Source: a bacterium
GTDB taxonomy: Bacteria; Patescibacteriota; Minisyncoccia; Phycocordibacterales; Phycocordibacteraceae
Length of the DNA stretch: 64,000 nucleotides
Direction of reading: 5' to 3'
Assembly (NCBI GenBank): GCA_023269085.1
Contig: JAHFML010000001.1
Span: forward strand, 190,356 to 254,355
This document shows, in pieces, positions 1 through 64,000 of this stretch (positions are counted from its first letter, which is position 1; each line of letters opens with the position of its first letter). A model generated the notes under the pieces. That model saw only the letters and a program-made list of their open reading frames with translations, did no database searches and was not told the DNA's origin. A program made the position numbers and the translations under genes.

Positions 1-143
1 ATGCCACCAATCCGTAGAAGAGATTCTGGAACGCTTGATTGAGCGTGTCCGCCCATGTAGTGAATACCATAAAGTAATTGTTTGCGGTTAGTAATGCGCA
101 CACCCATGCTCTAGCTAGGGCGTCTGTGGAAAGTATACCATTT

Positions 144-755
144 CTAGACCCCTATTTTGTCCATCAAGACGCGGTGGGGATAGTCGAAAATGTCGCGCAA
201 AAGGCGATCATAGACCCCGAGACGGTAGCGGAAGTCGGCCGTCGGGAAGGAGGCGTAGCGGATCTCGCGCCCGAGCTCGGCCTCGAGCGAGCGGATAGCG
301 TTCGCGAGCGCGCGCTCGTCGAGCGCATCGCCGACAATAAGAATATCGGCGGGCGTCTCCTGCTCGCTCATGAAGATCCCCGTGAGCGCGACGAAGCGCA
401 AGGACCCCGCGCGCTTCAGGAGCGCGAGGATGTCGGCGGGGCGGATGTTCGTTGTGTCGCGAATGAAGGCGTCGAGCGCGGCGAGATGCTCGAAGCGCGG
501 GTTGACCTGATACTTCGCGGCCGCGCGTGCGCCCTTCTTGCGCAGGAGGTCGGCGGCAAGGAGATCAGAGAGCTCGGCCTTGACCGCGTCGCTCGAGAGC
601 TTCGCGCGTGCGGCTATGTCGGCGAGCGTGAAGCCAGTGGTCTGATTATAGAGGAAGAGCCGGAGCATCTTGAGGCGTGCCGGCGTGCCGAATATCTTGG
701 CGAGGGGTTCCATAGGGGATGCCGGTAGTGTAGACGAGGGCGGGGCGAAATGCAA
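144..755 (-). CDS. hypothetical protein with winged-helix-like segment (possible transcriptional regulator)
   Basis: 203-aa ORF with balanced composition; segment GFTLADIAARAKLSSDAVKAELSDLLAADLL looks wHTH-like; the overlapping + strand ORF 78..728 is Arg/Glu/Gly-rich antisense-type. Confidence 0.4.
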   Translation of the reverse strand: MHFAPPSSTLPASPMEPLAKIFGTPARLKMLRLFLYNQTTGFTLADIAARAKLSSDAVKAELSDLLAADLLRKKGARAAAKYQVNPRFEHLAALDAFIRDTTNIRPADILALLKRAGSLRFVALTGIFMSEQETPADILIVGDALDERALANAIRSLEAELGREIRYASFPTADFRYRLGVYDRLLRDIFDYPHRVLMDKIGV

Positions 756-792
756 AGCGCGGCGCCGTAGGCGCCGCGCTTTGCATTTTTTG
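748..792. terminator. GC-rich hairpin (GCAAAGCGCGGCGCC-GTAG-GGCGCCGCGCTTTGC) flanked by A-run and T-run; likely bidirectional terminator downstream of rplL
   Basis: perfect inverted repeat with T-tract seen in sequence; a near-identical hairpin recurs at ~20243. Confidence 0.45.
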
Positions 793-813
793 AGTAAGGT
801 CGGACCTTACTCA
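791..813. repeat. REP-like palindrome TGAGTAAGGTCGGACCTTACTCA (copy 1 of 4)
   Basis: same 21-23 bp palindrome at ~8736, ~9353, ~13149, each just past the stop of a minus-strand gene. Confidence 0.6.
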
Positions 814-835
814 GCAAACAAATCGTAAGAACGAT

Positions 836-1201
836 TTATTTGAGGGTGACCTTCGCACCGGCATCCGTGAGCTTCTTGGCGAGCTCAGCGGCATCCTCCT
901 TCTTCATGCCCTGCTTGAGCATCGAAGGTGCGGCGTCGACGAGGTCCTTCGCCTCCTTGAGCCCGAGGGCGAGCGCCTCCTTGACCACCTTGATAACGGC
1001 GATCTTGGTCGCACCTGCCTCCGTCAATTCGACGTCGGCGGTCGACTTGGTCTCCTCTTCGGCGGCACCAGTGGCGGCCGGGCCAGCGGCTGCAACTGCC
1101 GTCGCCGAGACGCCCCACTTCTCTTCGATCGCCTTCACGAGCGTATTCAGCTCGAGCACGGTCATCTTCTCGACCGCCTCGATTATCTGTTCTTGAGTCA
1201 T
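836..1201 (-). CDS. rplL: 50S ribosomal protein L7/L12
   Basis: 121 aa; N-terminal dimerisation region, Ala-rich hinge, C-terminal KVTLK-type domain; sits downstream of rplJ. Confidence 0.95.
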
Positions 1202-1692
1202 GCTGTTTTCGTTTTAGCTACCTCCGCAAGCGCGATAGCGAATCGGCTCCGAGGTGAGTTGATAATAGTAGCGAACATGCCGCGCAAGACGGGCATCGGC
1301 GGGATAGTCGCAATTGCGACCGTTTGCCCCGCATCGATGAACGCCTGTTCGAAGACGCCACCGAGGAGCGTCAGTGCCCCCTTCAGCTTCTTGCCGAATT
1401 CGTACACACCGCGCGAGGGCGCCGTGACGTCCGTGGTTGTCCATGCGACGGCGACTTCACCCGGGAGCTCGGGGACCGAGCCCGCATAGGCACCCTTCTC
1501 GAGCGCCTTCTTGATAAGCGTCTTCTTCGCGACGAAGAACTGCACGCCCGCGCTGGCGAGCTCTTTGCGCATCTTCGACGATTGCGCGACGGTCAGCCGG
1601 GTGAAGCCGACGAACGCAATCGACGACGCTTCGCTAAAAGCGCTTTCGAGCTTCGCGATGATAGCGCGCTTCTTGTCTTTTGATATTGCCAT
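1198..1692 (-). CDS. rplJ: 50S ribosomal protein L10
   Basis: start taken at internal [16 protein letters not shown]; L10-like sequence; ATGA overlap with rplL. Confidence 0.9.
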
Positions 1693-1850
1693 ACGATTTA
1701 TTTCGTACGAACGAAATGAAGGAGATGGATCGACCCGCGATGATTCGCGTTGTCTCCTGCGTAGGGAATTAAGGCTTTCGCCTCCTACGGTCTTCGGTTC
1801 GTACTCTCGCACTCTACCAGAATTGCGCCGCGGCGCAACGTGGGACACGG
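1693..1850 (-). promoter_or_regulatory. putative rplJ (L10) leader / autoregulatory 5' UTR
   Basis: ~160-nt untranslated region upstream of rplJ with local hairpins (TTCGTACGAA palindrome); by analogy to the L10(L12)4 leader. Confidence 0.3.
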
Positions 1851-1996
1851 ATGTCCAAGGTTACTGCCCTGCGGCGGCAGAGGCGAAGTGGAGCGCGACG
1901 AGCGCGAGTGTGAGGATGACGACGAAGCCCGTCACGAACTTCACGAATTCGATGAGGAACGGGAGCATACGCCGTTCGGCCGTGCGCCGCGCTTCT

Positions 1997-4075
1997 TTAG
2001 TGCTGGGATTGTTCATAGGTTTTTATTTTTTCAAGATCACCTGCCGCCGCCGTGTTGCCGGGCTCGAGCCGCACGACTTCGGTCAAAAAGAATGCCGCAT
2101 TGGGGAGATCGCGCACCGTCTCATAATAGACCGCCGCGCGCTTCGCGGTCTCGAGGTCGCTCACATAGGCCGCCTTCCCTTTTGCCGCAGTCGTGGCGGC
2201 AGTCGCGGCATCTCCCGAAGCATATTCGAGCTGCGCCAAGACAAAATAAGGCTGGGCGAGCTTGGGCACGAGGCTGATGTACTTTGTGAGGATGTCATGC
2301 GCGGCAGCGTAGCCCGCCGCACGTTCGGGCGACTTCGCCGGGTACGCATTCGCCTGGCTTATCGAGAGATTCGCGAGCACATACCATGACTGATACCGTT
2401 TCGGCGAGAGGATGATAGCTCGCTCGAGCGCGGACGAGAGCACACCCTCGTCGATCGAGACGCCGCTCGGCGCAATCGAGAGAATCTGCGCGAGATAGAG
2501 CGCCGTGCGCGCGTCATACGGATAGCGATTGAAATTGTTGGTGAGGATCGAGCGCGCCGCTTGGTACGCGTTGACCTTCGCGGCCCCGGTGAGCGCGGCA
2601 TTCTGCACATTCGTATACATGTCATACGCCTCATAGCCATATTCGACATCAGCATAGGTTAGGAGCGCAACGCCGTGTGAGAGGTCGCTCACTTCCTTTG
2701 TTGGGTCAGTAAGCTGATATTTGTAGGCTTCCATCAAATCAGCGGCAGCAAGAGCAGGGCGGATGCTCGTCGTACCAATGAAAGTCAAAAGCATAAGCGC
2801 GACAAGATAGGAGAGGCCGCGCGTCCACAAGGGGAACGAGAGCGCTTCGGGCGCAACACTCTTTTGCGAGTGGGCAAGCAGAGCGGCAAGCACCGCGAGC
2901 AAGAGCCAGAAGGACGAAATAGTGTCGAAGACGAAGAAGTTCTGCACGGCGTAGGTAAGCGCAAGCAGGCCGATAAGAAGTGCACGCGACCGATCACCGC
3001 GGCGCGCTTCGCGCGCCGCGATATTGAAGAAGCTCCCAATAAGCGCAAGATAGAGCAAGAGCCCGCCGACGCCATACTGCGCCGCATAGTCGATGAAGGC
3101 GTTGTGCGAACGATCGAACCATTGCTCGCTAATTTGCATCGGATCGTAGAAGCGATTGAAGAGCACGTCGATGTGCTCGGCACCGATGCCAAGGAGCGAC
3201 GCCTTCTGTATCTCGCTCAGCATGTTCTTCCAAATGAAGAGGCGGCTCGCGACATCCGGATCGGCAGTCGAGATGGTCGCGATGCGCGCGATGGGCTCAA
3301 AGGGCACTTTCGCAAGCTCGGCGCGAAGAGCGAAAAAAGATGCGCCAAGAATAATAAGCAGACCGAGCGCGACCTGCGCTGCCTTTGATTTTTTGAATGA
3401 AAAATACGCGAGCGATGCGACAAGAGCGAGACCGAGTGCGAGGATAGTGCCGCGCGTCGCCGAGAGGATGACAGCGATGACTTGCAGAGCCGCGCCGCCA
3501 AGGGCGGCGCGCCGCCACCAGCCCGAGAGCCCCGCGGCCGCGAGCAGGGTCGCAAAGAGCGCAACGCCGAGATACCCAGCGAAGAAGGCGGCATTCCCGA
3601 GCAGGCCGCCGATGCGGCCGCCACTCATGAGCCACTCACCGACGCCAGACAGCGCGACGAAGCTCGCGACAACCGCGACCGCACGAAATAATCGTTGATA
3701 AAACTTTTCATCGGCCGAGAGAAGAATGAGATAGAAGCTCGCGACCGCGCAGGTGAGCATGAGCAAGCCGTCGCCGCGCACGAAGAGGCTCCAGAAGCTT
3801 CGATAGAAGTCGATGCCGCGCCAGCTCGCGACATAGGCAAGCACGAGGAGAGCGCCCGGCACCCACGCTTCCCACTGCGCGAGGCGCGTCCAAAAGAACT
3901 TTTTCCCGTGCGTGACAAGAATCACGAATACGGCAATAGCGAGAAGCGTGAGCGCGTAGAAAAGGAGCGTCTTCGGGACGAGGTACGGATAGATGAAGCC
4001 GCCCCAGATGACGACCGGCAAGATGACTGGCGCGATGAGGAGCCACGAGAAGGCGCGATCGAGAATCTTCATCAT
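1997..4075 (-). CDS. O-antigen ligase (Wzy_C) domain membrane protein fused to C-terminal TPR repeats
   Basis: ~12 TM helices; O-antigen-ligase-like motif ATRGTILAL...HNAFIDYAAQYGVGGLLLY; C-terminal ~280 aa TPR-like. Confidence 0.65.
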   Translation of the reverse strand: MMKILDRAFSWLLIAPVILPVVIWGGFIYPYLVPKTLLFYALTLLAIAVFVILVTHGKKFFWTRLAQWEAWVPGALLVLAYVASWRGIDFYRSFWSLFVRGDGLLMLTCAVASFYLILLSADEKFYQRLFRAVAVVASFVALSGVGEWLMSGGRIGGLLGNAAFFAGYLGVALFATLLAAAGLSGWWRRAALGGAALQVIAVILSATRGTILALGLALVASLAYFSFKKSKAAQVALGLLIILGASFFALRAELAKVPFEPIARIATISTADPDVASRLFIWKNMLSEIQKASLLGIGAEHIDVLFNRFYDPMQISEQWFDRSHNAFIDYAAQYGVGGLLLYLALIGSFFNIAAREARRGDRSRALLIGLLALTYAVQNFFVFDTISSFWLLLAVLAALLAHSQKSVAPEALSFPLWTRGLSYLVALMLLTFIGTTSIRPALAAADLMEAYKYQLTDPTKEVSDLSHGVALLTYADVEYGYEAYDMYTNVQNAALTGAAKVNAYQAARSILTNNFNRYPYDARTALYLAQILSIAPSGVSIDEGVLSSALERAIILSPKRYQSWYVLANLSISQANAYPAKSPERAAGYAAAHDILTKYISLVPKLAQPYFVLAQLEYASGDAATAATTAAKGKAAYVSDLETAKRAAVYYETVRDLPNAAFFLTEVVRLEPGNTAAAGDLEKIKTYEQSQH

Positions 4076-4869
4076 TTTGCTTTCAGGCGTGCTATCTCGG
4101 CATCAATCGCCGCCCTGTTCTGCTCCGGCGAGAGCGTCTCCACCGTCTGCCACGCCTTAATAGCGTCTGCGTAGCGCCCTTGGCTCGCGAGCCAACGCGC
4201 CTCGATAGTGAGGATAGCCGGCGTGTCGCCAAATTGCTTCGACGCATCCGCAAATGCGGCAGTAAGGCGCGAAGAGTCCTTGGGGAACTGCCGCATGAGA
4301 TATGTCAGGCGTTCGATATGATATTCGAGTATGCCCTGCTCGACCGCGACGGCTTTGGTGTAGGCATCGGCGGCCGTCTCGTAGGCACCGAGCTGGTCCA
4401 TGAGGTGCGCGAGGTTCGCGTAGGCGAGGCCTTTATTCGGATGCACGGCTATCGCAAGATTGTAATAGTGGTAGGCCATCTGCCCGTCGCCGAGCGAGCT
4501 GTAATCATTGGCGAGACCATTGTAGAGATCGTAGTCGTCATACTTCCCTCCCCCGACAAGGCCGGTCAGGTGCGCGATGTCGGCGTTCGCTTGTGCGATG
4601 AGTGTCGCGTTGCCGGCATACGAACCTTTGAAGCTCCACGTAAAAGTCGTGTCGGCCGAATTGACCGGGAACGACTTTGGCGCCGCCTCGTTTGTCGCTT
4701 GTGCTGCTTGTGCCGACACCGTGCTCGTCGCGGCAGTAGTCGTCGAAGTCGCGACTGAGAGGTCCGACGGCATCGGCGCCTTCGCGCGGTGCGTCCAGCC
4801 GAAAGCAACTCCTATCGCCACAACGAACCCGATACCGATTATTACCCAATGTCTCGTGGTTATCTGCAT
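4072..4869 (-). CDS. membrane-anchored TPR repeat protein
   Basis: N-terminal TM helix, Thr/Ala-rich linker, TPR-like repeats (YYNLAIA..., AYANLAHLMDQLG...). Confidence 0.5.
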   Translation of the reverse strand: MQITTRHWVIIGIGFVVAIGVAFGWTHRAKAPMPSDLSVATSTTTAATSTVSAQAAQATNEAAPKSFPVNSADTTFTWSFKGSYAGNATLIAQANADIAHLTGLVGGGKYDDYDLYNGLANDYSSLGDGQMAYHYYNLAIAVHPNKGLAYANLAHLMDQLGAYETAADAYTKAVAVEQGILEYHIERLTYLMRQFPKDSSRLTAAFADASKQFGDTPAILTIEARWLASQGRYADAIKAWQTVETLSPEQNRAAIDAEIARLKAK

Positions 4870-4916
4870 ATGCCCTCAGGATACCACAAAACCTTATCTT
4901 CGTTCCCCGGTGAAAA

Positions 4917-5366
4917 TCAGACGTTCACCGCCTTGGGAGAGTCCGACCTTCCCAAGAATCGTGCGGCGATGAATTTGTAAATGACGAGGATCGCGCTGAT
5001 GACGGTGAAGACTCCACCCATGAGGCGGGCGGCATCGTCACGATAGAAGCTGGAGAAGTTCAGCCCGATACCGCTCCAGCTCACCGGTGTCGTCGCGATA
5101 TATAAGAAGGCGAGCGGCAGAGCCCACACCGCGAACCGTAGCCACGACTTGAAGATCTCACGCGGGACGAAAATGAGGATGATGGTGATGGGGAGAATGT
5201 AGAGGGCGAAATAATAAAGTGGTTTGGTGATATCCAATGCTATTTGGTGTATCCATGTACCGTAGCAAGAAGAAACGGAGTTTATGCACCAAAGACTAAA
5301 ATATCGGAACCCTATAACAAGAAGAACGAGTACAGCCGGCACATATTGCATCATTCTTGATTTCAT
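4917..5366 (-). CDS. small polytopic membrane protein, paralog A
   Basis: 149 aa; C-terminal ~100 aa nearly identical to 5451..5894. Confidence 0.5.
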   Translation of the reverse strand: MKSRMMQYVPAVLVLLVIGFRYFSLWCINSVSSCYGTWIHQIALDITKPLYYFALYILPITIILIFVPREIFKSWLRFAVWALPLAFLYIATTPVSWSGIGLNFSSFYRDDAARLMGGVFTVISAILVIYKFIAARFLGRSDSPKAVNV

Positions 5367-5450
5367 ATTTTAGAAAAAGTTTATGAGAGCGACCCAGAGC
5401 CTATGCAGATTAGTATAAACCCCGCTCGCCACATTCTAATTTGTAGACAC

Positions 5451-5894
5451 CTAGTGTCCTACACTCCGGCGGGCGCGGGCGGCGATGAATTTGTAAATGA
5501 CGAGGAACGCGCTCACGACCGAGAAGACTCCGCCCATGAGGCGCGCGGCATCGTCGCGGTAGAAGCTGGAAAAGTTCAGCCCGATACCGCTCCAGCTCAC
5601 CGGTGTCGTCGCGATATACAGGAAGGCGAGCGGCAGTGCCCACACGGCGAACTTGAGCCACGATTTGAAGATCTCGCGCGGGACGAAAATGAGGATGATG
5701 GTGATGGGGAGAATGTAGAGGGCGAAATTGTAAAGAGGGTACCCTATGCCTTTTATACTATCGTCTAAACAACCCGTATGGTTGCTAAATTGATACATCG
5801 TACTGCATATATGAAAGGCGAGAGGATTACTCAGTACATAGCCAATCAAAGTAGCAAGCAAAACAACGGCTACCGGAAATATTCTTGATTTCAT
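5451..5894 (-). CDS. small polytopic membrane protein, paralog B
   Basis: 147 aa; tandem paralog of 4917..5366. Confidence 0.5.
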   Translation of the reverse strand: MKSRIFPVAVVLLATLIGYVLSNPLAFHICSTMYQFSNHTGCLDDSIKGIGYPLYNFALYILPITIILIFVPREIFKSWLKFAVWALPLAFLYIATTPVSWSGIGLNFSSFYRDDAARLMGGVFSVVSAFLVIYKFIAARARRSVGH

Positions 5895-5897
5895 AAT

Positions 5898-8705
5898 TTA
5901 GAAAAAGTTTACGAGAGCGACCCAGAGCCTATGTAGACCAGTATAAACCCCGCTCGCCAGATTATTGAGGATCGACGGTGGAGAAGATACGGCGACGGCG
6001 GCCAACTGCGGTGCTGATTGCGGCGTATTGACTTGCACTTTCTTCGCGACCGACGAGGTGCGTGCGTTATGCGGCGACGAAACAACCCCCATAGCTCGAG
6101 TCGTCGTTGCACTGCTCGCTGTTGTCGACGCTGGAGTTGCGAGCACCGTCACACTCGTACTCGCGACCGATTGGCGCACCACGGGTATCGAGATACTCCC
6201 CGCCGAGGCGACTTGTCGCTTCTCTACTGGGGCTGGCGCGGGTGGCGTATAACTCACCGTCTCGCCACTCTTGAACGCAACCGTAAACGTCTTCCCGTCG
6301 CCCTGCTCGTCGACCGTGAGCGGCGAAGCGGTGTCGACACCACCCGACACCGAGAGGCTCGCGAGCGTGCTCGATGTCGTGGGCACATCGGCGATAGTGC
6401 TCGTGGTGACAACCGTGCCACCCAAGCTCTCCTGCATATCGAGCGAGAAGGTGCCGGCCGCTTGGCCGTGCAGAGTGAGGCTGTAGCTGTTTCCCTCCGG
6501 GACGGTGACATACTTCACCTCGCCGAATTCGGCATAGCTCGACCCGGGGATACCCTCAGCAATCGAACCGTCGCTCGCTATGCCGGTCACATTCCCCGAT
6601 GCGTCACTAATCTGGAGCGTGAGCGGCGAATGGAGGAAGAAGGTGAGCTTCTTGGCACTAGAGGTTATTGGTGCCGTAGTAGAAATAGATTGAGGTAGAG
6701 AACCATTATTGTTTGTGAGAATATTTTTTAGAAAATCTCTTAAGTCAGAATTCTCAAATATATTGCCGTGAGCTACCGAGGAATTGGCTAAATCCACCCA
6801 ATACCTCTTCACCTTCGCGCTCTTGGACATCGCGAGCGCGCTCGGGACCGGGACCGTGCCATCGCCGTCCTCGACGAGGATAGGGCGATACTTACGATCG
6901 GGCGCGCCGAGGCCGAGCCTGCTCGCGAGATTCTCTTGGGTATAGAAGTCGATGCCGGCGACGGTCGTGTCCACGCCCCAGCCCGCTATCTGGTCGACCT
7001 CGATGCTCGCCGGCGGTACCCATGCGTCGAGCGTGTCGTGGGTGGCATTGGCGTAATCGACAAGCGATGCGTTCGCGATCTTCGGCGAGGCGAGATCCTT
7101 ATCGGCGGCTTGCGAGCGCCCGCCGTCTCTCGCGAGGATGAAGTCGTCGAGCGCTACGCGATTAGCGATGGTCGCACCATATGCCGCCCCCTCTTTGGCA
7201 TAGCCATCGCCCTCGAACTTCACGACCGGATGATCGGCGAGGCTCGGGAGTGTGCTCTCAAAATATTCTTCGGAGGGGAGCAGGTGGTAGGCCATCGGCG
7301 AATTCTGCGAGAGGGTGCGCGCCGCCTGATTCGAGATAATCTTAATTGAACCAAGAGGGACATTCTTGACCGAGATATTTTTATAAATGCCGGCGCCATA
7401 CCCCACCAAGAGCGACCCGACGTCTGATGGCGCGCCTGTCTGCGGCACCGCGACCATGATGACCTTGTCGACGAGGCTCGCCGCTTCGCTGTCGCCGAGC
7501 TCGTGGAGGAGCGCCTTCGCGACGAGGCCGCCGTTGCTGTGCGCTACGATAGTCACCTTCCCCGTTTTCGAGCTCGCGGCGAGCGCGCGAAGCGTCTGCT
7601 CGATATAGGGCGTGCTGGTCGCCTCTTCGTAGTAGATTTTGTTGTCGCGTTCGGTGCCCTTCGCGAGCAGGTCGTCGAGCGAGAGCCGCCAGTCATACGC
7701 GACCGGCTTCCAGTCGGCTATCGTGCCGCCTGCCTTCAAGCCTTGCATCTCCTCCATGACTGACTGGTAGAGATTGGTGCCCTGTACCGCATCGATGACG
7801 TCGCCGTCTTTGGTATAGATGTCCGCGCACTTGCTCTCGCCACTCACGTCGAGGCCGAGCTCGGCGACCTTTGCATCGCCCTTCTCGGCAACGACATTCC
7901 AACCCTCCGACCAGAACCCGTCATCGGTCGGGTCCCAGAGTTTCTCTTCTGCCGACTTGCCGCAACCAGTGCCCTCGTAGAGCCGACTGCCCTCGATCCC
8001 CGGCAAGAAGAGGACATTTGAGACACAGCCGCCCGCGGCGCAGGGGTCGGGCAGGGTGACGGTGAACGACACCATGCCGATGAAGTGATACACCGGATTG
8101 GTCCAACTCGAAGCACCACTTTCAAATTCGGCATGAAAATCACTGATTGGTGTCGGCGGGTTGCAGTCATCGGGAGTCAGACACATCGCGGCATAATCGC
8201 GAAGATTATCAGTGCCATACAAAACTGCCGAATAGGTACCCGGGGCGGAGAATGTAACGGTTGCGGCCGTCGTGAGCCGGGCGCTACTTGCGTTCAATTG
8301 TTCGCCCGAGACGAAGGTCGCATTGTGGAAAAGGTCGCCTTTATAGAAATCGAGATAGAAAGCGTTCGTGTATGTTTTGCTATCCGGCGTACCATCAAAC
8401 GCATCGGGAGTCGGCATATTGTAAATATGCTGATCCGTCCAATACGTAGACCAGTCGGCAAACCCGCCGGGCACGGGCAAAACGCTGACCGAGACCGGCA
8501 GGGTCGCGCCAACCGGCAATTCGATCGTACTACTAGCGACTATCGGGTGGCCATCGATAGCAAGCGTGAGATTGAGATCGGGTGCTGGCAGTGAAGGCGA
8601 CGAACCGATACCGCCGACTGTTTCTGCTTGCGCTGGCAGAACTGCGAATAACAACGAGGCGAACAGGACGAGAAAAAAGATTCGCGTGAGCCGGTTGGCT
8701 GACAT
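5898..8705 (-). CDS. large secreted alpha/beta-hydrolase, lipase/LCAT/PGAP1-like
   Basis: signal peptide MSANRLTRIFFLVLFASLLFAVLPAQA; lipase nucleophile motif VTIVAHSNGGLV (A-H-S-x-G); Thr/Ser-rich C-terminal region. Confidence 0.6.
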   Translation of the reverse strand: MSANRLTRIFFLVLFASLLFAVLPAQAETVGGIGSSPSLPAPDLNLTLAIDGHPIVASSTIELPVGATLPVSVSVLPVPGGFADWSTYWTDQHIYNMPTPDAFDGTPDSKTYTNAFYLDFYKGDLFHNATFVSGEQLNASSARLTTAATVTFSAPGTYSAVLYGTDNLRDYAAMCLTPDDCNPPTPISDFHAEFESGASSWTNPVYHFIGMVSFTVTLPDPCAAGGCVSNVLFLPGIEGSRLYEGTGCGKSAEEKLWDPTDDGFWSEGWNVVAEKGDAKVAELGLDVSGESKCADIYTKDGDVIDAVQGTNLYQSVMEEMQGLKAGGTIADWKPVAYDWRLSLDDLLAKGTERDNKIYYEEATSTPYIEQTLRALAASSKTGKVTIVAHSNGGLVAKALLHELGDSEAASLVDKVIMVAVPQTGAPSDVGSLLVGYGAGIYKNISVKNVPLGSIKIISNQAARTLSQNSPMAYHLLPSEEYFESTLPSLADHPVVKFEGDGYAKEGAAYGATIANRVALDDFILARDGGRSQAADKDLASPKIANASLVDYANATHDTLDAWVPPASIEVDQIAGWGVDTTVAGIDFYTQENLASRLGLGAPDRKYRPILVEDGDGTVPVPSALAMSKSAKVKRYWVDLANSSVAHGNIFENSDLRDFLKNILTNNNGSLPQSISTTAPITSSAKKLTFFLHSPLTLQISDASGNVTGIASDGSIAEGIPGSSYAEFGEVKYVTVPEGNSYSLTLHGQAAGTFSLDMQESLGGTVVTTSTIADVPTTSSTLASLSVSGGVDTASPLTVDEQGDGKTFTVAFKSGETVSYTPPAPAPVEKRQVASAGSISIPVVRQSVASTSVTVLATPASTTASSATTTRAMGVVSSPHNARTSSVAKKVQVNTPQSAPQLAAVAVSSPPSILNNLASGVYTGLHRLWVALVNFF

Positions 8706-8735
8706 TGCCACCACTATACACCCTACGTGCAACCT

Positions 8736-8757
8736 TGAGTAAGGTTCGACCTTACTC
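8736..8757. repeat. REP-like palindrome (copy 2) followed by CCTAAGAATTCACTGCT companion motif
   Basis: TGAGTAAGGTTCGACCTTACTC plus a 17-nt motif shared with ~9337. Confidence 0.55.
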
Positions 8758-8780
8758 CTAAGAATTCACTGCTATGTTTT

Positions 8781-9020
8781 TTATGCGAGCATCGGCGTTC
8801 CGCTGATAATCGAAACCGGGACGCTCATTCCTACGCTCCCCTTAAGTACATCCGCGAAATCTTCGCGCGCCGACGCGTTCAATATCTCGAAACCGAGAAT
8901 ATTGTCCTGCGCATCTTTATCGACGTATATTGTATCGTCAAGCTTCGCGCTCTGCGCGATTGCACCATTGGATATCCGCATATACACCGCGTCGGCAACC
9001 TTGTCGTATGTTATTTTCAT
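8781..9020 (-). CDS. DUF2283-family protein (antitoxin-like partner)
   Basis: 79 aa; MKITYDKVADAVYMRIS... matches DUF2283; 4-nt overlap with upstream DUF4258 gene. Confidence 0.6.
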   Translation of the reverse strand: MKITYDKVADAVYMRISNGAIAQSAKLDDTIYVDKDAQDNILGFEILNASAREDFADVLKGSVGMSVPVSIISGTPMLA

Positions 9021-9259
9021 GGTTTTAGATATATAGCGGTGATGATAATGATATCATTCGTATCACGAAATCCATCTTTGAAGTATACAACCTCTAATAC
9101 CCTCTTCTCGTCTATTTTCTTTCGAACTAGCACCCTACCCTGAAAAACTACTTTCTGCAAATCAGGTTCGTTGATGGCCTTTTTTATATGCTCTATCTGG
9201 AGAGAACGTTCTGCGATGCGTTCTTGGCAGTGCGGCGGGAACTTGATGCGAAGCGGCAT
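9017..9259 (-). CDS. DUF4258-family protein (toxin-like partner)
   Basis: 80 aa; gene pair layout typical of DUF4258/DUF2283 modules. Confidence 0.55.
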   Translation of the reverse strand: MPLRIKFPPHCQERIAERSLQIEHIKKAINEPDLQKVVFQGRVLVRKKIDEKRVLEVVYFKDGFRDTNDIIIITAIYLKP

Positions 9260-9304
9260 GAGTACATAATAGCATTTTCATAATTGAACAAGATGATAGC
9301 AAAC

Positions 9305-9334
9305 AAAAAACCACCCCGAGGGGTGGTTTTTTGT
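9305..9334. terminator. bidirectional rho-independent terminator (CCACCCCGAGGGGTGG hairpin between A-run and T-run)
   Basis: seen in sequence just downstream of the 9393..12758 gene. Confidence 0.6.
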
Positions 9335-9352
9335 TTCCTAAGAATTCACTGC

Positions 9353-9375
9353 TGAGTAAGGTCGAACCTTACTCA
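9353..9375. repeat. REP-like palindrome (copy 3)
   Basis: TGAGTAAGGTCGAACCTTACTCA. Confidence 0.55.
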
Positions 9376-9392
9376 CGGACAGACTACTTACC

Positions 9393-12300
9393 TTAGTAGG
9401 AGTAGCTGAACGCCGAGCTGGTGAAGTTCTTGAGGAGGTAGCCGTTCGTCCAGTCGCTCGAAGTGAGCGAATGACCTGTTGCTGAGCGATCAGACCACAC
9501 AACGTTGTTGTTCGAAGAGATTCGCGTTGCTGCTGCAGTCGTGCTAGTAGCCGTATTGTCAGACGCAAGCGAAATCGTGAGCGAAGCGCCTGTACTCCAA
9601 CCAGTGACCGTACCATAGAGGTCGTAGGTCTTGGTTTGGCCAGCAGCAACCTGCTGGTATGTCGGGGTACCGGTATTCGTCGTGAGGTTGAACTTTGCCT
9701 TGCTGCTTGCAACAGAGACCGTACCATCATTAATCGCGTTACCCGAAGCGTCATCCGTGAGGTAAAGACCGCTCACGCTTGCCACTGCCTGGTTCACGTT
9801 AAAGTTGATATTGCTCAACTCAATCGCACCTGCAGGGTCAGCAGTTACGCTGAACTTGTAGAGCGGCTGGCCCGTTGCTGGAACCGGCTTCGAGTTGTTC
9901 GGTTGCGGATTGATTGAAGCGAGCGTAGGGATTGACTTGCGGACGTAGAAGGTGCCATTGGAGGCAACATCCGTACCGCTGTTCACGATAGCAAGCGAGG
10001 AGCCTGCGCCATTGAGCGCACGGAAGGTGATACCACCCGTGTTGCCCGCGTCAAGCTTCACGTTGATCGCCGCACCCGAGACAGCACCCGAAGCGACGGT
10101 CGGCGTACCGACATACACATCGAGGTTAGCTGAATCGTTCGTCGGGACGTACATCGTGAGACCGGTGAAGGTCGCTGTCGCGAACGGCTTTGCAGCGTTC
10201 ACGGCAAGCGGCTGAGTCGCCGTCTGCGTTGCGCCAAGCTTGTCCTTGTAGGAGACCGTAACATTCGTGACCGAAGTTGCGGCACTGTTCGGAACGAGGA
10301 TAGCAAGGTTCTGCACCGTGTAGGCCGAGTTCTGGGCTGCGAAGTTGAATTCGCCGACCATCACCGAGCTTGCACCGGCGAGAACATTGTTGCTCACCGG
10401 ATCACCCGCGCCGCGCGATACCGAGAGGGTACCGGCGCCGAGCGAGATGCTCTGGAGATCGACTGACGAGCCGAGCGTTGCCGATGTGCCGGTCAGGTCA
10501 CCGGTACCCGTGGTACCTGTGCCAATCGAAGCAATGATCGTTCCATTACCTGCACTCGAGAGGATATTACCGTAGATGTCGATAGTCTTCGTTGAAGACA
10601 TCGGGACATCGAGGTTCACTGCGTACGAGTTGGAGGTCGACGGGGTCGTGATGACCGATCCAAGCACCGTGCCCGTCACACTGTCCTTGAGCGTCAAGTT
10701 GGTGATCGTCGAGGACACGGCTGCTGCGAAGGTAACGTTGATGGTGTTAACCAACACGCCTTCTGTCGAACCAGCCGAGAGGGTGAACGCGCCAAGCTTG
10801 GCGGCGTTCGCACCTGCGATGATCGTCTGAGCACCGTAGCCCGAGTACTTAGTCGCGGTAAGCGACGAAGCCGAGACTACAACCGCGTTCCCAACAACGA
10901 GAGATGCAGGGACATTTGCCGAGTTGAGCGAAGACTGGCCTTGCGCGTTCGCCGTCGCGGCACCAAGCGTCATTGTGACGCTCACGCCATCGAGGATATT
11001 CACGCTCGCCGTGTCCTTCGCATCAGCATAGACGCTGACCATCGTCGTCTGGCCTGCCGGAAGGATAAGCGAGGAACCGAACGAGAAGTCTGTCTGAGCA
11101 GAGACATCCTTGCCGATATCCTTCGTCGACCCAACCTGCACGCCATTAACCATGATCTTACCGTTCTTCAATCCGCCAACATGGCCGGATGAAACTGTGC
11201 TGTTGCCGTAAACATAAAGGTCGGTGACCTTCACATTCTCACCCGAAGCAAGCATGCTGAAGGTTGCCCAATTTTGATTGGACGCACCGACGGCAATAGT
11301 CTGATTCGGAGAAGAAGGATCCTTCGAGACCGAAACGCCACTCGAAGCATTCACCGAGTTGATTGTTATATCACCCGCGGTGATAGCCGAGAATGTCGCG
11401 CTACCGTTCTTCGGAGTAACTGGCTGACCGAGCTGATTGTCGACAAACATAGCGTCAGATGATCGCTGAACCGACATACGGATAGTGCGCGATGCACCAC
11501 CAGTAATGTTCGCGAAAACCTTGATCACGTGACTCTGTGTCGAAAGCATCACCGGAGCCGCCGAAACATCGAATGTTGCGGTGCGATCTGCGCTCATGCT
11601 CGGGAGCGCGGCACCGGCCTGGACGCCATCAACATAGAGGCGGAGGTTAGTGACGTACACCGAATCAATCGAACCGAGGTTCGTGAAGCGAACCGAAGAA
11701 AGCTTCACCGGGTTGGTGGAGACCGAAACGGTGTCCTGCCAAATCGGGTAGTCATTCTGCGGGCTGATCTGCGTACCGAGACCCGGAGTTACCGGCGAGC
11801 CGTAGCTAACCATCGCAAGGTGCGCGGCGGAGACCGTCTGGTAGCCACCCATGATCGGGAAGTGCACCGACGAGTCGAGCGTACCATTGCTGGTTGCCGA
11901 GACGAGGGAGACGCCGATCTGCTGACCCGAGGTTTCATCCATAATGTCCGAACGAACCGAGACCATGTAGGTCTGGCCTGCCGGCACCGTGAAGATTCCG
12001 GTCGGGCTCGAGAAGGTGAAGGCCGAAGAGTTCACCCCTGCCGAGTCCGTAAGGCGCGTACCCATATTGTAGAGGTACACGTTGGTCAAGGTCTGATCGT
12101 TGGAAACGCCGATACGGTTGAAGGTAAGGGCGGTTACATTGATCGGGGAAGCAGTCGGGTTGCTGAAGACGAAGTCTCCGAGATCACCGATGCCCTGACC
12201 CTGGACGAGGACCGTGCCGTTCGGGCTGGTCGGCGAGAGCATGACCTTGAGGCCAGTGCCCGTACCGAGGCTCACCGTACCGGTCGTACCGCCTGTCGAG

Positions 12301-12758
12301 GTGGACGAACCACCGAAGGCTGCACGGCTCTTGGCGCCGAAGTAGCCGGAGGCCGGCGTAACGCCTGCCGCCATCTGCCACTTGATCACCGCGGCCTTGG
12401 TCATGCTACCGAAGTAGCCAGTTGCCGAGCCAGAGAGATAACCCTTAGTGATAAGGGCACCCTGAAGCGTCGTCACATCTGCGCCAGTCGAACCGACCGT
12501 GAGGTCCTTCGTGATGGCGCCGGTTGCTGCCGGGGTCGTCACTACCGGCGTAGAGCCAGTGAGCGATGCCTGAACATTTGCGATTGTCGATGCGTCAGCA
12601 CCGAACGAAGAGAGGAGCGAGAGGATCGACTGAACCTGCGCGGAGGTCAGAGATGCCGCCTGCGCCATAGGCGCGAGCGAGAGCATCGAAGCTGCCATCG
12701 CGAGTCCTGCCGCCACTGCCGCGACCTTCGCAGTCGCTTTAGAAGTTACAGTTGTCAT
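9393..12758 (-). CDS. giant secreted/surface protein with N-terminal peptidoglycan-binding domain and Thr/Ser/Gly/Val-rich beta-repeat body
   Basis: 1121 aa; signal peptide ending APMAQA; PG_binding_1-like LTVGSTGADVTTLQGALITKGYLSG..FGSMTKAAVIKWQ; rest is low-complexity repeat. Confidence 0.6.
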   Translation of the reverse strand: MTTVTSKATAKVAAVAAGLAMAASMLSLAPMAQAASLTSAQVQSILSLLSSFGADASTIANVQASLTGSTPVVTTPAATGAITKDLTVGSTGADVTTLQGALITKGYLSGSATGYFGSMTKAAVIKWQMAAGVTPASGYFGAKSRAAFGGSSTSTGGTTGTVSLGTGTGLKVMLSPTSPNGTVLVQGQGIGDLGDFVFSNPTASPINVTALTFNRIGVSNDQTLTNVYLYNMGTRLTDSAGVNSSAFTFSSPTGIFTVPAGQTYMVSVRSDIMDETSGQQIGVSLVSATSNGTLDSSVHFPIMGGYQTVSAAHLAMVSYGSPVTPGLGTQISPQNDYPIWQDTVSVSTNPVKLSSVRFTNLGSIDSVYVTNLRLYVDGVQAGAALPSMSADRTATFDVSAAPVMLSTQSHVIKVFANITGGASRTIRMSVQRSSDAMFVDNQLGQPVTPKNGSATFSAITAGDITINSVNASSGVSVSKDPSSPNQTIAVGASNQNWATFSMLASGENVKVTDLYVYGNSTVSSGHVGGLKNGKIMVNGVQVGSTKDIGKDVSAQTDFSFGSSLILPAGQTTMVSVYADAKDTASVNILDGVSVTMTLGAATANAQGQSSLNSANVPASLVVGNAVVVSASSLTATKYSGYGAQTIIAGANAAKLGAFTLSAGSTEGVLVNTINVTFAAAVSSTITNLTLKDSVTGTVLGSVITTPSTSNSYAVNLDVPMSSTKTIDIYGNILSSAGNGTIIASIGTGTTGTGDLTGTSATLGSSVDLQSISLGAGTLSVSRGAGDPVSNNVLAGASSVMVGEFNFAAQNSAYTVQNLAILVPNSAATSVTNVTVSYKDKLGATQTATQPLAVNAAKPFATATFTGLTMYVPTNDSANLDVYVGTPTVASGAVSGAAINVKLDAGNTGGITFRALNGAGSSLAIVNSGTDVASNGTFYVRKSIPTLASINPQPNNSKPVPATGQPLYKFSVTADPAGAIELSNINFNVNQAVASVSGLYLTDDASGNAINDGTVSVASSKAKFNLTTNTGTPTYQQVAAGQTKTYDLYGTVTGWSTGASLTISLASDNTATSTTAAATRISSNNNVVWSDRSATGHSLTSSDWTNGYLLKNFTSSAFSYSY

Positions 12759-13148
12759 AACAATGATTAATTATTTTAGAGCACATAGTAAGCCAATAGA
12801 ATCGCACAATAGACGCACACATAACACGCGCACTTTCACTCTATCCCACAGCGCACAGTTTCGACCGGTGCGCCATGGATTAGTTAGCAAGATTCTGGTG
12901 ACTCCGTGAAGTCACTATTCAGTTTTCAAAGTACGCCCTTCCAAGAACAACAATCGTCCCTATAAGGGCTACCGCTAAGTATATAGCGGAACTGCGGTTC
13001 GCGGGTGCTGATGTGTGGATAACGACGAGAGAATAGGAACGCAGAAAAGGCCGTTGCCAGCCTGTGTCTCGCCCCTATGCCCTGATCGCTACCACAGGCA
13101 CCATACTAGCAGATACGCACGGGATAGTCAAAATCTTTCTGTGCCCGC

Positions 13149-13173
13149 TTGAGTAAGGTCGGACCTTACTCAA
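13149..13173. repeat. REP-like palindrome (copy 4)
   Basis: TTGAGTAAGGTCGGACCTTACTCAA directly after the stop codon of 13174..14046. Confidence 0.55.
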
Positions 13174-14046
13174 CTAGGCGAGGGAGTAGGTGCTCCAACG
13201 GCGCTCGCCGGTCTTCTCTACCGTGCCCGCCGCGACGAGGCTTGCGAGCTCGCGCTGGATGGTCTTCTCGGAGACGCCGCGGATCATCGTCGAGATGTCT
13301 TTGATGCTCACGCTCCCCTTCTGCCGTATCAGAGACAGCACCGTTTCGCTTCTGTCCTTTATCTGCGGGCGGTGTCCTTTATCTGTTTTCTGTTCATGTC
13401 CTTTATTCTGCATCTCCACTTTGCGCGTCGCCGGACGCGGCACGGCCGAACTGGTCGAGGCGGCGCGTGCGGTCGCCGACGCCTCTTGTCGTGGCATCTG
13501 CCTTGCGATGTCGGCGAGCGTCGGCGCGTCATCGAGGAAGAGGCGCGGCTCTTCGTAGGCCGCCACTTCTTGAAGTAAAACATGGGCTTCACGCGCAATG
13601 AGGTCGGCGTTCATCGCCGAGAGGAGACCGCCGGTGCGTGCGATAGCGAGCACGCTCGAGAGAGCGAGGAGCTCCCGCGAGAGTGCGAGCCGCGCACCAC
13701 CGGGTGGCAATACCGCAGCGTCGATGAGACCGATAGCGACCGCGTCGATCCGATCGCGGAGCGAAGGCGCTTCGATGAAGGCAGGGGCCACGAGATGGAG
13801 CGCTTTGGCGAGCCGCTCGGCCTTCTTGTAGATAAAGACGCGGCGTATGTCCTTTTCAAATATGTTATTGAATATGCTTTTTTCTAAGACAAAGTCTTCT
13901 TGTCGGGCTTGGCTCGCGGGAGTATGCGGGTTTCGCGCTTCAAGCTGGTGTCCTAGAGATGTTGCTTCGCGTCCCATACGTATATAGGACAGTATACGCG
14001 CGCGCGCTTGCTCTGCAACTGCGCTCTCCTCGCCCACCCCCCACAA
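13174..14046 (-). CDS. hypothetical protein with C-terminal winged-helix DNA-binding domain
   Basis: C-terminal SVSIKDISTMIRGVSEKTIQRELASLVAAGTVEKTGERRWSTYSL; internal KGHEQKTDKGHRPQIKD repeat; true start uncertain. Confidence 0.4.
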   Translation of the reverse strand: MWGVGEESAVAEQARARILSYIRMGREATSLGHQLEARNPHTPASQARQEDFVLEKSIFNNIFEKDIRRVFIYKKAERLAKALHLVAPAFIEAPSLRDRIDAVAIGLIDAAVLPPGGARLALSRELLALSSVLAIARTGGLLSAMNADLIAREAHVLLQEVAAYEEPRLFLDDAPTLADIARQMPRQEASATARAASTSSAVPRPATRKVEMQNKGHEQKTDKGHRPQIKDRSETVLSLIRQKGSVSIKDISTMIRGVSEKTIQRELASLVAAGTVEKTGERRWSTYSLA

Positions 14047-14078
14047 GAATTACGGCAAGTGCTACAATATACCTATAT

Positions 14079-16292
14079 ATGAGCCGAAAAAGTAACCCTA
14101 CGCGTGGCGGGCGCGCGCGCAAATCAGAAGTTCGTGAGTATAGTGCCGTACTTCGTTATGCCTCAGCTATCGCGCTCCTCGCGTGCGGCGTTATCCTCCT
14201 CCTCTCCTTCTTCGGTGCGGCGGGGCCCGTCGGCAGTATCGCCTTCAGCGCGAGCTATGCCGTCGTCGGCATCGGCTCTTTCGTCCTCCCGCTCGCGCTC
14301 ATCGGCCTCGGGCTCTTCGCGAGCTTCGGGCGGCCGCGCGTCGAGCCGCTCATCGCGAGCGGCTCGCTCCTTATCGCCGCATCGGTGCTCGCGCTCGCCG
14401 GGCTCTTCCCCGGGGCCGAGTTCGGCGGTGTGGCGGGCAGCTGGCTCGGCGGACTGCTCACGAGCTTCTTCGGCTTCTGGGGCTCGCTTGTCCTCCTCGT
14501 CGCGGCGGCGGCTATCGGCGTCGCTATCGTGAGCGATATCGAATCGCTCGTGATACTGCTCGGCGAGAATGTCTCGTCGCTCTGGACGCGTTTGCAAGAA
14601 CACCGCGCCGCACGAAACGCTGACGAAGCGTCTGAAGAAGAGTTCGATGATGTCGTCGGCGTCCCTGAAGAGAGCATGGATGAAGCCCTAGAAGACGATG
14701 TTGAAAAATCAGAGCAGGTCGAAGCCGAGCATGAGCCCGTCATCACGATGTTCGATCGCACGGCCACCAGAGACGCCGCCATCGCAAACTTCGATGCTGA
14801 ATACGACCCGCCGCCACTCTCTATCCTCGGCGCCGACAAGGGCAAGCCGGGCGTCGGCGATATCAAGGCGAACGCGAACATCATCAAGCGCACCTTCCAG
14901 AACTTCGGCATCAATCTCGAGATGGACGAGGTCTCGGTCGGCCCCACGGTCACCCGCTATGCCGTGAAGCCGGCCGAGGGCGTCCGCCTCTCCAAGATCG
15001 TCTCGCTCGCGAGCAATCTCGAGCTCGCCCTCGCGGCTCACCCCGTGCGCATCGAGGCGCCGATCCCGGGCAAGTCGCTCGTCGGCATCGAGGTACCGAA
15101 CTCGGTCAAGGCGATGGTCGGTCTCGGCGGTATCCTCTCCTCTCCCGCGTGGACCGAGAGTCAGAAGCCCCTCTTAGCCGCGCTCGGCCGCGATATCACC
15201 GGCACGCCGCACTACGCGAACATCGCGAAGATGCCCCACGGCCTCGTCGCCGGTGCGACTGGCTCAGGCAAGTCGGTCGCTATCCACGCTATCATCACCT
15301 CGCTCCTATATCGGAACGGCCCCAATCAGCTCCGCTTCATCATGATCGACCCGAAGCGCGTCGAGCTCACGGCCTACAACGGTATCCCGCATCTCCTCAC
15401 ACCGGTCATCACCGACCCGAAGAAGACCATCTTCTCCTTGAAGTGGGCGGCGAAGGAAATGGAACGCCGCTACAATATCCTCGAAGCGAATCATGTGCGC
15501 GACGTCGAGTCCTATCACACGACCATCTTTGAGCCGGCGAAGGAGAAACTGCGCGAGGGGGACACGATGCCCGAGGCGCTCCCGTATATCGTCATCGTCA
15601 TCGACGAGCTCGCGGATATCATGCAGAGCTACCCGCGCGAGCTCGAGAGCTCGATTGTCCGTCTCGCGCAGATGAGCCGCGCGGTCGGCATCCATCTCAT
15701 CCTCTCGACCCAACGCCCGAGCGTGAACGTCATCACCGGCCTCATCAAGGCGAATGTCCCGACCCGCATGGCACTCCAGGTCGCGTCGCAGATAGATTCG
15801 CGCACTATCCTCGACGGCGCGGGCGCAGAGACGCTGCTCGGCGCGGGCGATATGCTCTACCTCGCGAGCGATATGCAGAAGCCGGTGCGCATTCAGACCG
15901 CCTATATCAGCGAGAGCGAGGTCAAGAAGGTCGTGTCCTATATAAAAGGACATAACGCCGGCGATCTCTCGAGTATCGACTTCGGCGGGAGCGGGACGAG
16001 CATCCCGGGCGAGCCGAACGATGTTATCGGCCTCGTAAATGGCAGCTTCGACGACGAGGACGATGACGATCTCTACGACGAGGCCCGCGCCGCGGTCGAG
16101 GCTGCTGGCCGTGCCTCGACCTCCTATCTCCAGCGTAAGCTCAAGATAGGCTACTCGCGCGCGGCGCGGCTCATGGATGTCCTTGAGGCGAAGGGGGTTA
16201 TAGGACAAGCGGACGGGAGCAAACCCCGCGAGGTGCTCACCGTCGCGCCCCGCCATACTCACGATGCTGATGACGCTCACGAGGATTTCTAA
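14079..16292 (+). CDS. ftsK: DNA translocase FtsK/SpoIIIE
   Basis: start at MSRKSNPTRGG (in frame with ORF 13959..); N-terminal TM helices; motor domain with Walker A GATGSGKS, gamma domain at C-terminus. Confidence 0.9.
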   Translation: MSRKSNPTRGGRARKSEVREYSAVLRYASAIALLACGVILLLSFFGAAGPVGSIAFSASYAVVGIGSFVLPLALIGLGLFASFGRPRVEPLIASGSLLIAASVLALAGLFPGAEFGGVAGSWLGGLLTSFFGFWGSLVLLVAAAAIGVAIVSDIESLVILLGENVSSLWTRLQEHRAARNADEASEEEFDDVVGVPEESMDEALEDDVEKSEQVEAEHEPVITMFDRTATRDAAIANFDAEYDPPPLSILGADKGKPGVGDIKANANIIKRTFQNFGINLEMDEVSVGPTVTRYAVKPAEGVRLSKIVSLASNLELALAAHPVRIEAPIPGKSLVGIEVPNSVKAMVGLGGILSSPAWTESQKPLLAALGRDITGTPHYANIAKMPHGLVAGATGSGKSVAIHAIITSLLYRNGPNQLRFIMIDPKRVELTAYNGIPHLLTPVITDPKKTIFSLKWAAKEMERRYNILEANHVRDVESYHTTIFEPAKEKLREGDTMPEALPYIVIVIDELADIMQSYPRELESSIVRLAQMSRAVGIHLILSTQRPSVNVITGLIKANVPTRMALQVASQIDSRTILDGAGAETLLGAGDMLYLASDMQKPVRIQTAYISESEVKKVVSYIKGHNAGDLSSIDFGGSGTSIPGEPNDVIGLVNGSFDDEDDDDLYDEARAAVEAAGRASTSYLQRKLKIGYSRAARLMDVLEAKGVIGQADGSKPREVLTVAPRHTHDADDAHEDF

Positions 16293-16295
16293 TCC

Positions 16296-16622
16296 ATGCT
16301 TCGCTTCTTCATCGCCGGCATCCTCCTCCTCTTCGCCGGCTATGGCCTCATCGAAGGCTGGCCGCTCATCGCGGGCCCATCGCTCGTTGTCGTGACACCG
16401 GCAGAAGGCGCGACATCGCAAAACGGCATCATCGACGTGAGCGGCCGGGCGGCGCGCGTCGCTCTCCTCACGCTCGACGGCGCCAGCCTCCTGCACGATG
16501 AGGCAGGCAACTTCTCGGCGACCCTCACCTTCCCCCGCGGCGCGTCGATCCTCACCTTCTCGGCGACCGACCGCTTCGGGAGGAGGGTCAGTACCACTCG
16601 CAGTATTTTCGTATCAGAGTAA
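16296..16622 (+). CDS. small membrane-anchored hypothetical protein
   Basis: 108 aa; N-terminal TM; starts 4 nt after ftsK stop. Confidence 0.35.
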   Translation: MLRFFIAGILLLFAGYGLIEGWPLIAGPSLVVVTPAEGATSQNGIIDVSGRAARVALLTLDGASLLHDEAGNFSATLTFPRGASILTFSATDRFGRRVSTTRSIFVSE

Positions 16623-16632
16623 TATATAGAGT

Positions 16633-17679
16633 ATGGCATTCAAAAAACCCGCAAAAGAAAAAGTGTTGAAGACCGTCTCTGCCGCGAGTGATGATAAAGA
16701 CGAGCGGCAGAAGTCGATTGACCAAGCGCTCAAAGATATCCGTGCGAAGTTCGGCGATGAAGCGATCTCGGTCTTCGGCGCTGGCACCCCGAAGAAGATA
16801 CCGGCGATACCGACCGGCTCGATCGGCCTCGACGCCGCGCTTGGCATCGGCGGTCTCCCCCGCGGCCGGATCATCGAGATCTTCGGCCCCGAGAGCTCTG
16901 GCAAGACGACGCTCGCGCTCCACTCGATCGCCGAGGCGCAGCGGCTCGGCGGCATCGCGGCCTTCGTCGACGCCGAGCACGCGCTCGACCCCGAGTATGC
17001 GCGACGCATCGGCGTGAAGCTGACCGAGCTCCTCATATCTCAGCCCGACACCGGCGAGCAAGCGCTCGATATCGTCGAGAGCCTCGTGCGGAGCGGCAAT
17101 GTCGATATTATCGTCATCGACTCGGTCGCGGCGCTCACACCGAAGGATGAGATCGAGGGCGAGATGGGCCAACAACATGTCGGCAAGCAGGCACGCCTCA
17201 TGAGCCAAGCCCTACGCAAGCTCACCGCCATCGTCGCGCGATCGAAGACCATCGTCATCTTCATCAATCAGATCCGCATGCAGATTGGCGTCATGTTCGG
17301 CAACCCCGAGACCACGCCGGGCGGCAAGGCGCTCAAGTTCTACACTTCAGTGCGCCTCGACATTCGCCGTATCGCGAGTATCAAGAAGGGCGAAGAGGTC
17401 GTCGGTGGCCGCGTGCGGGTGAAGGTGGTCAAGAACAAAGTCGCCGCGCCCTTCAAGACGACCGAGTTCGACCTGCTCTACAACGAGGGCATCAGCAAGG
17501 AGGGCGAGCTTCTCGCGCTCGGCGAGAAGTATGAGCTCGTGCAGAAGAGCGGCGCCTCCTACAAGATGGGCGAAGTCGCGCTCGGTCGGGGCTATGACGC
17601 CGCACGCACCTTCCTCCGTGAGAACAAGCCCGTCGCCAAAGACCTCTTGAAGCAAATCGAGGCGAAGCTGGGGGAATAG
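16633..17679 (+). CDS. recA: recombinase RecA
   Basis: 348 aa; [12 protein letters not shown] Walker A and canonical RecA core. Confidence 0.97.
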
Positions 17680-17680
17680 A

Positions 17681-17710
17681 AAAGGCCGTCGCGTGGACGG
17701 CCTTTTTGTG
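17681..17710 (+). terminator. rho-independent terminator of recA
   Basis: GGCCGTC-GCGTG-GACGGCC hairpin followed by TTTTTG. Confidence 0.65.
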
Positions 17711-17722
17711 CCAAATGCTTGC

Positions 17723-17944
17723 TTACGCAAGGAGACCTCCAACGATGGCCTCGATGGTCGATTCGCGATCCTTCACATTTGCGGGGCAACATGTGTAAAT
17801 CGCATACATAACAAGTATGGTCGTGAGATTGTTCCTCACAATCTCGATGAGTCGCGCGCGACTTATTCCTGACGATTTGATTTCCGCAGGGTTATTTTCC
17901 TGCACCGTCCACTTGATAAAGTCCGTATCCAATTCCGTGGTCAT
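17723..17944 (-). CDS. hypothetical small protein
   Basis: 73-aa ORF, no recognisable domain. Confidence 0.2.
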   Translation of the reverse strand: MTTELDTDFIKWTVQENNPAEIKSSGISRARLIEIVRNNLTTILVMYAIYTCCPANVKDRESTIEAIVGGLLA

Positions 17945-18025
17945 TTGACTATCTCCTTGTGTACAAGCCGAGATGACTGTACCTCAAACAGTTGCCCAAA
18001 GCAACTTGGACATCCGATGTCCAAG

Positions 18026-18367
18026 TTACGGAATCGGATGTTTCGCGAGATACGCGACGAGAGGCGTCTTGAGTGTTGGCAGATCAGAGACAATGGTATT
18101 CCAAACGAGCGAGAGGACGATGTCATAATACTCGTGCGCGACGATGTTGCGGAAGCCGATGATCTTCTTCCACGGTACGTCGACCTCTTCTCTCGTCGCA
18201 TCAGAAACGCGCTTCGCCATCTCACCGATCTGTTGCATCTGCATCAGGACTGCGCTTTGCTTCTGCTCGTCTCTTTCAAAATCCTCGAACGATACGTCGC
18301 CAACAAAGCGCTGAACCTTGTCGATATTCTCGATCATTTGTGCGATGTAGGGGCTATCCTCTTTCAT
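18026..18367 (-). CDS. hepT: HepT-like (HEPN/DUF86) toxin
   Basis: 113 aa; HEPN Rx4-6H motif RNIVAHEY; paired with upstream MNT gene. Confidence 0.7.
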   Translation of the reverse strand: MKEDSPYIAQMIENIDKVQRFVGDVSFEDFERDEQKQSAVLMQMQQIGEMAKRVSDATREEVDVPWKKIIGFRNIVAHEYYDIVLSLVWNTIVSDLPTLKTPLVAYLAKHPIP

Positions 18368-18668
18368 AAATCGGCACGATCTCGGGGAGAATATAGGGAC
18401 GAAGAAATTTGTTCATGCTCCCTTCGGGGACGATATCGACCTCGCGGCCGAGCTCGTGCTCAAGCTGTTCCTGCATATCCATAAAAGCGAAAAGTCCCAT
18501 CTGCGGATCAAGACGGACCATGATATCGACATCGCTGTCCTGCTGCGCTTCCCCGCGCGCCTGACTACCGAAGAGTGCGGCGTAGCTGACGCCGTACTTC
18601 TCGAATACGGGTCGTGTCTTGTCTGAAATAGTCTGAATGTCTGCGCTCATGGGCGCATGATACCACAC
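18354..18668 (-). CDS. mntA: MntA-like minimal nucleotidyltransferase antitoxin
   Basis: GSQARGEAQQDSDVDIMV (GSx9-13DxD nucleotidyltransferase motif); overlaps hepT. Confidence 0.7.
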   Translation of the reverse strand: MWYHAPMSADIQTISDKTRPVFEKYGVSYAALFGSQARGEAQQDSDVDIMVRLDPQMGLFAFMDMQEQLEHELGREVDIVPEGSMNKFLRPYILPEIVPIYERG

Positions 18669-19022
18669 CTATGCCCGAGCAGGGGTGATGAAAAATTGAG
18701 CGAGGAGGCGGGCGGTCTCGCGGGCGAGGATGATGAGGGCGAGGAGCGTGGCGACGATGAGCGCCTCGACGAGGAAATGCGTGTGGAAGAAAGCGGAGAG
18801 CCAGAAGCTCGTCTGTGCCGAGAGGCTCGCGACCTGTGGCATGTTCGCGAAGACCTTCGCGACCCACACTTCCCTCCCGATGCCATAGAGCGCGGCCGCC
18901 GCAACGGCGGCCGCGAGAACCGTGTTCGAAGCAAGCGCCCGCAAGACACGCATGCGGTACACGCGCTTCATCACGACTCTTTCGATACTGGTAGGTTGTT
19001 CAGTCATAGTGTTGCTTATCAT
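18669..19022 (-). CDS. putative membrane anti-sigma factor
   Basis: 117 aa, one TM segment, overlaps the 3' end of the ECF sigma gene. Confidence 0.35.
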   Translation of the reverse strand: MISNTMTEQPTSIERVVMKRVYRMRVLRALASNTVLAAAVAAAALYGIGREVWVAKVFANMPQVASLSAQTSFWLSAFFHTHFLVEALIVATLLALIILARETARLLAQFFITPARA

Positions 19023-19596
19023 ACGCTTGTTTAAAAAGTTTTTTCGCCCGATGCACGCGCGTCTTCACGGCCGGGATCGAGAGCCGCTCGCTCGCAGCAA
19101 TCTCCTCCTGCGTCTTGCCCTCGATAAATTGTAACCGCAAGATACGCGACGCGGTTTCGGGAAGCTTCGCAAGTGCCATAACGACCTCGTCGCGAATCGT
19201 GAGATCCTCGATGAAGCCACCCCGCTCGTCGGGCAGAGATTCATAATGCTCCGGCTCGAGCTCGACGACCTTGCCCCAAAGCCGTCTCTGCCCCGCATAA
19301 CGCGTGTAGGCGACGCGATTGAGGATAGTGTACATCCACGAGGCGAAGGTCGCGCCCTCTTGCGGAACATACTTGTCGGCATAGAGATACATCTTGGTGA
19401 AGGCGTCCTGCACGACCTCTTCGGCATCCTCGGGGCTCCGCACTATCACCTTCGCACGGCGTAGAAGCGCGGCCTCGTGTCGCCGGACGAGAATGGCGAA
19501 GAGCTCCGGCTCCTGGCGGGAGCGCGCGAGCACCGTAGCGTCCCCGAGCGCCGCGAGATCCTCGGTAGTTGAAAAAGTCATGGTTGCCTGTATCAT
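19000..19596 (-). CDS. ECF-family RNA polymerase sigma factor (sigma-70 regions 2 and 4)
   Basis: 198 aa; region 2 (DAEEVVQDAFTKMY...) and region 4 HTH (EGKTQEEIAASERLSIPAVKTRVHRAKKL). Confidence 0.75.
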   Translation of the reverse strand: MIQATMTFSTTEDLAALGDATVLARSRQEPELFAILVRRHEAALLRRAKVIVRSPEDAEEVVQDAFTKMYLYADKYVPQEGATFASWMYTILNRVAYTRYAGQRRLWGKVVELEPEHYESLPDERGGFIEDLTIRDEVVMALAKLPETASRILRLQFIEGKTQEEIAASERLSIPAVKTRVHRAKKLFKQAYDKQHYD

Positions 19597-19660
19597 ACGC
19601 CTAACCCCTTAGGGGCGATACTTTTTATAACTTCGCTTATTATCCTTTAGTTTCAGACCT

Positions 19661-20236
19661 ATGGCCGTACTTGCCTACAACGAAATCCTCCCGAAGACTA
19701 TCATCGACTACAACGACGCGCCCTATGAGGTGCTCTCGGCGCACATATTCCGCATGCAGAAGCGAAAGCCGGTCAACCAGACGAAGCTTCGCAATCTCGT
19801 GACGGGCCAGGTGCTCGAGATCTCCTTCCATTCGAGCGAGACGATACAAGAGGCCGAGACCGATCGCCTGAACGCGGTCTATCTCTACAGCGACGGCAAG
19901 GCGAGCTGGTTCGCCGAGGAGGGCAACGCGAAGAATCGCTTCTCCTTCCCCGCTGATAGCGTGCACGATCAGGTGCAGTGGCTCGCGCCGAACTCCGTCG
20001 TCGAGGTGCTGACCTATGAGGAGAAGCCGATGACGATCAAGATACCCGTCAAGGTCGACCTCGTGGTGAAGGAGGCGCCACCCGCGGTCAAGGGCAACAC
20101 GGTCAGCGGCGGGACCAAGCTCGCCACGCTCTCGACCGGTGCGAAGGTGAATGTCCCGCTCTTCATCAACGAAGGCGACGTGGTGCGCATCAACACCGAC
20201 ACGGGCGACTACGCCGAGCGGATGGAGAAGGCGTAG
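19661..20236 (+). CDS. efp: elongation factor P
   Basis: 191 aa; canonical EF-P three-domain sequence. Confidence 0.95.
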   Translation: MAVLAYNEILPKTIIDYNDAPYEVLSAHIFRMQKRKPVNQTKLRNLVTGQVLEISFHSSETIQEAETDRLNAVYLYSDGKASWFAEEGNAKNRFSFPADSVHDQVQWLAPNSVVEVLTYEEKPMTIKIPVKVDLVVKEAPPAVKGNTVSGGTKLATLSTGAKVNVPLFINEGDVVRINTDTGDYAERMEKA

Positions 20237-20242
20237 GTGGAA

Positions 20243-20291
20243 GCAAATGCAAAACACGCGGCGCCGAAGGCGCCGCGTGTTTTGCATTTGC
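20243..20291. terminator. bidirectional GC-rich hairpin terminator between efp and rpsR
   Basis: GCAAATGCAAAACACGCGGCGCC-GAAG-GGCGCCGCGTGTTTTGCATTTGC; sequence family shared with the hairpin at ~748. Confidence 0.5.
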
Positions 20292-20304
20292 TCTCTGAAA
20301 TCGC

Positions 20305-20511
20305 TTACGCCACGAGGTACGGCATGAGCGCCATGAAGCGGGCGCGCTTGATAGCTTGGGTGATCTCGCGTTGCTTCAAGGCCGAGACGCCCGTGCGCTT
20401 CTTCGCGAGGATCTTCGCGTGCGGGCTCGTGAACTGCTTCAAGTAGGCGACATCCTTATAGTCGACAAACTTCTTAAGCTCTATCTCTTCTCTCTCAGAT
20501 TGGTATGCCAT
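20305..20511 (-). CDS. rpsR: 30S ribosomal protein S18
   Basis: 68 aa; S18 motif KRTGVSALKQREITQAIKRARFMALMPY. Confidence 0.9.
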   Translation of the reverse strand: MAYQSEREEIELKKFVDYKDVAYLKQFTSPHAKILAKKRTGVSALKQREITQAIKRARFMALMPYLVA

Positions 20512-20521
20512 AGTTCAATAA

Positions 20522-20971
20522 TTAAAAGGGAATGTCTTCCGGATTTATTTCTTCGTCGGGATACTTGATCTCGTCAGCTGGCGCCGGCTGTTCGTCGTGC
20601 GACGCACCGGAGGGCGCATACGAGCCCGCGCCGCCGGTCGCACCGCCCTTCGGGCCGAACTGGAAGGTGTCGATGACGATCTCGGTGCGGTACTGCTTCT
20701 TGCCGTCTTGACCATCCCACGAACGCGTCTGAAGGCGCCCTTCGATATAGATCGGCTGGCCCTTCTTCATGTACTGCCCGATGAGCTCTGCCGAACGCGC
20801 GAAGGCGACGATATTGTGGAACTCGGTCGTCTCCTGCTTCGCGCCGTTCTTATCCTTGTAGGTGCGATTGGTCGCCATGCCGAAATTGGCGACCTGTTGG
20901 CCCGAGGGGAGCGCCTTCAACTCCGGGTCGCGGGTGAGATTGCCGTAGAGGATGACTTTGTTGAGGTACAT
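20522..20971 (-). CDS. ssb: single-stranded DNA-binding protein
   Basis: start at MYLNKVILYGNL; OB fold; Gly-rich tail ending DIPF. Confidence 0.9.
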   Translation of the reverse strand: MYLNKVILYGNLTRDPELKALPSGQQVANFGMATNRTYKDKNGAKQETTEFHNIVAFARSAELIGQYMKKGQPIYIEGRLQTRSWDGQDGKKQYRTEIVIDTFQFGPKGGATGGAGSYAPSGASHDEQPAPADEIKYPDEEINPEDIPF

Positions 20972-20984
20972 AGTTGAGAAATAA

Positions 20985-21473
20985 TTATGCGGCGACACTC
21001 TCGAGCGCCGTGTCGAGCTCGGTGCTCACTACCTCGTCGGTCGGCTCTTCTTGCTCGGGCATCTTCGCGAGCATCTCGTGGACCTCGAGCGCATGGCGCG
21101 CGGCATCCTTGGTCGTGATGAGGTCGATAAAGCGAACGACGAACTTGTTCGCGTTCATTGCGGCGAGCACCTCGGCGTGATCGGTCGCGAGTGTCTCATA
21201 GACGATCCACGCGAAGTAGGCCGAGGAGAAGTCGCGGCGACCCGACACCTCTTGACGCGAGATGGTGTAGGCGAGCTGGATCTTGACGGGCTCGACCTCG
21301 GCGACGACGGTGCCCTTGCTGGCAATAGCGGCGTGGATAGCTTGATACTGCTTCTTCATCTCCTCGACCGGCAGATCGGGGTCGAGATGGAAACCGAGCT
21401 CGTAGACGCGAGCGTCAGCGCCCATGTCCTCGACCTCGTCGGCCTCCATGCTTTTGTCTTGATTCTTCGCCAT
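20985..21473 (-). CDS. rpsF: 30S ribosomal protein S6
   Basis: 162 aa; S6-like core (YELGFHLDPDL...) in rpsF-ssb-rpsR order; acidic C-terminal tail. Confidence 0.85.
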   Translation of the reverse strand: MAKNQDKSMEADEVEDMGADARVYELGFHLDPDLPVEEMKKQYQAIHAAIASKGTVVAEVEPVKIQLAYTISRQEVSGRRDFSSAYFAWIVYETLATDHAEVLAAMNANKFVVRFIDLITTKDAARHALEVHEMLAKMPEQEEPTDEVVSTELDTALESVAA

Positions 21474-21497
21474 AATTCCTGCATCCTAGCATCTTTG

Positions 21498-22298
21498 CTA
21501 CGAGAGTGCAAACACGCGGCGGGTGGTGGCGAGGAGGGTGGCGCGGACAGCCTCGGGGTCGTCGCCACGCACTTCGGCAATCTTCGTAGCCACATCGATA
21601 ACCGCGAGCGGGTCGTTCCTCTGCCCGCGGCGCGACGCGGGCGCGACATAGGGCGCGTCGGTCTCCGCGAGCATGCTCGTGAGCGGCACGGTGCGAATGA
21701 CCTCGTCGTAGTCGCGCGCGAAAGTGATGACCGCGGTGAAGGAGAGCGTGAAGCCGAGCGCGATGAATGCTTCTGCTTCGGGAACACCACCCGCGAAGAA
21801 GTGCATGTCCCCGCGCAGGTTTTGATGCGCCTGTTTCGCTTCAGCGAGCATGGTGATAATGTCGTGGTACGCGTCCATCGAACCTTTGCTCGGGCGGGCG
21901 TGGATGATGAGCGGCAGGTCGAGCTCGGCGGCGAGCGCGATGTGCTGCTTGAAAAGCTCTTTCTGCCCCTCCTTCGTCGTATCGTCGACAATAGTCGGTC
22001 TAAAATAATCGAGCCCGCACTCCCCTATCGCGACCACCTTCGATTGGTGTGCCAACTCCCGAATATTGGACATATCATGTCCAATATTCGGGAGTTCGTT
22101 CGGGTGGACACCGACGGCCGCATACAGGTGCTCATGCTTCTGCGCGAGCTCGACCGCCACCCGCGATGACGCGAGGTCGCACCCGACCACAATCGCGCCC
22201 ACACCCTGCTCAAGCATCTGTGCGACAATCATTTCTCTATCCGCATCGTACTGGGCGAATTGCAGGTGACAGTGCGCGTCGATGTAGCGAGGCGTCAT
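21498..22298 (-). CDS. tatD: TatD-family metal-dependent DNase/hydrolase
   Basis: 266 aa; IDAHCHL...VGVHP...AIGECGLDY motifs. Confidence 0.85.
   Translation of the reverse strand: MTPRYIDAHCHLQFAQYDADREMIVAQMLEQGVGAIVVGCDLASSRVAVELAQKHEHLYAAVGVHPNELPNIGHDMSNIRELAHQSKVVAIGECGLDYFRPTIVDDTTKEGQKELFKQHIALAAELDLPLIIHARPSKGSMDAYHDIITMLAEAKQAHQNLRGDMHFFAGGVPEAEAFIALGFTLSFTAVITFARDYDEVIRTVPLTSMLAETDAPYVAPASRRGQRNDPLAVIDVATKIAEVRGDDPEAVRATLLATTRRVFALS
22054..22096. repeat. 43-bp inverted repeat inside tatD CDS (19-nt arms AACTCCCGAATATTGGACA / TGTCCAATATTCGGGAGTT, 5-nt spacer)
   Basis: seen in sequence; core TTGGACAT-N3-ATGTCCAA also at ~18007. Confidence 0.7.
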
Positions 22299-23716
22299 GG
22301 GAGGCGCGGGAAAAGATTCTCGGGCTTTTTGTTCTTGAAGACAGCGGCTTTGATAGTGTCGCTCGTCGTGGGCATGAAGGGCGCGAGTAGCTGCCCAATC
22401 TGATACAACTCTGTCGCAAGTTCTGCAATCATCACGCGACCTTTTTTCTCGTCTTCTTTGACTACCGCAAATGGCTTCTCACTCGTGATGCGCTCGTCGA
22501 GCGCGCCCACCTTCGCCCAAATCATGTCCATCGCCTCGTTGAAGCGGAACGCGTCGATCGTCGCGCGATATTCTTGCGAGAACGGCATTGACTCTGGCTG
22601 TGCAACCGGTTCGATGAGATGCGTCTCCGCAAGCTTCATCACCCGCGCGACGAGATTGCCGAGGCCGTTGGTCAGATGGGCGGTGTAGTGTTCGCGAATC
22701 GCCTCACGCGTGAGGTCCGAATCTTCGAAGGGCGAGACGTGCCGCAAGAGGACATAGCGCACCGCGTCGGCGCCGTACTCCTCGACGAGATCGAGCGGGT
22801 TCACCACATTCCCCAAGCTCTTGCTCATCTTCTGGCCGCCCGAGGTGATGAAGCCGTGTATGAATATCTGCTTGGACGCCGGAATGTTCGCCGAGAGCAA
22901 CATCGCCTGCCACATCGCCGCCTGCTGGCGCAAATTATCCTTGCCGGCAAATTGGATCACCGGCCACCACTTCGCAAAGTGCGTCGCATCGGTCGGCCAT
23001 CCGATGGCAGAGACGTAGTTCACGAGCGCATCGAACCACACATACATGACGTGCTCTTCGTCGCCCGGGACAGGCACGCCCCACGAGAGCTTCTCCCGGC
23101 GACGCGAGATGCTGAAATCTTTGAGCCCGCCCGCGACGAATCTTGTAATCTCGTGCAACCGCCCTGCCGGCAGGACGAACGCAGGGTCCGCCGCGTAGTG
23201 CGCGAGGAGCGCGTCCTGATATTTTGAAAATCTGAAATAATAATTCTCTTCTTCGCGCGTCTCGATGTCTTGGTTTGGATGAAGCGGACAACGCCCACTC
23301 TCAAGCTCCGAGTCCGTCTTCTCGAGCTCACAGCCGACGCAATATTTGATCTGATAGGTCGCTTTGTAGATATCGCCCGCGGCCGCACAACGCTTCCAGA
23401 ACTCTTGCGCGGCGGCGACATGACGCGCATCGGTGGTACGAATGAACGAGTCGTGCGAAATGTCGAGGGCATCGGCAAATGCCTTGAACCGATCCGCATA
23501 CCGATCCGCATAGGCCTGCGGGCTCTCCCTTGCCTCTTCGGCTTTCTCTGCTATCTTCGCGCCATGTTCATCGGTGCCGATATTGAAGAATACGTCATCA
23601 CCCGCGAGTCGTGCGGCACGTGCATAACAATCCGCCTCGACAAATTCGAGTGCGTGCCCGAGATGCGGATCCGCATTCACATACGGAAGCGTTGTGGTGA
23701 TATAGCGAGCGTTCAT
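22295..23716 (-). CDS. metG: methionyl-tRNA synthetase
   Basis: start at MNARYITTTLPYVNADPHLGH; HLGH and KMSKS motifs. Confidence 0.92.
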   Translation of the reverse strand: MNARYITTTLPYVNADPHLGHALEFVEADCYARAARLAGDDVFFNIGTDEHGAKIAEKAEEARESPQAYADRYADRFKAFADALDISHDSFIRTTDARHVAAAQEFWKRCAAAGDIYKATYQIKYCVGCELEKTDSELESGRCPLHPNQDIETREEENYYFRFSKYQDALLAHYAADPAFVLPAGRLHEITRFVAGGLKDFSISRRREKLSWGVPVPGDEEHVMYVWFDALVNYVSAIGWPTDATHFAKWWPVIQFAGKDNLRQQAAMWQAMLLSANIPASKQIFIHGFITSGGQKMSKSLGNVVNPLDLVEEYGADAVRYVLLRHVSPFEDSDLTREAIREHYTAHLTNGLGNLVARVMKLAETHLIEPVAQPESMPFSQEYRATIDAFRFNEAMDMIWAKVGALDERITSEKPFAVVKEDEKKGRVMIAELATELYQIGQLLAPFMPTTSDTIKAAVFKNKKPENLFPRLP

Positions 23717-23717
23717 G

Positions 23718-24776
23718 TTAGGCGCCGCGCGTGAGGCGGCGCTTGCGTTTGTCGAAGTCGGTGATGAACTCGAGGAGAACCGCCGCGACCGGCACGGAGA
23801 GCAACGCACCCAAGAAGCCGGCGAGCGTGTAGCCCGCGACGAGAGCGATGATAACCATGAGCGGCGGGACGCCGACCACCTTCTTCACGATGAGCGGATA
23901 GATGAGGTTCGACTCGAACTGGTTTACCACCACATAGAGTCCGAGTGTGATCGCCGCGAGCGCGACGCCTCCGCTACTGAAAGCGATGATAACTGCAAGC
24001 GTCCCCGCCATGAGTGAGCCGAAGATGGGGATAAGCTCTGCCCCCGCAGTGAAGACGGCGAGCAGGAGTGCGTAGGGCACACCGATGATGAGCAGACCGA
24101 GATAGACCAGCACCGCGACCAAGAGCGAGAGCAGTATCTGCCCCTGCATCCAGAGGCCAATCTTCTTCTGCGCACGGCGCCAGAGATCGACCGAGTACTC
24201 CTCGTGCGCAACCGGCATCACGAGACGCAAGAAGTCTTCGACGCCGGTGTCCTGAAGGGCGAAATAGAAGGAGAGCACGATCACGAGCGAGAGCGAGATG
24301 ACGCCGCCGAAGAGGGTTGAGAAAATCTGCACCGCGCTCGACGAACCGGCCGAGAAGAGCGCCTCGACCGAAAAGAGTGTCTGGATGAATGCACGCAGAT
24401 CGTACGAACCACTTATGAGACCTGCTGTACTAGTAAACTGCGAGAGAGAACCCGTCAGATTGACCGCATCGAGATACCGCGGCAAAGCCGAAAGGAAGCC
24501 CGTCGTGTCACTGATAATCGGCGGAAGGAAGAGATAGAGAAGGAGGAAGAGCGAACCGAAGATGAGGATATAGACAAGAATCGCCGCGAAGAAGCGCGGA
24601 ATGCGATGGCGGATGAAGAAGGCAATCTCGGGCTCAATAGCCGAGGCGATGACGATAGCCGTGAGCACGAGGAGGGCGAGGTCGCGCAGGAGCCAGAAGA
24701 TATACGCACCCGCCGCGATAAGAATCGCGGTCATAAAGGTGCTCGGCGTTAGCGTAATGCGCAGGTGTTTGTCCAT
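23718..24776 (-). CDS. AI-2E family transporter (PerM/UPF0118-like)
   Basis: 352 aa, 8 TM helices, AI-2E-like profile. Confidence 0.75.
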   Translation of the reverse strand: MDKHLRITLTPSTFMTAILIAAGAYIFWLLRDLALLVLTAIVIASAIEPEIAFFIRHRIPRFFAAILVYILIFGSLFLLLYLFLPPIISDTTGFLSALPRYLDAVNLTGSLSQFTSTAGLISGSYDLRAFIQTLFSVEALFSAGSSSAVQIFSTLFGGVISLSLVIVLSFYFALQDTGVEDFLRLVMPVAHEEYSVDLWRRAQKKIGLWMQGQILLSLLVAVLVYLGLLIIGVPYALLLAVFTAGAELIPIFGSLMAGTLAVIIAFSSGGVALAAITLGLYVVVNQFESNLIYPLIVKKVVGVPPLMVIIALVAGYTLAGFLGALLSVPVAAVLLEFITDFDKRKRRLTRGA

Positions 24777-25234
24777 GTCAGAATCCTACCACGAAATCGC
24801 CGTATGAGAAGCGCGCCGCTTCGCGGCGCGCGAGAAAATGAAAAGGCCACCAAGTGGTGGCCGGGTGGTCTGCTGTTACCGCTGAACCAGTTGTCAGCCA
24901 GCCAGCACGCAGGCCAAAAAGACTCGTTTTCATCATGCGATGACTCCACCGGGAGTTGAATGATGCGGAACATGCCTTCGGTGTCGGCGCAGTCAGTCTC
25001 GCGCATCTTTCCGTCTGATGCCAACAATTTCAACCGGTGACAATTTGTCACCGCTTCACTCTCCTCGTCTCTCAATCTCTGCGCGAGTTTATTCCAATAT
25101 TTCCGGGCGGCATAATCATCAAGCTGATCAGTAAGCGCCTGCACCACATCAATCACCGAAAACCACCATTCGCCGTTATGCAGCGTCTTACGTATCTCCT
25201 TCTTCTTAAAAATCGCAATCTGGGTTGGTTCCAT
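24749..25234 (-). CDS. BRO-N / DinD-like domain protein
   Basis: start at MEPTQIAIFKKKEIRKTLHNGEWWFSVIDVVQALTD; Bro-N pattern F..IR....GE.WF...DV; C-terminal part poorly conserved and overlaps next gene. Confidence 0.5.
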   Translation of the reverse strand: MEPTQIAIFKKKEIRKTLHNGEWWFSVIDVVQALTDQLDDYAARKYWNKLAQRLRDEESEAVTNCHRLKLLASDGKMRETDCADTEGMFRIIQLPVESSHDENESFWPACWLADNWFSGNSRPPGHHLVAFSFSRAPRSGALLIRRFRGRILTWTNTCALR

Positions 25235-25253
25235 GGAGATTGCTAAAACTAAT

Positions 25254-26657
25254 TTACCGCAACTTCTCTGCGAGATAGGCCGGGAGGCTCGCGATAGCGA
25301 TGCGCTCCTGCGCGCCCGAGTCGCGGTGGCGGAGGGTGACGGTGTCAGTGAGCGCCGCATCATCACCATGGCCGATAGTGTCGAAGTCGATCGTGATGCA
25401 GAAGGGCGTGCCGATCTCGTCTTGGCGGCGGTAGCGCTTGCCGATGTTGCCGTTGTCGTCCCACGCAATAGCCGGGTGCACCTGTCTCAAGAGGGCGCGC
25501 ACCTCGCGCGCCTTCGCGACGAGCTCGGGCTTGTTCTTGAGCAAGGGCGAAACCATCGCTTTGACTGGTGCCACCTTGGGCGCGAGCGCGAGATAGGTGC
25601 GCACTTCCCCACCGAGCTCGTCTTCGCGGTAAGCGTCGGCGAGCACTGCGAGGAAGAGTCGCCCCATGCCCATCGAAGTCTCGAGGATCCACGGCACATA
25701 CTTCTCTGCGGTTTCCGGATCGGTATAGCGCAGATCGACACTTGAGAACTTTTGGTGCTGAGTGAGATCATAGTCGCTTCGATCGTGGATGCCCTCGAGC
25801 TCGTCAAAGCCCCACGGATAGTTATACTCGATATCCCACGCGTCCTTGGCGTAGAACACGAGATTCTCGTGTTGCTTGAAACGGAGATTCTCTTTATTGA
25901 GGCCGAGCGAAATGAACCAGTTCATTCGCTCTTCCTTCAGCGCTTCATATGCCTCTTTGTTTTCGTTCGGCCGTATGAAAAGCTGCGTGTCGGCCTGCTC
26001 GAATTCTCGGCAACGGAAGAGGAAGTTGCGTGGTGAGATCTCATTTCGGAAAGCCTTCCCTATTTGCGCCACGCCGAACGGGATTTTCGGCTGCATACTA
26101 TCTACGATATTCTTGTAATCGAGATAGATGCCTTGGCACGCCTCGCCCGGGAGATAGACCGGATTGTTCCCCTCTGAGGTGAAGTCGCCGAGATTCGACT
26201 GTACGAGAAGATTGAACTTGCGAACGCGTGAGAAGTCATGCGCACTGCACTTCTCGCATTTTATTTCTGCACGATGCGCGTCGAAGAGCGCGTTGATCTC
26301 TTCCTCCGTCATCTTCTCATCGGCAGTCACGCCAATCGCTCCAAGCACCTTATCGACGCGGATGCGCGCGTTGCACTTCTTGCATTCAGCCAGCGGGTCA
26401 GAGAAGCCGGTCGTGTGGCCGCTCGCCTCCCAGACGCGCGGGTTCTTGAACATACCCGAATCAATCGGATACCAATTCTCCCGACCATACACGACCGCGT
26501 CCCACCACGCTTTCTTAAGATTCGCGAGGAGCTCGAAACCGCGCGGGCCGAAGTCATAGATGCCCGCGAGGCCGCCATAGATCTCAGAGCCCGGGTAGAC
26601 GAAGCCGCGTCGCTTACAGAGCGAGACAATTTTTTCCATCAGATTCGCATCAGTCAT
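25254..26657 (-). CDS. glyS: glycyl-tRNA synthetase, alpha2 (eukaryotic/archaeal) type
   Basis: start at MTDANLMEKIVSLCKRRGFVYPGSEIYGGLAG...; class II motifs. Confidence 0.9.
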   Translation of the reverse strand: MTDANLMEKIVSLCKRRGFVYPGSEIYGGLAGIYDFGPRGFELLANLKKAWWDAVVYGRENWYPIDSGMFKNPRVWEASGHTTGFSDPLAECKKCNARIRVDKVLGAIGVTADEKMTEEEINALFDAHRAEIKCEKCSAHDFSRVRKFNLLVQSNLGDFTSEGNNPVYLPGEACQGIYLDYKNIVDSMQPKIPFGVAQIGKAFRNEISPRNFLFRCREFEQADTQLFIRPNENKEAYEALKEERMNWFISLGLNKENLRFKQHENLVFYAKDAWDIEYNYPWGFDELEGIHDRSDYDLTQHQKFSSVDLRYTDPETAEKYVPWILETSMGMGRLFLAVLADAYREDELGGEVRTYLALAPKVAPVKAMVSPLLKNKPELVAKAREVRALLRQVHPAIAWDDNGNIGKRYRRQDEIGTPFCITIDFDTIGHGDDAALTDTVTLRHRDSGAQERIAIASLPAYLAEKLR

Positions 26658-26667
26658 GGTGAGCGGA

Positions 26668-28533
26668 TTATTGCACGATTCCGTCCGTCTGCACATATCC
26701 CGGGTCGTCGGGCGTATCGGTTGTCGCCGGATTCGTGTTAGCTGAAATCTGCACTCCCGCGAATCGGTCATGCCCGGAGAATGTCGGTATTCCCGTGAGC
26801 TGAACTGCCGACCCTTTCTGTGAGGCTGAAGGCGTGAACGACACACGGAAGGTCCCTTCCGCATTCCCGTTCTGCGGGATATCGCCTGCCCGCCAGGTCA
26901 GCGTCCGCGCAGTACTGTCATAGGAGAACGAGCCTGCGCCAGTCGTCTGTCCGAGATACGTGACATAACTCGGCAGGGTAAGCGTCGTGGCGCCACCCGC
27001 GAGCGTACTGCCCTTGTTCTGTGCGGTGAGCGTGATGGCATAGATAGTCGCCTGTTCGACGCGGGGCGGGAGTGGCCCACTAACCCGCGATGTGCGCGTT
27101 GCGAGTGTCGCCATTGTCGAGACCTTAGCCTGATACTGCGCCGAGACGGTCACCTGCTCGGGGACATTGGTTTGGCCCGTACGTATACCCGAGGCCGATG
27201 TCGAGAAGATAATGGTGGGCGAAGGAGCTCCCGCCGGCAGAGTCGAGAAGCTGAACGAACCCTGACCCGAAGCGCCTGGAACGAGTGATGCCAGCTTCGA
27301 ATCGGTATCTCGACTGAAGACGATCGTATGGTCGATAGAATTATAGAAGCCGTTCATCGTCCGTATGCTGTCATAATTTATCGCGGTGCCCGAGAGAGCG
27401 ACCGAAATCGATGCGTTCATGATGGTCGTTGCAAGCGTGTTCTGATAATTGACGGAGATATTCTGCGCACTATTGGGCGTCATGACCGCATTCGCAAGCA
27501 CATTCCCGCCAAGCGTGAGTGTCGTCGTGATGAAGGGTTCAGCGATCTTCACTGTCGCGTCTTGGGTCATGTACGCGATAGCGAGCGTCGGATCCTTTAT
27601 CGAATTCGCCGTGCCGACGGAAAAATGAAAAACCCTTTGGTCATTATTCTGCCCGGTGAGCGTACCGGTCAACCGTATCTGGCGGCTCGCTCCCGGCGCG
27701 AGCGTGCCGATGACAAATGATCCGTTCGTAAGCGGAAGTGAAGATGACGCAACCGAAAAACCGAAGGGGAATGTCGTGGCGAGAACGATATTGCCGATCG
27801 GCACATTCGCATTCGAACGGACCGCCAGCGAGAAGGTTATCGCCTGACCTGAGGTGAGCTCGGTGAGCGCGTCGACCGAGATCGAGAGCGGCGTTGAAGA
27901 GATCGCGAGCGCATAGGTCGACTTCTTCTCGAAGACGGCGTTGGAGCTCGCCGTGCCATACGAGAACGAGACCGGAAGGGCAAGCGCCTGCCCTGCCCCG
28001 CCGAATACGATCGCCTTGACCGACCGCGTGACTGTCGCGCCGCTCGCTATCGTCCCAAGATTTTCAACATAGCGCGGATACGGACCGAGCACGTTGACTG
28101 CACTGCGCGTGCCCTCGGGAAAGTCGATCTCGATAATCGCGTGTTCAAGCGCAATTGGGTTCTTGTTCGTGATGGTAATCGAGAATGGCACCGTATCACC
28201 ACCAGCGATTGTCGTCGGCCCCTGTATATCGATTGAGACTTTATCTGTCGAGACAGAGTTGCCACCGAAATAAAAGAGGTAGCCCGCGATACCGAGCGCG
28301 CACAAGAAGAAGACGATAGTACCCGCGAGGAAGATACTCGCGCGGCGCAGATGCCGCGTCGTACCCGGCAAGCGAGGAGCGAGGCGTTCCTTCCACTCAT
28401 GTTGGAGCGACGGCTCGCGCGGCGCCGAGAGCGGCGCGCGTTCATATCGCAATGGCGTCGGGCTATAGAGCGCCTCGCGCGCTCGCTCGACCGGACTCAC
28501 CACATTTTCTTCTTGCCGCGATTCCATAGTCAT
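26668..28533 (-). CDS. membrane-anchored surface protein with repeated beta-domains (DUF11/CARDB-like)
   Basis: 621 aa; cytoplasmic N-terminus, single TM, long Ser/Thr/Gly/Val-rich ectodomain. Confidence 0.45.
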   Translation of the reverse strand: MTMESRQEENVVSPVERAREALYSPTPLRYERAPLSAPREPSLQHEWKERLAPRLPGTTRHLRRASIFLAGTIVFFLCALGIAGYLFYFGGNSVSTDKVSIDIQGPTTIAGGDTVPFSITITNKNPIALEHAIIEIDFPEGTRSAVNVLGPYPRYVENLGTIASGATVTRSVKAIVFGGAGQALALPVSFSYGTASSNAVFEKKSTYALAISSTPLSISVDALTELTSGQAITFSLAVRSNANVPIGNIVLATTFPFGFSVASSSLPLTNGSFVIGTLAPGASRQIRLTGTLTGQNNDQRVFHFSVGTANSIKDPTLAIAYMTQDATVKIAEPFITTTLTLGGNVLANAVMTPNSAQNISVNYQNTLATTIMNASISVALSGTAINYDSIRTMNGFYNSIDHTIVFSRDTDSKLASLVPGASGQGSFSFSTLPAGAPSPTIIFSTSASGIRTGQTNVPEQVTVSAQYQAKVSTMATLATRTSRVSGPLPPRVEQATIYAITLTAQNKGSTLAGGATTLTLPSYVTYLGQTTGAGSFSYDSTARTLTWRAGDIPQNGNAEGTFRVSFTPSASQKGSAVQLTGIPTFSGHDRFAGVQISANTNPATTDTPDDPGYVQTDGIVQ

Positions 28534-28545
28534 GAGTATACCGCG

Positions 28546-29115
28546 CTAGGGATGCTTCCTATTCTTTCTCAAGCTTGAAAAGATTTTATACACCTCGACG
28601 AACGAACCGCGCTTATTCATCCATTCTGGAGGATTGCCCGGCTTGAATCCTATCCACCATGTGTCATGTCCACGTTCGCCACCATGCTGATGCTTCAATT
28701 TCTTGAACGGAATATCCTTTTTGTTGAAAATCCATATTTGTGCGTCGAACGGCGAGATGCCGATACAAATAAGAAACTTATAGTTTTGATCTCGCAATTG
28801 CTGAAAGACATACTGGCCGTTTTCCCACTCGGTCGAAAATTTTATTTCCACTCGCTCGCCCTCGATGATACGGTCCGCATCACTATCCGGTGATCGCACC
28901 ACGTCGAACCCGCGCGCGGCGCACCATCCGGCGATCAACTGTTCGCCGATTTTGCCACGCTGGCGCGATGGTCGGTGTAGTATCCATTCGAACGGGCTCC
29001 CCTGCCAGCGCGCGGCATCTGCTTTTTCATATTCTCCACGAAGCCCGAGTGCAATGCTCGCAAGCAATTCAACGTCTTTATTTTTTAGGCGGCGTTCACT
29101 CATAGTAATTGGCAT
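28546..29115 (-). CDS. putative type II restriction endonuclease (PD-(D/E)xK)
   Basis: 189 aa; SPDSDAD...EGERVEIKFS fits PD...ExK; 16-bp overlap with upstream methyltransferase. Confidence 0.5.
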   Translation of the reverse strand: MPITMSERRLKNKDVELLASIALGLRGEYEKADAARWQGSPFEWILHRPSRQRGKIGEQLIAGWCAARGFDVVRSPDSDADRIIEGERVEIKFSTEWENGQYVFQQLRDQNYKFLICIGISPFDAQIWIFNKKDIPFKKLKHQHGGERGHDTWWIGFKPGNPPEWMNKRGSFVEVYKIFSSLRKNRKHP

Positions 29116-29984
29116 TGTGCTCGTTGCGGGACTCGTATCGGTGATGGTACGGCGCCCTGCGCAAAAGAAACTTCTTTATATTTTTCAAAGCGCTTCTTCA
29201 TTACCTCAATCGCTTCAGGGTTGCTGTCCACGAGGACAAACTCTCGCCCAAGCTCAAGCGCGGCTTCACCGAAGGTTCCGCTCCCGGCAAAAAAATCCAT
29301 GACCGTATCTCCCTCCTGCGAGGACGCGAGAACAATACGACGAATAATACCAAGTGGTTTTTGCGTCGGGTATCCGGTCTTTTCTTTTCCATTCGGACTC
29401 ACGATAGTGTGCCACCACGTGTCGGTCGGTGTCTTACCGAGCGCGGCTTTTTCAGGACCGACGAGCCCGGGTGCCATGTAGGGGATGCGATCGATCTCAT
29501 CATAATTGAAAATGTAATTCTCCGCGTCCTTCGCGTACCAGAATATCGAGTCGTGCTTCGCTGGCCATTTGTTTTTGCTCCGAGCGCCATAGTCATACGC
29601 CCAGATTATTTCATTCAAGAAATTCCCACGACCAAAGATGGTGTCGAGCAGAATTTTGCAGTAGTGCGCTTCGCGATAATCGATATGAAAATATATGCTG
29701 CCGTCTGCTGTCAAAATACGATGCGCTTCGTGTAATCGGGGTTCAAGAAATCCTAGGTAATCGTCAAATGCATCGTGATACGATTTTTCTCCAAGCACGG
29801 TCGTTCGATAGGTGTTTCCTTTAAATCCTATTCGGTCTCCTTGTTCATCGCGCGTTGTCTTGAGCTGTTTGCGAGATTGGACTTTGCCAGTATTAAACGG
29901 CGGATCGATATAGATAAGCGAAACCGATTCTGATGGCATCATGCGCAATGCCTCAAGATTATCGGCAAAAATGACCTTGTTCAT
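29100..29984 (-). CDS. DNA methyltransferase, beta-class (N6-adenine or N4-cytosine)
   Basis: N-terminal DPPF motif IV (LIYIDPPFNTG), C-terminal FxGxG motif I (FFAGSGTFGEAA). Confidence 0.85.
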   Translation of the reverse strand: MNKVIFADNLEALRMMPSESVSLIYIDPPFNTGKVQSRKQLKTTRDEQGDRIGFKGNTYRTTVLGEKSYHDAFDDYLGFLEPRLHEAHRILTADGSIYFHIDYREAHYCKILLDTIFGRGNFLNEIIWAYDYGARSKNKWPAKHDSIFWYAKDAENYIFNYDEIDRIPYMAPGLVGPEKAALGKTPTDTWWHTIVSPNGKEKTGYPTQKPLGIIRRIVLASSQEGDTVMDFFAGSGTFGEAALELGREFVLVDSNPEAIEVMKKRFEKYKEVSFAQGAVPSPIRVPQRAQCQLL

Positions 29985-30013
29985 GGGTTTGATTTTACCA
30001 CAAGAAATACCCC

Positions 30014-30583
30014 TTAGAGCCCCGAGGCAGTGATGCCGGTGTTGATGCGCGAGAGGTAGTGCGACCGACGGGCACGAACGGAGGCGAGCGCGGCCTCGTC
30101 GAAGGCGAGGTCGGTGCCCGGGATCTCGCCCGCGTCGAGGCCGAGGGCGGCGAGGAGGCGAAGTACCGCGAGAATCTCAATCGCTTCGTGCTCGCTCTCG
30201 GGCGATGCTGCGAGTGCGGCGAAGAATCCGCGCATGATCGGGAAGATCTGTACATCATGTGTCTCGCCCGCGATAAGACGCGTGACGAGGCCCGACACCT
30301 GCGCCGCGCGTACCCGCGCGGCGGGCGTCGCGAGCTTCTCGAACCACCGCTCCTCAAGCACCGCTCCCGCGACCCGCCAATACTCCTTCCCGCGCACGAG
30401 CACCACGCCACTCTCCGCGAAGGTCGCGAGCGCCGCAGCGAGCTTCGCGCCTGAAACGCGCACGCTCTGCGCGCGCGCATACACGAGACCGAGGTCTTCG
30501 GTCAGGATAGCGACTGACGCCGTCGCCTCGCCGACCGGCGTGCGAGAGAGAACGATGCCGCGTGTCTCGTACTTATGCCGCAT
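30014..30583 (-). CDS. recO: DNA repair protein RecO (short form)
   Basis: 189 aa; N-terminal OB-fold sequence RGIVLSRTPVGEATASVAILTEDLGLVYARAQSVR. Confidence 0.6.
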   Translation of the reverse strand: MRHKYETRGIVLSRTPVGEATASVAILTEDLGLVYARAQSVRVSGAKLAAALATFAESGVVLVRGKEYWRVAGAVLEERWFEKLATPAARVRAAQVSGLVTRLIAGETHDVQIFPIMRGFFAALAASPESEHEAIEILAVLRLLAALGLDAGEIPGTDLAFDEAALASVRARRSHYLSRINTGITASGL

Positions 30584-30684
30584 GATGTTCGGACGTATGT
30601 TCGGACTTACGAAGTCCCGCCATTGGGAGATTCTCTAGACTCAAGAGTTCAACAAACATCGCAATAATAGGACTTCGTAAGTCC

Positions 30685-33600
30685 CTACGCCCGAACAAGT
30701 TTGAATTGCACCGGACCAGTGGAGAGCGTCACGCTGTGAGGGCCCTCGCCTTGCACGACTTCGACCGCGTCGCCGGGCGCGAGCCCTTCGGCCTTGCGCG
30801 CCTGCGCAATCGCGCTCGCCATCTCGCGCTCGTCGCCTTCTCGAATAAGCTCAGGCGTGAGCGTCGTGTCGAGGGCGAGCTCATTGCCCACCAAAATCTC
30901 TTTCACATTCACTTCATCAGCGAGAACAGCCGAAAGCTCGCTCGTGAGCGGTTCAAAAATCGTGAGACTCGCGAGTGGCTGACGCACTTTGATGCCGGCC
31001 TTCTGTCGCAATTGTAATGCTTCTGACGCAAAGGCGCGCACGCGCGCCATGTCGGCGATCAGTGAGCTTACTTTGTCCGAAGAGTCGAGCGTGCCCCGCG
31101 AAGCCGCATCGGCGAAGTGGGACCAGTCGCACAGATGCACGCTCTCCGGCTCGCTTTCTTCTCGCACCGCGCGATACACTTCTTCGGCAATAAAGGGCAT
31201 CGCGGGCGCCATCACTTTCGACAGCTCTGCGAGCACGTGGCGCATCGTCGCGAGTGCATCCCGTTTGTCACCTCCTTCTTCTTTAAACCGATCGCGCGAG
31301 CGACGTACATACCACGCTGACAAATCATCGATGAAGAGCGCGAGCGGGCGCACCGCACGATCGAGCTCGTAGCTCTCATACCCTTCGGTCGATTCTTTCA
31401 GGAGCTCGGCGAGCCGCGCAAGAATCCATCGATCCAAGATATTCGTACTCGTCGCAGCACTCGGCGTGCCGTCGACATAGAGCTGATAAAAAGCGAGCAC
31501 ATTCATGAGCCGGCCGATGTTCTTCTTCGCGACCTCGTCGACGCCCTTCTCGGCGAAGGCGAGATTCTCTGCCTGCACGACTGGCGATACGAGGAGATAA
31601 TAGCGCAACGCATCCGCACCATACTTCTCGACGATGAGCAGGGGGTCGGGATAATTTTTCTTGCTCTTCGACAACTTCTTCCCATCTTCAGAAGAGACGA
31701 CGATGCCATTGACGATGACCTGCTCGAACGCCGGTTTGTTGAACAGGGCTCCGGCGAAGACGTGCAAATAATAGAACCATGCGCGGGTCTGATCGACGCC
31801 CTCGGCGATAAATTGTGCAGGGAACGTCTTCTCAAATTGTTCCTTGTTCTCAAACGGATAATGCCCTTGCGCATACGGCATCGCGCCCGAGTCGAACCAC
31901 GTGTCGAGCACGTCGCTCACGCGCGTGAGCGGCTCGCCCGCATCATTCACAAGCTGCACCTCGTCAATATACGGCAGATGCAGGTCGAGCTCATAGTCGC
32001 CGTTGTGCGGGAGTGGTGTGAAGTCGAGTGGATAGGGTGTCGCATATTCAATCGGATTGAACGCGTGCCGATATTCTTTCGTCTTTCCTGAAGCGATAAG
32101 CCGGAGTGATCTCACTGGATTCTTGTGCGAGACAATGAGGATGCGCGTATTCGTATACTGCTTCTCTAAATCGTAGAGCGCCGCACCAACCCTATGACGC
32201 ACTTGTTCTCCCGTTTCGCCGCCCTCTGGTGCAAGAGAGAATCGGTCGCTTGTCCCAGAAAAAAACATACTGTATTCGGCAATTGGCTTGCCGTCGAATA
32301 TACCTGCGCTTTTCTCGAAGAATCGCTCGTCGGTAATAATTGCGCTTCTTGCGAGACCGAGCTCATCCGCGACAATCTCTGCTGTCTCTTTCGTGCGTAA
32401 CAACGGCGAAGTGATTATGATATCGACACCGCCTGCTGTTACAAGCGTTTGTGCTCCTGCCTTTGCCTGCGCACGTCCAACTTCTGTAAGAGGATGCTTC
32501 ATTGCCGTCTTGGCCGTTGTGCTCATTACGTCTTCGACATTTGCAAGCGACTCGCCATGCCGCATCACAAAATACGTGTTGCCGCTTTTCTTCGTGTGCT
32601 TCTTCAACTCATCGACCGAGCCAATGACGGTGATCTCCCCCGCCGCATCCTTCCACAGAGGCATCACACTCGCCCAGAAGCGCTGGCGCGATATCGACCA
32701 GTCGCGCGCGCCTTCGAGCCACTTGCCGAAGCGACCCTCTTTAATATGCGCGGGCGACCACGCGATGCTCTCCGCATTCTTGAGCAAATCATCCTTCACC
32801 TTCGTCACTGCGACGAACCACGAAGTCGTCGCATAATTCAGAAGCGGCGTGTCGCAACGCCAGCAATGCGGATAGCTGTGCACAAGATTCTCCTTCGAGA
32901 AGAAGGTGCCATGTTCTTGCAGATATTTGATAACCTCAATGTCCGTGCCGAGCCGCACTTTGTCATCGTCGGACTTCGGCTTCACCTCCCTCCCCGCGAA
33001 GTCGGTCACCTCGCTCTTCATCGTGCCGTCTCCCTGCACATGCTGAATGAACGGGAGATTCTCTTTTTTGCCAAGCGCCATGTCGTCTTCGCCGAAGGCC
33101 GGTGCGATGTGCACGACACCCGTGCCCGTGTCGGTCGTGACGAAGTCGGCGGCGTAGACCTTCCAGCCGTTCTCGCGGTTCTTGAGCGTCGCGTCATTCT
33201 TATAATAATCAAACGGTGGTTCGTATTCGAGGCCGACGAGATCGCGGCCAACGAGGAGCCGCACCGGCCGCGAAGAAATAGTCTGGCCGAGCGGAGCGAG
33301 GAGATCCGAGGACTTTTCTGCAGTGGCCGGTGCGGCGACGATGTGGGTTTGTCCATCAACCTCGCGCACTTCGTATTCAATATTCTCCCCCACCGCGAGC
33401 GCGACGTTGCCGGGCAGTGTCCACGGCGTCGTCGTCCACGCGAGGAGATAGACCTCACCCGAGAGACCGAGCTTCTCTGGATTTTTTATTTTAAATTTCA
33501 CCGTGACCGAAATATCTTTGACATCCTTGTATCCCTCCGCGACCTCCTGTTGGGAGAGCGTTGTCTCACAGCGCGGGCAGATATGCATCGAGCGATAGTC

Positions 33601-34119
33601 CTCATAGACAAGCCCTTTGTCATAGACCTGCTTGAAGACCCACCAGACCGACTCCATGAAGGACGGGCTCATCGTCAAATAGGCGTGCTCCATATCGACC
33701 CAGCGCCCGATGCGCGGGATAATCTTCTTCCATTCGTCCGCATATTCAAACACGCTCGACCGACAGCGCTCATTGAACTTCTCCACGCCGTACGCCTTGA
33801 TATCCTTTTTATGTTTGAAGCCGAGCTCCTTCTCTATCATGTTCTCGATCGGGAGACCGTGCGTGTCCCAGCCCCACACCCGCGGGACATGATAGCCGCG
33901 CATCGTGAAGTAGCGCGGGACAGCGTCCTTGATAACGCTCGCGACAATGTGGCCATAGTGCGGCAGGCCGGTCGCGAAGGGCGGGCCATCGTAGAAAACA
34001 TATTCGCCCTTGGGCGCTTCCTTCGCGAGCGACTGCTCAAAAACCTTCTCGCGTTCCCAGAATGCGAGCGTCGCCTCCTCCCGCACGGCTGTTTCTGATT
34101 TTTCTGGCATAGACTCCAT
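30685..34119 (-). CDS. ileS: isoleucyl-tRNA synthetase (type 2) with embedded histidine-phosphatase (PGAM-like) domain
   Basis: start at MESMPEKSE; HYGH and KLSKS motifs; editing domain; ~195-aa insert with RHG and SH motifs (see findings). Confidence 0.9.
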   Translation of the reverse strand: MESMPEKSETAVREEATLAFWEREKVFEQSLAKEAPKGEYVFYDGPPFATGLPHYGHIVASVIKDAVPRYFTMRGYHVPRVWGWDTHGLPIENMIEKELGFKHKKDIKAYGVEKFNERCRSSVFEYADEWKKIIPRIGRWVDMEHAYLTMSPSFMESVWWVFKQVYDKGLVYEDYRSMHICPRCETTLSQQEVAEGYKDVKDISVTVKFKIKNPEKLGLSGEVYLLAWTTTPWTLPGNVALAVGENIEYEVREVDGQTHIVAAPATAEKSSDLLAPLGQTISSRPVRLLVGRDLVGLEYEPPFDYYKNDATLKNRENGWKVYAADFVTTDTGTGVVHIAPAFGEDDMALGKKENLPFIQHVQGDGTMKSEVTDFAGREVKPKSDDDKVRLGTDIEVIKYLQEHGTFFSKENLVHSYPHCWRCDTPLLNYATTSWFVAVTKVKDDLLKNAESIAWSPAHIKEGRFGKWLEGARDWSISRQRFWASVMPLWKDAAGEITVIGSVDELKKHTKKSGNTYFVMRHGESLANVEDVMSTTAKTAMKHPLTEVGRAQAKAGAQTLVTAGGVDIIITSPLLRTKETAEIVADELGLARSAIITDERFFEKSAGIFDGKPIAEYSMFFSGTSDRFSLAPEGGETGEQVRHRVGAALYDLEKQYTNTRILIVSHKNPVRSLRLIASGKTKEYRHAFNPIEYATPYPLDFTPLPHNGDYELDLHLPYIDEVQLVNDAGEPLTRVSDVLDTWFDSGAMPYAQGHYPFENKEQFEKTFPAQFIAEGVDQTRAWFYYLHVFAGALFNKPAFEQVIVNGIVVSSEDGKKLSKSKKNYPDPLLIVEKYGADALRYYLLVSPVVQAENLAFAEKGVDEVAKKNIGRLMNVLAFYQLYVDGTPSAATSTNILDRWILARLAELLKESTEGYESYELDRAVRPLALFIDDLSAWYVRRSRDRFKEEGGDKRDALATMRHVLAELSKVMAPAMPFIAEEVYRAVREESEPESVHLCDWSHFADAASRGTLDSSDKVSSLIADMARVRAFASEALQLRQKAGIKVRQPLASLTIFEPLTSELSAVLADEVNVKEILVGNELALDTTLTPELIREGDEREMASAIAQARKAEGLAPGDAVEVVQGEGPHSVTLSTGPVQFKLVRA

Positions 34120-34120
34120 A

Positions 34121-35788
34121 TTACATCCTCTCGGGTGCGCTGACGCCGAGGAGCGTGAGGCCATTCGTCATCGTGGTGGCGAAGGCGCGCGCGACGCGCT
34201 GTTTGTACGCCTCTTCGGGGCTCCCGAGCACTTGTTCGGATGCATAAAAAGAATTCCACGTGGCGGCAAGCGCGGTGAGGTAGGTGGTGAGAATATTCGG
34301 CGCGAGCTCCCGCGCGGCGCGCGCGACTACTTCAGGATAATGCAGGATGAGCCGCTCGATAGCATAGGGCTCGGATGGTTCTTCAATCCCGCCTTCTCCA
34401 TTCTCAGCATACGCGAGGATCTTCTTCGCCCGCACAAGCGCATACTGGAGATACGGCCCCGAATCGCCCTCGAGCGAGAGCGACTGCTCGGGGTCGAAGA
34501 TAATGTCCGAGCCCGGCGCTTGGCGCAGGATCATATATTTGATAGCACCAATAGCGACTTGCTCGGCCACATGCGGGTCCGGGTTCTTCACGAGCGCCTT
34601 GCCGATGATCTCGGTAATCAGGGCATCGGCCGTGATAACATTCCCCTCGCGCGAGCTCATCTTGCCCGAGGTGAGGCGCAAGAAGCCGTGCGGCACGTGC
34701 CGGGTCTTGGCCGCTATCGCCGGCGCGAGCTCGGCGAGCGCCGCGAGCACCACCTTGAAGTGTCCGATCTGCTCGGCTGCCGTCACGATAATCGAACGAT
34801 CATTCGGGACTCGCTCCTCTTTCAAAAAAGCGAGCCCGATGTCCTTGGCCTCATAGGTCGGCGTACCGCGACTTGTAACAAAAACGAGCGTGTGGAGCCC
34901 AACCTTCTCACCACGATAAATCACGGCGCCTTCGCTCTCTTCAAAAATTCCCTTTGCAATACCGTCATGCACCATGCGCGTACCTGGCTCGGCAGTCTCG
35001 CTCTCAAAAAAATACTGATCGAAATGTGTGCCGAGATGCTGATATATCTTCTCAAATGCTTCGAGTGATACAGCGCGCCCCTTCCGCCACAGATCCATGA
35101 CTGCCGTGTCGCTCGCCGTATAAATAACCGTGTTCAACGCATCGATTTCTGCCTTCGCTTCAGGCGAATCTTCATAGGCTTGGTTACCCGCAACATACGC
35201 CTCGCTCAATTCAAGCGTCGTGGTTGGTTCAACGATGCCGACTTTTTGCAATCCCCACAACGCCTTCGCGACATGCGGCCCGACATCGCCCTGATAATTT
35301 GCACGGATGACCGTCGCGCCTTCGTTCTCGATAAGCCGCGAGATTGATTCGCCAATCGTATTGCTCATCAAATGCCCAATATGCATTGCTTTGAATGGGT
35401 TCGGGTCGGTATACTCGATCACGACGCGCTGGCCTTCTTGCACATTCCCCTTCCCCCATCCTGTGCCTTGCGCAGAAGCCTCGGTGATGGCGCGCGCGAC
35501 GGCCGCGCGCGAAAGCGTGATGTTGATGAAGCCCGGGCCCGCGACCTCGATACTCTGTATCGAGGTCGGGCCGAGCACCGTCGAGACCCTGAGTTCTTTG
35601 ACCAGAAGCTCGGCCACCTCTTGTGGTCGTTTGCCAAGTTGCTTCGCCGCCGCTAGGGCCGCATTCGTCGCGTAGTCGCCATGCGTCATCTCGGTCGGCT
35701 GTTCGACGACAAAGGCGCCTGTCTGCCCGGCAGGCAGGCCAAGCTCCCGCAGGGCGCCAGCAACCGCTTCTCGAATCTTCTCTTCCAT
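34121..35788 (-). CDS. argS: arginyl-tRNA synthetase
   Basis: 555 aa; class I core with HVGH-type motif; C-terminal DALR anticodon-binding domain. Confidence 0.93.
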   Translation of the reverse strand: MEEKIREAVAGALRELGLPAGQTGAFVVEQPTEMTHGDYATNAALAAAKQLGKRPQEVAELLVKELRVSTVLGPTSIQSIEVAGPGFINITLSRAAVARAITEASAQGTGWGKGNVQEGQRVVIEYTDPNPFKAMHIGHLMSNTIGESISRLIENEGATVIRANYQGDVGPHVAKALWGLQKVGIVEPTTTLELSEAYVAGNQAYEDSPEAKAEIDALNTVIYTASDTAVMDLWRKGRAVSLEAFEKIYQHLGTHFDQYFFESETAEPGTRMVHDGIAKGIFEESEGAVIYRGEKVGLHTLVFVTSRGTPTYEAKDIGLAFLKEERVPNDRSIIVTAAEQIGHFKVVLAALAELAPAIAAKTRHVPHGFLRLTSGKMSSREGNVITADALITEIIGKALVKNPDPHVAEQVAIGAIKYMILRQAPGSDIIFDPEQSLSLEGDSGPYLQYALVRAKKILAYAENGEGGIEEPSEPYAIERLILHYPEVVARAARELAPNILTTYLTALAATWNSFYASEQVLGSPEEAYKQRVARAFATTMTNGLTLLGVSAPERM

Positions 35789-35830
35789 GCTGGTCTAGTG
35801 TAGCAGACCTCGCGACCTGATGAAATACGA

Positions 35831-35856
35831 AAAACGGCGCGCCAAAGGCGCGCCGC
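35831..35856. terminator. GC hairpin terminator (ACGGCGCGCC-AAA-GGCGCGCCG)
   Basis: between argS start and tmk stop. Confidence 0.4.
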
Positions 35857-35873
35857 TGGGTCTTAGATAAAAA

Positions 35874-36503
35874 TCATAGGGCAATACCTATAGTATACAG
35901 TATCGCCATAACTTCTCCGTGTATCTCCTCGGGAGTTCGTAGTGCGTTGACGAACTCAACACTTGCGAGCCGAGCGAAGTCGCGAAATCCTTCCCGCACC
36001 CGCTCGTAGTACGCAAGATCGCGAACGTCAAAATGATTCGGATTTCGTTTTGCGTCCCGTAATGCACGAGTACGCGCCACGTCTGCCGGCAGATCGAACA
36101 CGATGTACATATCCGGCTCGGGTAGAATGAGCTTTCGGGTCAAGACGAACAAATCCATCAGTTCATCCTTTCGCTCTTCGCCGCAAAGCTGGAACGCAAA
36201 GGTTGATGAATCGCCACGATCAGAGAACACATGCCTTCCATCTGCGAGAGCCGGTGCCACGAGACTGTAGCGAAGCTCTTCTCGTGCCGCCAAGAAGAGT
36301 AGTGCTTGAGCAAGTGCTGTTGTCTGACCAGCGAGCGGGTCATCGCGAACAAGTGTTCGTATCTTCTCCGCAAACGGGGTCCCGCCCGGCTCTCTGGTGA
36401 AGACCACTGCGCGATCACCGGGGAATTTCTTCCGAAGCAGCTCAATCTGCGTACCCTTTCCCGACCCGTCCATACCGTCGAATACAATGTACTTAGGTTC
36501 CAT
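35874..36503 (-). CDS. tmk: thymidylate kinase
   Basis: 209 aa; P-loop FDGMDGSGKGTQ; DRY-type motif region. Confidence 0.9.
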   Translation of the reverse strand: MEPKYIVFDGMDGSGKGTQIELLRKKFPGDRAVVFTREPGGTPFAEKIRTLVRDDPLAGQTTALAQALLFLAAREELRYSLVAPALADGRHVFSDRGDSSTFAFQLCGEERKDELMDLFVLTRKLILPEPDMYIVFDLPADVARTRALRDAKRNPNHFDVRDLAYYERVREGFRDFARLASVEFVNALRTPEEIHGEVMAILYTIGIAL

Positions 36504-36605
36504 GTGAGTCTCCTCATCAAGTTAGTCCTCACCCATCCTACATGAAATGTCTCGAAACAAAAGAACATCCCCGCTCCGGCTGACGCCGTTACAAAAATCA
36601 GACAA

Positions 36606-37340
36606 ATGTACTATAGTGCCCCCATGGCACTCTCAGATAGGAAAATCCTTGAACATAAGAAAAACGGCACGATTGTCATAAGCCCGTTCAAGCGCGAGAA
36701 TCTCGCGACCTCCAGCTATGATGTCTCGCTCGGCGAATGGTTCTTCCGTGAACAGCCGACCAAGTACAACCACAGTATCTATAACATTTGGAGCGAGGCG
36801 CACACGCGGTATGTGTGGGGAGCCGATGCGCCCGAACGCGCGATATCGGCAAAAGAAGCTTTCAAAAAATACAACTTCAAATGGGACGGCATCAGCCCAA
36901 ATGACAAAGTCATCATGCTTCGACCGGGCGAGACTATTCTCGCCCACACCAACGAGTTCATCGGCGGCCGCGACTCGGTAACCACCATGATGAAAGCGCG
37001 CTCATCGATGGGGCGCAATTTCATCGAGGTGTGCAAGTGCGCCGGATGGGGCGATGTCGGCTACGTCAATCGTTGGACGATGGAGATAACGAACAATTCA
37101 AAAAACTATATCATCCCGCTCGTCGTCGGGCGGCGCATCGCGCAGATTATCTTCTTTGACACCGGCCCGATTCTCGAAAAGGATTATGCCGTCTCTGGCA
37201 AATATCAGACTTCCCATGATATCGCCGAAATTAAGAAATCGTGGACGCCCGAGATGATGCTCCCGCGGCTCTGGACCGATCGCGACGCGAAGAAAAAGCA
37301 TCCTATCAAGACCAAGAGTAGTAAAAGCTCTCGGACATAA
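36606..37340 (+). CDS. dcd: dCTP deaminase-family protein (dUTPase superfamily) with C-terminal Lys-rich extension
   Basis: N-terminal LSDRKILE...GTIVISPF...SYDVSLG matches the dCTP deaminase signature; 244 aa is longer than typical. Confidence 0.65.
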   Translation: MYYSAPMALSDRKILEHKKNGTIVISPFKRENLATSSYDVSLGEWFFREQPTKYNHSIYNIWSEAHTRYVWGADAPERAISAKEAFKKYNFKWDGISPNDKVIMLRPGETILAHTNEFIGGRDSVTTMMKARSSMGRNFIEVCKCAGWGDVGYVNRWTMEITNNSKNYIIPLVVGRRIAQIIFFDTGPILEKDYAVSGKYQTSHDIAEIKKSWTPEMMLPRLWTDRDAKKKHPIKTKSSKSSRT

Positions 37341-37371
37341 AAAACGGCGGCTCGGGGCCGCCGTTTCGTTT
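37339..37371. terminator. bidirectional terminator (AACGGCGGC-TCGG-GGCCGCCGTT with flanking A/T runs)
   Basis: seen in sequence. Confidence 0.55.
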
Positions 37372-37377
37372 GCGATG

Positions 37378-37767
37378 TTATGCGATGTGCACCATCAATC
37401 CGGGACAACGAAGTTGGCACTCCGCCGCCAACAATCGACGATGGCACTGCGAGGGATCGTCTTCGATGCAAAGCACTGCGACATCGATTGAAAGAGCCAG
37501 ACTGATGAGCCGGCTGACCTGCTCCGTCTTACTTGGTTGTCGAATCTCGGCGAGATATCGCGCCACGTATTCATCCCACGAGATTTCGCGGTGATACCAC
37601 GCACCGACAAGCTTTGCTGACGGAGCAAGCTCTAACCAATGTTGGTCATATCTGCCCGCAAGTCTCAGGTCTGGCCTCTTGCCGTCAGCGAATGTATGTC
37701 GACTCATGGTTGAAATACGCAGTACGCCCGTCGGCGTTTCCTTCAAAATACAAGCGGTATAGAGCAT
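37378..37767 (-). CDS. DUF488 (YeaO-like) family protein
   Basis: 129 aa; LAPSAKLVGAWYH...YVARYLAEIRQ...DDPSQCHRRLLAAEC matches the DUF488 pattern. Confidence 0.6.
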   Translation of the reverse strand: MLYTACILKETPTGVLRISTMSRHTFADGKRPDLRLAGRYDQHWLELAPSAKLVGAWYHREISWDEYVARYLAEIRQPSKTEQVSRLISLALSIDVAVLCIEDDPSQCHRRLLAAECQLRCPGLMVHIA

Positions 37768-37835
37768 GGCCTATCTCCCAATGGTTGAATCTTGGCAAAC
37801 TGTACTGGTCGAAGCAAAAAAGCGCAACCGAATAG

Positions 37836-37866
37836 AAAAACGGCGACCGTGAGGTCGCCGTTTGCT
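37836..37866. terminator. hairpin terminator (AACGGCGACC-GTGA-GGTCGCCGTTT)
   Basis: seen in sequence downstream of thyA. Confidence 0.5.
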
Positions 37867-37877
37867 GCACAGAAGAG

Positions 37878-38792
37878 TCACAACAACTTGGCCTTGATGC
37901 GGCCCTGATGTTGATACCCTACCAACTTCACGTCATCCATGGTGAACTCGTCGATGTCGGTCACCTCGGGATTCAGCCACAGTTTCGATGCCGGGAGCGT
38001 ATCACGCACGAGCTGTTGCCGAACCGCCTTCAAGTGAGCGCTGTAGATGTGGCAATCGTTCAAGGTGATGACAAGCTCGCCCGGGACCATGCCGACACAT
38101 TGCGCGAACATATGCAAGAACACCGCATAGGACGCGATATTGAACGGCACGCCGAGGAACATGTCGCATGAACGCTGGTCCATCGCCAAATCGAGATACA
38201 ACTTCTTGTCGCGCCGGTGTGAGCGGCGAGCGAAGAGCTGGAACTTCATATGGCATGGCGGCAGACACATATCGCCGACCTTGAGTGGGTTCCACGCAGT
38301 AACGACATGATAGCGACTAAACGGATCCACCCTGAGCGCTTGCAACACCTTCGCGAGCTGGTCCACACCTTCGCCGTTGTAGGTACGCCACTGTGAGCCA
38401 TAGATTACGCCGCAGTCACCCTGGAATTGCGCCTTACCCTTACTGGCAAAATCTTCCTGGTTGAGCGACCACATGGGGTTGCGGGCATCTTCAGGAAGAC
38501 CGACGAGCTGGTTCAATCGGCCGATCGACAAACGATACGGGATTGGCGAATCTTTACCGCCCTCGATGAACCACAGCAATTCGGCAACGACCGACTTGAA
38601 GGCGAGTTGCTTCGTTGTCATGGCGGGGAAGCCTTTTTGCAGGTCGAAGCGGACTTGGCGAGCGAAGATTGCTCGCGTGTGTCCGTTCCGAGTGCTCCGC
38701 ACATCGCCGTGCGCCAGTGCATCACACAACGCTCCAAGATACACCGCTTCGTTAGGGTTCGCACCCCAGTCACCTAACAGAATTTCGTTCAT
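37878..38792 (-). CDS. thyA: thymidylate synthase ThyA
   Basis: start at MNEILLGDWG; ELLWFIEG, catalytic Cys region LPPCHMKFQLF, canonical ThyA throughout. Confidence 0.93.
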   Translation of the reverse strand: MNEILLGDWGANPNEAVYLGALCDALAHGDVRSTRNGHTRAIFARQVRFDLQKGFPAMTTKQLAFKSVVAELLWFIEGGKDSPIPYRLSIGRLNQLVGLPEDARNPMWSLNQEDFASKGKAQFQGDCGVIYGSQWRTYNGEGVDQLAKVLQALRVDPFSRYHVVTAWNPLKVGDMCLPPCHMKFQLFARRSHRRDKKLYLDLAMDQRSCDMFLGVPFNIASYAVFLHMFAQCVGMVPGELVITLNDCHIYSAHLKAVRQQLVRDTLPASKLWLNPEVTDIDEFTMDDVKLVGYQHQGRIKAKLL

Positions 38793-38906
38793 GATGCTCT
38801 CCTGCAAAGTTGAGGGAATGGACAGAACTACAATCCGCAGGAACTGTACGGGCAAAAGGGTCGGGGCGCAAGTTGACACCATTGCGGCGATAAGGAAAGA
38901 TAGTCG

Positions 38907-39464
38907 ATGGACCAACAACCGGAGTCAGACATGACCCACACCAAACTTGATCTTTCTCTCATCGTCGCGATGACGCCGAGGGGTGTCATCGGCCATAGCG
39001 ATGGCAATCCGCTTTGGCACCTACAGAGTCATCTGGACCTAGCTCGGCGAATCTCCAACAAGAGCGTTATTGTATCTGATATTCAGACTGTTAAATTTCT
39101 ACGCGACAATCAAATCGAGACATGGTTCTACCGCGTCGAATCGCCAATCGTTGTTGTGGCGAATGAGGTTGGGTTTGAAGCGGCACTGTCAGCTGCCATG
39201 GCCTACAAGAAATCGATCTTCGTGTTGGGGCGAGAAGTGTCGTGGCTCTACAAACTATTTATCCCCTATGCGAAGGTGATTCGTCAGACCATCGTGCATG
39301 ACGTCATGGACGGAGACGTTCTCTTCCCTACGCTTCACGCACAGGACTGGGCGGTTTCTGAAAACACCGGCATACCCCGCTTCCACCATGTGCATGACAG
39401 CCACAAGACAACGCAATGCGTCATGGAGCGAGTCCCCATTGAGGTGCAGTGCGTGCAAGACTGA
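38907..39464 (+). CDS. dihydrofolate reductase-like protein (divergent)
   Basis: N-terminal LSLIVAMTPRGVIGHSDGNPLWHL resembles the DHFR opening; divergent from thyA; rest is weakly conserved. Confidence 0.4.
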   Translation: MDQQPESDMTHTKLDLSLIVAMTPRGVIGHSDGNPLWHLQSHLDLARRISNKSVIVSDIQTVKFLRDNQIETWFYRVESPIVVVANEVGFEAALSAAMAYKKSIFVLGREVSWLYKLFIPYAKVIRQTIVHDVMDGDVLFPTLHAQDWAVSENTGIPRFHHVHDSHKTTQCVMERVPIEVQCVQD

Positions 39465-39478
39465 TCTCCGCAGAAATG

Positions 39479-39508
39479 CGAACGGCGCCAAAGGCGCCGT
39501 TTCTTTTT
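39479..39508. terminator. bidirectional terminator (GAACGGCGCC-AAA-GGCGCCGTTTCTTTTTC)
   Basis: seen in sequence between DHFR-like gene and rplK. Confidence 0.55.
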
Positions 39509-39526
39509 CTCTTTTTGTAAAGACTT

Positions 39527-39949
39527 CTACGCGACTTCAACGCCCATCGATTGCGCGGTGCCCGCGATAAGACGCGCGGCCGCTTCGGGGCTGTTCGCGT
39601 TCAAGTCTGGCATCTTCTCGGCGACGATAGCGTCGATCATCGCCTTGGTGAGCGTGCCCGCCTTGCGATCCTTCTTGGGCTTCAGCGACCCCTTCTCAAT
39701 ACCGAGCGCCTTCAAGATAAGGCGCGAAGCCGGCGGATTCTTCATGATGAAGGTGAAGGTGCGATCATCATAGACCGAAAGTTCGATCGGGATAATCGTC
39801 CCCATCTTGTCGCGTGTCGCGTCGTTGAACTGGGTCACGAACTGACCGATATTCACGCCGGCGGGGCCGAGCGCCGTGCCGACCGGCGGGGCCGGTGTCG
39901 CCTTCCCTCCCGGGATCTGCAATTTAATCTTTTTTACGATGGTTGCCAT
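39527..39949 (-). CDS. rplK: 50S ribosomal protein L11
   Basis: 140 aa; canonical L11 ([26 protein letters not shown]...). Confidence 0.95.
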
Positions 39950-39967
39950 AGGTGATGAGACTTTACC

Positions 39968-40612
39968 TTATAGTTTGCGGATTTGCAAAAAGTCGAGCTC
40001 GACCGGCGTCTCGCGGCCGAACATCGAGACCATGACCTTGACCTTGCCGCGACTCTCGTCGATCTCGCCGACCTTGCCCTCCAAGTCTTTGAAGGGGCCG
40101 TCCGCGATGACCACGGCGTCATCCTTCACGAGATCGATGTGGTGCTTCGGCGCCTCGGCTATCATGCGCTTCATGAGGCTGTCCACTTCGACCTGCTCCA
40201 TCGGCACCGGCGTGTTGCCGCTCCCGACGAAGCCCGTCACGCGCGGCGTGTTGCGCACGACGAACCACGAATCATCGTCGACGATCATGCGCACGAGGAT
40301 ATAGCCCGGATAGATCTTCTCCTCCTCGACGACGCGCTTGCCGCCCTTCACGCGTATCTTCTTCTCGGTCGGCACGACCACATCGAAGATCTTGTCCTCC
40401 ATGCCGAGGGACTCGATGCGTTGCTTCAAGTTGCGCTCGGCGGCGTTCTCATAGCCGGCGTAGGTGTGGATGGTATACCAGCGCGCATCTTCTTTATTCG
40501 ACTTCGTCTGATCGAGGATCATCTTCGGCACGCCGGGCGCGATGTCGGCCATGCCGATCTCTTCTGGTTCCGGCATCTCGATCGTCTCGTTATCGTATTG
40601 GTGTTCGTCCAT
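39968..40612 (-). CDS. nusG: transcription termination/antitermination factor NusG
   Basis: start at MDEHQYD; NGN domain (WYTIHTYAGYEN) and KOW domain. Confidence 0.9.
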   Translation of the reverse strand: MDEHQYDNETIEMPEPEEIGMADIAPGVPKMILDQTKSNKEDARWYTIHTYAGYENAAERNLKQRIESLGMEDKIFDVVVPTEKKIRVKGGKRVVEEEKIYPGYILVRMIVDDDSWFVVRNTPRVTGFVGSGNTPVPMEQVEVDSLMKRMIAEAPKHHIDLVKDDAVVIADGPFKDLEGKVGEIDESRGKVKVMVSMFGRETPVELDFLQIRKL

Positions 40613-40622
40613 GATAGAAGAG

Positions 40623-40808
40623 TTAGCCGCCGATAACATGATTCACCCCGAGACCGAAGACGTAGTCGAGGAGGCTCACGATGAGCGCGATGACCGCCGC
40701 GATGATGACGATGACGAGCGTGTGCGCGGTCGCGGTGCGGCTGGTCGGCCAGACGATATGCGTGAACTCTCCGCGGACATGTTTGAGATAGGTGAAGGGT
40801 GAGATCAT
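40623..40808 (-). CDS. secE: preprotein translocase subunit SecE
   Basis: start at MISPFTYLKHVRGEFTHIVWPT; single TM; secE-nusG-rplK order. Confidence 0.75.
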   Translation of the reverse strand: MISPFTYLKHVRGEFTHIVWPTSRTATAHTLVIVIIAAVIALIVSLLDYVFGLGVNHVIGG

Positions 40809-41004
40809 AGCGGAAAGGTGATTGGTAAATAAAAGAGCCCTGCGGGCTCTTGACTCTCGTAGTATACCTGACGCCAGAATTGCGTCAACTGGGGAAAGAA
40901 AAACGCCCACGACCGTTTGGAGGGGTCGGGGGCGTTGGTTGTTTGCCGGCGGGATTGCCGGGCTTTACCGGATTGTCGACACCTCCGGCAGGCGATCAGG
41001 GCGG

Positions 41005-41319
41005 TCAGGCGTTGGCGGGAGCCGTCCAGCTGTAGCCCAGGCCGCCGAGCAGGTCGCGGGCGAAGACTTCGGCCTCGTCGAGGCTGTAGGCCATCTTGGC
41101 GCCGTTGGCCTTCTGGATGATGATGGTGCCGCCGATCTGCGTGGAGCGCAGGGACATGACCTTGTTGCCATTGGCCGTGGTGCCGTGGTGGTCGGTCCAA
41201 TTCGCGCTCTTCAGCGTCTTGCCGGTCACCGTGACATCGTGGCCGTCGATGATGGCCGAACAGGCGAAGGACGGACGGCGATTGGTGCTCTTATTGCCTT
41301 GCGGTTGCTTGGACTGCAT
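41005..41319 (-). CDS. hypothetical small protein
   Basis: start at MQSKQPQGNK; ~104 aa; no recognisable domain. Confidence 0.3.
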   Translation of the reverse strand: MQSKQPQGNKSTNRRPSFACSAIIDGHDVTVTGKTLKSANWTDHHGTTANGNKVMSLRSTQIGGTIIIQKANGAKMAYSLDEAEVFARDLLGGLGYSWTAPANA

Positions 41320-41427
41320 GGGTATTCTCCTCGAAAGATCAACCGTTCCCGCTCTGGGAACAGGTCGTGCCGAATAGCGCGACAATTGCAACCCTAGCAA
41401 CCCTGATATTTTTTGTCAAGCAAAACG

Positions 41428-41512
41428 GAAAACGCGCGGCGCAGAGCGCCACGCGTTCCGACAAATCAAGGTTCGACCTTGAGGATTCGGGCGAAGGTCG
41501 AACCTTGTTTTT
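41428..41512. terminator. two tandem hairpins (AACGCGCGGCGC..GCGCCACGCGTT and CAAGGTTCGACCTT..AAGGTCGAACCTTG + TTTTT); terminator for 41516..42316, with a TTGACA promoter-like box for the downstream gene
   Basis: seen in sequence. Confidence 0.5.
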
Positions 41513-41515
41513 GTA

Positions 41516-42316
41516 CTACCGAATCTCGTAGGTAATAGAGACCGAGGCGGTGTAGGTGTTGTCGCCTGCAGGGAGTTCGGGCGTCGGTGCGCTTGCTGAA
41601 TCCGTAGCACCCATGCCCTTCGCGTACACCATCGACCGATACCCGCCACTAGACTCAGAGAAGTTCACAATCTTGCCCAAGTGCACGCCAAGCTGGTGCG
41701 CGAGAAGCGACGCTTGCGTCTGCGCCTTCCTTATCGCATCAGTACGCGCCGCGTCATAGCCAGCCGTCGCGTCATCAAGCCCGAAGTCCGGACCCGTCAC
41801 ATTCTGCACGCCGAGCCGGCCGAGACCCCCGACAAAAGCTCCGACCGTTGCGATATCGCGCACCTTAACCTGTATCGACTCCGAGACCTGATAGCCGGTA
41901 ATCTTCGGTGTGCCGCTATAGGCCGGGCAGAACGCGCCAGGCTGACACGGATTCGGATACGAATACTGCGGATAGATTGCGTACGAGCTGGTCATCACGT
42001 CCTTGTCGGCTATCCCCTGCCCCTTCACGAAGGTGAGGGCGGCATTCGCCTGCTTGGTCGTCGCGGCTTGCGCTTCGGCGACCGTCTTGGCCGTATTCTG
42101 CACCATGAACGAAATATTCGCGATGTCCGGCGCCATCGTCACCTGACCATCGCCATTGACCGTAATCGTGTATGCCGAAGGGACGCTCGAACGGCCGAAG
42201 TTCTCAAAAGCTGTTACCGTCTCCGCAACAAGAAAGAGGGCGAGGATAGCGAGCACCCCAATAAGCGCAACGCGCATCCCATCCGTCAGAAGCATCTCTT
42301 GTAGTGATTTGTTCAT
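41516..42316 (-). CDS. SIMPL-domain (DUF541) periplasmic/secreted protein
   Basis: 266 aa; N-terminal TM/signal; SIMPL-like body. Confidence 0.65.
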   Translation of the reverse strand: MNKSLQEMLLTDGMRVALIGVLAILALFLVAETVTAFENFGRSSVPSAYTITVNGDGQVTMAPDIANISFMVQNTAKTVAEAQAATTKQANAALTFVKGQGIADKDVMTSSYAIYPQYSYPNPCQPGAFCPAYSGTPKITGYQVSESIQVKVRDIATVGAFVGGLGRLGVQNVTGPDFGLDDATAGYDAARTDAIRKAQTQASLLAHQLGVHLGKIVNFSESSGGYRSMVYAKGMGATDSASAPTPELPAGDNTYTASVSITYEIR

Positions 42317-42340
42317 GGTAAATATATAAAGCTGATGCCC

Positions 42341-42991
42341 TTATTGTACCACCTGCAGAGTGGTAAGAAGCGTCGTGAGTGCGCGATGCGCCGGGAGCGT
42401 CGCGAGGTCGAGATTCATATCGATCCACTTCGCCACACCACTATCCTTAGCATCGAAGCGTAGGACATCGGTGCCGCGTACGAGATAATAGGCCGTGTCG
42501 ACGACACCTTCGAAGCGTTCGATCGCCGCGACGGTGTACCGGCGACCACCAAGCTCGACTGAAGAGAATGCGGTCACGGCGATCGGCGCGCCACTCGTGC
42601 CACTTATCGCGGTTTGCTGTATCACGGTAGAAGGCGTTGATGATGCCCCCACCGCATATTGCCGGATGACGATACTTGCTGTCGAAGACGCCGACGATGT
42701 AGCGGCAAGCGCATACGCTGCGATACTCGCACTGTCTGGAACCTCGACTGCCGAGAATCCGGCTGGCATGGCGAAGATGAGATGCGCGGCATCGAGTGAG
42801 ACATTTGGCGGCAGACACGGGGCGAAGGTGCACGAGGCGCCCTCGCGCGCGACGCTGGTGCCGTCGGGGCAGAGCTTCGCGTCGACGGGGCACGCGATCG
42901 GCTGATTAGGGTGCTCGACCGCGTTCCGATAGACGAACCCGCCGAAGCCGATGACCATAATGAATAAAATACCAAAAAAGAGTTCTTTCAT
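42341..42991 (-). CDS. membrane-anchored hypothetical protein
   Basis: 216 aa; N-terminal TM then Cys-containing ectodomain. Confidence 0.35.
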   Translation of the reverse strand: MKELFFGILFIMVIGFGGFVYRNAVEHPNQPIACPVDAKLCPDGTSVAREGASCTFAPCLPPNVSLDAAHLIFAMPAGFSAVEVPDSASIAAYALAATSSASSTASIVIRQYAVGASSTPSTVIQQTAISGTSGAPIAVTAFSSVELGGRRYTVAAIERFEGVVDTAYYLVRGTDVLRFDAKDSGVAKWIDMNLDLATLPAHRALTTLLTTLQVVQ

Positions 42992-43465
42992 GGGCGAATA
43001 GTATCACGCACATAGACAAACGTGCGCCCCCGAATGAACGGGGGCGTTTTCTTACCAGCGACGTTTTCGCTTCCCTTTCTGGGAATCCAGACTGAGGAGC
43101 GTTAGCCGGAATGGCGGGCCGATTTCTTGTGTAGCCGGCGTAGGCGGTACTCTCGTCGCCACCCAAGCCATCGAGCCGAGGCTGAGTACTGCACCCGTGG
43201 CGATTAAACCAAAAAACAACATTTCTGTCTTCATAGCATCCTCCTGACATGTTGAACCCAATGGAAGACTATCACAAAACTTGAGAAAAAACTTTGGGCG
43301 ACCTGTGGGGCTTGGTCACAGATAATTCACTCGCCGTCGCTCGTGAATTTCCGCGACCTCGCCTCGCGGTTTCGCCTGCTGGCGAAACATCGCTCCGGCC
43401 TTCAAGCCCCAAAGCACAGCGCCTTACGCTGTGCTTCCGGCGCCCTCTCATCGAGGACTCTTCAA

Positions 43466-43540
43466 GGGCGACCTGTGGGGCTTGAACCCACGACCCTCGG
43501 TACCACAAACCGATGCTCTACCAGCTGAGCTAAGGCCGCC
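43466..43540 (-). tRNA. tRNA-His (GTG)
   Basis: cloverleaf folded by hand: G-1 encoded and paired to C73; D-stem GCTC/GAGC; anticodon loop TTGTGGT; T-loop TTCAAGC. Confidence 0.85.
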
Positions 43541-43595
43541 ATGTTGCGCAGCTATCTGCGCTTATTTTTTATACCACACCTCGCACGATTATGCC

Positions 43596-44129
43596 CTAAT
43601 ACCGCGGCGACTCTTCGGCGATGCCGGCGCGGTGATTCGCGAGGCGCGCGAGCGCGAAGAGGAGCGAAGAGAGGCGGTTCAGATACGCTTTCGTCTCAGC
43701 GCTTGCTGAACAAGCCCCCGCTTCGGCGGCCGCGATGACGCGACGCTCGGCACGACGCGCGATGGTGCGCGCGACATCGAGAATAGCCGAGAGCTCGGTC
43801 CCGCCCGCGATCGAGAAGCCCTTGAGCGGGGGAATTTCTTTTTCTATCTCGTTCACTAGCGCTTCGACGCGCTGCACTTCACTCGTATCGACCGTCTTCT
43901 CGGCTCCCGCGAGCTCGGCCTGGATGATGAAGAGTGTCTCTTGCACGGCGCGAATCGCTGTCGCGATTCGCGCCTCCCCCACCGCCCGCACCTTCACGAA
44001 GCCGAGATACGCGTTCAGCTCGTCGAGCGCGCCGAGCGCCTCGGGCAGTTCAGACGACTTCGAGATCCGCTGTTGGTCACAGCCGAAGGCGGTCGTCGTC
44101 CCTGCGTCCCCTTTGCCAGTGTAGAGCAT
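43596..44129 (-). CDS. ATP:cob(I)alamin adenosyltransferase, PduO/MMAB type
   Basis: 177 aa; LYTGKGDAGTTTAFGCDQ...ALGALDELNAYLG matches PduO-type N-terminus. Confidence 0.8.
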   Translation of the reverse strand: MLYTGKGDAGTTTAFGCDQQRISKSSELPEALGALDELNAYLGFVKVRAVGEARIATAIRAVQETLFIIQAELAGAEKTVDTSEVQRVEALVNEIEKEIPPLKGFSIAGGTELSAILDVARTIARRAERRVIAAAEAGACSASAETKAYLNRLSSLLFALARLANHRAGIAEESPRY

Positions 44130-44220
44130 ACCGCCAGTATACCGCGCCCGCGCTGCCTCTTGACTTTTTTATCAAATATGAGAGACTATCTTTGGCAACT
44201 TTTAAAGAGGAGAGATTGCC

Positions 44221-44370
44221 ATGCTCTATGTGCCTTGGACCGAGAAGCCCTCGATCATCCCGCATGTAAGCCGCGGGGCATTCTGGATAGGAGTTGCGGT
44301 TGCCATTTTCATTCTGGCAATCCTCTCCTTACCAGTCATCTTCCCCTTTCCGCACGACCTCCCCTACTGA
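44221..44370 (+). CDS. possible 49-aa membrane peptide (MLYVPWTEKPSIIPHVSRGAFWIGVAVAIFILAILSLPVIFPFPHDLPY)
   Basis: AGGAG RBS 8 nt upstream; TTGACT box upstream; hairpin+T-run terminator ~44396-44424 downstream; below the ORF-track size cutoff. Confidence 0.3.
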   Translation: MLYVPWTEKPSIIPHVSRGAFWIGVAVAIFILAILSLPVIFPFPHDLPY

Positions 44371-44589
44371 ACTACAAAAAGAGGTCGTGCGTTCACCGGA
44401 CGCCTTGCGTCCGGTTTTCATTTTGTGCCCGGGAGGCTTGGCCACGCATAATTTCTTGCTAGAAATTTGCGCGAGCCCCGCCTCGCGCCGTCGCGCTCCG
44501 GCCTTCAAGTCCTTGCTCCTGTTTGCTCCGCAAACAGTTGCGCCTCCCGGCCAAAATGAAAAGCACCCTTTCGGGTGCTTTTCATTTTG

Positions 44590-44676
44590 TGCCCGGGAGA
44601 GGACTTGAACCTCCATTCCCATAACAGGAGCTACCACCTCAAGGTAGTGCGTCTATCCAATTTCGCCACCCGGGCA
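44590..44676 (-). tRNA. tRNA-Leu (GAG)
   Basis: 87 nt; long variable arm; anticodon loop TTGAGGT; acceptor GCCCGGG/CCCGGGC, discriminator A. Confidence 0.85.
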
Positions 44677-44683
44677 GGTGTCT

Positions 44684-45196
44684 CTACTCTACCACAACTT
44701 CTTCTGTTTTCACTTCCTCAACAACCACCGGCGCCGCGACTGCTTCAACTTCGATCGTCGCCTCTTCTGCAACTTCAACCGGAAGCGTCTCATCGCTCTT
44801 CACGTGCATCATGCGCGCTCCGCGGAGCTGGCGGCGGACTGCCTTCGCCGCCTTCTCGCGGATGAAGTAGAGCTTCGCGCGGCGCACCGTCGAGCGCTTC
44901 ACTATCTCTATTGAGTCTATCGCCGGCGTGTAGAGCGGATACGTCTTCTCGACGCCGACACCCGAGAGCGTGGTGCGGACGGTGAAGGTCGCCCCCGCCT
45001 CGGTGCCGTGCTTGACCGCGATGACGAGCCCCTCGAAGATCTGCTTGCGGACATTCTTCGTTATCTTCTCCTTCTTGTCCGCACCCTTACCCTTCTTCAA
45101 GTCGACGATGTTCTGGGTAACGCGCACGGTGTCGCCCGGGCGTACCCCGAGCGCGGCGCGTCCTGCGGCGTTGACTGGCGTGATGACCTTCTGCAT
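44684..45196 (-). CDS. rplS: 50S ribosomal protein L19 with acidic/Val-rich C-terminal extension
   Basis: 170 aa; L19 core (GDTVRV...FEGLVIAVKHG...TFTVR...SGVGVEKTYPLYTP...RRAKLYF). Confidence 0.9.
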   Translation of the reverse strand: MQKVITPVNAAGRAALGVRPGDTVRVTQNIVDLKKGKGADKKEKITKNVRKQIFEGLVIAVKHGTEAGATFTVRTTLSGVGVEKTYPLYTPAIDSIEIVKRSTVRRAKLYFIREKAAKAVRRQLRGARMMHVKSDETLPVEVAEEATIEVEAVAAPVVVEEVKTEEVVVE

Positions 45197-45223
45197 ATAG
45201 GGCGCACTGTAGCATGACCGGCG

Positions 45224-45961
45224 CTACGCCGCAAATCTCGCGGTCGCCGCGGCGAAATCCCCGGGCACGGGCGCTTCAAAGGTGCAACGCTCGCCCGAGG
45301 GGAGCATGAGAGAAAGTGAAAAAGCGTGGAGCGCTTGGCGCGAGAAGCCGAGGAGAGCTGGACGGCCATTCGCATACAGCTTATCGCCAACGACCGGATG
45401 GCCGAGATGCTTCAAGTGGACGCGGATCTGGTGCGTCCGACCGGTCTTCGGGTGCGCCTCTATGAGCGCGACCGTCTCATTCGTCGCCCCATCGCGGCCG
45501 CGCGCGAGCACGCGCCAGTCGGTAATCGCTACGCGCTGTTTCTTCTCCTCCCTCGCGCGCGCGACGCCCCAGCGCGGCGGCACCGCGCGAATGCGCACGA
45601 TCTCGGCCTCTATTGTGCCGCTGTCGTGCGCGGGATGCCCATAGACGAACGCGCGATACACCTTCTCGGTCGTGCGATTCTGGAATTGCTCTTTGAGCAT
45701 GGCATACGCCTCTTGCGTCTTCGCGAGAATAAGCACGCCCGAAGTGTCGCGATCGAGCCGGTGCACGATGCCCGGGCGCGGGATTATCTCGCCTTGTGGG
45801 CTCTCCCATGGCTCGCCCACCTCTGCCATCATTGGGTATCGCGCGAGCGCCCAGTCGGCCACAGTCGGCTCTTCGGTGCGGCCGTCGCTGTGGACAATCA
45901 GCCCTGCGGGCTTGTTGATCACGACGACATCGGCATCTTCGTAGAGAATGGAGGGTTCCAT
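45224..45961 (-). CDS. RluA-family pseudouridine synthase
   Basis: start at MEPSILYEDADVVVINKPAGL; catalytic HRLDRDTSGVLILAKT. Confidence 0.85.
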   Translation of the reverse strand: MEPSILYEDADVVVINKPAGLIVHSDGRTEEPTVADWALARYPMMAEVGEPWESPQGEIIPRPGIVHRLDRDTSGVLILAKTQEAYAMLKEQFQNRTTEKVYRAFVYGHPAHDSGTIEAEIVRIRAVPPRWGVARAREEKKQRVAITDWRVLARGRDGATNETVALIEAHPKTGRTHQIRVHLKHLGHPVVGDKLYANGRPALLGFSRQALHAFSLSLMLPSGERCTFEAPVPGDFAAATARFAA

Positions 45962-45972
45962 ATTATTTGATT

Positions 45973-46048
45973 TGGTGCATCCTGCAGGACTCGAACCTGC
46001 GACCTTCTCAGTGTAAATGAGTTGCTCTACCAACTGAGCTAAGGATGC
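45973..46048 (-). tRNA. tRNA-Val (TAC)
   Basis: 76 nt incl. encoded CCA; anticodon loop TTTACAC; T-loop TTCGAGT. Confidence 0.85.
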
Positions 46049-46068
46049 GTGGTCAGGATTAATCCCGG

Positions 46069-46152
46069 TGCCGCGAGGGAGACTTGAACTCCCAACCCCT
46101 TGCGAGGACTAGCTCCTGAAGCTAGCGTGTTTACCAATTTCACCACCGCGGC
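46069..46152 (-). tRNA. tRNA-Leu (CAG)
   Basis: 84 nt; long variable arm; anticodon loop TTCAGGA; acceptor GCCGCGG/CCGCGGC. Confidence 0.85.
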
Positions 46153-46159
46153 AAGACTT

Positions 46160-46637
46160 GATTATGCTCATACTTTGCTGAACTTTCAAATATTTCCTCT
46201 TCAGCAACGGTATGCCTTTTCTATAATACAGGTAATTACACAAAATGACCGCTTCTCTCTTGGCGAACCGAAGTTGAACATACGTCGTGCCGGCATACCG
46301 AGTTATATGACCTTTTACATGAACCATGTCACTTATTCGCTTTCGCAACCAATCGATGAAGGGCGGACTCGCCGATAAGAAACTCGCGAAATAAGACATC
46401 GCCAAACTGAATGCGATGGTAAAGGTTCCCTGTTCCAGAATGTTTAATCCCAATCTTTGTTTTGATACCGAAACATTTCTTGAAAGTTACGACTTGTTCA
46501 AGATCTTTTGAAGTGAAATCAATATGTCTGCCGTCATTCAACAGACAGCCATCTGCCGTTAATAATCCGATTGCGTACGCAAATTTTGGTGACCATTCGA
46601 TCTTTACTGCCCCTTTTGGCTTTGGTCCCCTCTTCAT
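46160..46637 (-). pseudogene. frameshifted LAGLIDADG homing-endonuclease remnant in an AT-rich insert
   Basis: ORF 46329..46637 carries a LAGLIDADG-like block FAYAIGLLTADGCL; a second half continues in another frame (ORF 46109..46453, ...YVQLRFAKREAVILCNYLYYRKGIPLLKRKYL); local GC ~40%. Confidence 0.6.
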
Positions 46638-46733
46638 TGCCTTTATTATAAACTGACCTATATAGCGTATACCAATTTATCCACTATGCCAGAAAAAACG
46701 GCCTGCCGCGAGGCAGACCGAATTGGCTTCCAA

Positions 46734-47663
46734 TTACTTCAAATCATCGAGGTACGTCTTGAGCGCAAACGCTCGCCACGAACCCGACTCGACCCCGCGC
46801 AAGACGAAACGACTCACCTCGATTCTGAACTCCTCTTGCCTCCCCTGTTTGATCAACAGGGCGAGCTTTCGGATATCCTTCTTCTTCGGGTTGTTGGCCC
46901 CTTTCGCAAGAAAGCCGATCAACTCCTCATAAAGATGACGATCGTTCAGCAGAATGGTGGCAAGCTTCTCGAGCCTGACGATGCACTTCAAATACGCTGA
47001 CCGATAATCAGCCAGCCGCACCAGCAAGCTCGCGACAAGGCGCACCACGCCTCGTTCGCTTACCACCTCATTTTCAAGCATGAACTGAATCGCTTCCGCG
47101 CTTCCCGCGAGACCAATGTCGACATGCGGTTCGAGACATTTCGACTTGAGGAATTCGCTTGAGATATGTTCTATCCCCCGCTCCCAAGCCTTAATTTCTC
47201 GTGCCACCGCTTCATACGGGAGGCTTGCCATGCCGACAATCTCATCGCCACCGTATCTCCCGAAGGAAACACAGGGAGCCTGGTCGGTCGTAGCACCAAT
47301 ACTGCTCAAGAGAGCATCACCGGCTTCGTGTGAAGCGTTGTTCACCAGACTCAAGAACGACACATCCCCGAACACGATCCAGAGGTCATTCTCGGCGCCG
47401 ATTGACTCACGCCCTTCGGACAACCGGTTATTCTCAATCTCCTCCGGCAAAAGAATACCCTTGACCTTTTCATTCAGGAACTGGAACCATTGCCCCCGAG
47501 TGAACAAACCGGTAACCATGTCGACACCGGCGTGCACCAATTCGTCTCGGGCGGACCGGAGCTCTGATTGCAATCCGACATTGTTCCTCTGTATCTCCTT
47601 ATGGAGTTTCGGGTATCGTCTGTCGAAGTCGGCTTTCAATATGTCTTGGCACTTCATGCACAC
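46734..47663 (-). CDS. GGDEF-domain protein (diguanylate-cyclase-like) with C-terminal domain of unknown function
   Basis: 309 aa; GGDEF-type motif RYGGDEI; lower-GC DNA. Confidence 0.6.
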   Translation of the reverse strand: MCMKCQDILKADFDRRYPKLHKEIQRNNVGLQSELRSARDELVHAGVDMVTGLFTRGQWFQFLNEKVKGILLPEEIENNRLSEGRESIGAENDLWIVFGDVSFLSLVNNASHEAGDALLSSIGATTDQAPCVSFGRYGGDEIVGMASLPYEAVAREIKAWERGIEHISSEFLKSKCLEPHVDIGLAGSAEAIQFMLENEVVSERGVVRLVASLLVRLADYRSAYLKCIVRLEKLATILLNDRHLYEELIGFLAKGANNPKKKDIRKLALLIKQGRQEEFRIEVSRFVLRGVESGSWRAFALKTYLDDLK

Positions 47664-48033
47664 TCTCCTTATGCAAGTTGGGCTCCGCGTATGCGGAGCC
47701 CGGGTTGAAGTTCATGCGGCGTCCTTTTTGAAAGGCCGCCCCCAGACCTCGTCGGGGTCAATCAGCGACGATGATGGCAGTGCTGCAAACGCGGCACTGC
47801 GATGCGCTTCTTCTTCGCGCGCATCGACTGCTACGATGCCGAGCGCAACGTTCTGGCGAGCAAGCCCGCGAAGTGACCCATCAGGGTCCCACTTGTTGAA
47901 AAAATCTTTCAGGCTCTCTCGAGCCAAGAGATTGTTTTTCATACCATGCTCCTTGGTTGGTTACGGGAACAACTTCCAGTTAAAAGTATACCAAAATACC
48001 AAAAATAATCAACTATCCCAAATTTCTGTCTGT

Positions 48034-48108
48034 TGGTGCCCCCGCGAGGAGTCGGACCTCGAATAGCGGCTTAGAAGTCCGCAGTTATATCCGTTTAACT
48101 ACAGGGGC
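48034..48108 (-). tRNA. tRNA-Arg (TCT)
   Basis: 75 nt incl. CCA; acceptor GCCCCTG/CGGGGGC; D-loop AACGGATA with A20; anticodon loop CTTCTAA; imperfect 31-39 pair. Confidence 0.7.
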
Positions 48109-48138
48109 GCTTCTCCTCTACCCTACTCTATTCGTGCG

Positions 48139-48450
48139 CTATTGCGAAGGGTCAGCGAAGCGGTACACGCCCGAGACATACTTCGCTTCTTCTTGTGCTC
48201 GAGTCGCGAATATCTCGTTGATCGTCGTGAGTGACGACTTATCGAAGATCGGCGCTTTCTCGATTGGGGCTGTCCCTATGGTGCCGCCGTTCGCGACCGT
48301 GTCGAATGCCCACGCGTTCCACACGATACCAACTCCGAATGCCATGCACGCGAGCGCGATGAGTGCTATCCAGTCGCGCGCCGGATCGATCCGAGAAAAA
48401 ATCCGCAGGCGATTGAGAAACGACGTAAAAAAGGGTTGTAGGGCAGTCAT
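48139..48450 (-). CDS. hypothetical small membrane protein downstream of pilO
   Basis: 103 aa; one TM; last gene of the pilMNO cluster. Confidence 0.3.
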   Translation of the reverse strand: MTALQPFFTSFLNRLRIFSRIDPARDWIALIALACMAFGVGIVWNAWAFDTVANGGTIGTAPIEKAPIFDKSSLTTINEIFATRAQEEAKYVSGVYRFADPSQ

Positions 48451-48452
48451 GG

Positions 48453-49001
48453 TTATTGGGTGGTACTCGTCGCCGCAGGTGCAGGGAGCGATCCTGCGAC
48501 AAGGCTAATATCGGCGCCCCATCTGGAGCCCGCCTCTTTGTCGGTAATATCATGGGTTACCGTGAGTGTCGAGATCTCAATATCGTAGGGCGCATACTCG
48601 ATCGCGCCGACGGTACGCATGACCGCATCGAATGTTCCCTTCACCGAGAGAGCGAGCTTGAGAATAGGTTGCCCTTCACGAGTGCTGGCCGAGACAGAGA
48701 GGACGCTCACCTCGGTCTTCTGCGCCGCACCGAGCGCTTCGAGCGCAGTAATGAACGAGACAATGTCCGCTTCAGATACGAAATAGCTCTGTATCGTCGC
48801 CTCATCGCCCTTGATCTCTGCCAATGCCGTACGAACTGATTCGGTGCGAGCAACCGATCTGGTTGCAGCAGTTATCTGTTCCCCGAGACTGACGACCGTG
48901 GCGCTTTTCTGTGAGATGGTGGCATACTCCGCCACATAACCCATAAGGAGAATGCTCCCTACCACAAGAGCAATGATGAGATGTGTGCCGGAAGATTTCA
49001 T
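48453..49001 (-). CDS. pilO: type IV pilus assembly protein PilO-like
   Basis: 182 aa; N-terminal TM, coiled-coil, PilO-like C-terminus; ATGA overlap with pilN. Confidence 0.55.
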   Translation of the reverse strand: MKSSGTHLIIALVVGSILLMGYVAEYATISQKSATVVSLGEQITAATRSVARTESVRTALAEIKGDEATIQSYFVSEADIVSFITALEALGAAQKTEVSVLSVSASTREGQPILKLALSVKGTFDAVMRTVGAIEYAPYDIEISTLTVTHDITDKEAGSRWGADISLVAGSLPAPAATSTTQ

Positions 49002-49552
49002 GGTGCGAGCGTTATGACGATTGAGAAATCAATATTCGCATCCTTCGCGTATGCCGAGACCGGTAATGCCGCCGATCGTGCGAACGGCGCACCTTGGAGA
49101 GCAAGCTGATAGGCACGGAGAACATCGCGCGTCGCCGCCGTACCAAAGACCGAAAGCGTCCCCGGCTTCCCAGTAGACTGCGGCGTGTACGAGAATTGAG
49201 AAATCTTCACACCTGGGCGCGGGAGCGCCAAGACATCCTTGATAACCGCACTTGCCATGCGTACATCTGAAAGAGCGCCGAGCACCGATGTCTCTCTTGA
49301 GAGCACCGCGAGCCGCTTCGAGAGCACCGCTTCATCAGAAGACGCTAGCGCAACTGCTATACTCGACAGCCGCGCGTTCTCTGTCTTCTGCGCATCTGAC
49401 AGGAACAGGTAGGTCGGCAAGAGGAGAACCGCGATGGCGACAAGAAGCGCACTCCCGAACCAAACCGCCACAACAATGAGACGCATGTGATACGCTCGAA
49501 ACAGCTCGTGGCGTCGATCTCGCGGAAGAAGATTGGTGAACTCGTCAGACAT
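48998..49552 (-). CDS. pilN: type IV pilus assembly protein PilN-like
   Basis: 184 aa; N-terminal NLLPRDRR motif then TM helix, typical of PilN. Confidence 0.6.
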   Translation of the reverse strand: MSDEFTNLLPRDRRHELFRAYHMRLIVVAVWFGSALLVAIAVLLLPTYLFLSDAQKTENARLSSIAVALASSDEAVLSKRLAVLSRETSVLGALSDVRMASAVIKDVLALPRPGVKISQFSYTPQSTGKPGTLSVFGTAATRDVLRAYQLALQGAPFARSAALPVSAYAKDANIDFSIVITLAP

Positions 49553-50639
49553 GGGGAATATGGTCGCGCAGGGCGAGGCCGATCGATGTTCCGTAGGCGA
49601 GCGACTCGTTGTAGCTCACCGGCGGTATCCATTCGTCGCGCGATACGAAATTGGTGAATACGTCTCCGGACACGACCGGGATCCGAAGCGCATTCTCGAG
49701 ATACTCGGGGAACCCACGCGTCGAAGCATTGCCGCCGACGAGGAACACCTTCGACACCGGCTCATGCTGGCCGCCTTCGATCGCGCGTTCCTGCCAATAG
49801 CCAAGCCGTTGCGCGATCTCCTCGCGAATAGCAGAGACCGTGGAGAGCATCGCCGCGAGATACTCTTCATTCCCGGGCGTCGAGACGATGCCGCGCTCGT
49901 ACTTCACCTTACGCGCCTCGGCCTCCGTCACGCCGAAATATTTCTGTACGGCGAGCGTGAGCGCGTGACCGCCGATGCTGATTGTCGTCGTGAAGCGCGG
50001 GATCCTTCGAGCGACGATGGACATCTTCGTGGTCGTCTTCCCAACGTCGATGATGAGAACCGTCGACTCGTCCCCTTTCGGGAGCAGTGCGCGCGCGCAA
50101 GCGAACATCTCGCCCTCAAGCGCGCGCACCTCGATACCCGCGTCGTCGAACACGGCGAGCGTGCTCTCGACAATGCGGCGGGCGAACCCGACACCGGCGA
50201 CATTCATATCGCCATCCTTCCCGCGTCCAAGAGTGACGAAATCGAAAACTGTTTCTGCCGGCGGGAGCGGGACCACTTCATCAAGATGCTGTTCGATCGC
50301 GGTGCGCCACTCGTCCTTGTCTGTGCCGGGAACCGCCATCTCAAAGAGATATGATTTTGATTCGGGCAATGAGACATTTGCGGCGGAGACGCCAATCGAT
50401 TCTGATGCCGCCACAAGCGCCTCGACAACAGCACCTCGATCAACAACCTCTCCAAAAGAGAACGCGCCGGGCGGGAGCCGTACTTCAGCATAGGCCGCGA
50501 GCCGAAGCCCGTCGACATCTTCAATCAGACGCACCGCCTTCACGCCGCTCGTCGACAAGTCAATCCCTGCGAGCGGGAGCGCGATATATTGCGGCGGCGC
50601 GAGAAGCGCACGAACGCGTTCGGTAAGAACGAAAGCCAT
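49545..50639 (-). CDS. pilM: type IV pilus assembly ATPase-fold protein PilM
   Basis: start at MAFVLTERVR; actin/FtsA-like fold (GIDLSTSGVKAVRL...). Confidence 0.85.
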   Translation of the reverse strand: MAFVLTERVRALLAPPQYIALPLAGIDLSTSGVKAVRLIEDVDGLRLAAYAEVRLPPGAFSFGEVVDRGAVVEALVAASESIGVSAANVSLPESKSYLFEMAVPGTDKDEWRTAIEQHLDEVVPLPPAETVFDFVTLGRGKDGDMNVAGVGFARRIVESTLAVFDDAGIEVRALEGEMFACARALLPKGDESTVLIIDVGKTTTKMSIVARRIPRFTTTISIGGHALTLAVQKYFGVTEAEARKVKYERGIVSTPGNEEYLAAMLSTVSAIREEIAQRLGYWQERAIEGGQHEPVSKVFLVGGNASTRGFPEYLENALRIPVVSGDVFTNFVSRDEWIPPVSYNESLAYGTSIGLALRDHIPHV

Positions 50640-50679
50640 GCTCGCAGTATACAATGCGCCGTCGTGAACGCAGATATGC

Positions 50680-51015
50680 TTAGTGTGCACTCGTGCCCGG
50701 CGGTACCGTGCGATCAGGGGAGAGAAAAGCAAATGATTCGTCAGAGCCGACGGCAAAGAGCATGCCGTCACTCTCGAGCCCGCGAATGGTACGCGGTTCG
50801 AGATTCGTGACGAACGCCAGCTGACGACCGATGAGCGCGTCGGGCTCGGTGTACGCCGCAATACCGGAGACAATCTGTCGCGGCCCCGCCTCCTCGCCAA
50901 AGTCGACCGTGAGCCGCAAGAGTTTATCCGTATCGGGTACGCGTTCGGCCGAACGAACCGTACCGACACTCACCTCTATTTTAGAGAACTCCTCTATTGA
51001 AATTTTTTCTTTCAT
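50680..51015 (-). CDS. tRNA-binding (EMAP/Myf-domain) protein, CsaA-like
   Basis: 111 aa; FSKIEVSVGTV...QIVSGIAAYTEPDALIGRQLAFVTNLEPRTIRGLESDGML matches the tRNA-binding OB-fold family. Confidence 0.8.
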   Translation of the reverse strand: MKEKISIEEFSKIEVSVGTVRSAERVPDTDKLLRLTVDFGEEAGPRQIVSGIAAYTEPDALIGRQLAFVTNLEPRTIRGLESDGMLFAVGSDESFAFLSPDRTVPPGTSAH

Positions 51016-51031
51016 GACTAAATCCTAGTGC

Positions 51032-51445
51032 CTAGCGCCTATTTTGCCTAGTTAGGTAACTCGTGAGGATGAGCGCCGCGGCTGAAGCGTCGACATTCGC
51101 GCGCGCCTTCGGCGCGCGCGTCTTCACCTCCTTCTCGGGCGCGCGGTGCGCCTCGGCGCTCGTGAAGACTTCATTCTCGAAATATACGGGCACATTCGTA
51201 CGCTCTGTAATCTGTTTACCGAGCATGACCGCACTTTTGGCGATCGGATTGTGCCCACCCGCGAGCGTCCGTGAGTCCCCGATGACGACGGCTCGCACCT
51301 GTTCTCGCGAAATGAGCGCGCAGAGATCCTCAATGAGTCGCGGCGAGTTCGTGACCACCGAATTCGGGAACCCCATCATCCCCATCTCATCCGAGAGCGC
51401 GAGGCCGACCTTCGAGCTCCCATAGTCAATGCCGAGGTGTCGCAT
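51032..51445 (-). CDS. ruvX: Holliday-junction resolvase-like RuvX/YqgF
   Basis: 137 aa; LGIDYGSSKVGLALSD N-terminus. Confidence 0.9.
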   Translation of the reverse strand: MRHLGIDYGSSKVGLALSDEMGMMGFPNSVVTNSPRLIEDLCALISREQVRAVVIGDSRTLAGGHNPIAKSAVMLGKQITERTNVPVYFENEVFTSAEAHRAPEKEVKTRAPKARANVDASAAALILTSYLTRQNRR

Positions 51446-51725
51446 ATATATGGTATACTACTCGCCTATGCCCCCTTTTGCACCCATGCCCGCATTCTTC
51501 GGCGTGTTCTTTCCTATCCTCATCGTCGTTATTCTCTGGACCATCGTCCTCAAAGGCTTCGCGCTCTGGCATGCCGCCCGCAACGATCAAAGGAATTGGT
51601 TCATCGCTCTCCTCGTCGTGAACACGCTTGGCATCCTCGAGATCGTCTATCTCATCTGGTTCCGCCCCGCATCTTCTGCTACTGTCTCCAAAGCGCCGGT
51701 GAGCGACTCATCACCGGCGGCGTAA
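51429..51725 (+). CDS. small two-TM membrane protein (true start probably an internal Met)
   Basis: FFPILIVVILWTIVLKGFALWHAARNDQRNWFIALLVVNTLGILEIVYLIWF is a small-membrane-protein pattern. Confidence 0.35.
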   Translation: MPRCRIYMVYYSPMPPFAPMPAFFGVFFPILIVVILWTIVLKGFALWHAARNDQRNWFIALLVVNTLGILEIVYLIWFRPASSATVSKAPVSDSSPAA

Positions 51726-51729
51726 GTTC

Positions 51730-51817
51730 GGATGGTTGGCCGAGAGGTCTAAGGCAGTTGACTTGAAATCAACCGTACCGCAAGGTACCGCAGGTTCGAA
51801 TCCTGCACCATCCGCCA
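51730..51817 (+). tRNA. tRNA-Ser (TGA)
   Basis: 88 nt incl. CCA; long variable arm; anticodon loop CTTGAAA; acceptor GGATGGT/ACCATCC, discriminator G. Confidence 0.85.
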
Positions 51818-51878
51818 ACTTCGTTTATCAGTGTGTATACGCACACCGTACAAATAGTCTGATGCTATACTTCCCTCA

Positions 51879-52352
51879 ATGGCTACGAACAGCATCGCCG
51901 AGTGGGAAGGAAAAGAATACGAGCACAACCCAAAGAGCGCCGACTGGTATTGGGTGCTCGGCATCGTTGCCGTCGCGGGCGCAACCGCTTCTCTCCTCTT
52001 CGGGAATTACCTTCTCACTGTTCTCATCATCATCGCGACAGCCGCCATCGCGCTTCACGCCGCGAAGGTTCCCTCTCTCCATCAGTTCCGTCTCGTCGAG
52101 CAGGGTCTGCTGATCGGCGACGTTCTCCACCCCTTCGAGCAGATGGAATCATTCACCGTGCTCGAAGATATCGAGGGCGAGCTCCCGCCGCTCCTCTCGA
52201 TAAAGACTGAGAATTGGCACTCCCCGCACCTCGTGATCCCGCTCGAGGGCGTCGACGCCGACATGGTCTACGCCTACTTCCTCCATCATGTCGACGAGAG
52301 CGAACATCACCACACCTTCTCTGACCTAGTGGCGGCGTGGCTCGGTTTCTGA
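51879..52352 (+). CDS. hypothetical membrane protein
   Basis: 157 aa; two TM helices; His-rich C-terminus. Confidence 0.35.
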   Translation: MATNSIAEWEGKEYEHNPKSADWYWVLGIVAVAGATASLLFGNYLLTVLIIIATAAIALHAAKVPSLHQFRLVEQGLLIGDVLHPFEQMESFTVLEDIEGELPPLLSIKTENWHSPHLVIPLEGVDADMVYAYFLHHVDESEHHHTFSDLVAAWLGF

Positions 52353-52367
52353 TATACCTACAGTATT

Positions 52368-52439
52368 GCTCTCGTCGTTCAACGGATAGGACACCAGCTT
52401 GCGGAGCTGGCAATCAAGGTTCGATTCCTTGCGAGAGCA
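52368..52439 (+). tRNA. tRNA-Arg (GCG)
   Basis: 72 nt, no CCA; shares 5' half GCTCTCGTCGTTCAACGGATAGGA and T-arm with tRNA-Arg(CCG) at 58150; anticodon loop TTGCGGA. Confidence 0.7.
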
Positions 52440-52735
52440 CAATAAAGCGAAGCGAATATTGTGCTCGAGAGCACGTCTGGGAGACGTGCGGCAAGGAATC
52501 GAAAACCTTGCGAGCATTTTATCGAGCTTTCTGAAGCGAAGAAAAAATCCGCAAGGTGTACGCTGAGATTTTAAAAGAGCGAAGCGACTATTAAAATCCA
52601 AGTGCAGTTTCGAAGAAAGCTGCCTGAACCTGTAAGGTTCGATAAGCGTACTCGCGGTCCTTGCAAGCGTACTTTTCATTCTGAACGATTTGCAGGAAGA
52701 CGTCTCGTAGTACTATAAATACTGAGAATTAACGT

Positions 52736-53290
52736 ATGTCTAAATCTACTAACCTTAAATACTACTATCTCGAACAATATCTTGAAACAGAGGTACGGCC
52801 TTATTTTGAAAAAGAACATCACCTTACATCCGAACAGTTTTTTGCGATTATCGAATGGAAGAATCCGAAGTTTGGAAAGACTAAACTCACACACCTCAAA
52901 CCAAAAGACATAGAAAAACTTTTTAAAACTATTTACGGCGAGTCTAGGGAAAAGCAACTGAAAATTCTAGTAGACATTAAAGGTCTAAAGCTAGCCACTG
53001 CTTCTGCAATCCTTACGATTCTATATCCAGAAAGGTTTACGGTTTATGATGTGCGTGTTCGAAAGCAATTAAGAAAGCGAGGTCTGTGGGAAGAAGAACC
53101 CGATGATATTACTTATTGTGTCGACGTGGTAAATAGATACTTTGATAAATATCTACCCCCGATAGAGAAACTGGCTACAGACAGCGGGCTATCACTTCGT
53201 GATTGCGATCGTGCCTTGTGGGCACAAGATTGGCATGAAGACCTGATGGACTTCATTATTGCAGGTTCGAGCGAAAACAACACGGTTTAA
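52736..53290 (+). CDS. hypothetical protein (possible HhH-like motif), low-GC
   Basis: 184 aa; IKGLKLATASAILTILYPERFTVYDVRV; ~40% GC. Confidence 0.3.
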   Translation: MSKSTNLKYYYLEQYLETEVRPYFEKEHHLTSEQFFAIIEWKNPKFGKTKLTHLKPKDIEKLFKTIYGESREKQLKILVDIKGLKLATASAILTILYPERFTVYDVRVRKQLRKRGLWEEEPDDITYCVDVVNRYFDKYLPPIEKLATDSGLSLRDCDRALWAQDWHEDLMDFIIAGSSENNTV

Positions 53291-53298
53291 AATAATAT

Positions 53299-53913
53299 AT
53301 GAACTACTTCAAACCGATCCTGTATAGCATCAGTGTCCTTCTACTGGTCGCGCTGGTGTCCATTCGGTATCAACACGCAACACAAAAGGTTGTTGTGCCG
53401 ACTGTCTCATCAGCAACCTCATCAAACGACGCACCCTCTGATATGAGTCCCAACTGTGCCGCCTATTACAACAACGCAGGGAACGGTACGGACCCAATTG
53501 ATACGGAGCTCGCCGACTTCACTAACTTACACCCACTTTCTGATTATCTCTGCGGATCATATTCAGATGTCCTGAAGACGACACTAGCTGACGGCAAGGT
53601 TCTCTATTTTGTAGATCCAATCGCTCAAGAATCGTGTGGTAGCGGCGGGTGTACATATTTCCCCATGATTGAGGAGAGGCCGGGCGCAATCCGCCGTATA
53701 CGCGGTTTTACGGGTGGTTCTGACGCAGGTGATGACTCAGTCTTTGGCTTCCTGTCTTTCCCAAAGAAAGGAGTGGTGGAGGTGTACTGGCACGAGTCGG
53801 CAACATGCGGCACGACGAACACTTACGGATTCACTGCTACCGATACTCCTTATCTAATCTCCACATCTGACAGCTGCTCACAAGAAGGAGGCGTACAGCC
53901 TCAAAGAAAATAG
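53299..53913 (+). CDS. secreted/membrane-anchored Cys-rich hypothetical protein
   Basis: 204 aa; N-terminal hydrophobic segment; 8+ Cys. Confidence 0.35.
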   Translation: MNYFKPILYSISVLLLVALVSIRYQHATQKVVVPTVSSATSSNDAPSDMSPNCAAYYNNAGNGTDPIDTELADFTNLHPLSDYLCGSYSDVLKTTLADGKVLYFVDPIAQESCGSGGCTYFPMIEERPGAIRRIRGFTGGSDAGDDSVFGFLSFPKKGVVEVYWHESATCGTTNTYGFTATDTPYLISTSDSCSQEGGVQPQRK

Positions 53914-53930
53914 GTGCTCGTATTTATCTC

Positions 53931-54002
53931 GCCTCCGTAAGCTAACGGATAAACTACCTCGCTTCTATCGAGGCCTTGGGGGTTCGAATCCTCTCGGAGG
54001 CA
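53931..54002 (+). tRNA. tRNA-Arg (TCT), second copy, island-associated
   Basis: 72 nt; acceptor GCCTCCG/CGGAGGC; D-loop AACGGATA; anticodon stem CCTCG/CGAGG, loop CTTCTAT; T-loop TTCGAAT. Confidence 0.65.
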
Positions 54003-54015
54003 CTGATGGTAAATC

Positions 54016-54154
54016 CTCGCCGCGATTTCGTTTCCCGCTTCGGCCGAATCAATCGACCATGCCGTAGCGGGCAACCCCGAGGCCATCATGGCGCAGGTCG
54101 GCGCCATGCACCTTACGCCGCTTTCCGATCAGGATGCGGCGCAGGTGCGAGGTG
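54016..54154 (+). repeat. leader-module repeat copy 1 (5'-truncated; starts 14 nt after the tRNA)
   Basis: 139 bp nearly identical to the 3' part of copies 2 and 3. Confidence 0.8.
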
Positions 54155-54393
54155 AGGGAATCTCTGTAGCCGTATTGATTGTCAACCTCAAGTGGCTTTA
54201 CAAAGTTTCCGCACCTTTCAGGCAATTCATGAGTGGCTACAGAGCGAGTCAGATATTTGGTTGGGAATGGGGCAGAGCGTTATCAATTGCCCAAGGCAAT
54301 CCAGATCCTGGGCAATTGTCTAGCCATTCGCTAGAAGCTACATTCATTTACTGGCTTGGTAATAACTGGACATATCAACTCTTTTACAAATAG
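54088..54393 (+). CDS. cassette 1: truncated secreted-peptide precursor (conserved leader remnant + unique AT-rich C-terminal part)
   Basis: MAQVGAMHLTPLSDQDAAQVRG then divergent 80 aa; in-frame upstream TAA removes the signal peptide, so possibly a pseudogene. Confidence 0.4.
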   Translation: MAQVGAMHLTPLSDQDAAQVRGEGISVAVLIVNLKWLYKVSAPFRQFMSGYRASQIFGWEWGRALSIAQGNPDPGQLSSHSLEATFIYWLGNNWTYQLFYK

Positions 54394-54495
54394 CACACAT
54401 GAAATATATGCGTGGCGCTCTGTAGAAACTGATGAGTCCAAAGAGGGTCTACAGACCCTCTTTTTATTTGTCATGATTGTGGTAGATTCCCTTAT

Positions 54496-54840
54496 ATGAA
54501 GAAACTACTAAACAAAATCCTGTTTGCACAATATCTCTTCGCGCCAGAGATTATTCCTTTATTGGCGATTCTTTACTTCTTCGCCATGGTCTTTTCGGTG
54601 CACTTTGTGTTGTCTCTTTTTGTAGAAATAAACACGACTATCTTGATTTGGGTCTTCGTTATTGCCATGGTGGTGTTTGCCGTAACATTTCTTCCCGTAA
54701 TGATGCGGTTTGCGAGTGGTTGGCCATCGGGAAAAGAGGAGGAAAATTTGATTGATAAGTCCAGTCCAAGTGATCGTATTATTTATACTCTACTGTTTCT
54801 CGCTTCTATCTTCGTATTTTATTATATCTATGTGAAATAA
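54496..54840 (+). CDS. small polytopic membrane protein (immunity-protein-like), AT-rich
   Basis: 114 aa; 3 TM helices; directly downstream of cassette 1. Confidence 0.35.
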   Translation: MKKLLNKILFAQYLFAPEIIPLLAILYFFAMVFSVHFVLSLFVEINTTILIWVFVIAMVVFAVTFLPVMMRFASGWPSGKEEENLIDKSSPSDRIIYTLLFLASIFVFYYIYVK

Positions 54841-54920
54841 GAAGCTGACGTGTTTGGGGTGAACAGATACGCAACCAAATGGCGTATGGTATGTTGAGAA
54901 GTGGACATAGTTCTTTTCCC

Positions 54921-55143
54921 GAAGAACATCCTGTCCGTTCCCTTCAAACTCTCAAGGAGTCTGCAATGCGTACAGCATTCACTGCAGTACTCGCGGCGAT
55001 ATCCCTCGCCGCGATTTCGTTTCCCGCTTCGGCCGAACCGATCGACCATGCCGTAGCGGGCAACCCCGAGGCCATCATGGCGCAGGTCGGCGCCATGCAC
55101 CTTACGCCGCTTTCCGATCAGGATGCGGCGCAGGTGCGAGGTG
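54921..55143 (+). repeat. leader-module repeat copy 2 (5' UTR + RBS + signal peptide + conserved leader)
   Basis: ~223 bp, ~98% identical to copy 3. Confidence 0.85.
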
Positions 55144-55331
55144 CAGCATGGATGATTCCTGGTTGGATGTACGCCATCGTTTCTAAATTTCTGAGTGCAG
55201 GACATCTGGTAAGCTCATTCGGCGCCAGTTACCTGAATCAGATGGCGGCCGAGTATGGCTGGAAAATAAACGGCATCCCAGTACGGTTCTCTCTCATGGA
55301 TGCAATCTTCGTAGCTCCACCTGCACGTTAA
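54966..55331 (+). CDS. cassette 2: secreted peptide precursor (Sec signal + conserved LSDQDAAQVRG leader + unique Trp/Tyr-rich C-terminal peptide)
   Basis: AAGGAG RBS; MRTAFTAVLAAISLAAISFPASA signal with AxA site; conserved 36-aa leader; unique 62-aa tail. Confidence 0.55.
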   Translation: MRTAFTAVLAAISLAAISFPASAEPIDHAVAGNPEAIMAQVGAMHLTPLSDQDAAQVRGAAWMIPGWMYAIVSKFLSAGHLVSSFGASYLNQMAAEYGWKINGIPVRFSLMDAIFVAPPAR

Positions 55332-55394
55332 ACAATACTCAAAGTACGGTTTGATGTGTATAACCGGACGCCCCCAATTGGGGGCGTTTTTATA

Positions 55395-56150
55395 TCATAG
55401 ACTTGTGATTAAGTTCCCAATAATGTCTGATTTTCGTATCGGTCCGAACGAGCGTGAGTCGGTGCTTGAAGCGCGATTATCACCAAGCACAAAATATTCA
55501 TCGGGACCGAGCGTGGTGACAGAATCCGGTGTTGTGCTCCCGAGTGAATAGGGTTCATTTAATGATAATCCGTTTGCGGACACTACTCCACCACGAATAT
55601 CGATACGCTCGCCAGGTAATCCGATAACTCGCTTAATGATAAATGCTGGTGCCGATACATCTTGTTCACGCGATACAACCACCTCTCCTCGCAGGAAATT
55701 GTGCGGGATTTCATTTACAATGAGGTACGCTCCGTTTTGATACGTTGGTATCATGGAGTCCCCACTCATCACAAATGGCGAAACGATAAACATCCTAATC
55801 ATCAGTGCCAAGGGCACTACTATTGCAATAGTTATACTGATTGATGCAAGATAGGCACTTGTTGCACGTAGAAAAGATACGGGGAATCTCCTCTTGAGGA
55901 GCCACGTGCAGATACCGATTGATACGATCGCGTCGAATACGAGCGGGATTGGCAATGCGACGATGCGCACCATTTCTCCCGCAAGTCCGCCCGCGATATT
56001 TGCCACGAGCACAGTGATAACGGCATACCCAAATGTCGGACGAGGGAATGCAAACCTTCTTTCGACCCACAGGAGAACAGCGGAGCTAAGTGTGAGAGAC
56101 AGAACGGCAACTACTGTCATAACAATGATGAGCACTGTTGAGATATTCAT
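55395..56150 (-). CDS. lepB: signal peptidase I (S26) with unusual ~120-aa, 4-TM N-terminal extension
   Basis: catalytic SGDSMIPT and GDNRASSTDSRSFG motifs; start taken at MNISTV. Confidence 0.8.
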   Translation of the reverse strand: MNISTVLIIVMTVVAVLSLTLSSAVLLWVERRFAFPRPTFGYAVITVLVANIAGGLAGEMVRIVALPIPLVFDAIVSIGICTWLLKRRFPVSFLRATSAYLASISITIAIVVPLALMIRMFIVSPFVMSGDSMIPTYQNGAYLIVNEIPHNFLRGEVVVSREQDVSAPAFIIKRVIGLPGERIDIRGGVVSANGLSLNEPYSLGSTTPDSVTTLGPDEYFVLGDNRASSTDSRSFGPIRKSDIIGNLITSL

Positions 56151-56207
56151 ATCTACTAAGAATACCACGTGTGGTGTTCGGTGATATTCGATTATTTCGA
56201 GTTAAGA

Positions 56208-56431
56208 AGAAGAACATCCTGTCCGTTCCCTTCAAACTCTCAAGGAGTCTGCAATGCGTAAAACATTCACGGCAGTACTCGCGGCGATATCCCTCGCCGC
56301 GATTTCGTTTCCCGCTTCGGCCGAACCAATCGACCATGCCGTAGCGGGCAACCCCGAGGCCATCATGGCGCAGGTCGGCGCCATGCACCTTACGCCGCTT
56401 TCCGATCAGGATGCGGCGCAGGTGCGAGGTG
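56208..56431 (+). repeat. leader-module repeat copy 3
   Basis: ~224 bp. Confidence 0.85.
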
Positions 56432-56595
56432 AGTTCTTGCCCGCTGCGATTATCCCAATGTTGAATTACATTTACTACTTGGGGGTGATGTATGGAATAC
56501 CTACCGCAGTTAATTACGCAGCGGAGATCGGCAGTAGCCCTTGGATTGCAAAGCAATATGTGAAGGACCAAGTCAAGAAGTATTTTGGCTGGTAA
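56254..56595 (+). CDS. cassette 3: secreted peptide precursor (same signal + leader, different C-terminal peptide ending KYFGW)
   Basis: MRKTFTAVLAAISLAAISFPASAEPIDHAVAGNPEAIMAQVGAMHLTPLSDQDAAQVRGE then a unique hydrophobic/aromatic 55 aa. Confidence 0.55.
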   Translation: MRKTFTAVLAAISLAAISFPASAEPIDHAVAGNPEAIMAQVGAMHLTPLSDQDAAQVRGEFLPAAIIPMLNYIYYLGVMYGIPTAVNYAAEIGSSPWIAKQYVKDQVKKYFGW

Positions 56596-56694
56596 GCAAT
56601 TCGATGAGTACTGAATAACTTCGGCATCAACAAAAAGTGCCATGCTGGATCAGCATGGCACTTTACTATATAAATCTGATACAATTTCACTATC

Positions 56695-57081
56695 ATGATC
56701 TTCTGGAAGATATTTGCTTGGACAAATGCAATTATAAATGTTCCGTTCGTTATAGCGGCTCTTTTCGTCACGCCAGTGTTCCACGCCCTCGATGTCGCCG
56801 TATGGTTATTCAACGACTTTCCATTACTGGCTGTCCCTTTCTTGTTTGCGTACAAAGTACACGGAAAGAGATATATTCCTGCACTCGGTGTTTTAAAAGC
56901 TATTTTTGTTTTCTCTATAACTTATAACACCATTCACACCATCTCCGATTTCAAAGTATACCACTTCACTAGTATGCCCGGATTCCTGTTCGATTTGTCT
57001 TTTTATATCCTCATCATTCTGTCATTAATTTCTTTTTTGTTCTACATAAAAATGGAACGCGGCCTACAAGCGCATCATTAG
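56695..57081 (+). CDS. small polytopic membrane protein (immunity-protein-like), AT-rich
   Basis: 128 aa; 4 TM helices; directly downstream of cassette 3. Confidence 0.35.
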   Translation: MIFWKIFAWTNAIINVPFVIAALFVTPVFHALDVAVWLFNDFPLLAVPFLFAYKVHGKRYIPALGVLKAIFVFSITYNTIHTISDFKVYHFTSMPGFLFDLSFYILIILSLISFLFYIKMERGLQAHH

Positions 57082-57433
57082 CGCAGATCATATTCCACTT
57101 CCAGCGGCAGAGTTCCATCGTGGTAGATTCACTATATATGAAAGACTGCAAAAAGACAGGAACAACCATATGATGCATACTATATGAAGGGAGATCTCTA
57201 ATATATGGAAATCACTTTTTTCTCTGCGCTTAAACTTATAGGAATTGTTCTCGGGCTTGTGGCCATTTTTGCGAGTTTTGCTTTCCCTCTATTTTCAAGC
57301 ACTCAATTTGATGACATGCCAATCTGGATAAAAATCCTCGTTCCCATGATTATTACGGCGATTTCATTTTGGGTTATACGATAATCCGCAAACGAATATT
57401 TTAAAAATATCCTGGATACCGTATTGTTATCGC

Positions 57434-57631
57434 ATGCAAAAAATACTGTTCGATATTCTTATTTTGATTGGTGTCGGTATTGGCATTTTGTCGATTACTG
57501 CCCAAATAGCCCATAGTCTGTTCTCGGGCGTATCTTTCGATTCTTTGTCATGGAAAGTCAAAATGGCCATGGCAGTTGTGGTGGCACTCATTTTCTCAAT
57601 TTTTGAATGGTACACGTATACTCTCCTGTAA
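57434..57631 (+). CDS. small 2-TM membrane peptide, AT-rich
   Basis: 65 aa; a second 59-aa membrane peptide ORF lies at ~57206-57385 (MEITFFSALKLIGIVLGLVAIFASF...). Confidence 0.25.
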   Translation: MQKILFDILILIGVGIGILSITAQIAHSLFSGVSFDSLSWKVKMAMAVVVALIFSIFEWYTYTLL

Positions 57632-57698
57632 CAAGACCTAATTACGGATACTAAGAAGTCCCGCGATTGGTAGTCGCGGGACTGTGGCGCATCGATAT

Positions 57699-58061
57699 TC
57701 ATGTTTCTCCTCCCGCTGAACAGACAACCCAAACGTCCCACGGCAAAATGTCTTTGTCGTTGATGCCCGACAACACGGCATTGGCGCCCTGACGAATGGC
57801 GTCCGGTACGAGGAAATGCTCGTGCGTGAGCATCTCGAGCGGGCAAGCGACCCGCACGATCTTGGTCGGTCGGCCGTAGGTGTCATAGGTGACCACCCGC
57901 GGACGTTCGTCCCAAAGGGACTGGAAGATGGAAATGGTCGGGGTGGGTTGAAGACTCACCTTCTGCAGATACGGATTCCCTCCCGGGTCGCCGCGTGCGA
58001 GAGGTATGAGGCCAAGTGCCGCAATAAGTGCGGCGAGTGCGATAAAGAGCTTGCGGTTCAT
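57699..58061 (-). CDS. secreted hypothetical protein
   Basis: start at MNRKLFIALAALIAALGLIPLARG (signal peptide); GC-rich. Confidence 0.35.
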   Translation of the reverse strand: MNRKLFIALAALIAALGLIPLARGDPGGNPYLQKVSLQPTPTISIFQSLWDERPRVVTYDTYGRPTKIVRVACPLEMLTHEHFLVPDAIRQGANAVLSGINDKDILPWDVWVVCSAGGET

Positions 58062-58149
58062 CGTGCCCTCCTTGTGGGTGATGAAGCAGGACATCCTGCA
58101 CCACCAAGTGTATACCTAATTTCAAAACTTGCTGTATGGTGAGTGCACA

Positions 58150-58224
58150 GCTCTCGTCGTTCAACGGATAGGATAGCCCCCTCCGAAGGGGCCGATGACG
58201 GTTCGATTCCGTCCGAGAGCACCA
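58150..58224 (+). tRNA. tRNA-Arg (CCG)
   Basis: 75 nt incl. CCA; anticodon stem GCCCC/GGGGC, loop CTCCGAA; 5' half identical to tRNA-Arg(GCG). Confidence 0.8.
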
Positions 58225-58271
58225 CTTCGCACTGTTCAGAAACAGCGCTCCGCGGTGCGCAGCACAAAAGA

Positions 58272-59393
58272 CTAGGCGCCCTTCCCTACCGCTTCGGAGA
58301 TATTCTTGAAGCCGTCGCGGGCGAGGAGGCGGGTGAGGCCGAGATTGATAGCCGCGACAACCTGCGGCCCTTCGTAGATGAGGCCAGACACCATCTGCAC
58401 GAGCGAGGCGCCGAGACGAATTTTGGTATACGCATCTTCGGCGGTGAAGACGCCCCCACAGCCGATGATGACGAGTTGTTTGCCATAGTTCTTATACGCG
58501 AGCGCGATGAGCTCGTTCGAACGCTTCTCGGTCGGCTTGCCGCTGAAGTTGCCCTTCGACGCATTTTTTATTTCTTCCGGATCAAACGACGGATCTTTGC
58601 GATTCTTCTGTAAGTTGCCGAAGATGACGCCAACGACCGGATGCTTCGCGACGATAGCGAGAAGCGCGAGCGCCTCAGCGTCGGTACGGTCGATCGGCAT
58701 CTTGATGAAGAGCGGCTTGCCGAGCTTCTCTGCGGTCACGGCGCGCAAGAGCGCGTCGAAGCTCTCGGGCGTATAAAAGCTAATCGGCGTGTGCAGATTC
58801 GGACAGCTGATGTTGAGCTCATAATAGCTGAACGGCACTTTCGACTGTTCTGCGGCGGTGAAAGCGGCGACAATGTCGGCGATGGCCGCCTCCTGCGTCG
58901 CGAGCTCTGCGGTGTTCGTCACACCGATACTGATGCCGACCGGATTCGTGAAGGGCTCTGCGCCGAGGTGTCCGAGCGTCGCGCTGACGCCCAGATTCTT
59001 GAAGCCTTTGTTGACGAGGAGCGAGCGCGATTTGATAAGCCTACCAAGGCGCGGCCGCTCGTTCCCTGCGTAGGGCTGGTTCGAGAGCGTGCCGACGGTG
59101 CTAAAGCCAAAGCCGACCGCGGGCAAGACTCGCGCTATCTTCGCCTCATAATCAAAGCCAGCCGCAAGGCCGATAGGATTATCAAAATGAATGCCCGCGA
59201 TCTCTTGTACGAGCGATGTGTCTTGTATGAGAAATATCTTCTTGCCGAGCCACACGAGCGGTGGCACGTGGCCGATGAGCCGGCCGAGCGAGGTGATGCT
59301 GTCGTGAACGTCTTCAGCATCGAAGCAGAAGAAGATCGGCTTCGCGACGCGCCGATAGAAGAATGAAGAGAGTGCGATAAAAGATTCACGCAT
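58272..59393 (-). CDS. pyrD: dihydroorotate dehydrogenase (quinone), class 2
   Basis: 373 aa; NPIGLAAGFD, GFGFSTVGT, PRLGRL, CGGVFTAEDA motifs. Confidence 0.85.
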   Translation of the reverse strand: MRESFIALSSFFYRRVAKPIFFCFDAEDVHDSITSLGRLIGHVPPLVWLGKKIFLIQDTSLVQEIAGIHFDNPIGLAAGFDYEAKIARVLPAVGFGFSTVGTLSNQPYAGNERPRLGRLIKSRSLLVNKGFKNLGVSATLGHLGAEPFTNPVGISIGVTNTAELATQEAAIADIVAAFTAAEQSKVPFSYYELNISCPNLHTPISFYTPESFDALLRAVTAEKLGKPLFIKMPIDRTDAEALALLAIVAKHPVVGVIFGNLQKNRKDPSFDPEEIKNASKGNFSGKPTEKRSNELIALAYKNYGKQLVIIGCGGVFTAEDAYTKIRLGASLVQMVSGLIYEGPQVVAAINLGLTRLLARDGFKNISEAVGKGA

Positions 59394-59420
59394 GATGCGC
59401 GAATTGTAGCACCTTTTTCT

Positions 59421-59687
59421 TTATGCTTTTGCCTTTGCGACGGCGAGCGCGAGACGCGATTTCTTCCGATCTGCCGTGTTTGCCTTGATGACCCCCGTCT
59501 TCTTTGCTTTGTCGATTGCCTTGTAGGCGATTGGGAGCAGTTTCTCTGCGCCCGTCACGTCCTTGGCGACGAGCGCCTTCGTGAGCGACTTGGTGGTATC
59601 GCGCAAGACATTCTTGCGACGCAGGTTGAAGACGCGCTTCTTGTCCGAAGAACGGATCGCCTTTTTTGCCGAGCTGGTTATTGCCAT
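59421..59687 (-). CDS. rpsT: 30S ribosomal protein S20
   Basis: start at MAITSSAKKAIRSSDKKR; canonical S20. Confidence 0.9.
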   Translation of the reverse strand: MAITSSAKKAIRSSDKKRVFNLRRKNVLRDTTKSLTKALVAKDVTGAEKLLPIAYKAIDKAKKTGVIKANTADRKKSRLALAVAKAKA

Positions 59688-59744
59688 GTGCGCCCACAAT
59701 ACTGCATGCGCTCGATACGCGCAAGAGGTTCGTTGTTGAAGCAA

Positions 59745-59771
59745 ACGGGTGGACACTAGGTGTCCACCCGT
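59745..59771. promoter_or_regulatory. 27-bp perfect palindrome ACGGGTGGACAC-TAG-GTGTCCACCCGT in the divergent rpsT/ruvA intergenic region; candidate operator
   Basis: seen in sequence; identical 23-bp core recurs at ~63183 and related half-sites elsewhere. Confidence 0.5.
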
Positions 59772-59804
59772 CAAACACACCAACTATCGTGATAGGATGT
59801 CCTC

Positions 59805-60350
59805 ATGATTCGGAACATCCGGGGCAACGTCCTTTCTATTGGCACCGCAAGCGCGGTTATCGAGGTCGCGGGCTTCGGTATCGAGGTACGCATGAACGCG
59901 CCCGAAGTGCTCGCGCTCGGCACTGAGGCCTCGCTCGCGACGCATCTCACCCTCAAGCAGGACGGCCTTGAGCTCTATGGCTTCATGAGCGAAGCCGATC
60001 GCGATTTCTTCGAGCTTATTCTCTCGGTCTCGGGGGTGGGGCCGAAGACAGCGCTTGGCGTCTTGCGCCGTTCCTCGCGAGAGGCGCTCGCAGGAGCTAT
60101 CGGCTCGCGCGATCTCACCTATCTCACCAAGGTGGTCGGGCTTGGTAAAAAGAGCGCCGAGAAGATGCTCGTCGAGCTCGCCGACAAGATTACCGCCACG
60201 ACTCATGACGATGCTGACGGCGAAGTCTTCGACACGCTCGTCGCGCTCGGCTACACCGAGCGCGAAGCGCGCGCGGCCTTACAAGCTGTTCCTGCCAGCA
60301 TTGTGGGGAAGGACGCCCGGCTCAAGGCCTCGCTCGGCGCGCGCGCCTAA
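59805..60350 (+). CDS. ruvA: Holliday junction DNA helicase RuvA
   Basis: 181 aa; OB domain + HhH pair (SVSGVGPKTALGVL) + C-terminal domain III. Confidence 0.9.
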   Translation: MIRNIRGNVLSIGTASAVIEVAGFGIEVRMNAPEVLALGTEASLATHLTLKQDGLELYGFMSEADRDFFELILSVSGVGPKTALGVLRRSSREALAGAIGSRDLTYLTKVVGLGKKSAEKMLVELADKITATTHDDADGEVFDTLVALGYTEREARAALQAVPASIVGKDARLKASLGARA

Positions 60351-60360
60351 CTATTTATTT

Positions 60361-61638
60361 ATGTACGAATTCATCAACCTTATCGTTCGTTTCTTGAAAA
60401 AGATTGTCCCCGAGCCGGTGGTCGGGCTCTTCCGCCCACTCTATCATCGCGCACTCGCCTTTGGCATGGCGCTCTCCTACGGATTCCCGGCTCGCCGCCT
60501 TGTCGTCATCGGCGTGACGGGCACCAAGGGCAAGTCGACCGTCGCCGAGATGCTCTTCGCTGTCCTACGCGCGGCAGGCTACAAGACCGCGCTCCTCTCG
60601 ACCATCCGCTTCGCTATCGAGGACGAGTCTGAACCGAACCGCTACAAGATGACACTCCAAGGCCGCGGCTTCGCGCAGGCCTTCATGAAGAGGGCGCTCG
60701 ACCGGGGCTGTACGCACGTGATTATCGAAGTGACGAGCGAGAGCGTCCTCCAATATCGCCACTGGTTCCTTGGCCTCGACGCACTCATCGTCACCAACAT
60801 CCAGCGCGAACATATCGAACATCATGGCTCGTTCGAGAAGTATGTCGCGGCAAAACGCGAAATCGCCCTCGCGCTCGCGCGCTCGCACAAGAAGACGCGC
60901 ACGCTCATCGCGAACAACGACATCGCCGAGACGCACGCTTTCTGCAAGATCCCTGTCTCGCGCGCAGTGTGCTTCAGTGCGCAGGAATTGTCTGATGTGG
61001 CAACGGACGCGCGGAGCGTTCGCTTCACGTATGCCCATACCGACTTCTCGCTCCCCCTCCCCGGTGCCTTCAACGCCCTGAACGCGCTTGCGACGGTGAA
61101 GCTCGGCGAGGTGCTCGGGATACCGCTCGCGACCGCGGCACGGGCGCTTGCGAAGCTTGCGCCCGTGCGTGGCCGTGTCGAACACATCGACGCGGGCCAA
61201 GACTTCATCGCCATTGTCGATTATGCGCATACCCCCGACTCGCTCCAAGCGTTGTACGGCGCCTTCTCGACGGAGCGCAAGATCTGCGTCCTCGGCAACA
61301 CGGGCGGCGGTCGCGACACATGGAAGCGCCGCGAGATGGGTGCGATCGCCGACGAACTCTGCGCTGAAATTATTCTCACCAATGAAGACCCCTATGACGA
61401 AGACCCCGATCAAATCGTCGCGGCAATGGCAGTAGGTATGCAGCGTGCGCCGACTATCATCATGGACCGACGCGAGGCGATACGCGCCGCGATACGCGCG
61501 GCACGCCCTGGCGACGCCGTCCTCATCTCGGGCAAGGGCACCGACCCCTACATCATGGGTGCGAAGGGTGCGAAGATGCCGTGGAGCGATGCCGATGTTG
61601 TTCGCGAAGAACTTGAGCGACTTCTCGCAGAAGTTTGA
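60361..61638 (+). CDS. murE: Mur ligase family protein, MurE-like
   Basis: start at MYEFINLIV (ATG 11 nt after ruvA stop); VIGVTGTKGKST P-loop; DYAHTPDSL; short N-terminal domain so exact substrate uncertain. Confidence 0.65.
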   Translation: MYEFINLIVRFLKKIVPEPVVGLFRPLYHRALAFGMALSYGFPARRLVVIGVTGTKGKSTVAEMLFAVLRAAGYKTALLSTIRFAIEDESEPNRYKMTLQGRGFAQAFMKRALDRGCTHVIIEVTSESVLQYRHWFLGLDALIVTNIQREHIEHHGSFEKYVAAKREIALALARSHKKTRTLIANNDIAETHAFCKIPVSRAVCFSAQELSDVATDARSVRFTYAHTDFSLPLPGAFNALNALATVKLGEVLGIPLATAARALAKLAPVRGRVEHIDAGQDFIAIVDYAHTPDSLQALYGAFSTERKICVLGNTGGGRDTWKRREMGAIADELCAEIILTNEDPYDEDPDQIVAAMAVGMQRAPTIIMDRREAIRAAIRAARPGDAVLISGKGTDPYIMGAKGAKMPWSDADVVREELERLLAEV

Positions 61639-61650
61639 TATTATGGCGCT

Positions 61651-62592
61651 ATGGAACACGAATCTTGGTTCTTCGTCGGCATCTTCGTCTTCATCTTCCT
61701 CTTCTGGATCATAACGGGCGGGCCGGTGCACCCAATCTCCTTCACGGGCCCTTCTCTTGCCCAGCCGCAAGAGCTCGGTGGCGGGACCTACCTCTCGCTC
61801 CCGCGCGCACTCTTCGGCATCGGCGGGTCAGCAGGTTCATCGTTCTCGCCAACCATTGGCGGAAGTAACACCAGCTCTGGATTCTTCTTGTCCTCTGGAT
61901 CAGCCGGTGCGGCGACCTCGCCCTATCACTCTCTCGTCTCGCTCAGTCATTATGTCTCGGGCGCCGGCTCGCTCGACCCGCGCAATGAATATCTTGAGCT
62001 CTCGGTCGCGTGGGGCGCAACCACGCCCGTTGACATCTCCGGCTGGACGCTTCAAAGCGACGCGACCGGCAACGCGAGTATTATCCCAAAAGGCACCGAG
62101 ATCCCCGCCTCGGGCACTATCAACGCCGCTCAAGATATCATCCTCACCGCCGGTACGCGCGCTATCCTCATCTCGGGCCAATCACCGATCGGCGCCTCCT
62201 TCCGCGAGAACAAATGCATCGGCTATTTCAGCACCTTCCAGTCCTTCACCCCATCCCTCCCGCAGAACTGTCCGGCACCCGCTGACGAGCTCGCCGCGAA
62301 CTACGGCACGAATTATATCCGCGACGCGGTCTGCATCGACTACGTGAACCGTCTCTCCCGCTGTCAGGTACAGCTCACGCCACCGCCTTCCGCAACGAGT
62401 GCTTGTCAGACCTTCCTCGTCAAATATCTGAACTACAACGGTTGCGTCACGGCGCATCAGAGCGACAGCGACTTCGAGGGATCGACGTGGCGGGTCTACC
62501 TCGGCCGCACCGATGCGATGTGGCGCACGCGGCACGAGGTCGTGAAGCTCCTCGACGCCTCCGGCGCTCTTGTCGATTCGTTCAGCTACTAG
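61651..62592 (+). CDS. membrane-anchored lamin-tail-domain (LTD) protein
   Basis: N-terminal TM; LTD signature NEYLELSVAWGATTPVDISGWTLQSDATGN... Confidence 0.6.
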   Translation: MEHESWFFVGIFVFIFLFWIITGGPVHPISFTGPSLAQPQELGGGTYLSLPRALFGIGGSAGSSFSPTIGGSNTSSGFFLSSGSAGAATSPYHSLVSLSHYVSGAGSLDPRNEYLELSVAWGATTPVDISGWTLQSDATGNASIIPKGTEIPASGTINAAQDIILTAGTRAILISGQSPIGASFRENKCIGYFSTFQSFTPSLPQNCPAPADELAANYGTNYIRDAVCIDYVNRLSRCQVQLTPPPSATSACQTFLVKYLNYNGCVTAHQSDSDFEGSTWRVYLGRTDAMWRTRHEVVKLLDASGALVDSFSY

Positions 62593-62654
62593 AAAAATCG
62601 CGACAAAAGAGGTACTTTGTAAAAGTGCGTCCCTATGTAGTTTTTTCTCATTTC

Positions 62655-62727
62655 GCGCCCATAGCTCAGCTGGTAGAGCAGCTCCCTTTTAAGGAGAAGG
62701 TCGCAGGATCGTACCCTGCTGGGCGCA
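62655..62727 (+). tRNA. tRNA-Lys (TTT)
   Basis: 73 nt; acceptor GCGCCCA/TGGGCGC; anticodon loop CTTTTAA; atypical T-loop ATCGTAC. Confidence 0.7.
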
Positions 62728-63453
62728 CTAGATTGAAAGAGAAAATTTCTCAAGCGCAAGCGGGAGGGCGAGGCCAGAGCGGCGGGAGGATTGGAGGAGA
62801 GCGATGAGGGCGAGCGAGAGCTCACGCGCTTCGGCGGGCGACCACGCCGACCCTCTTCCCTGCCTACCGGCAGGCAGGTCCATCAGGTCGCGCGCCTTCC
62901 AGTGCAAGAGGCCATGGAGCATCTCCGGTGCATCGCCGGCGACCAGAGCGCGATGGAGCTCGAGCCAGAGCCGCTCGCGGTTCTTCGCGCCAAGGGCGTC
63001 GACGAGAGCGGAGTTGAAGCCCCGCGCCGCTCCGCGGCGCGGGGTCGTCGTATCGAATTGATATCCGACCTTGGCGAGCACTGCAATCTTCTTCGCTTTC
63101 GCTGTCGCGAGAGCGGGCGCGAGGATGATGATGGCATTGTCCGATGCCGCGAGCGCGTCGAGATGCGCGTCGAGCACATTTTGGGTGGACACTAGGTGTC
63201 CACCCGCATCTTCTGTTTCTTCTTCGGTGTTTACACTACGTGCGAGCGGGTAGGGGTCGTCGATGAGCACGAGAAGCCGCGAGACGAAGAGCCCGCCCGA
63301 GAGCGCCGCATCAGTGAGCGCGGCGCCGGTCAGCTCTTCCCGCGCGAGGCGCGCATACGCGAGGTTCGGCTCCTTCGCGCGCGCCTTCGCGACCCACTCA
63401 AAGGCCTTCATGCGCACTTTCTCCGTGTCGGTGCCGTAGAAAAAGTAAATCAT
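62728..63453 (-). CDS. holA: DNA polymerase III delta subunit-like (HolA)
   Basis: 241 aa; N-terminal MIYFFYGTDTEKV... clamp-loader delta pattern; contains in-frame GGGTGGACACTAGGTGTCCACCC palindrome. Confidence 0.6.
   Translation of the reverse strand: MIYFFYGTDTEKVRMKAFEWVAKARAKEPNLAYARLAREELTGAALTDAALSGGLFVSRLLVLIDDPYPLARSVNTEEETEDAGGHLVSTQNVLDAHLDALAASDNAIIILAPALATAKAKKIAVLAKVGYQFDTTTPRRGAARGFNSALVDALGAKNRERLWLELHRALVAGDAPEMLHGLLHWKARDLMDLPAGRQGRGSAWSPAEARELSLALIALLQSSRRSGLALPLALEKFSLSI
63183..63205. repeat. second copy of the GTGGACAC-TAG-GTGTCCAC palindrome, inside holA coding sequence (encodes GGHLVST)
   Basis: 23 bp identical to the rpsT/ruvA intergenic palindrome. Confidence 0.7.
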
Positions 63454-64000
63454 GCGCGCATCGTGCCCCAGTCGGGGCCGCTCTTCACATCAACTTGTAT
63501 CGGCACGCCATGCGTCTGCTCGGGCGTAAGGATTGATTCCATAATTTTTTGAATATCAGCACTCAATGAACCAACGCGTTCGGTGCGGATCTCATACACA
63601 AGCTCGTCGTGCACTTGGAGGAGCAGGTGCGCATCGTCGCTTGCCTTCTCTCGCGTGAGCATCTCGTCGACGCGGACCATCGCGAGTTTGATAATGTCGG
63701 CCTCAGTGCCTTGAATAGGCGCATTGATCGCCATGCGCTCGGCCTGCGCGCGCACATACGGGAGAGCGGACTTCATCTCGGGGAATTGGCGACGGCGGCC
63801 GAAGAGCGTCTCGGTGTAGCCATGCGTCCGCGCGAAGCCCTTGGTGCTCTCGAGATATTCGCCGAGGGCGGTGAAGCGACCAAAGTAGTGCTCGTAGAAA
63901 GAATGCGTCTCGGCGGTCGTCGTGCCGAGCTGTGCGCGAAGCGCGTTTATCCCCATACCGTAGAGGATGCCGAAGTTTATTACTTTTGCCCGACGTCGCA
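63450..64000 (-). CDS. polA: DNA polymerase I, C-terminal polymerase domain (partial; continues past window end)
   Basis: motif B RRRAKVINFGILYGM (no stop before 64000) and motif C QVHDELV; stop overlaps holA start. Confidence 0.9.
   Translation of the reverse strand, partial: RRRAKVINFGILYGMGINALRAQLGTTTAETHSFYEHYFGRFTALGEYLESTKGFARTHGYTETLFGRRRQFPEMKSALPYVRAQAERMAINAPIQGTEADIIKLAMVRVDEMLTREKASDDAHLLLQVHDELVYEIRTERVGSLSADIQKIMESILTPEQTHGVPIQVDVKSGPDWGTMRA

Follow-up and report, generated by a model that had tools for sequence, protein, structure and literature searches.

Why do the last nucleotides of an intact transfer RNA gene, together with its trailer, reappear a short distance downstream of that gene, and why does another tRNA gene close by carry an appendage of the same kind? 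The question is posed by tRNA-Leu(GAG) and tRNA-His in the window (the whole stretch of 64,000 nucleotides that was analysed), where a preliminary description had proposed a small mobile or recombination-associated sequence family. A family indeed exists, it proves to be large, and its members, which may be mobile, vary in presence and absence among relatives. Two further features are absent from that description, namely an antisense copy of the tRNA end and an RNA-like structure.

The end of tRNA-Leu(GAG) in triplicate

The repeat behind tRNA-Leu(GAG) is real and exact. The 21-mer TTTTCATTTTGTGCCCGGGAG occurs twice, at 44415-44435 and 44579-44599, with a spacing of 164 nucleotides; the copy far from the gene had previously been placed two bases off (44413-44433), and the distance had been given as 165 bp. 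On the tRNA strand, where the gene ends in CTCCCGGGCA and continues into the trailer CAAAATGAAAA, the 21-mer corresponds to the final 10 nucleotides of the tRNA plus 11 nucleotides of trailer. The hairpins said to precede both repeat copies are present when the plus strand is read (Table 1), and the one on the 5' side of the far copy has a 9-bp stem. This latter hairpin abuts the tail of the Leu element and is a terminator-like site for a convergent 49-aa open reading frame (44221-44370, plus strand), which lies between the element and an adenosyltransferase gene. Gene calls in relatives include the same frame, with 49 aa in L121 and 58 aa in L123.

The 21-nucleotide repeat bounds a 166-bp block on the minus strand. 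Its parts follow in the order tRNA 3' end with trailer, terminator-like hairpin, antisense 3' end, small hairpin (P0), core and second sense copy, and the tRNA-Leu end is therefore present in triplicate as sense, antisense and sense. Read along the tRNA strand, the palindrome that begins with the trailer resembles an intrinsic terminator, and in the relative L132 a similar hairpin serves as a plain terminator, GCACCTGAAAGGGTG. Immediately 3' of the hairpin GCACCC-GAAA-GGGTGC, the sequence TTTTCATTTTG-GCCGGGAGG is the antisense of the trailer and the acceptor strand. The core is a three-way junction closed by P1, which is formed by the anti-T arm and the tail. Small deletions in the T-loop and T-stem part of the tail are common to the relative L122, whose P0 module is also the same, and other subfamilies carry different P0 hairpins. 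We rejected the idea that the whole arrangement is an intrinsic terminator only: the palindrome fits this description, but the blocks shared with the tRNA-His segment lie in a core that has no U-run.

Table 1. Coordinates of the tRNA-Leu(GAG) element, its flanks and its sister element in the window
Feature	Position	Strand	Evidence or remark
tRNA-Leu(GAG), intact, host gene of the Leu element	44589-44675	-	ARAGORN; Rfam tRNA 48.5 bits
Direct repeat copy 1: final 10 nt of tRNA-Leu(GAG) and 11-nt trailer CAAAATGAAAA	44579-44599	-	exact 21-mer repeat
Perfect 17-bp palindrome: trailer, GCACCC-GAAA-GGGTGC, antisense trailer	44552-44589 (arms 44552-44568 and 44573-44589)	-	
Anti-acceptor arm GCCGGGAGGC, complementary to the tRNA 3' acceptor strand and to the tail copy	44542-44551	-	inverted repeat 44423-44437 with 44542-44556, 87%
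P0 hairpin CTGTTTGC-GGA-GCAAACAG, between anti-acceptor and anti-T arms	44519-44537	-	
Anti-T arm AGGACTTGAA, exact complement of tRNA positions 54-63 (TTCAAGTCCT)	44504-44513	-	10-nt antisense match at +75
Conserved core: GAAG / P2 (GCC-GGA-GCG..CGC-GA-GGC) / GG / P3 (GGCTCGCG...hairpin...GCGTGGCC)	44440-44506	-	model match 44419-44520, 81.5 bits; covariation
Tail, second sense copy of the tRNA 3' end: CAAGCC-TCCCGGGCA and CAAAATGAAAA	44415-44439	-	final 21 nt are direct repeat copy 2
Flanking hairpin, then TTTTCATTTTG; terminator-like site of the convergent 49-aa ORF	44395-44415	+	also present in L123, where the site is empty
Sister element behind tRNA-His (43466-43539): anti-T arm, core with long P2 hairpin, tail	43292-43417	-	model 66.5 bits

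The tRNA-His element has the same plan and the same core. The final 19 nucleotides of tRNA-His (43466-43484) recur as a tail at 43296-43314, with a spacing of 170. The blocks reported as common to the two segments are confirmed: the 16-mer CGCTCCGGCCTTCAAG is exact in both, and GCCTCGCG is shared as well. Within the window, CGCTCCGGCCTTCAAG occurs without mismatch only at 44494-44509 and 43391-43406, a short-word BLAST search with both elements found no further copies, and none of the other eight tRNAs is followed by a direct repeat of its own 3' end.

A third tRNA-appended element, which follows the same plan with a different core, lies behind tRNA-Arg(GCG) (52368-52440) at 52441-52640 on the plus strand. 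Its order is trailer, a GCGAAGC mini-hairpin, the antisense tRNA end TATTGTGCTC (+16), a P0 hairpin and the antisense T arm GCAAGGAATCGAA (+50), and its core is of another type (TCGAAAACC...GTGTAC...GTTTCGAA) that is also found nested in L022 and L091. Permissive Rfam searches of this region returned only tRNAs. The heptamers GCGAAGC and GCGTAGC, which we take to be unusually stable DNA mini-hairpin motifs, are frequent in spacer and P0 hairpins (e.g. L108, L096, L089 and L106); in the window, sites of this type lie at 52446-52456, 52533-52541 and 52578-52588. The surrounding region (52000-58000) has a GC content of 0.46-0.48, compared with about 0.58 elsewhere, and lies between several tRNA-Arg genes; most of its open reading frames lack a Pfam match, and one encodes a signal peptidase. 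The trailer of tRNA-Arg(TCT) contains a 14-mer, CCTCGCCGCGATTT (54015-54028), that is found again at 55004 and at 56292. The first 24 nucleotides of tRNA-Arg(GCG) and tRNA-Arg(CCG) are identical (52368-52391 and 58150-58173), and two tRNA-Arg(TCT) genes reside on opposite strands (48034-48108 and 53931-54003).

A structured family in Patescibacteria

A covariance model (R1) built from 29 copies, all from genomes other than that of the window, recognizes both elements, with scores of 81.5 bits (E 6e-27) for the Leu element and 66.5 bits (E 2e-21) for the His element; the next-best match in the window reaches about 12 bits (12.3). The search for further copies that the initial observation called for was thereby answered with 79 matches at E < 1e-8 in 64 sequences, all of them Patescibacteria metagenome-assembled genomes (MAGs). 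It might be imagined that the repeat arose by chance, or that the likeness between the two segments reflects a common terminator consensus, given that the repeat includes an A/T-rich terminator tail and that both copies adjoin hairpins. However, the E values of the two window elements and the covariation among 79 homologous copies leave this explanation with almost no plausibility. The 16-mer CGCTCCGGCCTTCAAG in particular is part of the covarying three-way-junction core rather than of a terminator, so that neither an isolated occurrence nor a terminator consensus accounts for it.

The core spans 62-66 nucleotides, is conserved, and forms a three-way junction of P1 (antisense arm with tail), P2 and P3. 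Around the junction the order is P1, the linker GAAG, P2, the linker GG and P3, with no linker back to P1. P2 consists of GCC/GGC, an internal loop GGA/GA and GCG/CGC, followed either by a CGACGG tip or by a longer hairpin, whereas P3 comprises 16 base pairs with a bulged A and an AGCA-type loop; AGCA loops are frequent at the tips of both P2 and P3. Paired cells in the alignment amount to 93-94% (93.1% on 79 sequences) versus 35-47% in slid-partner controls, and compensatory changes, in which both sides are altered, occur at 29 of 32 pairs. P3 also contains a near-invariant G·U pair, which 75 of 76 sequences possess. The consensus fold reaches -35.4 on the tRNA-sense strand and -23.8 on the opposite strand. 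The minimum-energy fold of the His element coincides with the consensus three-way junction (-63.5 kcal/mol), with z = -6.0 on the tRNA strand versus z = -3.9 on the opposite strand. This better folding of the tRNA-sense strand indicates that the structure belongs to that strand, either as RNA or as single-stranded DNA.

A pattern scan with GAAGGCCGGAGCG-N(4-30)-CGCGAGGCG, in one genome per species, yielded at least 119 loci. About 57 of these are true elements, all in Patescibacteria, and the remainder are chance matches in GC-rich genomes. The hosts of the true elements are Saccharibacteria, Paceibacterota, Parcubacteria, Moranii-, Kaiser-, Nomura-, Berkel-, Campbell- and Doudnabacteria, and Minisyncoccia. 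Elements are about 90-170 nucleotides in size, carry no protein, are sporadic among relatives and can be tandem or nested. Placement is strongly biased: 63 of the 79 model matches have the orientation of a tRNA gene (27 anticodon species) or a tmRNA gene that lies no more than 260 nucleotides upstream of them, and 6 more are at contig ends. Both window elements have the features that define the family, including the P1/P2/P3 junction, the GAAG, GGA/GA and GG linkers, a location 3' of a tRNA and a tRNA-derived tail.

Several placements are unusual. At tmRNA genes (L018 1152-1465, in tandem; L091 745-940; L039 ~7250-7490), the tails copy the tmRNA 3' end. Downstream of a 23S rRNA gene (L030 4108-4640), an old 5S copy is split by two oppositely oriented elements with an intact 5S gene between them, an arrangement which implies that elements are not confined to tRNA genes. 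At L094 (761-862), a core with no tRNA upstream is broken off inside P3, and its neighbours on the opposite strand encode an unknown 323-aa protein, a 69-aa protein and a LexA-like S24 peptidase; DUF695 is also present. We considered L094 as an autonomous version and rejected it, since these neighbours are unrelated to the element and include no recombinase.

Across the family, the plan on the tRNA strand is an intact tRNA, a short spacer (often a terminator-like palindrome), an antisense arm, the core and a second sense tRNA copy. The antisense arm covers the T-loop and T-stem, in many cases together with the acceptor strand and the trailer, and the second sense copy usually runs from C56 to the discriminator and in some cases includes the trailer. 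In most copies, the 5' boundary of the direct repeat is C56 of the T-loop, which creates the junction GTGAC|C56. In the comparison that located this boundary the direct repeats measure 8-33 nucleotides, and with further copies included they range from 7 to about 38; some extend up to 13 nucleotides past the called tRNA end. In a few copies (the second of L051 and the first of L093) the junction is at the tRNA end and the arms are derived from the trailer, which points to a general rule of X, hairpin, antisense X, core, X. When compared with tRNA positions 57-65, 51 elements show 50 mismatches in the tail and 82 in the antisense arm, the latter mostly at its outer end. Arm length also varies. 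The minimal copies L113 and L090 have an antisense arm of only ~10 nucleotides, and the window, L122, L125, L019 and L020 carry a full antisense copy that is broken by a P0 hairpin, giving a mini-tRNA-like outline. Many copies have decayed tails and arms beside an intact tRNA. Two other origins for the tRNA-like portions were rejected. A degenerate tandem tRNA copy does not fit because P0 hairpins are common to elements at different tRNAs, and retro-copying of mature tRNA does not fit because CCA is not consistently present in the tails.

A direct repeat of a tRNA end is the signature of integrase-mediated insertion, for which the 3' ends of tRNA and tmRNA genes, including the T-loop, are classical targets. 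The repeats could in this case be the attL/attR scar of an island or prophage that has since been deleted, and the predominance of tRNA and tmRNA 3' parts as targets (63 of 79 copies, with the junction at C56, and the tmRNA sites in L018, L091 and L039) agrees with this explanation. We nevertheless judge it very improbable for five reasons. First, only about 145 nucleotides of hairpins and core, with no open reading frame, separate the repeats. Second, the same ~66-nucleotide core is found at 27 tRNA species, with a repeat that matches each local tRNA rather than being borne by the element. Third, an antisense copy is present, which att sites lack. Fourth, the core was not found in viral contigs or in phage or plasmid collections. 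Fifth, no integrase is encoded among the nine open reading frames scanned at 52.7-58.1 kb of the window.

Another possibility is that replication switched templates between two natural palindromes, the terminator hairpin and the T-arm, and left the sense-antisense-sense order as a by-product, and that the core is an unrelated hairpin-forming passenger at the second turn. Locus L131 (1124-1200) has tRNA-Leu(GAG), a terminator hairpin and a 28-nucleotide antisense of the trailer and tRNA end; this fold-back has neither core nor tail. Its antisense copy ending in the T-loop, the combination of the same arms with a different core at tRNA-Arg(GCG), and the fact that antisense arms always stop at T-loop positions 54-57 all speak for template switching. 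As a caution for any account of the family, the coreless L131 and the different core at tRNA-Arg(GCG) suggest that formation of the inverted and direct repeats may not depend on the core studied here. As an account of the family as a whole, however, we give template switching little credence, since it leaves unexplained a near-identical core of 62-66 nucleotides with covarying helices in about 80 copies from many Patescibacteria lineages, as well as the fixed junction GTGAC|C56.

Gain, loss and possible function

The comparison of presence and absence suggested at the outset revealed both filled and empty sites among syntenic relatives. At tRNA-Leu(GAG), the site is filled in the window and in L122 and empty in 8 of 10 cases (L123 and seven more loci). 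At tRNA-His, it is filled in the window and in L125 and empty in 15 of 17. Among 18 further relatives, found via the neighbouring adenosyltransferase, no element was present at any of 13 tRNA-His and 7 tRNA-Leu(GAG) sites. An exact look-up of the L19 protein for population variants returned no record.

The closest relative with data, L123 (86% identity in the neighbouring adenosyltransferase), has an empty site in which tRNA-Leu(GAG) is followed by CAAAATGAAAA and CCGGCGCAGGGCGCCGG..., corresponding to the tail context of the window minus 166 bp, with the same hairpin next. L122 (79% identity in the adenosyltransferase) carries the element, and its P0 hairpin and small tail deletions match those of the window, so that the Leu insertion is probably old. 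The insertion is probably common to the window and L122, and L123 probably lost the element by recombination between the repeats. Because precise loss best explains L123, its empty site is no proof of gain, and at least part of the presence/absence polymorphism in general is probably due to such loss between direct repeats.

Other comparisons indicate more than one insertion. The tRNA-His elements of the window and L125 belong to different subfamilies (long versus short P2, a different P3, and P0 only in L125), which implies that they were inserted independently. In Moraniibacteria, the subfamily that follows tRNA-Leu in L019 is found behind a different tRNA, tRNA-Val, in L020 and L056. An identical 26-nucleotide P3 segment resides behind Leu(GAG), Gly(CCC), Gly(TCC) and Leu(TAA) in four genomes, and also behind both Phe and Leu(GAG) within L048. 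Nearest neighbours were compared on the P3 segment, as partial rows make the full model alignment misleading for this purpose.

Taken together, these observations favour the hypothesis, to which we assign a probability of roughly one half, that the family consists of selfish, non-coding insertion elements that are gained and lost and that act as a folded single strand. We infer that this strand is either RNA co-transcribed with the tRNA or single-stranded DNA. We prefer the selfish element over a functional tRNA-linked RNA on three grounds: the majority of syntenic sites lack an element, copies undergo decay, and different subfamilies have hit one and the same tRNA.

How might such an element insert? 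The 5' arm of the element would base-pair with the T-loop and T-stem strand of its target, and this pairing would set the 3' end of the core (GTGAC) beside C56. P3 and P1 would stack without a linker, a geometry that would suit strand joining. The terminator hairpin and the T-arm are natural palindromes, and joining combined with repair synthesis or template switching at them would duplicate the tRNA 3' end, so that the tRNA would stay intact and the sense-antisense-sense triplication would result. Later gene conversion could hold the arms matched to the adjacent tRNA, and recombination between the direct repeats would excise the element precisely. Perhaps the family even represents a new gene-less mobile genetic element or a mobile ribozyme-like RNA, which would target tRNA and tmRNA genes by pairing with the T-loop strand, rebuild the displaced tRNA end, and employ the junction as its catalytic or recognition centre; we put this forward only tentatively. 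The reading as a selfish insertion element is opposed by the many copies that have a terminator-like hairpin between tRNA and core, which would limit co-transcription, and by the fold-backs of a tRNA end that lack the core or carry a different one; our searches found no enzyme, free form or very recent insertion of the element.

The alternative is that these sequences work for their hosts as functional RNA. They might assist the upstream tRNA in cis, as a 3' external transcribed spacer, or give rise to a tRNA-like small RNA, and their spread would then be secondary. In such a model, the antisense arm, P0 hairpin, core and tail would fold into a mini-tRNA with an acceptor-like stem, a single side arm, and a T stem that is extended and carries the three-way junction in place of a loop. 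Cleavage by RNase P or RNase Z is conceivable for such a molecule, as is self-cleavage at GUGAC|C as a ribozyme; alternatively, it could bind a protein. Many characteristics are consistent with a function of this type. The structure is strand-specific, one of its G·U pairs is invariant, tandem G·A forms an internal loop, and the nucleotides at the junction are conserved; the conserved junction, the G·U pair and the linker-free GUGAC|C junction strand might also be read as hints of a ribozyme. The same tRNAs (Leu-GAG, His, Gly and Val) recur across distant Patescibacteria, and in L125 the anti-acceptor arm pairs with the tail through a perfect 11 bp that include the G:C73 typical of tRNA-His.

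The orthologous copies of the window and L122 differ by compensatory changes in P3 and in the trailer/anti-trailer hairpin, and a substitution in the tRNA acceptor stem appears alike in the tRNA, the antisense arm and the tail. These matched changes fit selection for RNA function equally well as concerted evolution of selfish DNA. The empty sites at 15 of 17 syntenic tRNA-His and 8 of 10 tRNA-Leu(GAG) positions, the presence of the element at only 2 of the 10 tRNAs of the window, the many decayed tails and arms beside intact tRNAs, the absence of an acceptor-like stem from the minimal copies L113 and L090, and the terminators that often precede the core all weigh against a function. We therefore regard a functional RNA as possible, and the selfish element as the preferred reading.

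Patescibacteria genomes are tiny, and several copies of this element per genome in many lineages constitute an overlooked part of these reduced genomes, missed by annotation, by Rfam and by the searchable literature. If the elements are mobile, they would insert harmlessly into essential RNA genes without an encoded enzyme, and would offer programmable arms on a compact structure of RNA or DNA. If they are functional, they would form a new tRNA-linked RNA class in hosts whose tRNA processing is poorly known. Either way, they account for odd 3'-end duplications behind tRNAs, the covariance model allows them to be annotated, and caution is warranted because repeats behind tRNAs are not always integrase att sites.

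Comparison with known systems

Rfam 15, which includes self-cleaving ribozyme classes, HEARO and tRNA-like RNAs, was searched at the gathering threshold over the whole window and more permissively over the two elements and the region of tRNA-Arg(GCG); only tRNAs were recovered, with no other match near the gathering threshold. In viral contigs, the only match is a chance one inside a GC-rich coding region, and phage and plasmid collections yielded no match to the core. Searches of the literature by core sequence and keywords retrieved no description, and a microbiome survey of structured RNAs omits these taxa.

The closest parallels in placement are integrative elements that target tRNA and tmRNA genes, such as tyrosine-integrase att sites and CIME-type remnants. 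They likewise have a 3' target and a T-loop junction, supply a replacement 3' end that keeps the gene intact, and leave the displaced 3' fragment as a direct repeat. In contrast, the elements described here have no integrase or cargo and measure 90-170 nucleotides in all. Their repeat follows each of 27 tRNA species, they also possess an antisense copy and a single-strand structure that is conserved, and their core is missing from the phage and plasmid collections. We also rejected a homing spacer of a CRISPR-associated transposon and an IS605-type guide RNA, because no transposon or nuclease is present and the intact tRNA would be a self-target.

Miniature elements such as MITEs, REPINs and PATEs are also small, non-coding, multi-copy, hairpin-forming and sporadic, and at times tandem or nested. 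However, their terminal inverted repeats are borne by the element and their target duplications are short and fixed, whereas here the arms copy the target, the centre is conserved and the direct repeat ranges from 7 to about 38 nucleotides. We rejected assignment to the MITEs because the arms vary with each tRNA instead of forming conserved terminal inverted repeats, and because a short target-site duplication of fixed length is lacking.

Self-splicing introns that pair with their flanks, by the internal guide sequence of group I or the EBS/IBS contacts of group II, are likewise structured RNAs whose 5' part pairs with a flank, and group IIC introns that home to terminator hairpins share the association with terminators. 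The present elements are far too small by comparison, leave the tRNA uninterrupted, pair downstream of the junction and have no splice-site features that we recognized. Patescibacteria are rich in group I introns, tRNA genes included, where the introns sit at position 35/36, and no tRNA-appended element is mentioned in that account (PMC13011429). A group I or II intron was rejected for our elements, over which no Rfam intron match appears at E <= 10 and upstream of which the tRNAs are intact. Within the 23S rRNA gene of a Kaiserbacteria MAG (L030 3505-3735), a group I intron is matched weakly, at 27.7 bits, which falls short of the gathering score.

In form only, the element resembles folded single-strand sites such as integron attC, the CTX-phage attP hairpin and the T-shaped terminal hairpins of parvoviruses, which are strand-specific hairpins that keep shape over sequence and in which two small hairpins sit on a long stem in a T or Y shape. 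The sense-antisense-sense order similarly recalls, again in form only, rolling-hairpin concatemers. Here, unlike in those systems, we found no R/L boxes, Rep or integrase gene, or viral genome.

Finally, the element shares with tRNA-like structures and 3'ETS RNAs (the tRNA-like domain of tmRNA, viral TLS, mascRNA and 3'ETS-leuZ) the mimicry of a tRNA acceptor and T-arm and the position directly 3' of a tRNA, and a putative RNA made from it could be released by tRNA-processing enzymes. It differs in having a 66-nucleotide junction in place of the T-loop and in its minimal copies, which lack an acceptor-like stem. To our knowledge, the combination of a conserved single-strand junction, inverted and direct repeats derived from the target, specificity for tRNA and tmRNA genes, and the lack of any gene fits no known class. 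We therefore treat these sequences as a new family of tRNA-appended structured elements that is set apart from att sites, MITEs, introns and plain terminators, and that is apparently a widespread and hitherto undescribed small structured element of candidate-phyla-radiation bacteria.

Follow-up and report, generated by a model that had tools for sequence, protein, structure and literature searches.

The AT-rich segment beside the tRNA-Leu(CAG) gene in the window (the whole 64,000-nt stretch of patescibacterial DNA analyzed here) is probably not a lone endonuclease gene, and appears to be a decaying copy of a composite selfish homing module. Based on blastn comparison with locus L089, the whole foreign segment occupies positions 46052..46684 of the minus strand, and comprises a pseudo-tRNA fragment, the remnant of a homing-endonuclease gene (HEG), the tRNA-Leu gene and a 15-nt spacer. 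In the reading that we favour, a homing module has put its own tRNA-Leu copy, together with a promoter, in the place of the resident gene. As far as the window alone is concerned, the outcome is modest, namely a dead gene and an explanation for its kept 3' end.

The HEG remnant as a whole (46153-46637, minus strand) is a dead LAGLIDADG gene running into tRNA-Leu(CAG). Its N-terminal fragment (46390..46637, minus strand) begins with an ATG at 46635-46637 and forms part of a 102-aa ORF (46329-46637, minus strand; N-terminus MKRGPKPKG), which continues out of frame until a stop is reached at 46329 and whose translation contains the first LAGLIDADG motif, FAYAIGLLTADGCL, at nt 46542-46583 (minus strand). 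The C-terminal fragment (46153..46375, minus strand; SASPPFIDWL...RKYLKVQQSMSIIKS), recognized by translation and alignment to intact homologues, is out of frame with the start, and the part SASPPFIDWLRKR...RKYLKVQQSMSIIKS is read in a second frame (ORF 46109-46453, minus strand). Alone, the 102-aa ORF scored 21.4 bits against Pfam LAGLIDADG_3, below the cut-off of 22.5. Joining the two frames, as had been suggested with the original prediction of a degenerate LAGLIDADG gene, revealed highly significant similarity to more than 1,100 proteins or protein clusters (best E 6e-71, 99% query coverage, typical length 231 aa, Pfam PF14528). Since the joined parts match this family far beyond chance, both halves derive from one LAGLIDADG gene, and the prediction was borne out. 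The view of the region as an AT-rich foreign insert abutting tRNA-Leu(CAG) was likewise confirmed: the remnant reads straight into the tRNA, and its GC content (41.4%, versus a window mean of 56.4%) falls within the lowest 2.8% of 485-nt windows. The surrounding GC content of about 65% given at that time holds for the left flank only (60-70%), as the right flank has 50-57%.

The nature of the lesion, on the other hand, had to be revised. What had been described as a frameshift is a net 167-bp internal deletion, as revealed by blastn against the closest intact relative, L081. The N-terminal fragment is 77.8% identical at the nucleotide level to L081 3098-3345 and the C-terminal fragment 72.7% identical to L081 nt 3527-3834; between the two HSPs lie 181 nt in L081 versus 14 nt at the deletion junction in the window (46376..46389, minus strand). 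Approximately 55 codons were lost, including the second LAGLIDADG motif FLRGYFDGDG. According to the secondary structure of the AlphaFold model of an intact relative (P0001), the missing stretch comprises the last part of domain 1, LAGLIDADG helix 2 together with the catalytic Asp that it bears, and two domain 2 strands. The window copy has kept motif 1 (GLLTADG), while domain 2 and the tandem fold are absent; because the second motif is lost, it is a pseudogene descended from the family and not a functional member. Neither does the remnant end 8 nt from the tRNA, as had been thought: the last family-conserved HEG codon ends 1 nt short of tRNA nt 1, and the second frame, having no stop, reads into tRNA-Leu (46067-46152) up to a TAG in the anticodon stem. 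The 8 nt correspond to the distance between a CATAAT box and the tRNA. A sequencing or assembly artefact, with the gene intact in the organism and the change of frame an error, is conceivable in that AT-rich regions can be collapsed or mis-joined in metagenome assemblies. We consider it extremely improbable, as the 167-bp loss lies between well-aligned flanks and involves no homopolymer slip, and as Logan contig L085 (SRR14366760), possibly of the same source as the window, matches it over 2,079 nt with 100% identity, lesion included. Moreover, this is the only arrangement shown for the 4 contigs on which the upstream 307-aa gene occurs, and exact-protein look-ups of the genes flanking the segment returned the identical arrangement alone and revealed no other HEG state in the strain.

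Judged by sequence, the family to which the remnant belongs is a large Patescibacteria group of free-standing two-domain LAGLIDADG genes. Intact relatives contain two LAGLIDADG_3 stretches each, and the catalytic residues D29 and D121 are invariant among them. The AlphaFold model of P0001 (pLDDT 88.8) shows two alpha-beta-beta-alpha-beta-beta-alpha domains. The best PDB match, both by sequence (E 4.5e-6) and by structure, was 2dch (I-Tsp061I; Foldseek E 1.7e-10, TM 0.64/0.72 for the P0001 model), followed by other LAGLIDADG enzymes. No meaningful match was obtained in NCBIfam. A search of IMG/VR returned only two distant partial matches (29% identity) and no credible viral relatives, on which basis a phage vector was rejected. 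LAGLIDADG genes preceding tRNA-Leu in Patescibacteria were not described in the literature covered by our search, which was incomplete, and an earlier description is possible.

Although homing endonucleases next to tRNA genes had been called uncommon in bacteria, this is misleading for Patescibacteria, in which the family is widespread and almost always located directly 5' of tRNA-Leu. A same-strand tRNA-Leu gene begins 2-52 nt after the HEG match in 76/80 genome loci, a tRNA-encoded peptide forms the C-terminus of at least 95 of the 120 best protein entries, 16/20 ORFs of the CAG clade continue into the tRNA, and the 13-30 C-terminal residues of hundreds of family proteins in databases are translated tRNA-Leu. 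In the window, the linked gene is an intact tRNA-Leu(CAG) (46067..46152, minus strand; ARAGORN, Rfam tRNA 56.4 bits) with the acceptor stem GCCGCGG, which we regard as the module-linked allele. The order of the module is fixed: a pseudo-tRNA fragment (tRNA-Leu nt ~8-37), a -10 box, the HEG with a putative tRNA promoter in its last 46 nt, and the intact tRNA. In many relatives the HEG of the GAG clade stands upstream of tRNA-Leu(GAG). A second remnant upstream of the window tRNA-Leu(GAG) was considered and rejected; this site is empty, its 550-bp gap being filled by the gene of ribosomal protein L19.

The pseudo-tRNA fragment GTGGATAAATTGGTATACGCTATATAGGTCAG (46653..46684, minus strand) is a degenerate copy of tRNA-Leu(CAG) nt ~8-36 located just upstream of the HEG. 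It contains the D-arm, the 5' strand of the anticodon stem and the anticodon CAG, is devoid of the acceptor strand and ends at nt ~36-38, in the anticodon loop; the HEG remnant is thereby placed between an intact (46067-46152) and a truncated (46653-46684) tRNA-Leu copy. A strict pseudo-tRNA motif was present upstream of the HEG in 46/81 loci, versus 4 matches in 838 kb of background. The window fragment fails this motif because one base beside the anticodon is changed. It was identified by its alignment with the same element of 15 other loci and by its uniqueness in the window, where AATTGGTATACGCTA occurs once (0.04 expected by chance). In 44/45 loci (14 CAG, 29 GAG and 1 TAG), the fragment and the downstream tRNA had the same anticodon. 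The distance from GG to the anticodon is 16 nt in the pseudo-fragment versus 15 in real tRNA-Leu genes; the fragment is therefore inherited with the element and not regenerated at each invasion.

Of the origin first proposed, the association with a tRNA is partly borne out in another form, through a pseudo-fragment that had gone unnoticed at that stage, whereas that with an intron found no support. That the region is what remains of a group I (or other) tRNA-Leu intron, with a decayed ribozyme and the pseudo-fragment as the old 5' exon, appears very unlikely to us, even though bacterial tRNA group I introns insert where the fragment breaks, such introns are common in Patescibacteria (PMC13011429) and the nearest solved relative of the family is an archaeal intron-encoded enzyme. 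First, Rfam searches at E<=1 detected tRNAs only, with no group I intron or other family in the window (45800-46900) and no ribozyme at L081 (2900-3900); at the gathering score, 8 further intact loci also yielded tRNAs only. The relatives provided the intact HEG copies that had been sought (L081 and L011), but not the intron at the loci scanned. Second, there is no room for a ribozyme, because only 15-25 nt separate the fragment from the start codon and 0-30 nt the HEG from the tRNA. Third, the downstream tRNA is complete, and the fragment has no acceptor strand and one extra nucleotide. Finally, the HEGs reported in Patescibacteria tRNA introns are of the HNH type in tRNA-Asn, not LAGLIDADG (PMC13011429). 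An intron origin may lie in the distant past. A recombinase-type tRNA island was rejected: the 633-nt insert contains no recombinase, and the repeat is the 5' part of the tRNA and lies upstream, which is the wrong polarity.

Two promoter-like elements were found within the module; both were called from consensus matches only, in a group (Patescibacteria) whose promoters are poorly characterized. The first, TTGAAA-17 nt-CATAAT (46161..46189, minus strand), lies inside the HEG 3' end and stops 8 nt short of tRNA nt 1. It gave 10/12 matches in the promoter scan, the same site is present in L012, and a site of this type is conserved in ~16/21 loci of the CAG clade. The codons that overlap it are under synonymous constraint (Leu=TTG 12/14, Ile=ATA 14/15, Arg=CGC 11/12; p 1e-7 to 4e-10), and the RK motif lies a constant 46 nt from the tRNA. 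A natural deletion derivative, L093, has kept the promoter-bearing HEG end while the remaining HEG is deleted. These observations lend good support to the idea that the final 46 nt of the HEG also serve as a promoter for the linked tRNA-Leu. The second element, a TATAAT box at 46645..46650 (minus strand), is a putative -10 element 7 nt upstream of the HEG start codon. Of 79 loci, 43 have a TAnnnT hexamer ending exactly 6 nt ahead of the start codon and a further 11 have one ending at 7 nt, against a background of ~3 per offset; such a -10 box 6-7 nt before the start strongly suggests a leaderless HEG mRNA. TTGGTA of the pseudo-fragment was rejected as the -35 element of this promoter because in the CAG clade its distance from the -10 box is not constant (19 to 23 nt). 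TATACG/TAGACG at 17 nt from the -10 box fits several loci and is a weak consensus match.

Evidence that the tRNA gene is itself foreign came from an orthologous empty site. In L089, the flanks are 83-85% identical to those of the window (up to 46685 and from 46051, blastn), and the site is occupied by 158 nt comprising an 11-nt leader, a different tRNA-Leu(CAG) of the GGGCATG type and a 64-nt spacer. An intrinsic terminator of the upstream 307-aa gene (46699..46720, minus strand; terminator scan) belongs to the host sequence of the left flank and is conserved in L089. The two tRNA-Leu bodies align weakly (77% over 70 nt). When the window was compared with L089, its closest empty-site relative, tRNA-Val was identical at 76/76 positions and Leu-CAG at 65/86; against the more distant L011, tRNA-Val was identical at 64/76 and the HEG-linked Leu-CAG at 86/86. 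Among relatives defined by RluA, the site is empty in L089, L090, L091 and L096-L098, contains an intact HEG in L011, is internally deleted in the window and is almost fully deleted in L093. Presence/absence polymorphism at one defined site together with degenerate copies, as known for homing elements, is thus seen among the relatives of the window. The GGGCATG-type tRNA was found in 5/6 HEG-free relatives and the GCCG type in all three with the HEG or a remnant; overall, acceptor type was associated with HEG linkage (Fisher p 2.7e-5), with the reservation that this and the other statistics do not allow for shared ancestry. It therefore seems well supported that the HEG takes the tRNA gene along when it moves, or that the two are co-converted.

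The same data bear on the simpler possibility that a resident tRNA-Leu gene just received the HEG in its leader, where an insertion is safe because this part of the transcript is removed by RNase P. The tRNA would then be host-derived and the upstream tRNA-like motif a promoter resembling tRNA by chance. Such an insertion would fit the exact abutment of the HEG on the tRNA 5' end and the overlap of the fragment with promoter-like elements (e.g. TAGACG-17-TATACT with TG in L028). However, it does not explain the agreement of anticodons between fragment and downstream tRNA or the association of acceptor type with HEG linkage. In addition, the window tRNA-Leu(CAG) differs from that of the closest relative at 21/86 positions despite an identical tRNA-Val, and equals the HEG-linked tRNAs of more distant hosts. 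We thus regard leader insertion as unlikely.

A vertically inherited, domesticated LAGLIDADG host factor that is functionally tied to tRNA-Leu (for instance a regulator resembling WhiA or an RNA maturase/chaperone) would account for the conserved synteny. Even between deeply diverged members, linkage to tRNA-Leu is indeed extremely conserved; the fold matches include WhiA and the bI3 maturase, and the GC content of the HEG partly follows that of the host (r 0.77). Against this stand the patchy distribution within one host clade (empty, intact, deleted and pseudogenised sites), the death of the window gene beside an intact tRNA, the invariance of both catalytic aspartates in intact members and the finding that the HEG was AT-richer than its own flanks in 80/80 loci. 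HEG similarity did not track host similarity either: the window HEG shares 73.6% amino acid identity (aligned columns) with that of L081, its nearest relative, which lies in an unrelated gene neighbourhood, and 56.5% with the HEG of the syntenic host relative L011. Domestication appears improbable on this evidence.

We therefore return to replacement of the resident gene by a homing module as the best reading. The intact endonuclease would cut the resident tRNA-Leu gene lacking an HEG, probably at the end point of the pseudo-fragment in the region of the anticodon arm, and the break would be repaired from a module-bearing donor, with tRNA-derived sequence on both sides serving as homology. Repair would copy in the HEG, the promoter and the donor tRNA-Leu allele, and the resident gene would be replaced. 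The nuclease would then be free to decay in the usual cycle of invasion, degeneration and loss, and the window would represent the stage at which the nuclease is dead while the tRNA promoter and the tRNA are intact. We propose that the HEG 3' end has become indispensable, as it contains the promoter on which the only local tRNA-Leu(CAG) would now rely.

Both the cleavage target and the protection of the module from its own enzyme are presumed in this scheme, and several observations count against it. First, the linked tRNA has the same anticodon loop as the presumed targets. No sequence signature of resistance was found in linked tRNAs when the D-stem and the anticodon stem were compared. One D-stem pair is mostly T:A in linked tRNAs and C:G in native tRNAs and the pseudo-fragment, but immunity through this pair was rejected, as four linked tRNAs have C:G; a metagenome scan for T:A-type tRNAs was underpowered because it returned a single locus, L088, without an HEG. 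Immunity through the anticodon stem was also rejected, since linked and free tRNAs have identical stems. Second, the recipient leader and 5' acceptor strand, both of which simple homing would leave, are absent left of the window pseudo-fragment. Third, the extra nucleotide between GG and the anticodon marks the pseudo-fragment as passed on with the element, where a copy formed anew at every invasion would have been expected. Fourth, HEG identity correlated poorly with linked-tRNA identity (r 0.19). Finally, inverted modules (L011 and L093) and tail-to-tail tRNAs (L013 and L016) are not predicted by canonical homing.

A stronger version of replacement, in which the module is a natural cut-and-replace drive against an essential tRNA gene and installs its own resistant tRNA-Leu with an HEG-encoded promoter, is offered only tentatively. 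The resident allele, here of the GGGCATG type, would be destroyed, with its 5' part surviving as the pseudo-fragment, and the host would rely on module DNA for an indispensable tRNA even after nuclease decay. The pseudo-fragment would act as the left homology arm and part of the HEG promoter, possibly as an operator, and modules would homogenise tRNA-Leu genes horizontally across Patescibacteria. In synthetic "cleave and rescue" gene drives, a nuclease directed against an essential gene is linked to a replacement copy. The likeness is one of concept, as the module would spread by DNA repair and horizontal transfer and not by killing non-carriers.

Several known systems share features with the module. 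The archaeal rRNA-intron-encoded, monomeric enzymes of the I-Tsp061I/I-DmoI type (PF14528) have the same fold and the same two-motif arrangement, whereas the present family is ~20% identical to them, is not intron-encoded, lies beside a tRNA and not in rRNA, and has an extra C-terminal helix whose codons overlap the putative tRNA promoter. LAGLIDADG genes located in rRNA insertion sequences and group I introns of CPR bacteria belong to the same phylum and superfamily and show a similarly patchy distribution suggestive of homing; they are located inside 16S/23S rRNA genes, mostly in introns, and are mostly single-domain, with LAGLIDADG_3 reported in 16S insertions only (PMC11270868). In contrast, the genes of the Patescibacteria family are free-standing, encode two domains and are coupled to tRNA-Leu.

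Free-standing HEGs of fungal mitochondria lie between a gene and its partial duplicate (atp6, cob; PMC6279837) and are likewise flanked by an intact and a truncated non-functional copy of the target, so that the host gene stays functional after invasion. The intact copy of that type is donor-derived or co-converted, and the tRNA discordance among the window, L089 and L011 and the acceptor-type association indicate the same here. On the other hand, the presumed target here is a tRNA gene of bacteria, the upstream truncated copy corresponds to its 5' part, and this copy is conserved family-wide and not freely decaying; the element also supplies the putative promoter of the intact copy. SegB of phage T4 and other Seg/Mob enzymes are also free-standing and tRNA-associated, and spread with flanking co-conversion ("intronless homing"; PMC2988022, PMC13096335). 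However, SegB is a phage-borne GIY-YIG enzyme in a tRNA cluster, whereas the family is LAGLIDADG and chromosomal, and its precise junction ties it to a single tRNA species. Patescibacteria tRNA group I introns occur in the same phylum and insert in the anticodon loop, where the pseudo-fragment breaks (PMC13011429). The module differs from them in having neither a ribozyme nor an interrupted tRNA, and in its endonuclease family and tRNA.

For annotation, the pseudo-tRNA fragment and the embedded promoters are at present unannotated, and database proteins carry tRNA-derived C-termini. The family also offers more than 1,000 natural compact monomeric LAGLIDADG variants, presumably specific for a defined conserved target. 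Homing endonucleases in essential genes usually hide in self-splicing introns or inteins. If our reading is true, bacteria would have a third, intron-free solution, in which a replacement target tRNA gene is brought along with its promoter, a natural analogue of replace-and-rescue drives, and a selfish element would make its own DNA indispensable after the death of its enzyme. tRNA genes could then cross Patescibacteria lineages as endonuclease cargo, and such lateral movement would bear on the use of tRNAs as phylogenetic markers and on translation in reduced genomes.

All module features of the window lie on the minus strand. The N-terminal ORF of the LAGLIDADG homing-endonuclease gene (HEG; 46329-46637, 102 aa, beginning MKRGPKPKGAVKIEWSPKFAYAIGLLTADGCL) alone scored 21.4 bits for LAGLIDADG_3, just below the Pfam threshold of 22.5, and a second frame from about 46375 reads ...SASPPFIDWLRKRISDMVHVKGHITRYAGTTYVQLRFAKREAVILCNYLYYRKGIPLLKRKYLKVQQSMSIIKS with no stop before entering tRNA-Leu(CAG) (46067-46152). 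When the pieces were joined, a protein search gave over 1,100 matches (lowest E 6e-71, 99% query coverage), typically 231 aa long, all with PF14528 and with source names pointing to Parcubacteria, Kaiserbacteria and Paceibacterota. Thus, the degenerate LAGLIDADG gene that the original prediction placed against tRNA-Leu(CAG) was real and correctly named. The frameshift it described held as a change of frame, the underlying lesion being a net 167-bp deletion: the closest intact relative (L081, encoding P0001) aligned to the window in two DNA blocks (77.8% and 72.7% identity), 181 nt apart in L081 versus 14 nt in the window, with the frame shifted too. Protein alignment revealed that about 55 middle residues were absent, including the second LAGLIDADG motif (FLRGYFDGDG), and the deletion takes out helix 2 along with half of domain 2. 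Because neither fragment shows a further stop or frameshift, we attribute the death of the gene to one deletion. GC content was 41.4% in the remnant versus 56.4% in the window, and a Logan assembly contained an identical 2,079-nt contig. A terminator-like hairpin with a T-rich stretch inside the N-terminal coding region (46525-46547, minus strand; codons CLLNDGRHIDF) was within chance expectation. The window element is a dead member of its family; the pseudogene on its own is of low interest, and the surrounding module is the deeper result.

Sequence and modeling indicated that the family comprises genuine two-domain LAGLIDADG endonucleases. Intact relatives carry two LAGLIDADG_3 stretches, the catalytic aspartates D29 and D121 were invariant across 34 diverse members, and an AlphaFold model (pLDDT 88.8, pTM 0.87) predicted two alpha-beta-beta-alpha-beta-beta-alpha domains plus a C-terminal helix (residues 202-219). 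By both sequence and fold, the best solved match was the archaeal intron-encoded I-Tsp061I (2dch), followed by I-AniI, I-OnuI-type enzymes, I-SceI, I-DmoI, maturases and WhiA; by descent, the protein is an I-DmoI/I-Tsp061I-type LAGLIDADG enzyme. The suggestion of a group I intron relic was not borne out: at E<=1, Rfam returned two tRNAs and nothing else for window 45800-46900 and tRNA only for the closest intact locus, and at gathering score eight other loci gave tRNAs only. The HEG is free-standing, not intron-borne.

Scanning a single genome for each species yielded 80 loci from many Patescibacteria lineages, and in 76 of them a same-strand tRNA-Leu began 2-52 nt past the HEG match (53 GAG, 20 CAG, 2 TAG and 1 AAG); two of the other four had a tail-to-tail tRNA-Leu(CAG) and two had no tRNA-Leu. 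The closest relatives of the window HEG were those linked to tRNA-Leu(CAG) (CAG clade). Exactly 46 nt separate tRNA nt 1 from the RK in the C-terminal RKYLKI motif, both in the window and in 17 of the 20 CAG-clade loci, and 16 of the 20 ORFs had no stop ahead of the tRNA. Most intact homologues ended in ...RGGEIGKHA(S/T)FR(S/T), which in the window is translated tRNA-Leu nt 2-41; such a tail was present in at least 95 of the 120 best protein matches and was disordered in the AlphaFold model. In the public entries P0001-P0120 (typically 231 aa), the 13-30 terminal residues were the translated 5' part of tRNA-Leu, such as RGGEIGKHASFRS (compare window 46109-46152). These tails are either an annotation artefact or real stop-less read-through made non-stop mRNA by RNase P processing. 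At L013 (2935-3761) and L016 (780-1602), the pseudo-tRNA fragment and HEG adjoin an inverted, tail-to-tail tRNA-Leu(CAG) with a 20-25 nt spacer and a native-looking leader, and P0078, P0084, P0095, P0099 and P0114 had the same C-terminal signature as these loci; the acceptor-stem inverted repeat could let the tRNA flip in place there. In two other relatives, L011 (2920-3738) and L093 (2792-2959), the entire module was inverted against the flanking tRNA-Arg and tRNA-Val relative to the window, an arrangement not expected if the element simply homed into a resident tRNA gene.

The 3' end of the HEG contains a promoter-like site, TTGAAA-17-CATAAT (46189-46161, minus strand; 10/12 in the promoter scan), 8 nt before the tRNA; an identical site was found in L012, and the CAG-clade consensus over the 60 nt preceding the tRNA was ...TTGAAaATt...GcATAaTc. 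The hexamers overlie codons for Leu-Lys and Ile-Ile in the conserved peptide, and the nucleotides were constrained beyond the amino acids. The Leu codon was TTG in 12/14 (against 18% in the rest of these genes), the Ile codons were ATA in 14/15 and ATC in 13/15 (24% and 29% elsewhere), and the Arg codon was CGC in 11/12 (11% elsewhere), with P = 6e-6 to 4e-10 if the relatedness of the sequences is ignored. Synonymous sites elsewhere are scrambled because the proteins are only 50-70% identical. Function as the tRNA promoter was supported by a natural deletion in L093 (RluA 77% identical to that of the window), where all that is left of the HEG is a TATACT box plus its final 52 nt, TTGAAG-17-CATAAT-8-tRNA. 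At the 5' end, among 79 loci, 43 had a TAnnnT hexamer ending exactly 6 nt before the HEG start codon and 11 more had one ending 7 nt before it (background about 3 per offset); in the window, TATAAT (46645-46650, minus strand) lies 7 nt from the ATG. A -10 box at 6-7 nt leaves no room for a Shine-Dalgarno sequence, suggesting that the HEG transcript begins at the start codon and would be leaderless. At least eight loci with HEGs linked to tRNA-Leu(GAG) (GAG clade; L031, L033, L035, L039, L042, L045, L062 and L069) shared TTGACA/TTGACG 5-8 nt before tRNA nt 1, too close to the tRNA to be a -35 element.

On the other side of the HEG, some 15-25 nt ahead of the start codon, the sequence GTGGATAAATTGGTATACGCTA-N6-TCAG occurs in the window (46653-46684, minus strand; core 15-mer unique in the window) and in most loci of the CAG clade. 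This pseudo-tRNA fragment aligns to tRNA-Leu nt ~8-37, covering the D-arm, the 5' strand of the anticodon stem and the anticodon loop through the anticodon. The strict motif was found upstream of the HEG in 46/81 loci versus 4 matches in 838 kb of background, and its anticodon equaled that of the downstream tRNA in 44/45 (14 CAG, 29 GAG and 1 TAG), the sole mismatch being a GAG fragment ahead of an AAG tRNA. Since the GG-to-anticodon distance is 16 nt in the fragments of both clades versus 15 nt in real tRNA-Leu genes, the fragment was inherited with the element. Its D-arm (GGTATACGC) is that of the HEG-free 'native' tRNA-Leu(CAG) in L039, L042, L090 and L098, whereas HEG-linked tRNAs carry GGTAAACACGC. 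The window fragment fails the strict motif through a substitution beside the anticodon, and its -10 box is two nt nearer the fragment than in L012; both are consistent with decay. At L029 (~680-750), the fragment retains the full acceptor 5' strand GCGCGGG of the downstream tRNA, which most loci lack. Upstream of a HEG-free tRNA-Leu(CAG), L042 (3121-3260, minus strand) contains a partial direct duplication: host leader and tRNA nt 1-36 (with a 16-nt D-loop substitution), a 19-nt stretch similar to the HEG -10 region, and the leader and tRNA a second time. Such a structure could have been left behind when a HEG was lost or by nuclease attack.

Searching with the flanking RluA-family gene recovered relatives' contexts and revealed that the site is polymorphic. 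L089 (RluA 84% aa identity, flanks 83-85% nt identity to the window) shares the 307-aa gene, the terminator and 'ttttctggcata', after which come a leader of 11 nt, a tRNA-Leu(CAG) of acceptor type GGGCATG, a 64-nt spacer and tRNA-Val; a HEG is absent. In the window, the pseudo-fragment starts directly after 'ctggcata', and homology returns 3 nt before tRNA-Val, so that 633 nt (46052-46684) occupy the place of 158 nt; the recipient leader and acceptor strand are absent left of the fragment. Both ends of the mobile unit are tRNA-derived sequence. The tRNAs were discordant: identity to L089 was 76/76 for Val, 80/87 for Leu-GAG and 65/86 for Leu-CAG, and that to the more distant L011 was 64/76, 65/87 and 86/86, respectively (Arg, 52/75). 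In the window's host clade, five of six HEG-free sites (L089, L090, L096, L097 and L098; the exception is L091) had the GGGCATG type, and all three loci with a HEG or remnant (window, L011 and L093) had the GCCG type (GCCGCGG in the window); across all loci collected, acceptor type against HEG linkage gave 1/23 versus 8/10 (Fisher p 2.7e-5, phylogeny ignored). Some linked tRNAs from different candidate phyla were at least 93% identical to one another. The window HEG was closest to that of L081 (73.6%), whose neighbourhood is unrelated (PurN, HAD hydrolase), and only 56.5% identical to that of the syntenic L011; HEG identity correlated weakly with linked-tRNA identity. The discordant identities, the acceptor-type split and the similarity to the L081 HEG argue that the tRNA-Leu gene is part of, or co-converted with, the mobile unit.

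Several other features of the neighbourhood were observed. The 307-aa gene (46734-47657, minus strand), between tRNA-Arg(TCT) and the module, had no Pfam domain and, among fetched relatives, occurred only in the window lineage and L089. Two more AT-rich islands (52650-53300 and 56800-57650; ~37% GC versus 56%) near tRNA-Arg genes may be other foreign insertions; their ORFs (e.g., 52736-53290, 184 aa) had no credible Pfam match. The window has ten dispersed tRNA genes in 20 kb, including two clearly different tRNA-Arg(TCT) genes less than 6 kb apart (48034-48108, minus; 53931-54003, plus). In L091 (2240-2576), directly upstream of tRNA-Arg(TCT), by-eye translation gave an HNH-like signature (...DHKDP...CANCHRRK) with no called gene; if the signature is real, this close relative of the window organism would carry a further endonuclease next to a tRNA gene. 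At the position of tRNA-Leu(GAG) in its relatives, L090 (5307-5392) has an ARAGORN-called 'tRNA-???' whose anticodon is two bases long.

The anatomy of the module, its linkage, the site polymorphism and the tRNA discordance are shown by the sequences. As mechanism, we propose that the active enzyme would cut HEG-less tRNA-Leu genes, and that in donor repair the broken tRNA would pair on its left side with the pseudo-fragment and on its right with the linked tRNA, and the HEG, embedded promoter and tRNA of the donor would be copied in. Later decay of the nuclease would follow the course usual for such elements, while host selection would retain the promoter-bearing HEG 3' end and the tRNA; this decay is most likely seen at two stages, in the window and in L093. 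Like the module HEG, free-standing HEGs of fungal mitochondria are flanked by partial gene duplications (PMC6279837), and the presumed homing would resemble that of the phage T4 Seg enzymes, which is intronless and near tRNA genes (PMC2988022, PMC13096335). From Patescibacteria, rRNA insertions containing LAGLIDADG genes (PMC11270868) and tRNA-Asn group I introns that carry HNH genes (PMC13011429) have been reported, and no description of the HEG/tRNA-Leu module was found in the Patescibacteria literature searched. We therefore rate its architecture, within that literature, as a not previously described variation on known HEG arrangements, of moderate-to-high interest for specialists in mobile elements and CPR bacteria.

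Follow-up and report, generated by a model that had tools for sequence, protein, structure and literature searches.

The window (the whole 64,000-nt stretch of DNA that was analysed) contains two native plus-strand tRNA-Arg genes, tRNA-Arg(GCG) at positions 52368-52440 and tRNA-Arg(CCG) at 58150-58224, which lie 5,709 nt apart. Both were found by ARAGORN and Rfam (60.4 bits for tRNA-Arg(GCG)). The first is 100% identical to its counterpart in L082, the closest relative, and 92% identical to those of L087-L092, while the second, the right anchor of the locus, is 100% and 98.6% identical to those of L158 and L114, respectively. The left syntenic anchor is a conserved gene for a 157-aa membrane protein (51879-52352, plus strand) with 746 homologues; the identity is 70-91% in many Kaiserbacteria/Paceibacterota contigs, in which this gene always lies directly 5' of tRNA-Arg(GCG). 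On the right side, pyrD (58272-59393, minus strand) is placed between tRNA-Arg(CCG) and rpsT, whereas in L057 and L002 it is located between tRNA-Val(TAC) and tRNA-Arg(TCT).

The two outer tRNA-Arg genes resemble each other as described in the first-pass annotation: 24 nucleotides are identical at the 5' end (GCTCTCGTCGTTCAACGGATAGGA), the T-loop and the 3' CGAGAGCAC are common to both (21 of 23 positions match in the 23-nt 3' ends), and TATACCTA precedes both genes. The identical 5' halves had been taken as a mark of the island, but L084 and L092, which are free of it, also have 24-26 identical 5' nucleotides. The common 5' half is a clade-wide trait of the tandem pair and is uninformative on the island.

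Comparison with relatives showed that the order 157-aa gene, tRNA-Arg(GCG), tRNA-Arg(CCG), rpsT, RuvA is kept. The outer tRNA-Args are adjacent in L057, L083, L084/85/86, L157 and L177, with spacers of 32 to about 200 nt (32 nt in L057, 41 nt in L083 and 168-170 nt in L084/85/86), which favours an insertion in the window. Cargo is found at the same spot in L090 (820 nt, one gene), L092 (1083 nt, two genes) and L114 (about 2.4 kb, two genes), and L087/88 have unrelated surface-protein genes after the tRNA-trailer described below, with no tRNA-Arg(CCG) within 6 kb. In eight loci of related Patescibacteria, the tRNA-Args are thus close together or parted by other small cargo, so that the DNA between the two in the window is an insertion into a recurrent hotspot; the outer tRNA-Args are a conserved tandem pair. 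A copy of the tRNA-Arg(GCG) 3' end of 21-22 nt lies beyond the cargo of L092 (CAGTTCGATTCCTCTCGAGAGTAC) and of L114 (GATTCTTGCCGAGGGCGCACC).

The repeats reported 3' of tRNA-Arg(GCG) exist (GTGCTCGAGAGCAC at 52461-52474 and ATCGAAAACCTTGCGAGCA at 52498-52516). The CGAGAGCAC palindrome and the degenerate copy had been read as att remnants, but both are parts of one 212-nt element that is present without the island, a decayed tRNA-trailer (52461-52672, plus strand), the only copy that covariance model R1 detected in the window (99.6 bits, E 2.7e-24). Elements of this kind are structured, with strong covariation, and generally ~130-150 nt long; each copies its tRNA's 3' end twice, once inverted and once in direct orientation, and they follow about 20 different tRNA species in this group. 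In the window's trailer, the tRNA 3' end is first found in inverted orientation, broken up by hairpin H2, and AATCGAA comes next; the middle consists of P3, into which 62-70 nt are inserted at about 52562-52623, and of P4. The motif GATAAGCGTACTCGCGGT follows at 52641-52658, and the tRNA 3' end then recurs as a degenerate direct copy, CCTTGCAAGCGTAC (52659-52672). Its acceptor-like helix contains three non-canonical pairs. It is homologous to the inter-tRNA spacers of L084/85/86, L157 and L114, and a trailer also lies between the adjacent tRNA-Args of island-free relatives. The foreign insert does not include the 232 nt that follow tRNA-Arg(GCG), and the trailer predates the island or is independent of it. 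The interpretation as att scars of this island's integration was rejected, the trailer being present after many other tRNA genes as well.

No match to the tRNA-trailer was found in Rfam, viral contigs or the literature, and no protein gene was found associated with it; it is apparently an undescribed structured element. Viral tRNA-like structures, non-autonomous elements of the MITE/PATE type and guide-bearing transposon RNAs (TnpB omega RNA, IS110 bridge RNA) are possible analogues. Like these, the trailer has a conserved structured scaffold and a variable segment that matches a nucleic-acid target, here the adjacent tRNA 3' end, and it is multi-copy and patchy among close relatives, occurs in tandem and has filled as well as empty sites. 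It differs by the lack of an associated protein gene and of an Rfam entry, and by copying its target in both orientations, inverted and direct. The discriminator and C74 are paired in its acceptor-like helix, so that it is no aminoacylatable mimic. We also considered that the tRNA-like tail of the trailer, rather than the tRNA, was the landing site, trailers creating secondary insertion sites and the island having entered directly 3' of the tail. The start of the cargo and the end of the tail lie no more than a few nt apart in the window and in L114, but these are the only two supporting cases, cargo sits between the tRNA and the trailer in L127 and L198, and the tail has neither T-loop nor T-stem 5' strand, the other half of a T-loop att core; we consider this quite improbable.

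The island proper extends from 52673 to 58127 (right limit +/- about 10 nt) and is without counterpart in relatives, whose sequence picks up again only ~20-25 nt 5' of tRNA-Arg(CCG). All relatives examined lack the 5.4 kb that follow 52672. No homologues of the island proteins were found in the syntenic loci of relatives, no DNA matches in phage and plasmid collections and no similarity to viral-contig collections. The low GC and mosaic composition noted earlier were confirmed: GC is 0.45-0.50 over 52-58 kb versus 0.54-0.63 in the rest of the window (45-50% versus ~58% for the low-GC stretch), the GC-normalised tetranucleotide deviation is 0.28-0.33, compared with an average of 0.207 (sd 0.045) over the window, and the mosaic is also seen at third codon positions, with a GC3 of 0.70 +/- 0.07 for host genes and of 0.36-0.58 for island genes. 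The exceptions are the leaders of three peptide cassettes (0.68) and a 131-aa gene at 57699-58094 (0.70). Most of the island is thus foreign in GC3 and oligonucleotide usage, while the host-like composition of the leaders and of the 131-aa gene means that part of it may be old or native.

The host composition of the leaders and of the 131-aa gene would also fit a region that is ancestral and was deleted in relatives, with its low GC coming from hydrophobic proteins rich in Phe, Ile, Tyr and Lys, and the tRNA pair, as direct repeats, could mediate such deletions. However, GC3 is depressed too, beyond GC1 and GC2, the tetranucleotide signal is atypical after GC normalisation, and the island holds a foreign tRNA-Arg(UCU). 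At least eight relatives of several sublineages are without the region and several have different cargo there; the current distribution speaks against a basal island-bearing state with nested losses, and we regard an ancestral origin as extremely improbable.

The contents listed in the first-pass annotation for the inserted region were all present: a 184-aa ORF, a six-Cys protein, a tRNA-Arg(TCT), three cassettes, an S26 signal peptidase and small 2-4-TM proteins. The 184-aa orphan ORF (52736-53290, plus strand, GC3 0.36) matched phrog_24538 at 8e-15 and had weak tblastn matches to ORFs of haloarchaeal pleolipoviruses and to Deinococcus and Halobellus plasmids; it had no family in Pfam or NCBIfam. 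For the HhH-like label given to it earlier, the only match was a weak one (E 0.5) to 8-oxoG glycosylase chains, and the structure model was of low confidence (pLDDT 50). The ORF is followed by a 204-aa protein that has six Cys and a signal anchor at its N-terminus (53299-53913, plus strand; no family match) and by the second copy of tRNA-Arg(TCT) (53931-54003, plus strand; ARAGORN and Rfam, 49.7 bits). No tRNA similar to this copy was found among 213 fetched loci, while relatives have counterparts 90-96% identical to the native tRNA-Arg(TCT) (48034-48108, minus strand); the island carries a foreign tRNA-Arg(UCU). AGA and AGG make up 28% of the Arg codons in island genes versus 8.5% in host genes, a higher usage that this tRNA might offset.

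The island also holds genes for small membrane proteins and a signal peptidase. A 114-aa protein with four TM segments by hydropathy (54496-54840, plus strand, GC3 0.45, no family) is the putative immunity partner of cassette 1. The signal peptidase I (S26) gene (55395-56168, minus strand; PF10502 at 3e-33, TIGR02227 at 106 bits for a cutoff of 47) encodes an N-terminal extension of ~110 aa with four TM; its public record, P0123, is 241 aa long and starts 16 codons later, at 56120. Only one homologue shares this extension, P0124 (59% identity), whose gene also lies between genes for 58-61-aa 2-TM proteins, and the module of S26 and small 2-TM genes is conserved in L214. The genes for a 128-aa protein with three to four TM (56695-57081) and for two paralogous 2-TM proteins of 59 aa (57205-57384) and 65 aa (57434-57631), all on the plus strand, have a GC3 of 0.37-0.47. 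The 131-aa protein, encoded on the minus strand, is secreted or lipoprotein-like, belongs to no family and has no homologue in the relatives' loci.

Three cassettes dominate the cargo. In each of them, a near-identical leader of 59 aa with host GC is joined to an unrelated low-GC, aromatic-rich tail of 54-79 aa. The leader consists of a Sec signal, an ASA/EP cleavage motif and a propeptide ending in LSDQDAAQVRG; the switch to the tail is abrupt, the repeat identity breaking sharply after RG, and the next residue is E or A, not G. Cassette 1 (54010-54393, plus strand) is a 5'-truncated orphan without promoter and first ~14 codons, in which leader identity begins 7-10 nt past tRNA-Arg(TCT) and the leader remnant runs to 54150, followed by a unique 79-aa tail. 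Cassette 2 (54921-55331, plus strand) comprises the common 5' region (54921-54965) and an ORF (54966-55331, protein P0001) with the Sec signal, the propeptide to QVRG and a unique 62-aa tail. It shares a 223-nt repeat, 98-100% identical, with cassette 3 (56209-56595, plus strand), which has the common 5' region, an ORF at 56254-56595 and a unique 54-aa tail. Small multi-TM protein genes follow cassettes 1 and 3, and the S26 gene follows cassette 2 on the opposite strand. A search with the leader among 1.84 billion cluster representatives returned 12 proteins at E 0.001, nine of which (P0244-P0252) have the same signal peptide and a PLSD..A..[IVM]RGE propeptide, then unrelated tails. A cassette 3 variant, P0002 (96% identical), lies on a contig of another metagenome assembly, where its neighbours are a Peptidase_C39 protein and one of 268 aa instead of the S26 gene.

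The contig studied here also comes from a metagenome assembly, in which the 220-nt leader repeats and the likeness of the tRNA ends may have led to segments being put in the wrong order. Low-GC DNA of another population might have been joined at the near-identical tRNA-Arg ends (24 nt and 21/23 nt) or at the leader repeats, and the contig of L082 stops 25 nt after tRNA-Arg(GCG). Nevertheless, the left junction lies 232 nt beyond the tRNA, after a native-type trailer, and the host-GC leaders and host-GC gene among low-GC parts would need several coincident mis-joins. An independent Logan unitig matches 55114-56238 exactly, covering the cassette 2 tail, S26 and the cassette 3 promoter and ending at the leader repeats, and a second sample has the cassette 3 variant together with its 128-aa neighbour. 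An assembly artefact is thus very improbable.

The cassettes resemble class II bacteriocin loci with double-glycine leaders in being small precursors that join hypervariable mature peptides to a conserved leader, in having small multi-TM genes directly downstream and in the C39 peptidase adjoining the orthologous cassette on the other contig; L-S-D-x-x-A-x-x-[IVM]-R-G-[E/A] aligns with LSxxELxxIxGG if cleavage occurs one residue after G. They differ in beginning with a Sec-type signal peptide, in having E or A, not G, after RG, in having no Pfam, NCBIfam or PADLOC family match, and in their CPR host. Neither a C39 peptidase nor an ABC exporter is present in the window, and the membrane-extended S26 signal peptidase takes that place. 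Polymorphic toxin arrays with orphan modules are known for CdiA-CT/CdiI and Rhs. As in these, unrelated lower-GC C-terminal modules, each with a small downstream gene, are set off by a sharp demarcation motif from an N-terminal part that is conserved, and cassette 1 is a 5'-truncated orphan that keeps only the recombination-competent repeat. Unlike in these, the N-terminal domain is only the leader, the tails are hydrophobic or aromatic peptides instead of enzymes, and the island is without delivery machinery. No family, PADLOC or structural match was found for toxin or immunity roles, and this architecture suggests putative roles: the cassettes may encode secreted peptides, bacteriocin-like or of the polymorphic toxin kind, and the membrane proteins may confer the cognate immunity. 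Homologous recombination in the 140-220-nt leader repeat would swap in new tail-plus-immunity modules, leaving the orphan cassette 1, and the island may have been built stepwise as a mosaic and reshuffled in this way.

Integration sites in tRNA genes fall into sublocation classes. Mycobacteriophage Ms6, which uses tRNA-Ala T-loops, is an example of elements that recombine within a tRNA gene, at its T-loop or its 3' end (PMC1762012). The window island is like tRNA-associated islands in its position 3' of a tRNA gene, its foreign composition, its variability between strains and its own tRNA, and the cargo of L092 and L114 is flanked by the duplicate of the T-loop-to-3'-end segment. A classical integrase-mediated island or prophage remnant at the tRNA-Arg(GCG) 3' end, with the CGAGAGCAC palindrome and degenerate copy as its scars, would also fit the absence from relatives and the match of the 184-aa ORF to a phage protein family. 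It is nonetheless unlikely: the supposed scars belong to the trailer, found in island-free relatives and after ~20 other tRNA species, the island begins 232 nt past the tRNA and resembles no phage, plasmid or viral contig, and essentially all window ORFs of at least 150 aa proved to be free of integrase, recombinase and transposase domains, in line with the earlier claim that the window has no integrase. No copy of any tRNA end was found at the right edge, so the island is not bounded by att repeats. CIMEs, decayed cis-mobilisable islands, keep their att sites and lose the recombination module; the window island is like them in being integrase-less cargo at a tRNA hotspot, and L092 and L114 fit their description, but it lacks the defining pair of att sites.

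We conclude that the locus is probably a strain-specific, integrase-less accessory island in a recurrent hotspot between ancestrally adjacent tRNA-Args of a Kaiserbacteria-like member of the Patescibacteria. The earlier reading thus stands for the foreign insertion between the tRNA-Args, and not for the meaning of their common 5' halves or the att remnants. Since the island has neither a tRNA-end repeat nor a recombinase, its mode of entry is inferred from relatives only: the tRNA-end copies kept beyond the cargo of L092 and L114 suggest the T-loop and 3' end of tRNA-Arg(GCG) as the place where incoming DNA recombines, and later rearrangement would have removed the distal copy here, along with any recombinase. 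The island is distal to the trailer, yet trailer-only relatives exist. Simple accretion, with the newest DNA next to the tRNA, would make the trailer younger than the island, and these relatives would then require independent trailer insertions or island loss.

The loci corresponding to the island were compared among related bacteria. The protein encoded by the flanking pyrD gene matched only Patescibacteria (CPR) genomes, with at most 64% identity, while the 157-aa membrane protein encoded upstream of tRNA-Arg(GCG) (51879-52352, forward strand) had hundreds of homologues (70-91% identity) in Kaiserbacteria/Paceibacterota contigs. An exact-protein look-up of the latter and of P0001, the product of the second peptide cassette of the island, returned no record. 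The gene order conserved in the relatives is PilM, tRNA-binding protein, RuvX, tRNA-Ser, the 157-aa gene, tRNA-Arg(GCG), tRNA-Arg(CCG), rpsT and RuvA. Ten tRNA genes were found in the window by ARAGORN, and Rfam confirmed tRNA-Arg(GCG) (52368-52440), tRNA-Arg(TCT) (53931-54003) and tRNA-Arg(CCG) (58150-58224). The usual bacterial tRNA-Arg anticodon is ACG, deaminated to ICG by TadA; the anticodon GCG is encoded across this clade (window 52368-52440; L057, L082-L092, L114 and L157 among the fetched loci).

The distance between tRNA-Arg(GCG) and tRNA-Arg(CCG) varied among these relatives. The two genes were separated by 32 nt in L057 and 41 nt in L083, both of which are empty, and by 168-170 nt in L084-86 and ~200 nt in L157 and L177, where the sole content is a structured element located 3' of tRNA genes, which we call the tRNA-trailer. 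The distance was 820 nt in L090 (one gene), 1083 nt in L092 (two genes) and ~2.4 kb in L114 (a trailer and two secreted-protein genes), and in L087/88 tRNA-Arg(CCG) was absent within 6 kb, the trailer being followed by unrelated surface-protein genes. No homologues of the island proteins were found in the syntenic relatives' loci compared, so that the same intervening genes, which would have spoken against an acquisition, were not seen there. The variable gap and the absence of island homologues therefore support an insertion (proper limits 52673-58127) at a recurrent hotspot. Its position 3' of a tRNA gene and its absence from related genomes are both properties of integrative elements.

Atypical base composition and codon usage, also expected of an integrative element, were found as well. 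The 5,709 nt that separate the outer tRNAs have a GC content of 45-50%, against ~58% for the window, and k-mer analysis placed this stretch among the few outliers of the window (GC-normalised tetranucleotide usage of 0.28-0.33, for a mean of 0.207 and a standard deviation of 0.045). The compositional mosaic described in the first-pass annotation was recovered at third codon positions, where GC3 is 0.70 ± 0.07 in host genes and 0.36-0.58 in island genes, with native-looking values in the three leader segments of the peptide cassettes (0.68) and in a 131-aa gene at 57699-58094 (0.70). The identical 5' halves of the outer tRNAs, which had been taken as a further sign of the island, are another matter. 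The first 24 nt, the T-loop and the 3' CGAGAGCAC are indeed common to tRNA-Arg(GCG) and tRNA-Arg(CCG), but 24-26 identical 5' nt also occur in the same pair of island-free relatives, and the 5' halves are therefore uninformative.

The source of this sequence is a metagenome contig, in which repeats of 220 nt can misorder segments, and an assembly chimera has to be kept in mind as a caveat. Against such an artefact, the left junction lies 232 nt beyond the tRNA, the low-GC and host-GC parts are interleaved, and an independent Logan unitig is identical to positions 55114-56238 and breaks off within the leader repeats. We conclude that the tRNA hotspot is occupied by a genuine accessory island, which is mosaic and lacks an integrase. 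The proposal of a foreign mosaic insertion between the tRNA-Arg genes thus stands, while the shared 5' half and the supposed att remnants are otherwise explained.

These remnants were the palindrome GTGCTCGAGAGCAC and the string ATCGAAAACCTTGCGAGCA, both present where they had been placed 3' of tRNA-Arg(GCG). Alignment with relatives showed that they are parts of one structured element, the trailer (52461-52672), and that positions 52441-52672 align with the entire inter-tRNA spacer of L084/85/86. Since the trailer occurs in relatives with or without an island, the apparent scars belong to a resident element. The element opens with a short linker, after which come the tRNA acceptor 3' strand in inverted copy and a hairpin (H2). 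It continues with an inverted T-stem 3' strand and T-loop (AATCGAA) and a long variable hairpin (P3), and ends with a short hairpin (P4, with an NGUAAN loop), the conserved string GATAAGCGTACTCGCGGT, which includes the mini-hairpin P5 (GCG-UACU-CGC), and the final 14 nt of the tRNA, copied in direct orientation. Our covariance model found a single copy in the window, at 52461-52672 (99.6 bits). This copy has decayed, the acceptor-like helix being broken on both strands and P3 carrying an insertion of 62-70 nt. No tRNA gene or pseudogene was called on the trailer by ARAGORN or RF00005, and RNAalifold showed that it mimics the acceptor and T stems only, not the full cloverleaf.

The conserved string was found at no fewer than 120 loci in metagenome contigs. 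Among the matches listed, it was mostly located 115-170 nt downstream of a same-strand tRNA, the upstream tRNAs represented ~18 different anticodons, and in most cases the 14-nt tail was identical to the 3' end of the trailer's own tRNA. Overall, trailers of ~130-150 nt, with arms that copy the neighbouring tRNA 3' end in inverted and direct orientation, were found behind ~20 different anticodons in Patescibacteria-type contigs (the window; L084-L088, L094-L213, L002, L029 and L076). Seven independent copies were found by the model in 1.17 Mb of pyrD-anchored CPR loci, an unbiased sample, and all those in tRNA-scanned loci (the scan left out L076) lay directly 3' of a same-strand tRNA; this sample added Val-TAC, Leu-GAG and Ser-ACT to the trailer-bearing tRNAs. 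L166 and L170 carry anticodon-TTA tRNAs ('tRNA-Stop' in ARAGORN) followed by trailers, and these may be suppressor or recoding tRNAs.

For 19 trailer copies, RNAalifold predicted five helices, in which 26 of the 34 pairs had compensatory changes. When 106 covariance-model copies were considered, double changes were seen in 30 of the 34 pairs, and 91.5% of cells could pair, compared with 66% after shuffling and ~42% when the partners were slid. G-U outnumbered A-C (86:49, outside one invariant pair and H2), which weakly favours the tRNA strand. This covariation and the weak G-U excess suggest that the trailer is functional as an RNA on the tRNA strand.

Several observations are those expected of a moving element. 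Trailer cores of ~95% identity were found behind different tRNAs, with arms fitting each (Arg in L114, Glu in L206), and the same tRNA in close relatives was followed by a trailer in some and not in others. L083 is an empty site, in which the post-tRNA sequence picks up after the tail of the L084 trailer; tandem copies were also seen. The trailer thus fits a mobile, non-autonomous element with arms templated by its target.

Comparison with known elements gave no identity. Only tRNAs were returned by Rfam at E ≤ 1 for the window region and 15 trailer-bearing loci, and no description of the trailer was found in the searchable literature. A group I intron was rejected, because the Rfam intron models were silent and the upstream tRNA is intact, and because the introns described in PMC13011429 are located in anticodon loops. 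No protein family was enriched within 4 kb of the trailers, and it is for want of a partner protein in that interval that analogies with a TnpB omega RNA, IS605/PATE, an IS110 bridge RNA, a retron or an integron attC were not adopted. A phage attP would be expected in a viral genome with an adjoining integrase; the motif had no match among 2.9 million viral contigs, and no recombinase was enriched nearby.

We tentatively propose, as a possibility that we rate below even chances, that the trailers form an undescribed family, found here in Patescibacteria-type contigs, which inserts at tRNA T-loops and 3' ends and opens the main entry for accessory DNA. The trailers, which have no associated protein gene, would target the T-loop and 3' end in tRNA genes of many specificities and regenerate the tRNA. 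Antisense and sense copies of the last 14-22 nt of the target would then yield acceptor-like and T-like helices templated by the preceding tRNA, and the tRNA 3' flank would become, through the trailers themselves or the recombination that mobilises them, the main entry in CPR of accessory DNA such as the bacteriocin-like island described here. The trailer, a multi-copy, strongly covarying and tRNA-matched element, is a broader by-product of this analysis, and this apparently undescribed family is the most interesting lead of the window. If mobile or regulatory, it could be either a protein-less element whose arms are templated afresh by each new tRNA or a means by which tRNA 3' ends are mimicked or sequestered.

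The entry of the island itself was considered from loci with smaller cargo. L092 has a 22-nt copy of the T-loop-to-3'-end segment of tRNA-Arg(GCG) after its two cargo genes, and the cargo of L114 is located between the trailer tail and another such copy. These repeats are the signature of recombination in the tRNA T-loop, which is also the insertion signature of the trailer. Mismatch-tolerant and local-alignment searches found no distal tRNA 3'-end repeat (attR) at the right edge of the island, the matches being limited to the two tRNA genes themselves and the copy in the trailer, 232 nt away from the tRNA. The absence of an integrase noted in the first-pass annotation was borne out within the 64-kb window of the 307-kb contig, no integrase, recombinase or transposase domain being detected in any island ORF or in essentially all window ORFs of at least 150 aa (Pfam, NCBIfam and PHROG). 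The island DNA had no similarity to phage and plasmid collections.

With neither a right-edge tRNA copy, a recombinase nor a phage or plasmid likeness, the entry route can be drawn by analogy only: we infer that the island would have entered by tRNA T-loop recombination, later rearrangement being assumed. Since it lies distal to the trailer, two orders of events are compatible. The island may have preceded the trailer, in which case trailer-only relatives arose independently or through loss of the island, or it may have been inserted beside the trailer's tail. Additional fragments precede tRNA-Arg(CCG) in two relatives, namely a duplicated promoter-like stretch with the 5' start of the tRNA (GCTCTCGTATG...) in L092 (7600-7736) and a CGCGGTCCCGTCGGGCGCA stretch similar to the end of another trailer in L114 (7937-7975), and these look like the debris of repeated recombination.

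The left module of the island (52736-54003) encodes a 184-aa orphan with a PHROG match and weak matches in haloarchaeal viruses and plasmids, no match in viral contigs and a single-sequence AlphaFold model of pLDDT 50. It also encodes a 204-aa protein with a signal anchor and six cysteines, and tRNA-Arg(UCU). No tRNA similar to the latter was found among the 213 fetched loci, in contrast to the native tRNA-Arg(TCT) at 48034-48108, which is 90-96% identical to those of relatives. Because AGA/AGG account for 28% of the Arg codons in island genes and 8.5% in host genes, a role of the extra tRNA in serving the AGA/AGG-rich island genes is plausible.

Three peptide cassettes follow (54010-54393, 54921-55331 and 56209-56595). 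Cassettes 2 and 3 have a common 223-nt segment of 98-100% identity, which takes in the 5' region and encodes a Sec-type signal peptide (...FPASA/EP) followed by a propeptide extending to LSDQDAAQVRG. Cassette 1 starts a few nt past tRNA-Arg(UCU) and retains no more than the 3'-terminal ~142 nt of the segment; the promoter and the first ~14 codons are missing, and it is therefore a promoter-less orphan. The similarity ends abruptly past the RG codons, and the tails (79, 62 and 54 aa, respectively) are mutually unrelated, aromatic-rich and of lower GC. A conserved N-terminus (98-100% identical DNA over 142-223 nt), an abrupt C-terminal switch and a truncated orphan are the features of polymorphic toxin/orphan arrays. 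The precursors are 113-121 aa without domain match, and neither a large delivery or filament domain nor an enzymatic toxin tip was found in them.

An exhaustive HMMER search of 1.84 billion cluster representatives returned only 12 proteins, nine of which (P0244-P0252, 73-124 aa) have the same signal and propeptide ('...PLSD..A..[IVM]RGE') and unrelated tails; two members of this rare leader family were present in one MAG. No relatives of the leader peptide were found in JGI metagenome contigs, and a word-indexed search of 5.8 billion proteins returned only itself and one variant. In P0243, a protein of 3501 aa, 19 repeated stretches match the tail of cassette 2 (residues 86-116). The propeptide LSDQDAAQVRG[E/A] resembles the double-glycine motif LSxxELxxIxGG shifted by one residue, and fits it only if cleavage follows the residue after G. 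Class II bacteriocin loci have an adjacent C39 peptidase/ABC exporter, whereas domain scans of the island and of the window found neither. A version of cassette 3 with 96% identity, located on another contig, adjoins a 215-aa Peptidase_C39 protein rather than an S26 gene.

Genes for small proteins of 2-4 TM follow cassettes 1 and 3, and the interval between cassettes 2 and 3 contains, in opposite orientation, an S26 signal peptidase gene with a rare 4-TM N-terminal extension. The S26 protein scored 115 bits with PF10502 (cutoff 22.9) and 106 bits with TIGR02227 (cutoff 47) and contains Ser/Lys-box motifs (SGDSM and KRVIGLPGE); by these curated thresholds it is classified as a bona fide signal peptidase I. 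Its only full-length homologue in the extended form is 59% identical and is flanked by 2-TM genes of the same family. The extended S26 and 2-TM proteins of 58-65 aa with an SFDD.P.W.K motif occur in two unrelated contigs (L214 1-1324; window 55395-57631), which suggests a conserved module.

PADLOC gave no match for six island proteins. Architecture and hydropathy point to a locus for bacteriocin-like or polymorphic peptides, accompanied by putative immunity genes and a peptidase dedicated to processing, the toxicity, immunity and cleavage sites of the cassettes being predictions from these features. Homologous recombination within the leader would reshuffle the cassettes. Little is known of how CPR bacteria, whose genomes are tiny, compete, or of the mobile DNA that they carry. 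The locus provides a clear, bounded case of accessory DNA gained at a tRNA hotspot with no recognisable recombinase, its cargo being hypervariable small peptides with a Sec signal and a propeptide, putative immunity partners and an unusual dedicated signal peptidase. The cassette peptides could serve an episymbiont as weapons against other bacteria or against its host.

Other variable sites were observed. The relatives' pyrD gene is located between tRNA-Val(TAC) and tRNA-Arg(TCT) (L057 10001-11122; L002 10001-11110), whereas that of the window (58272-59393) adjoins tRNA-Arg(CCG). The ancestral slot in the window (46153-48033, GC 0.46-0.54) holds a 309-aa ORF (46734-47663) without Pfam family. 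The rpsT-RuvA interval of relatives is also variable (L084 11148-14366; L085 10053-13271), the cargo there being a reverse-transcriptase-domain gene (RVT_1) and a nucleotidyltransferase/HepT toxin-antitoxin pair. A second low-GC patch of the window (28546-29984, GC3 0.50-0.55) encodes an N6/N4 DNA methylase (PF01555, 3e-49) and, next to it, a 189-aa ORF without family, probably an acquired restriction-modification pair. At 24749-25468, a 239-aa ORF with a BRO-N match (1.5e-5, just above the Pfam cutoff) overlaps the start of a class II aminoacyl-tRNA synthetase and may be a spurious frame. The 1159-aa isoleucyl-tRNA-synthetase-like protein encoded at 30685-34164 contains a histidine phosphatase domain (PF00300, 1e-28, residues 532-702) between tRNA-synt_1 (best stretch 33-530) and the anticodon-binding domain (911-1064).
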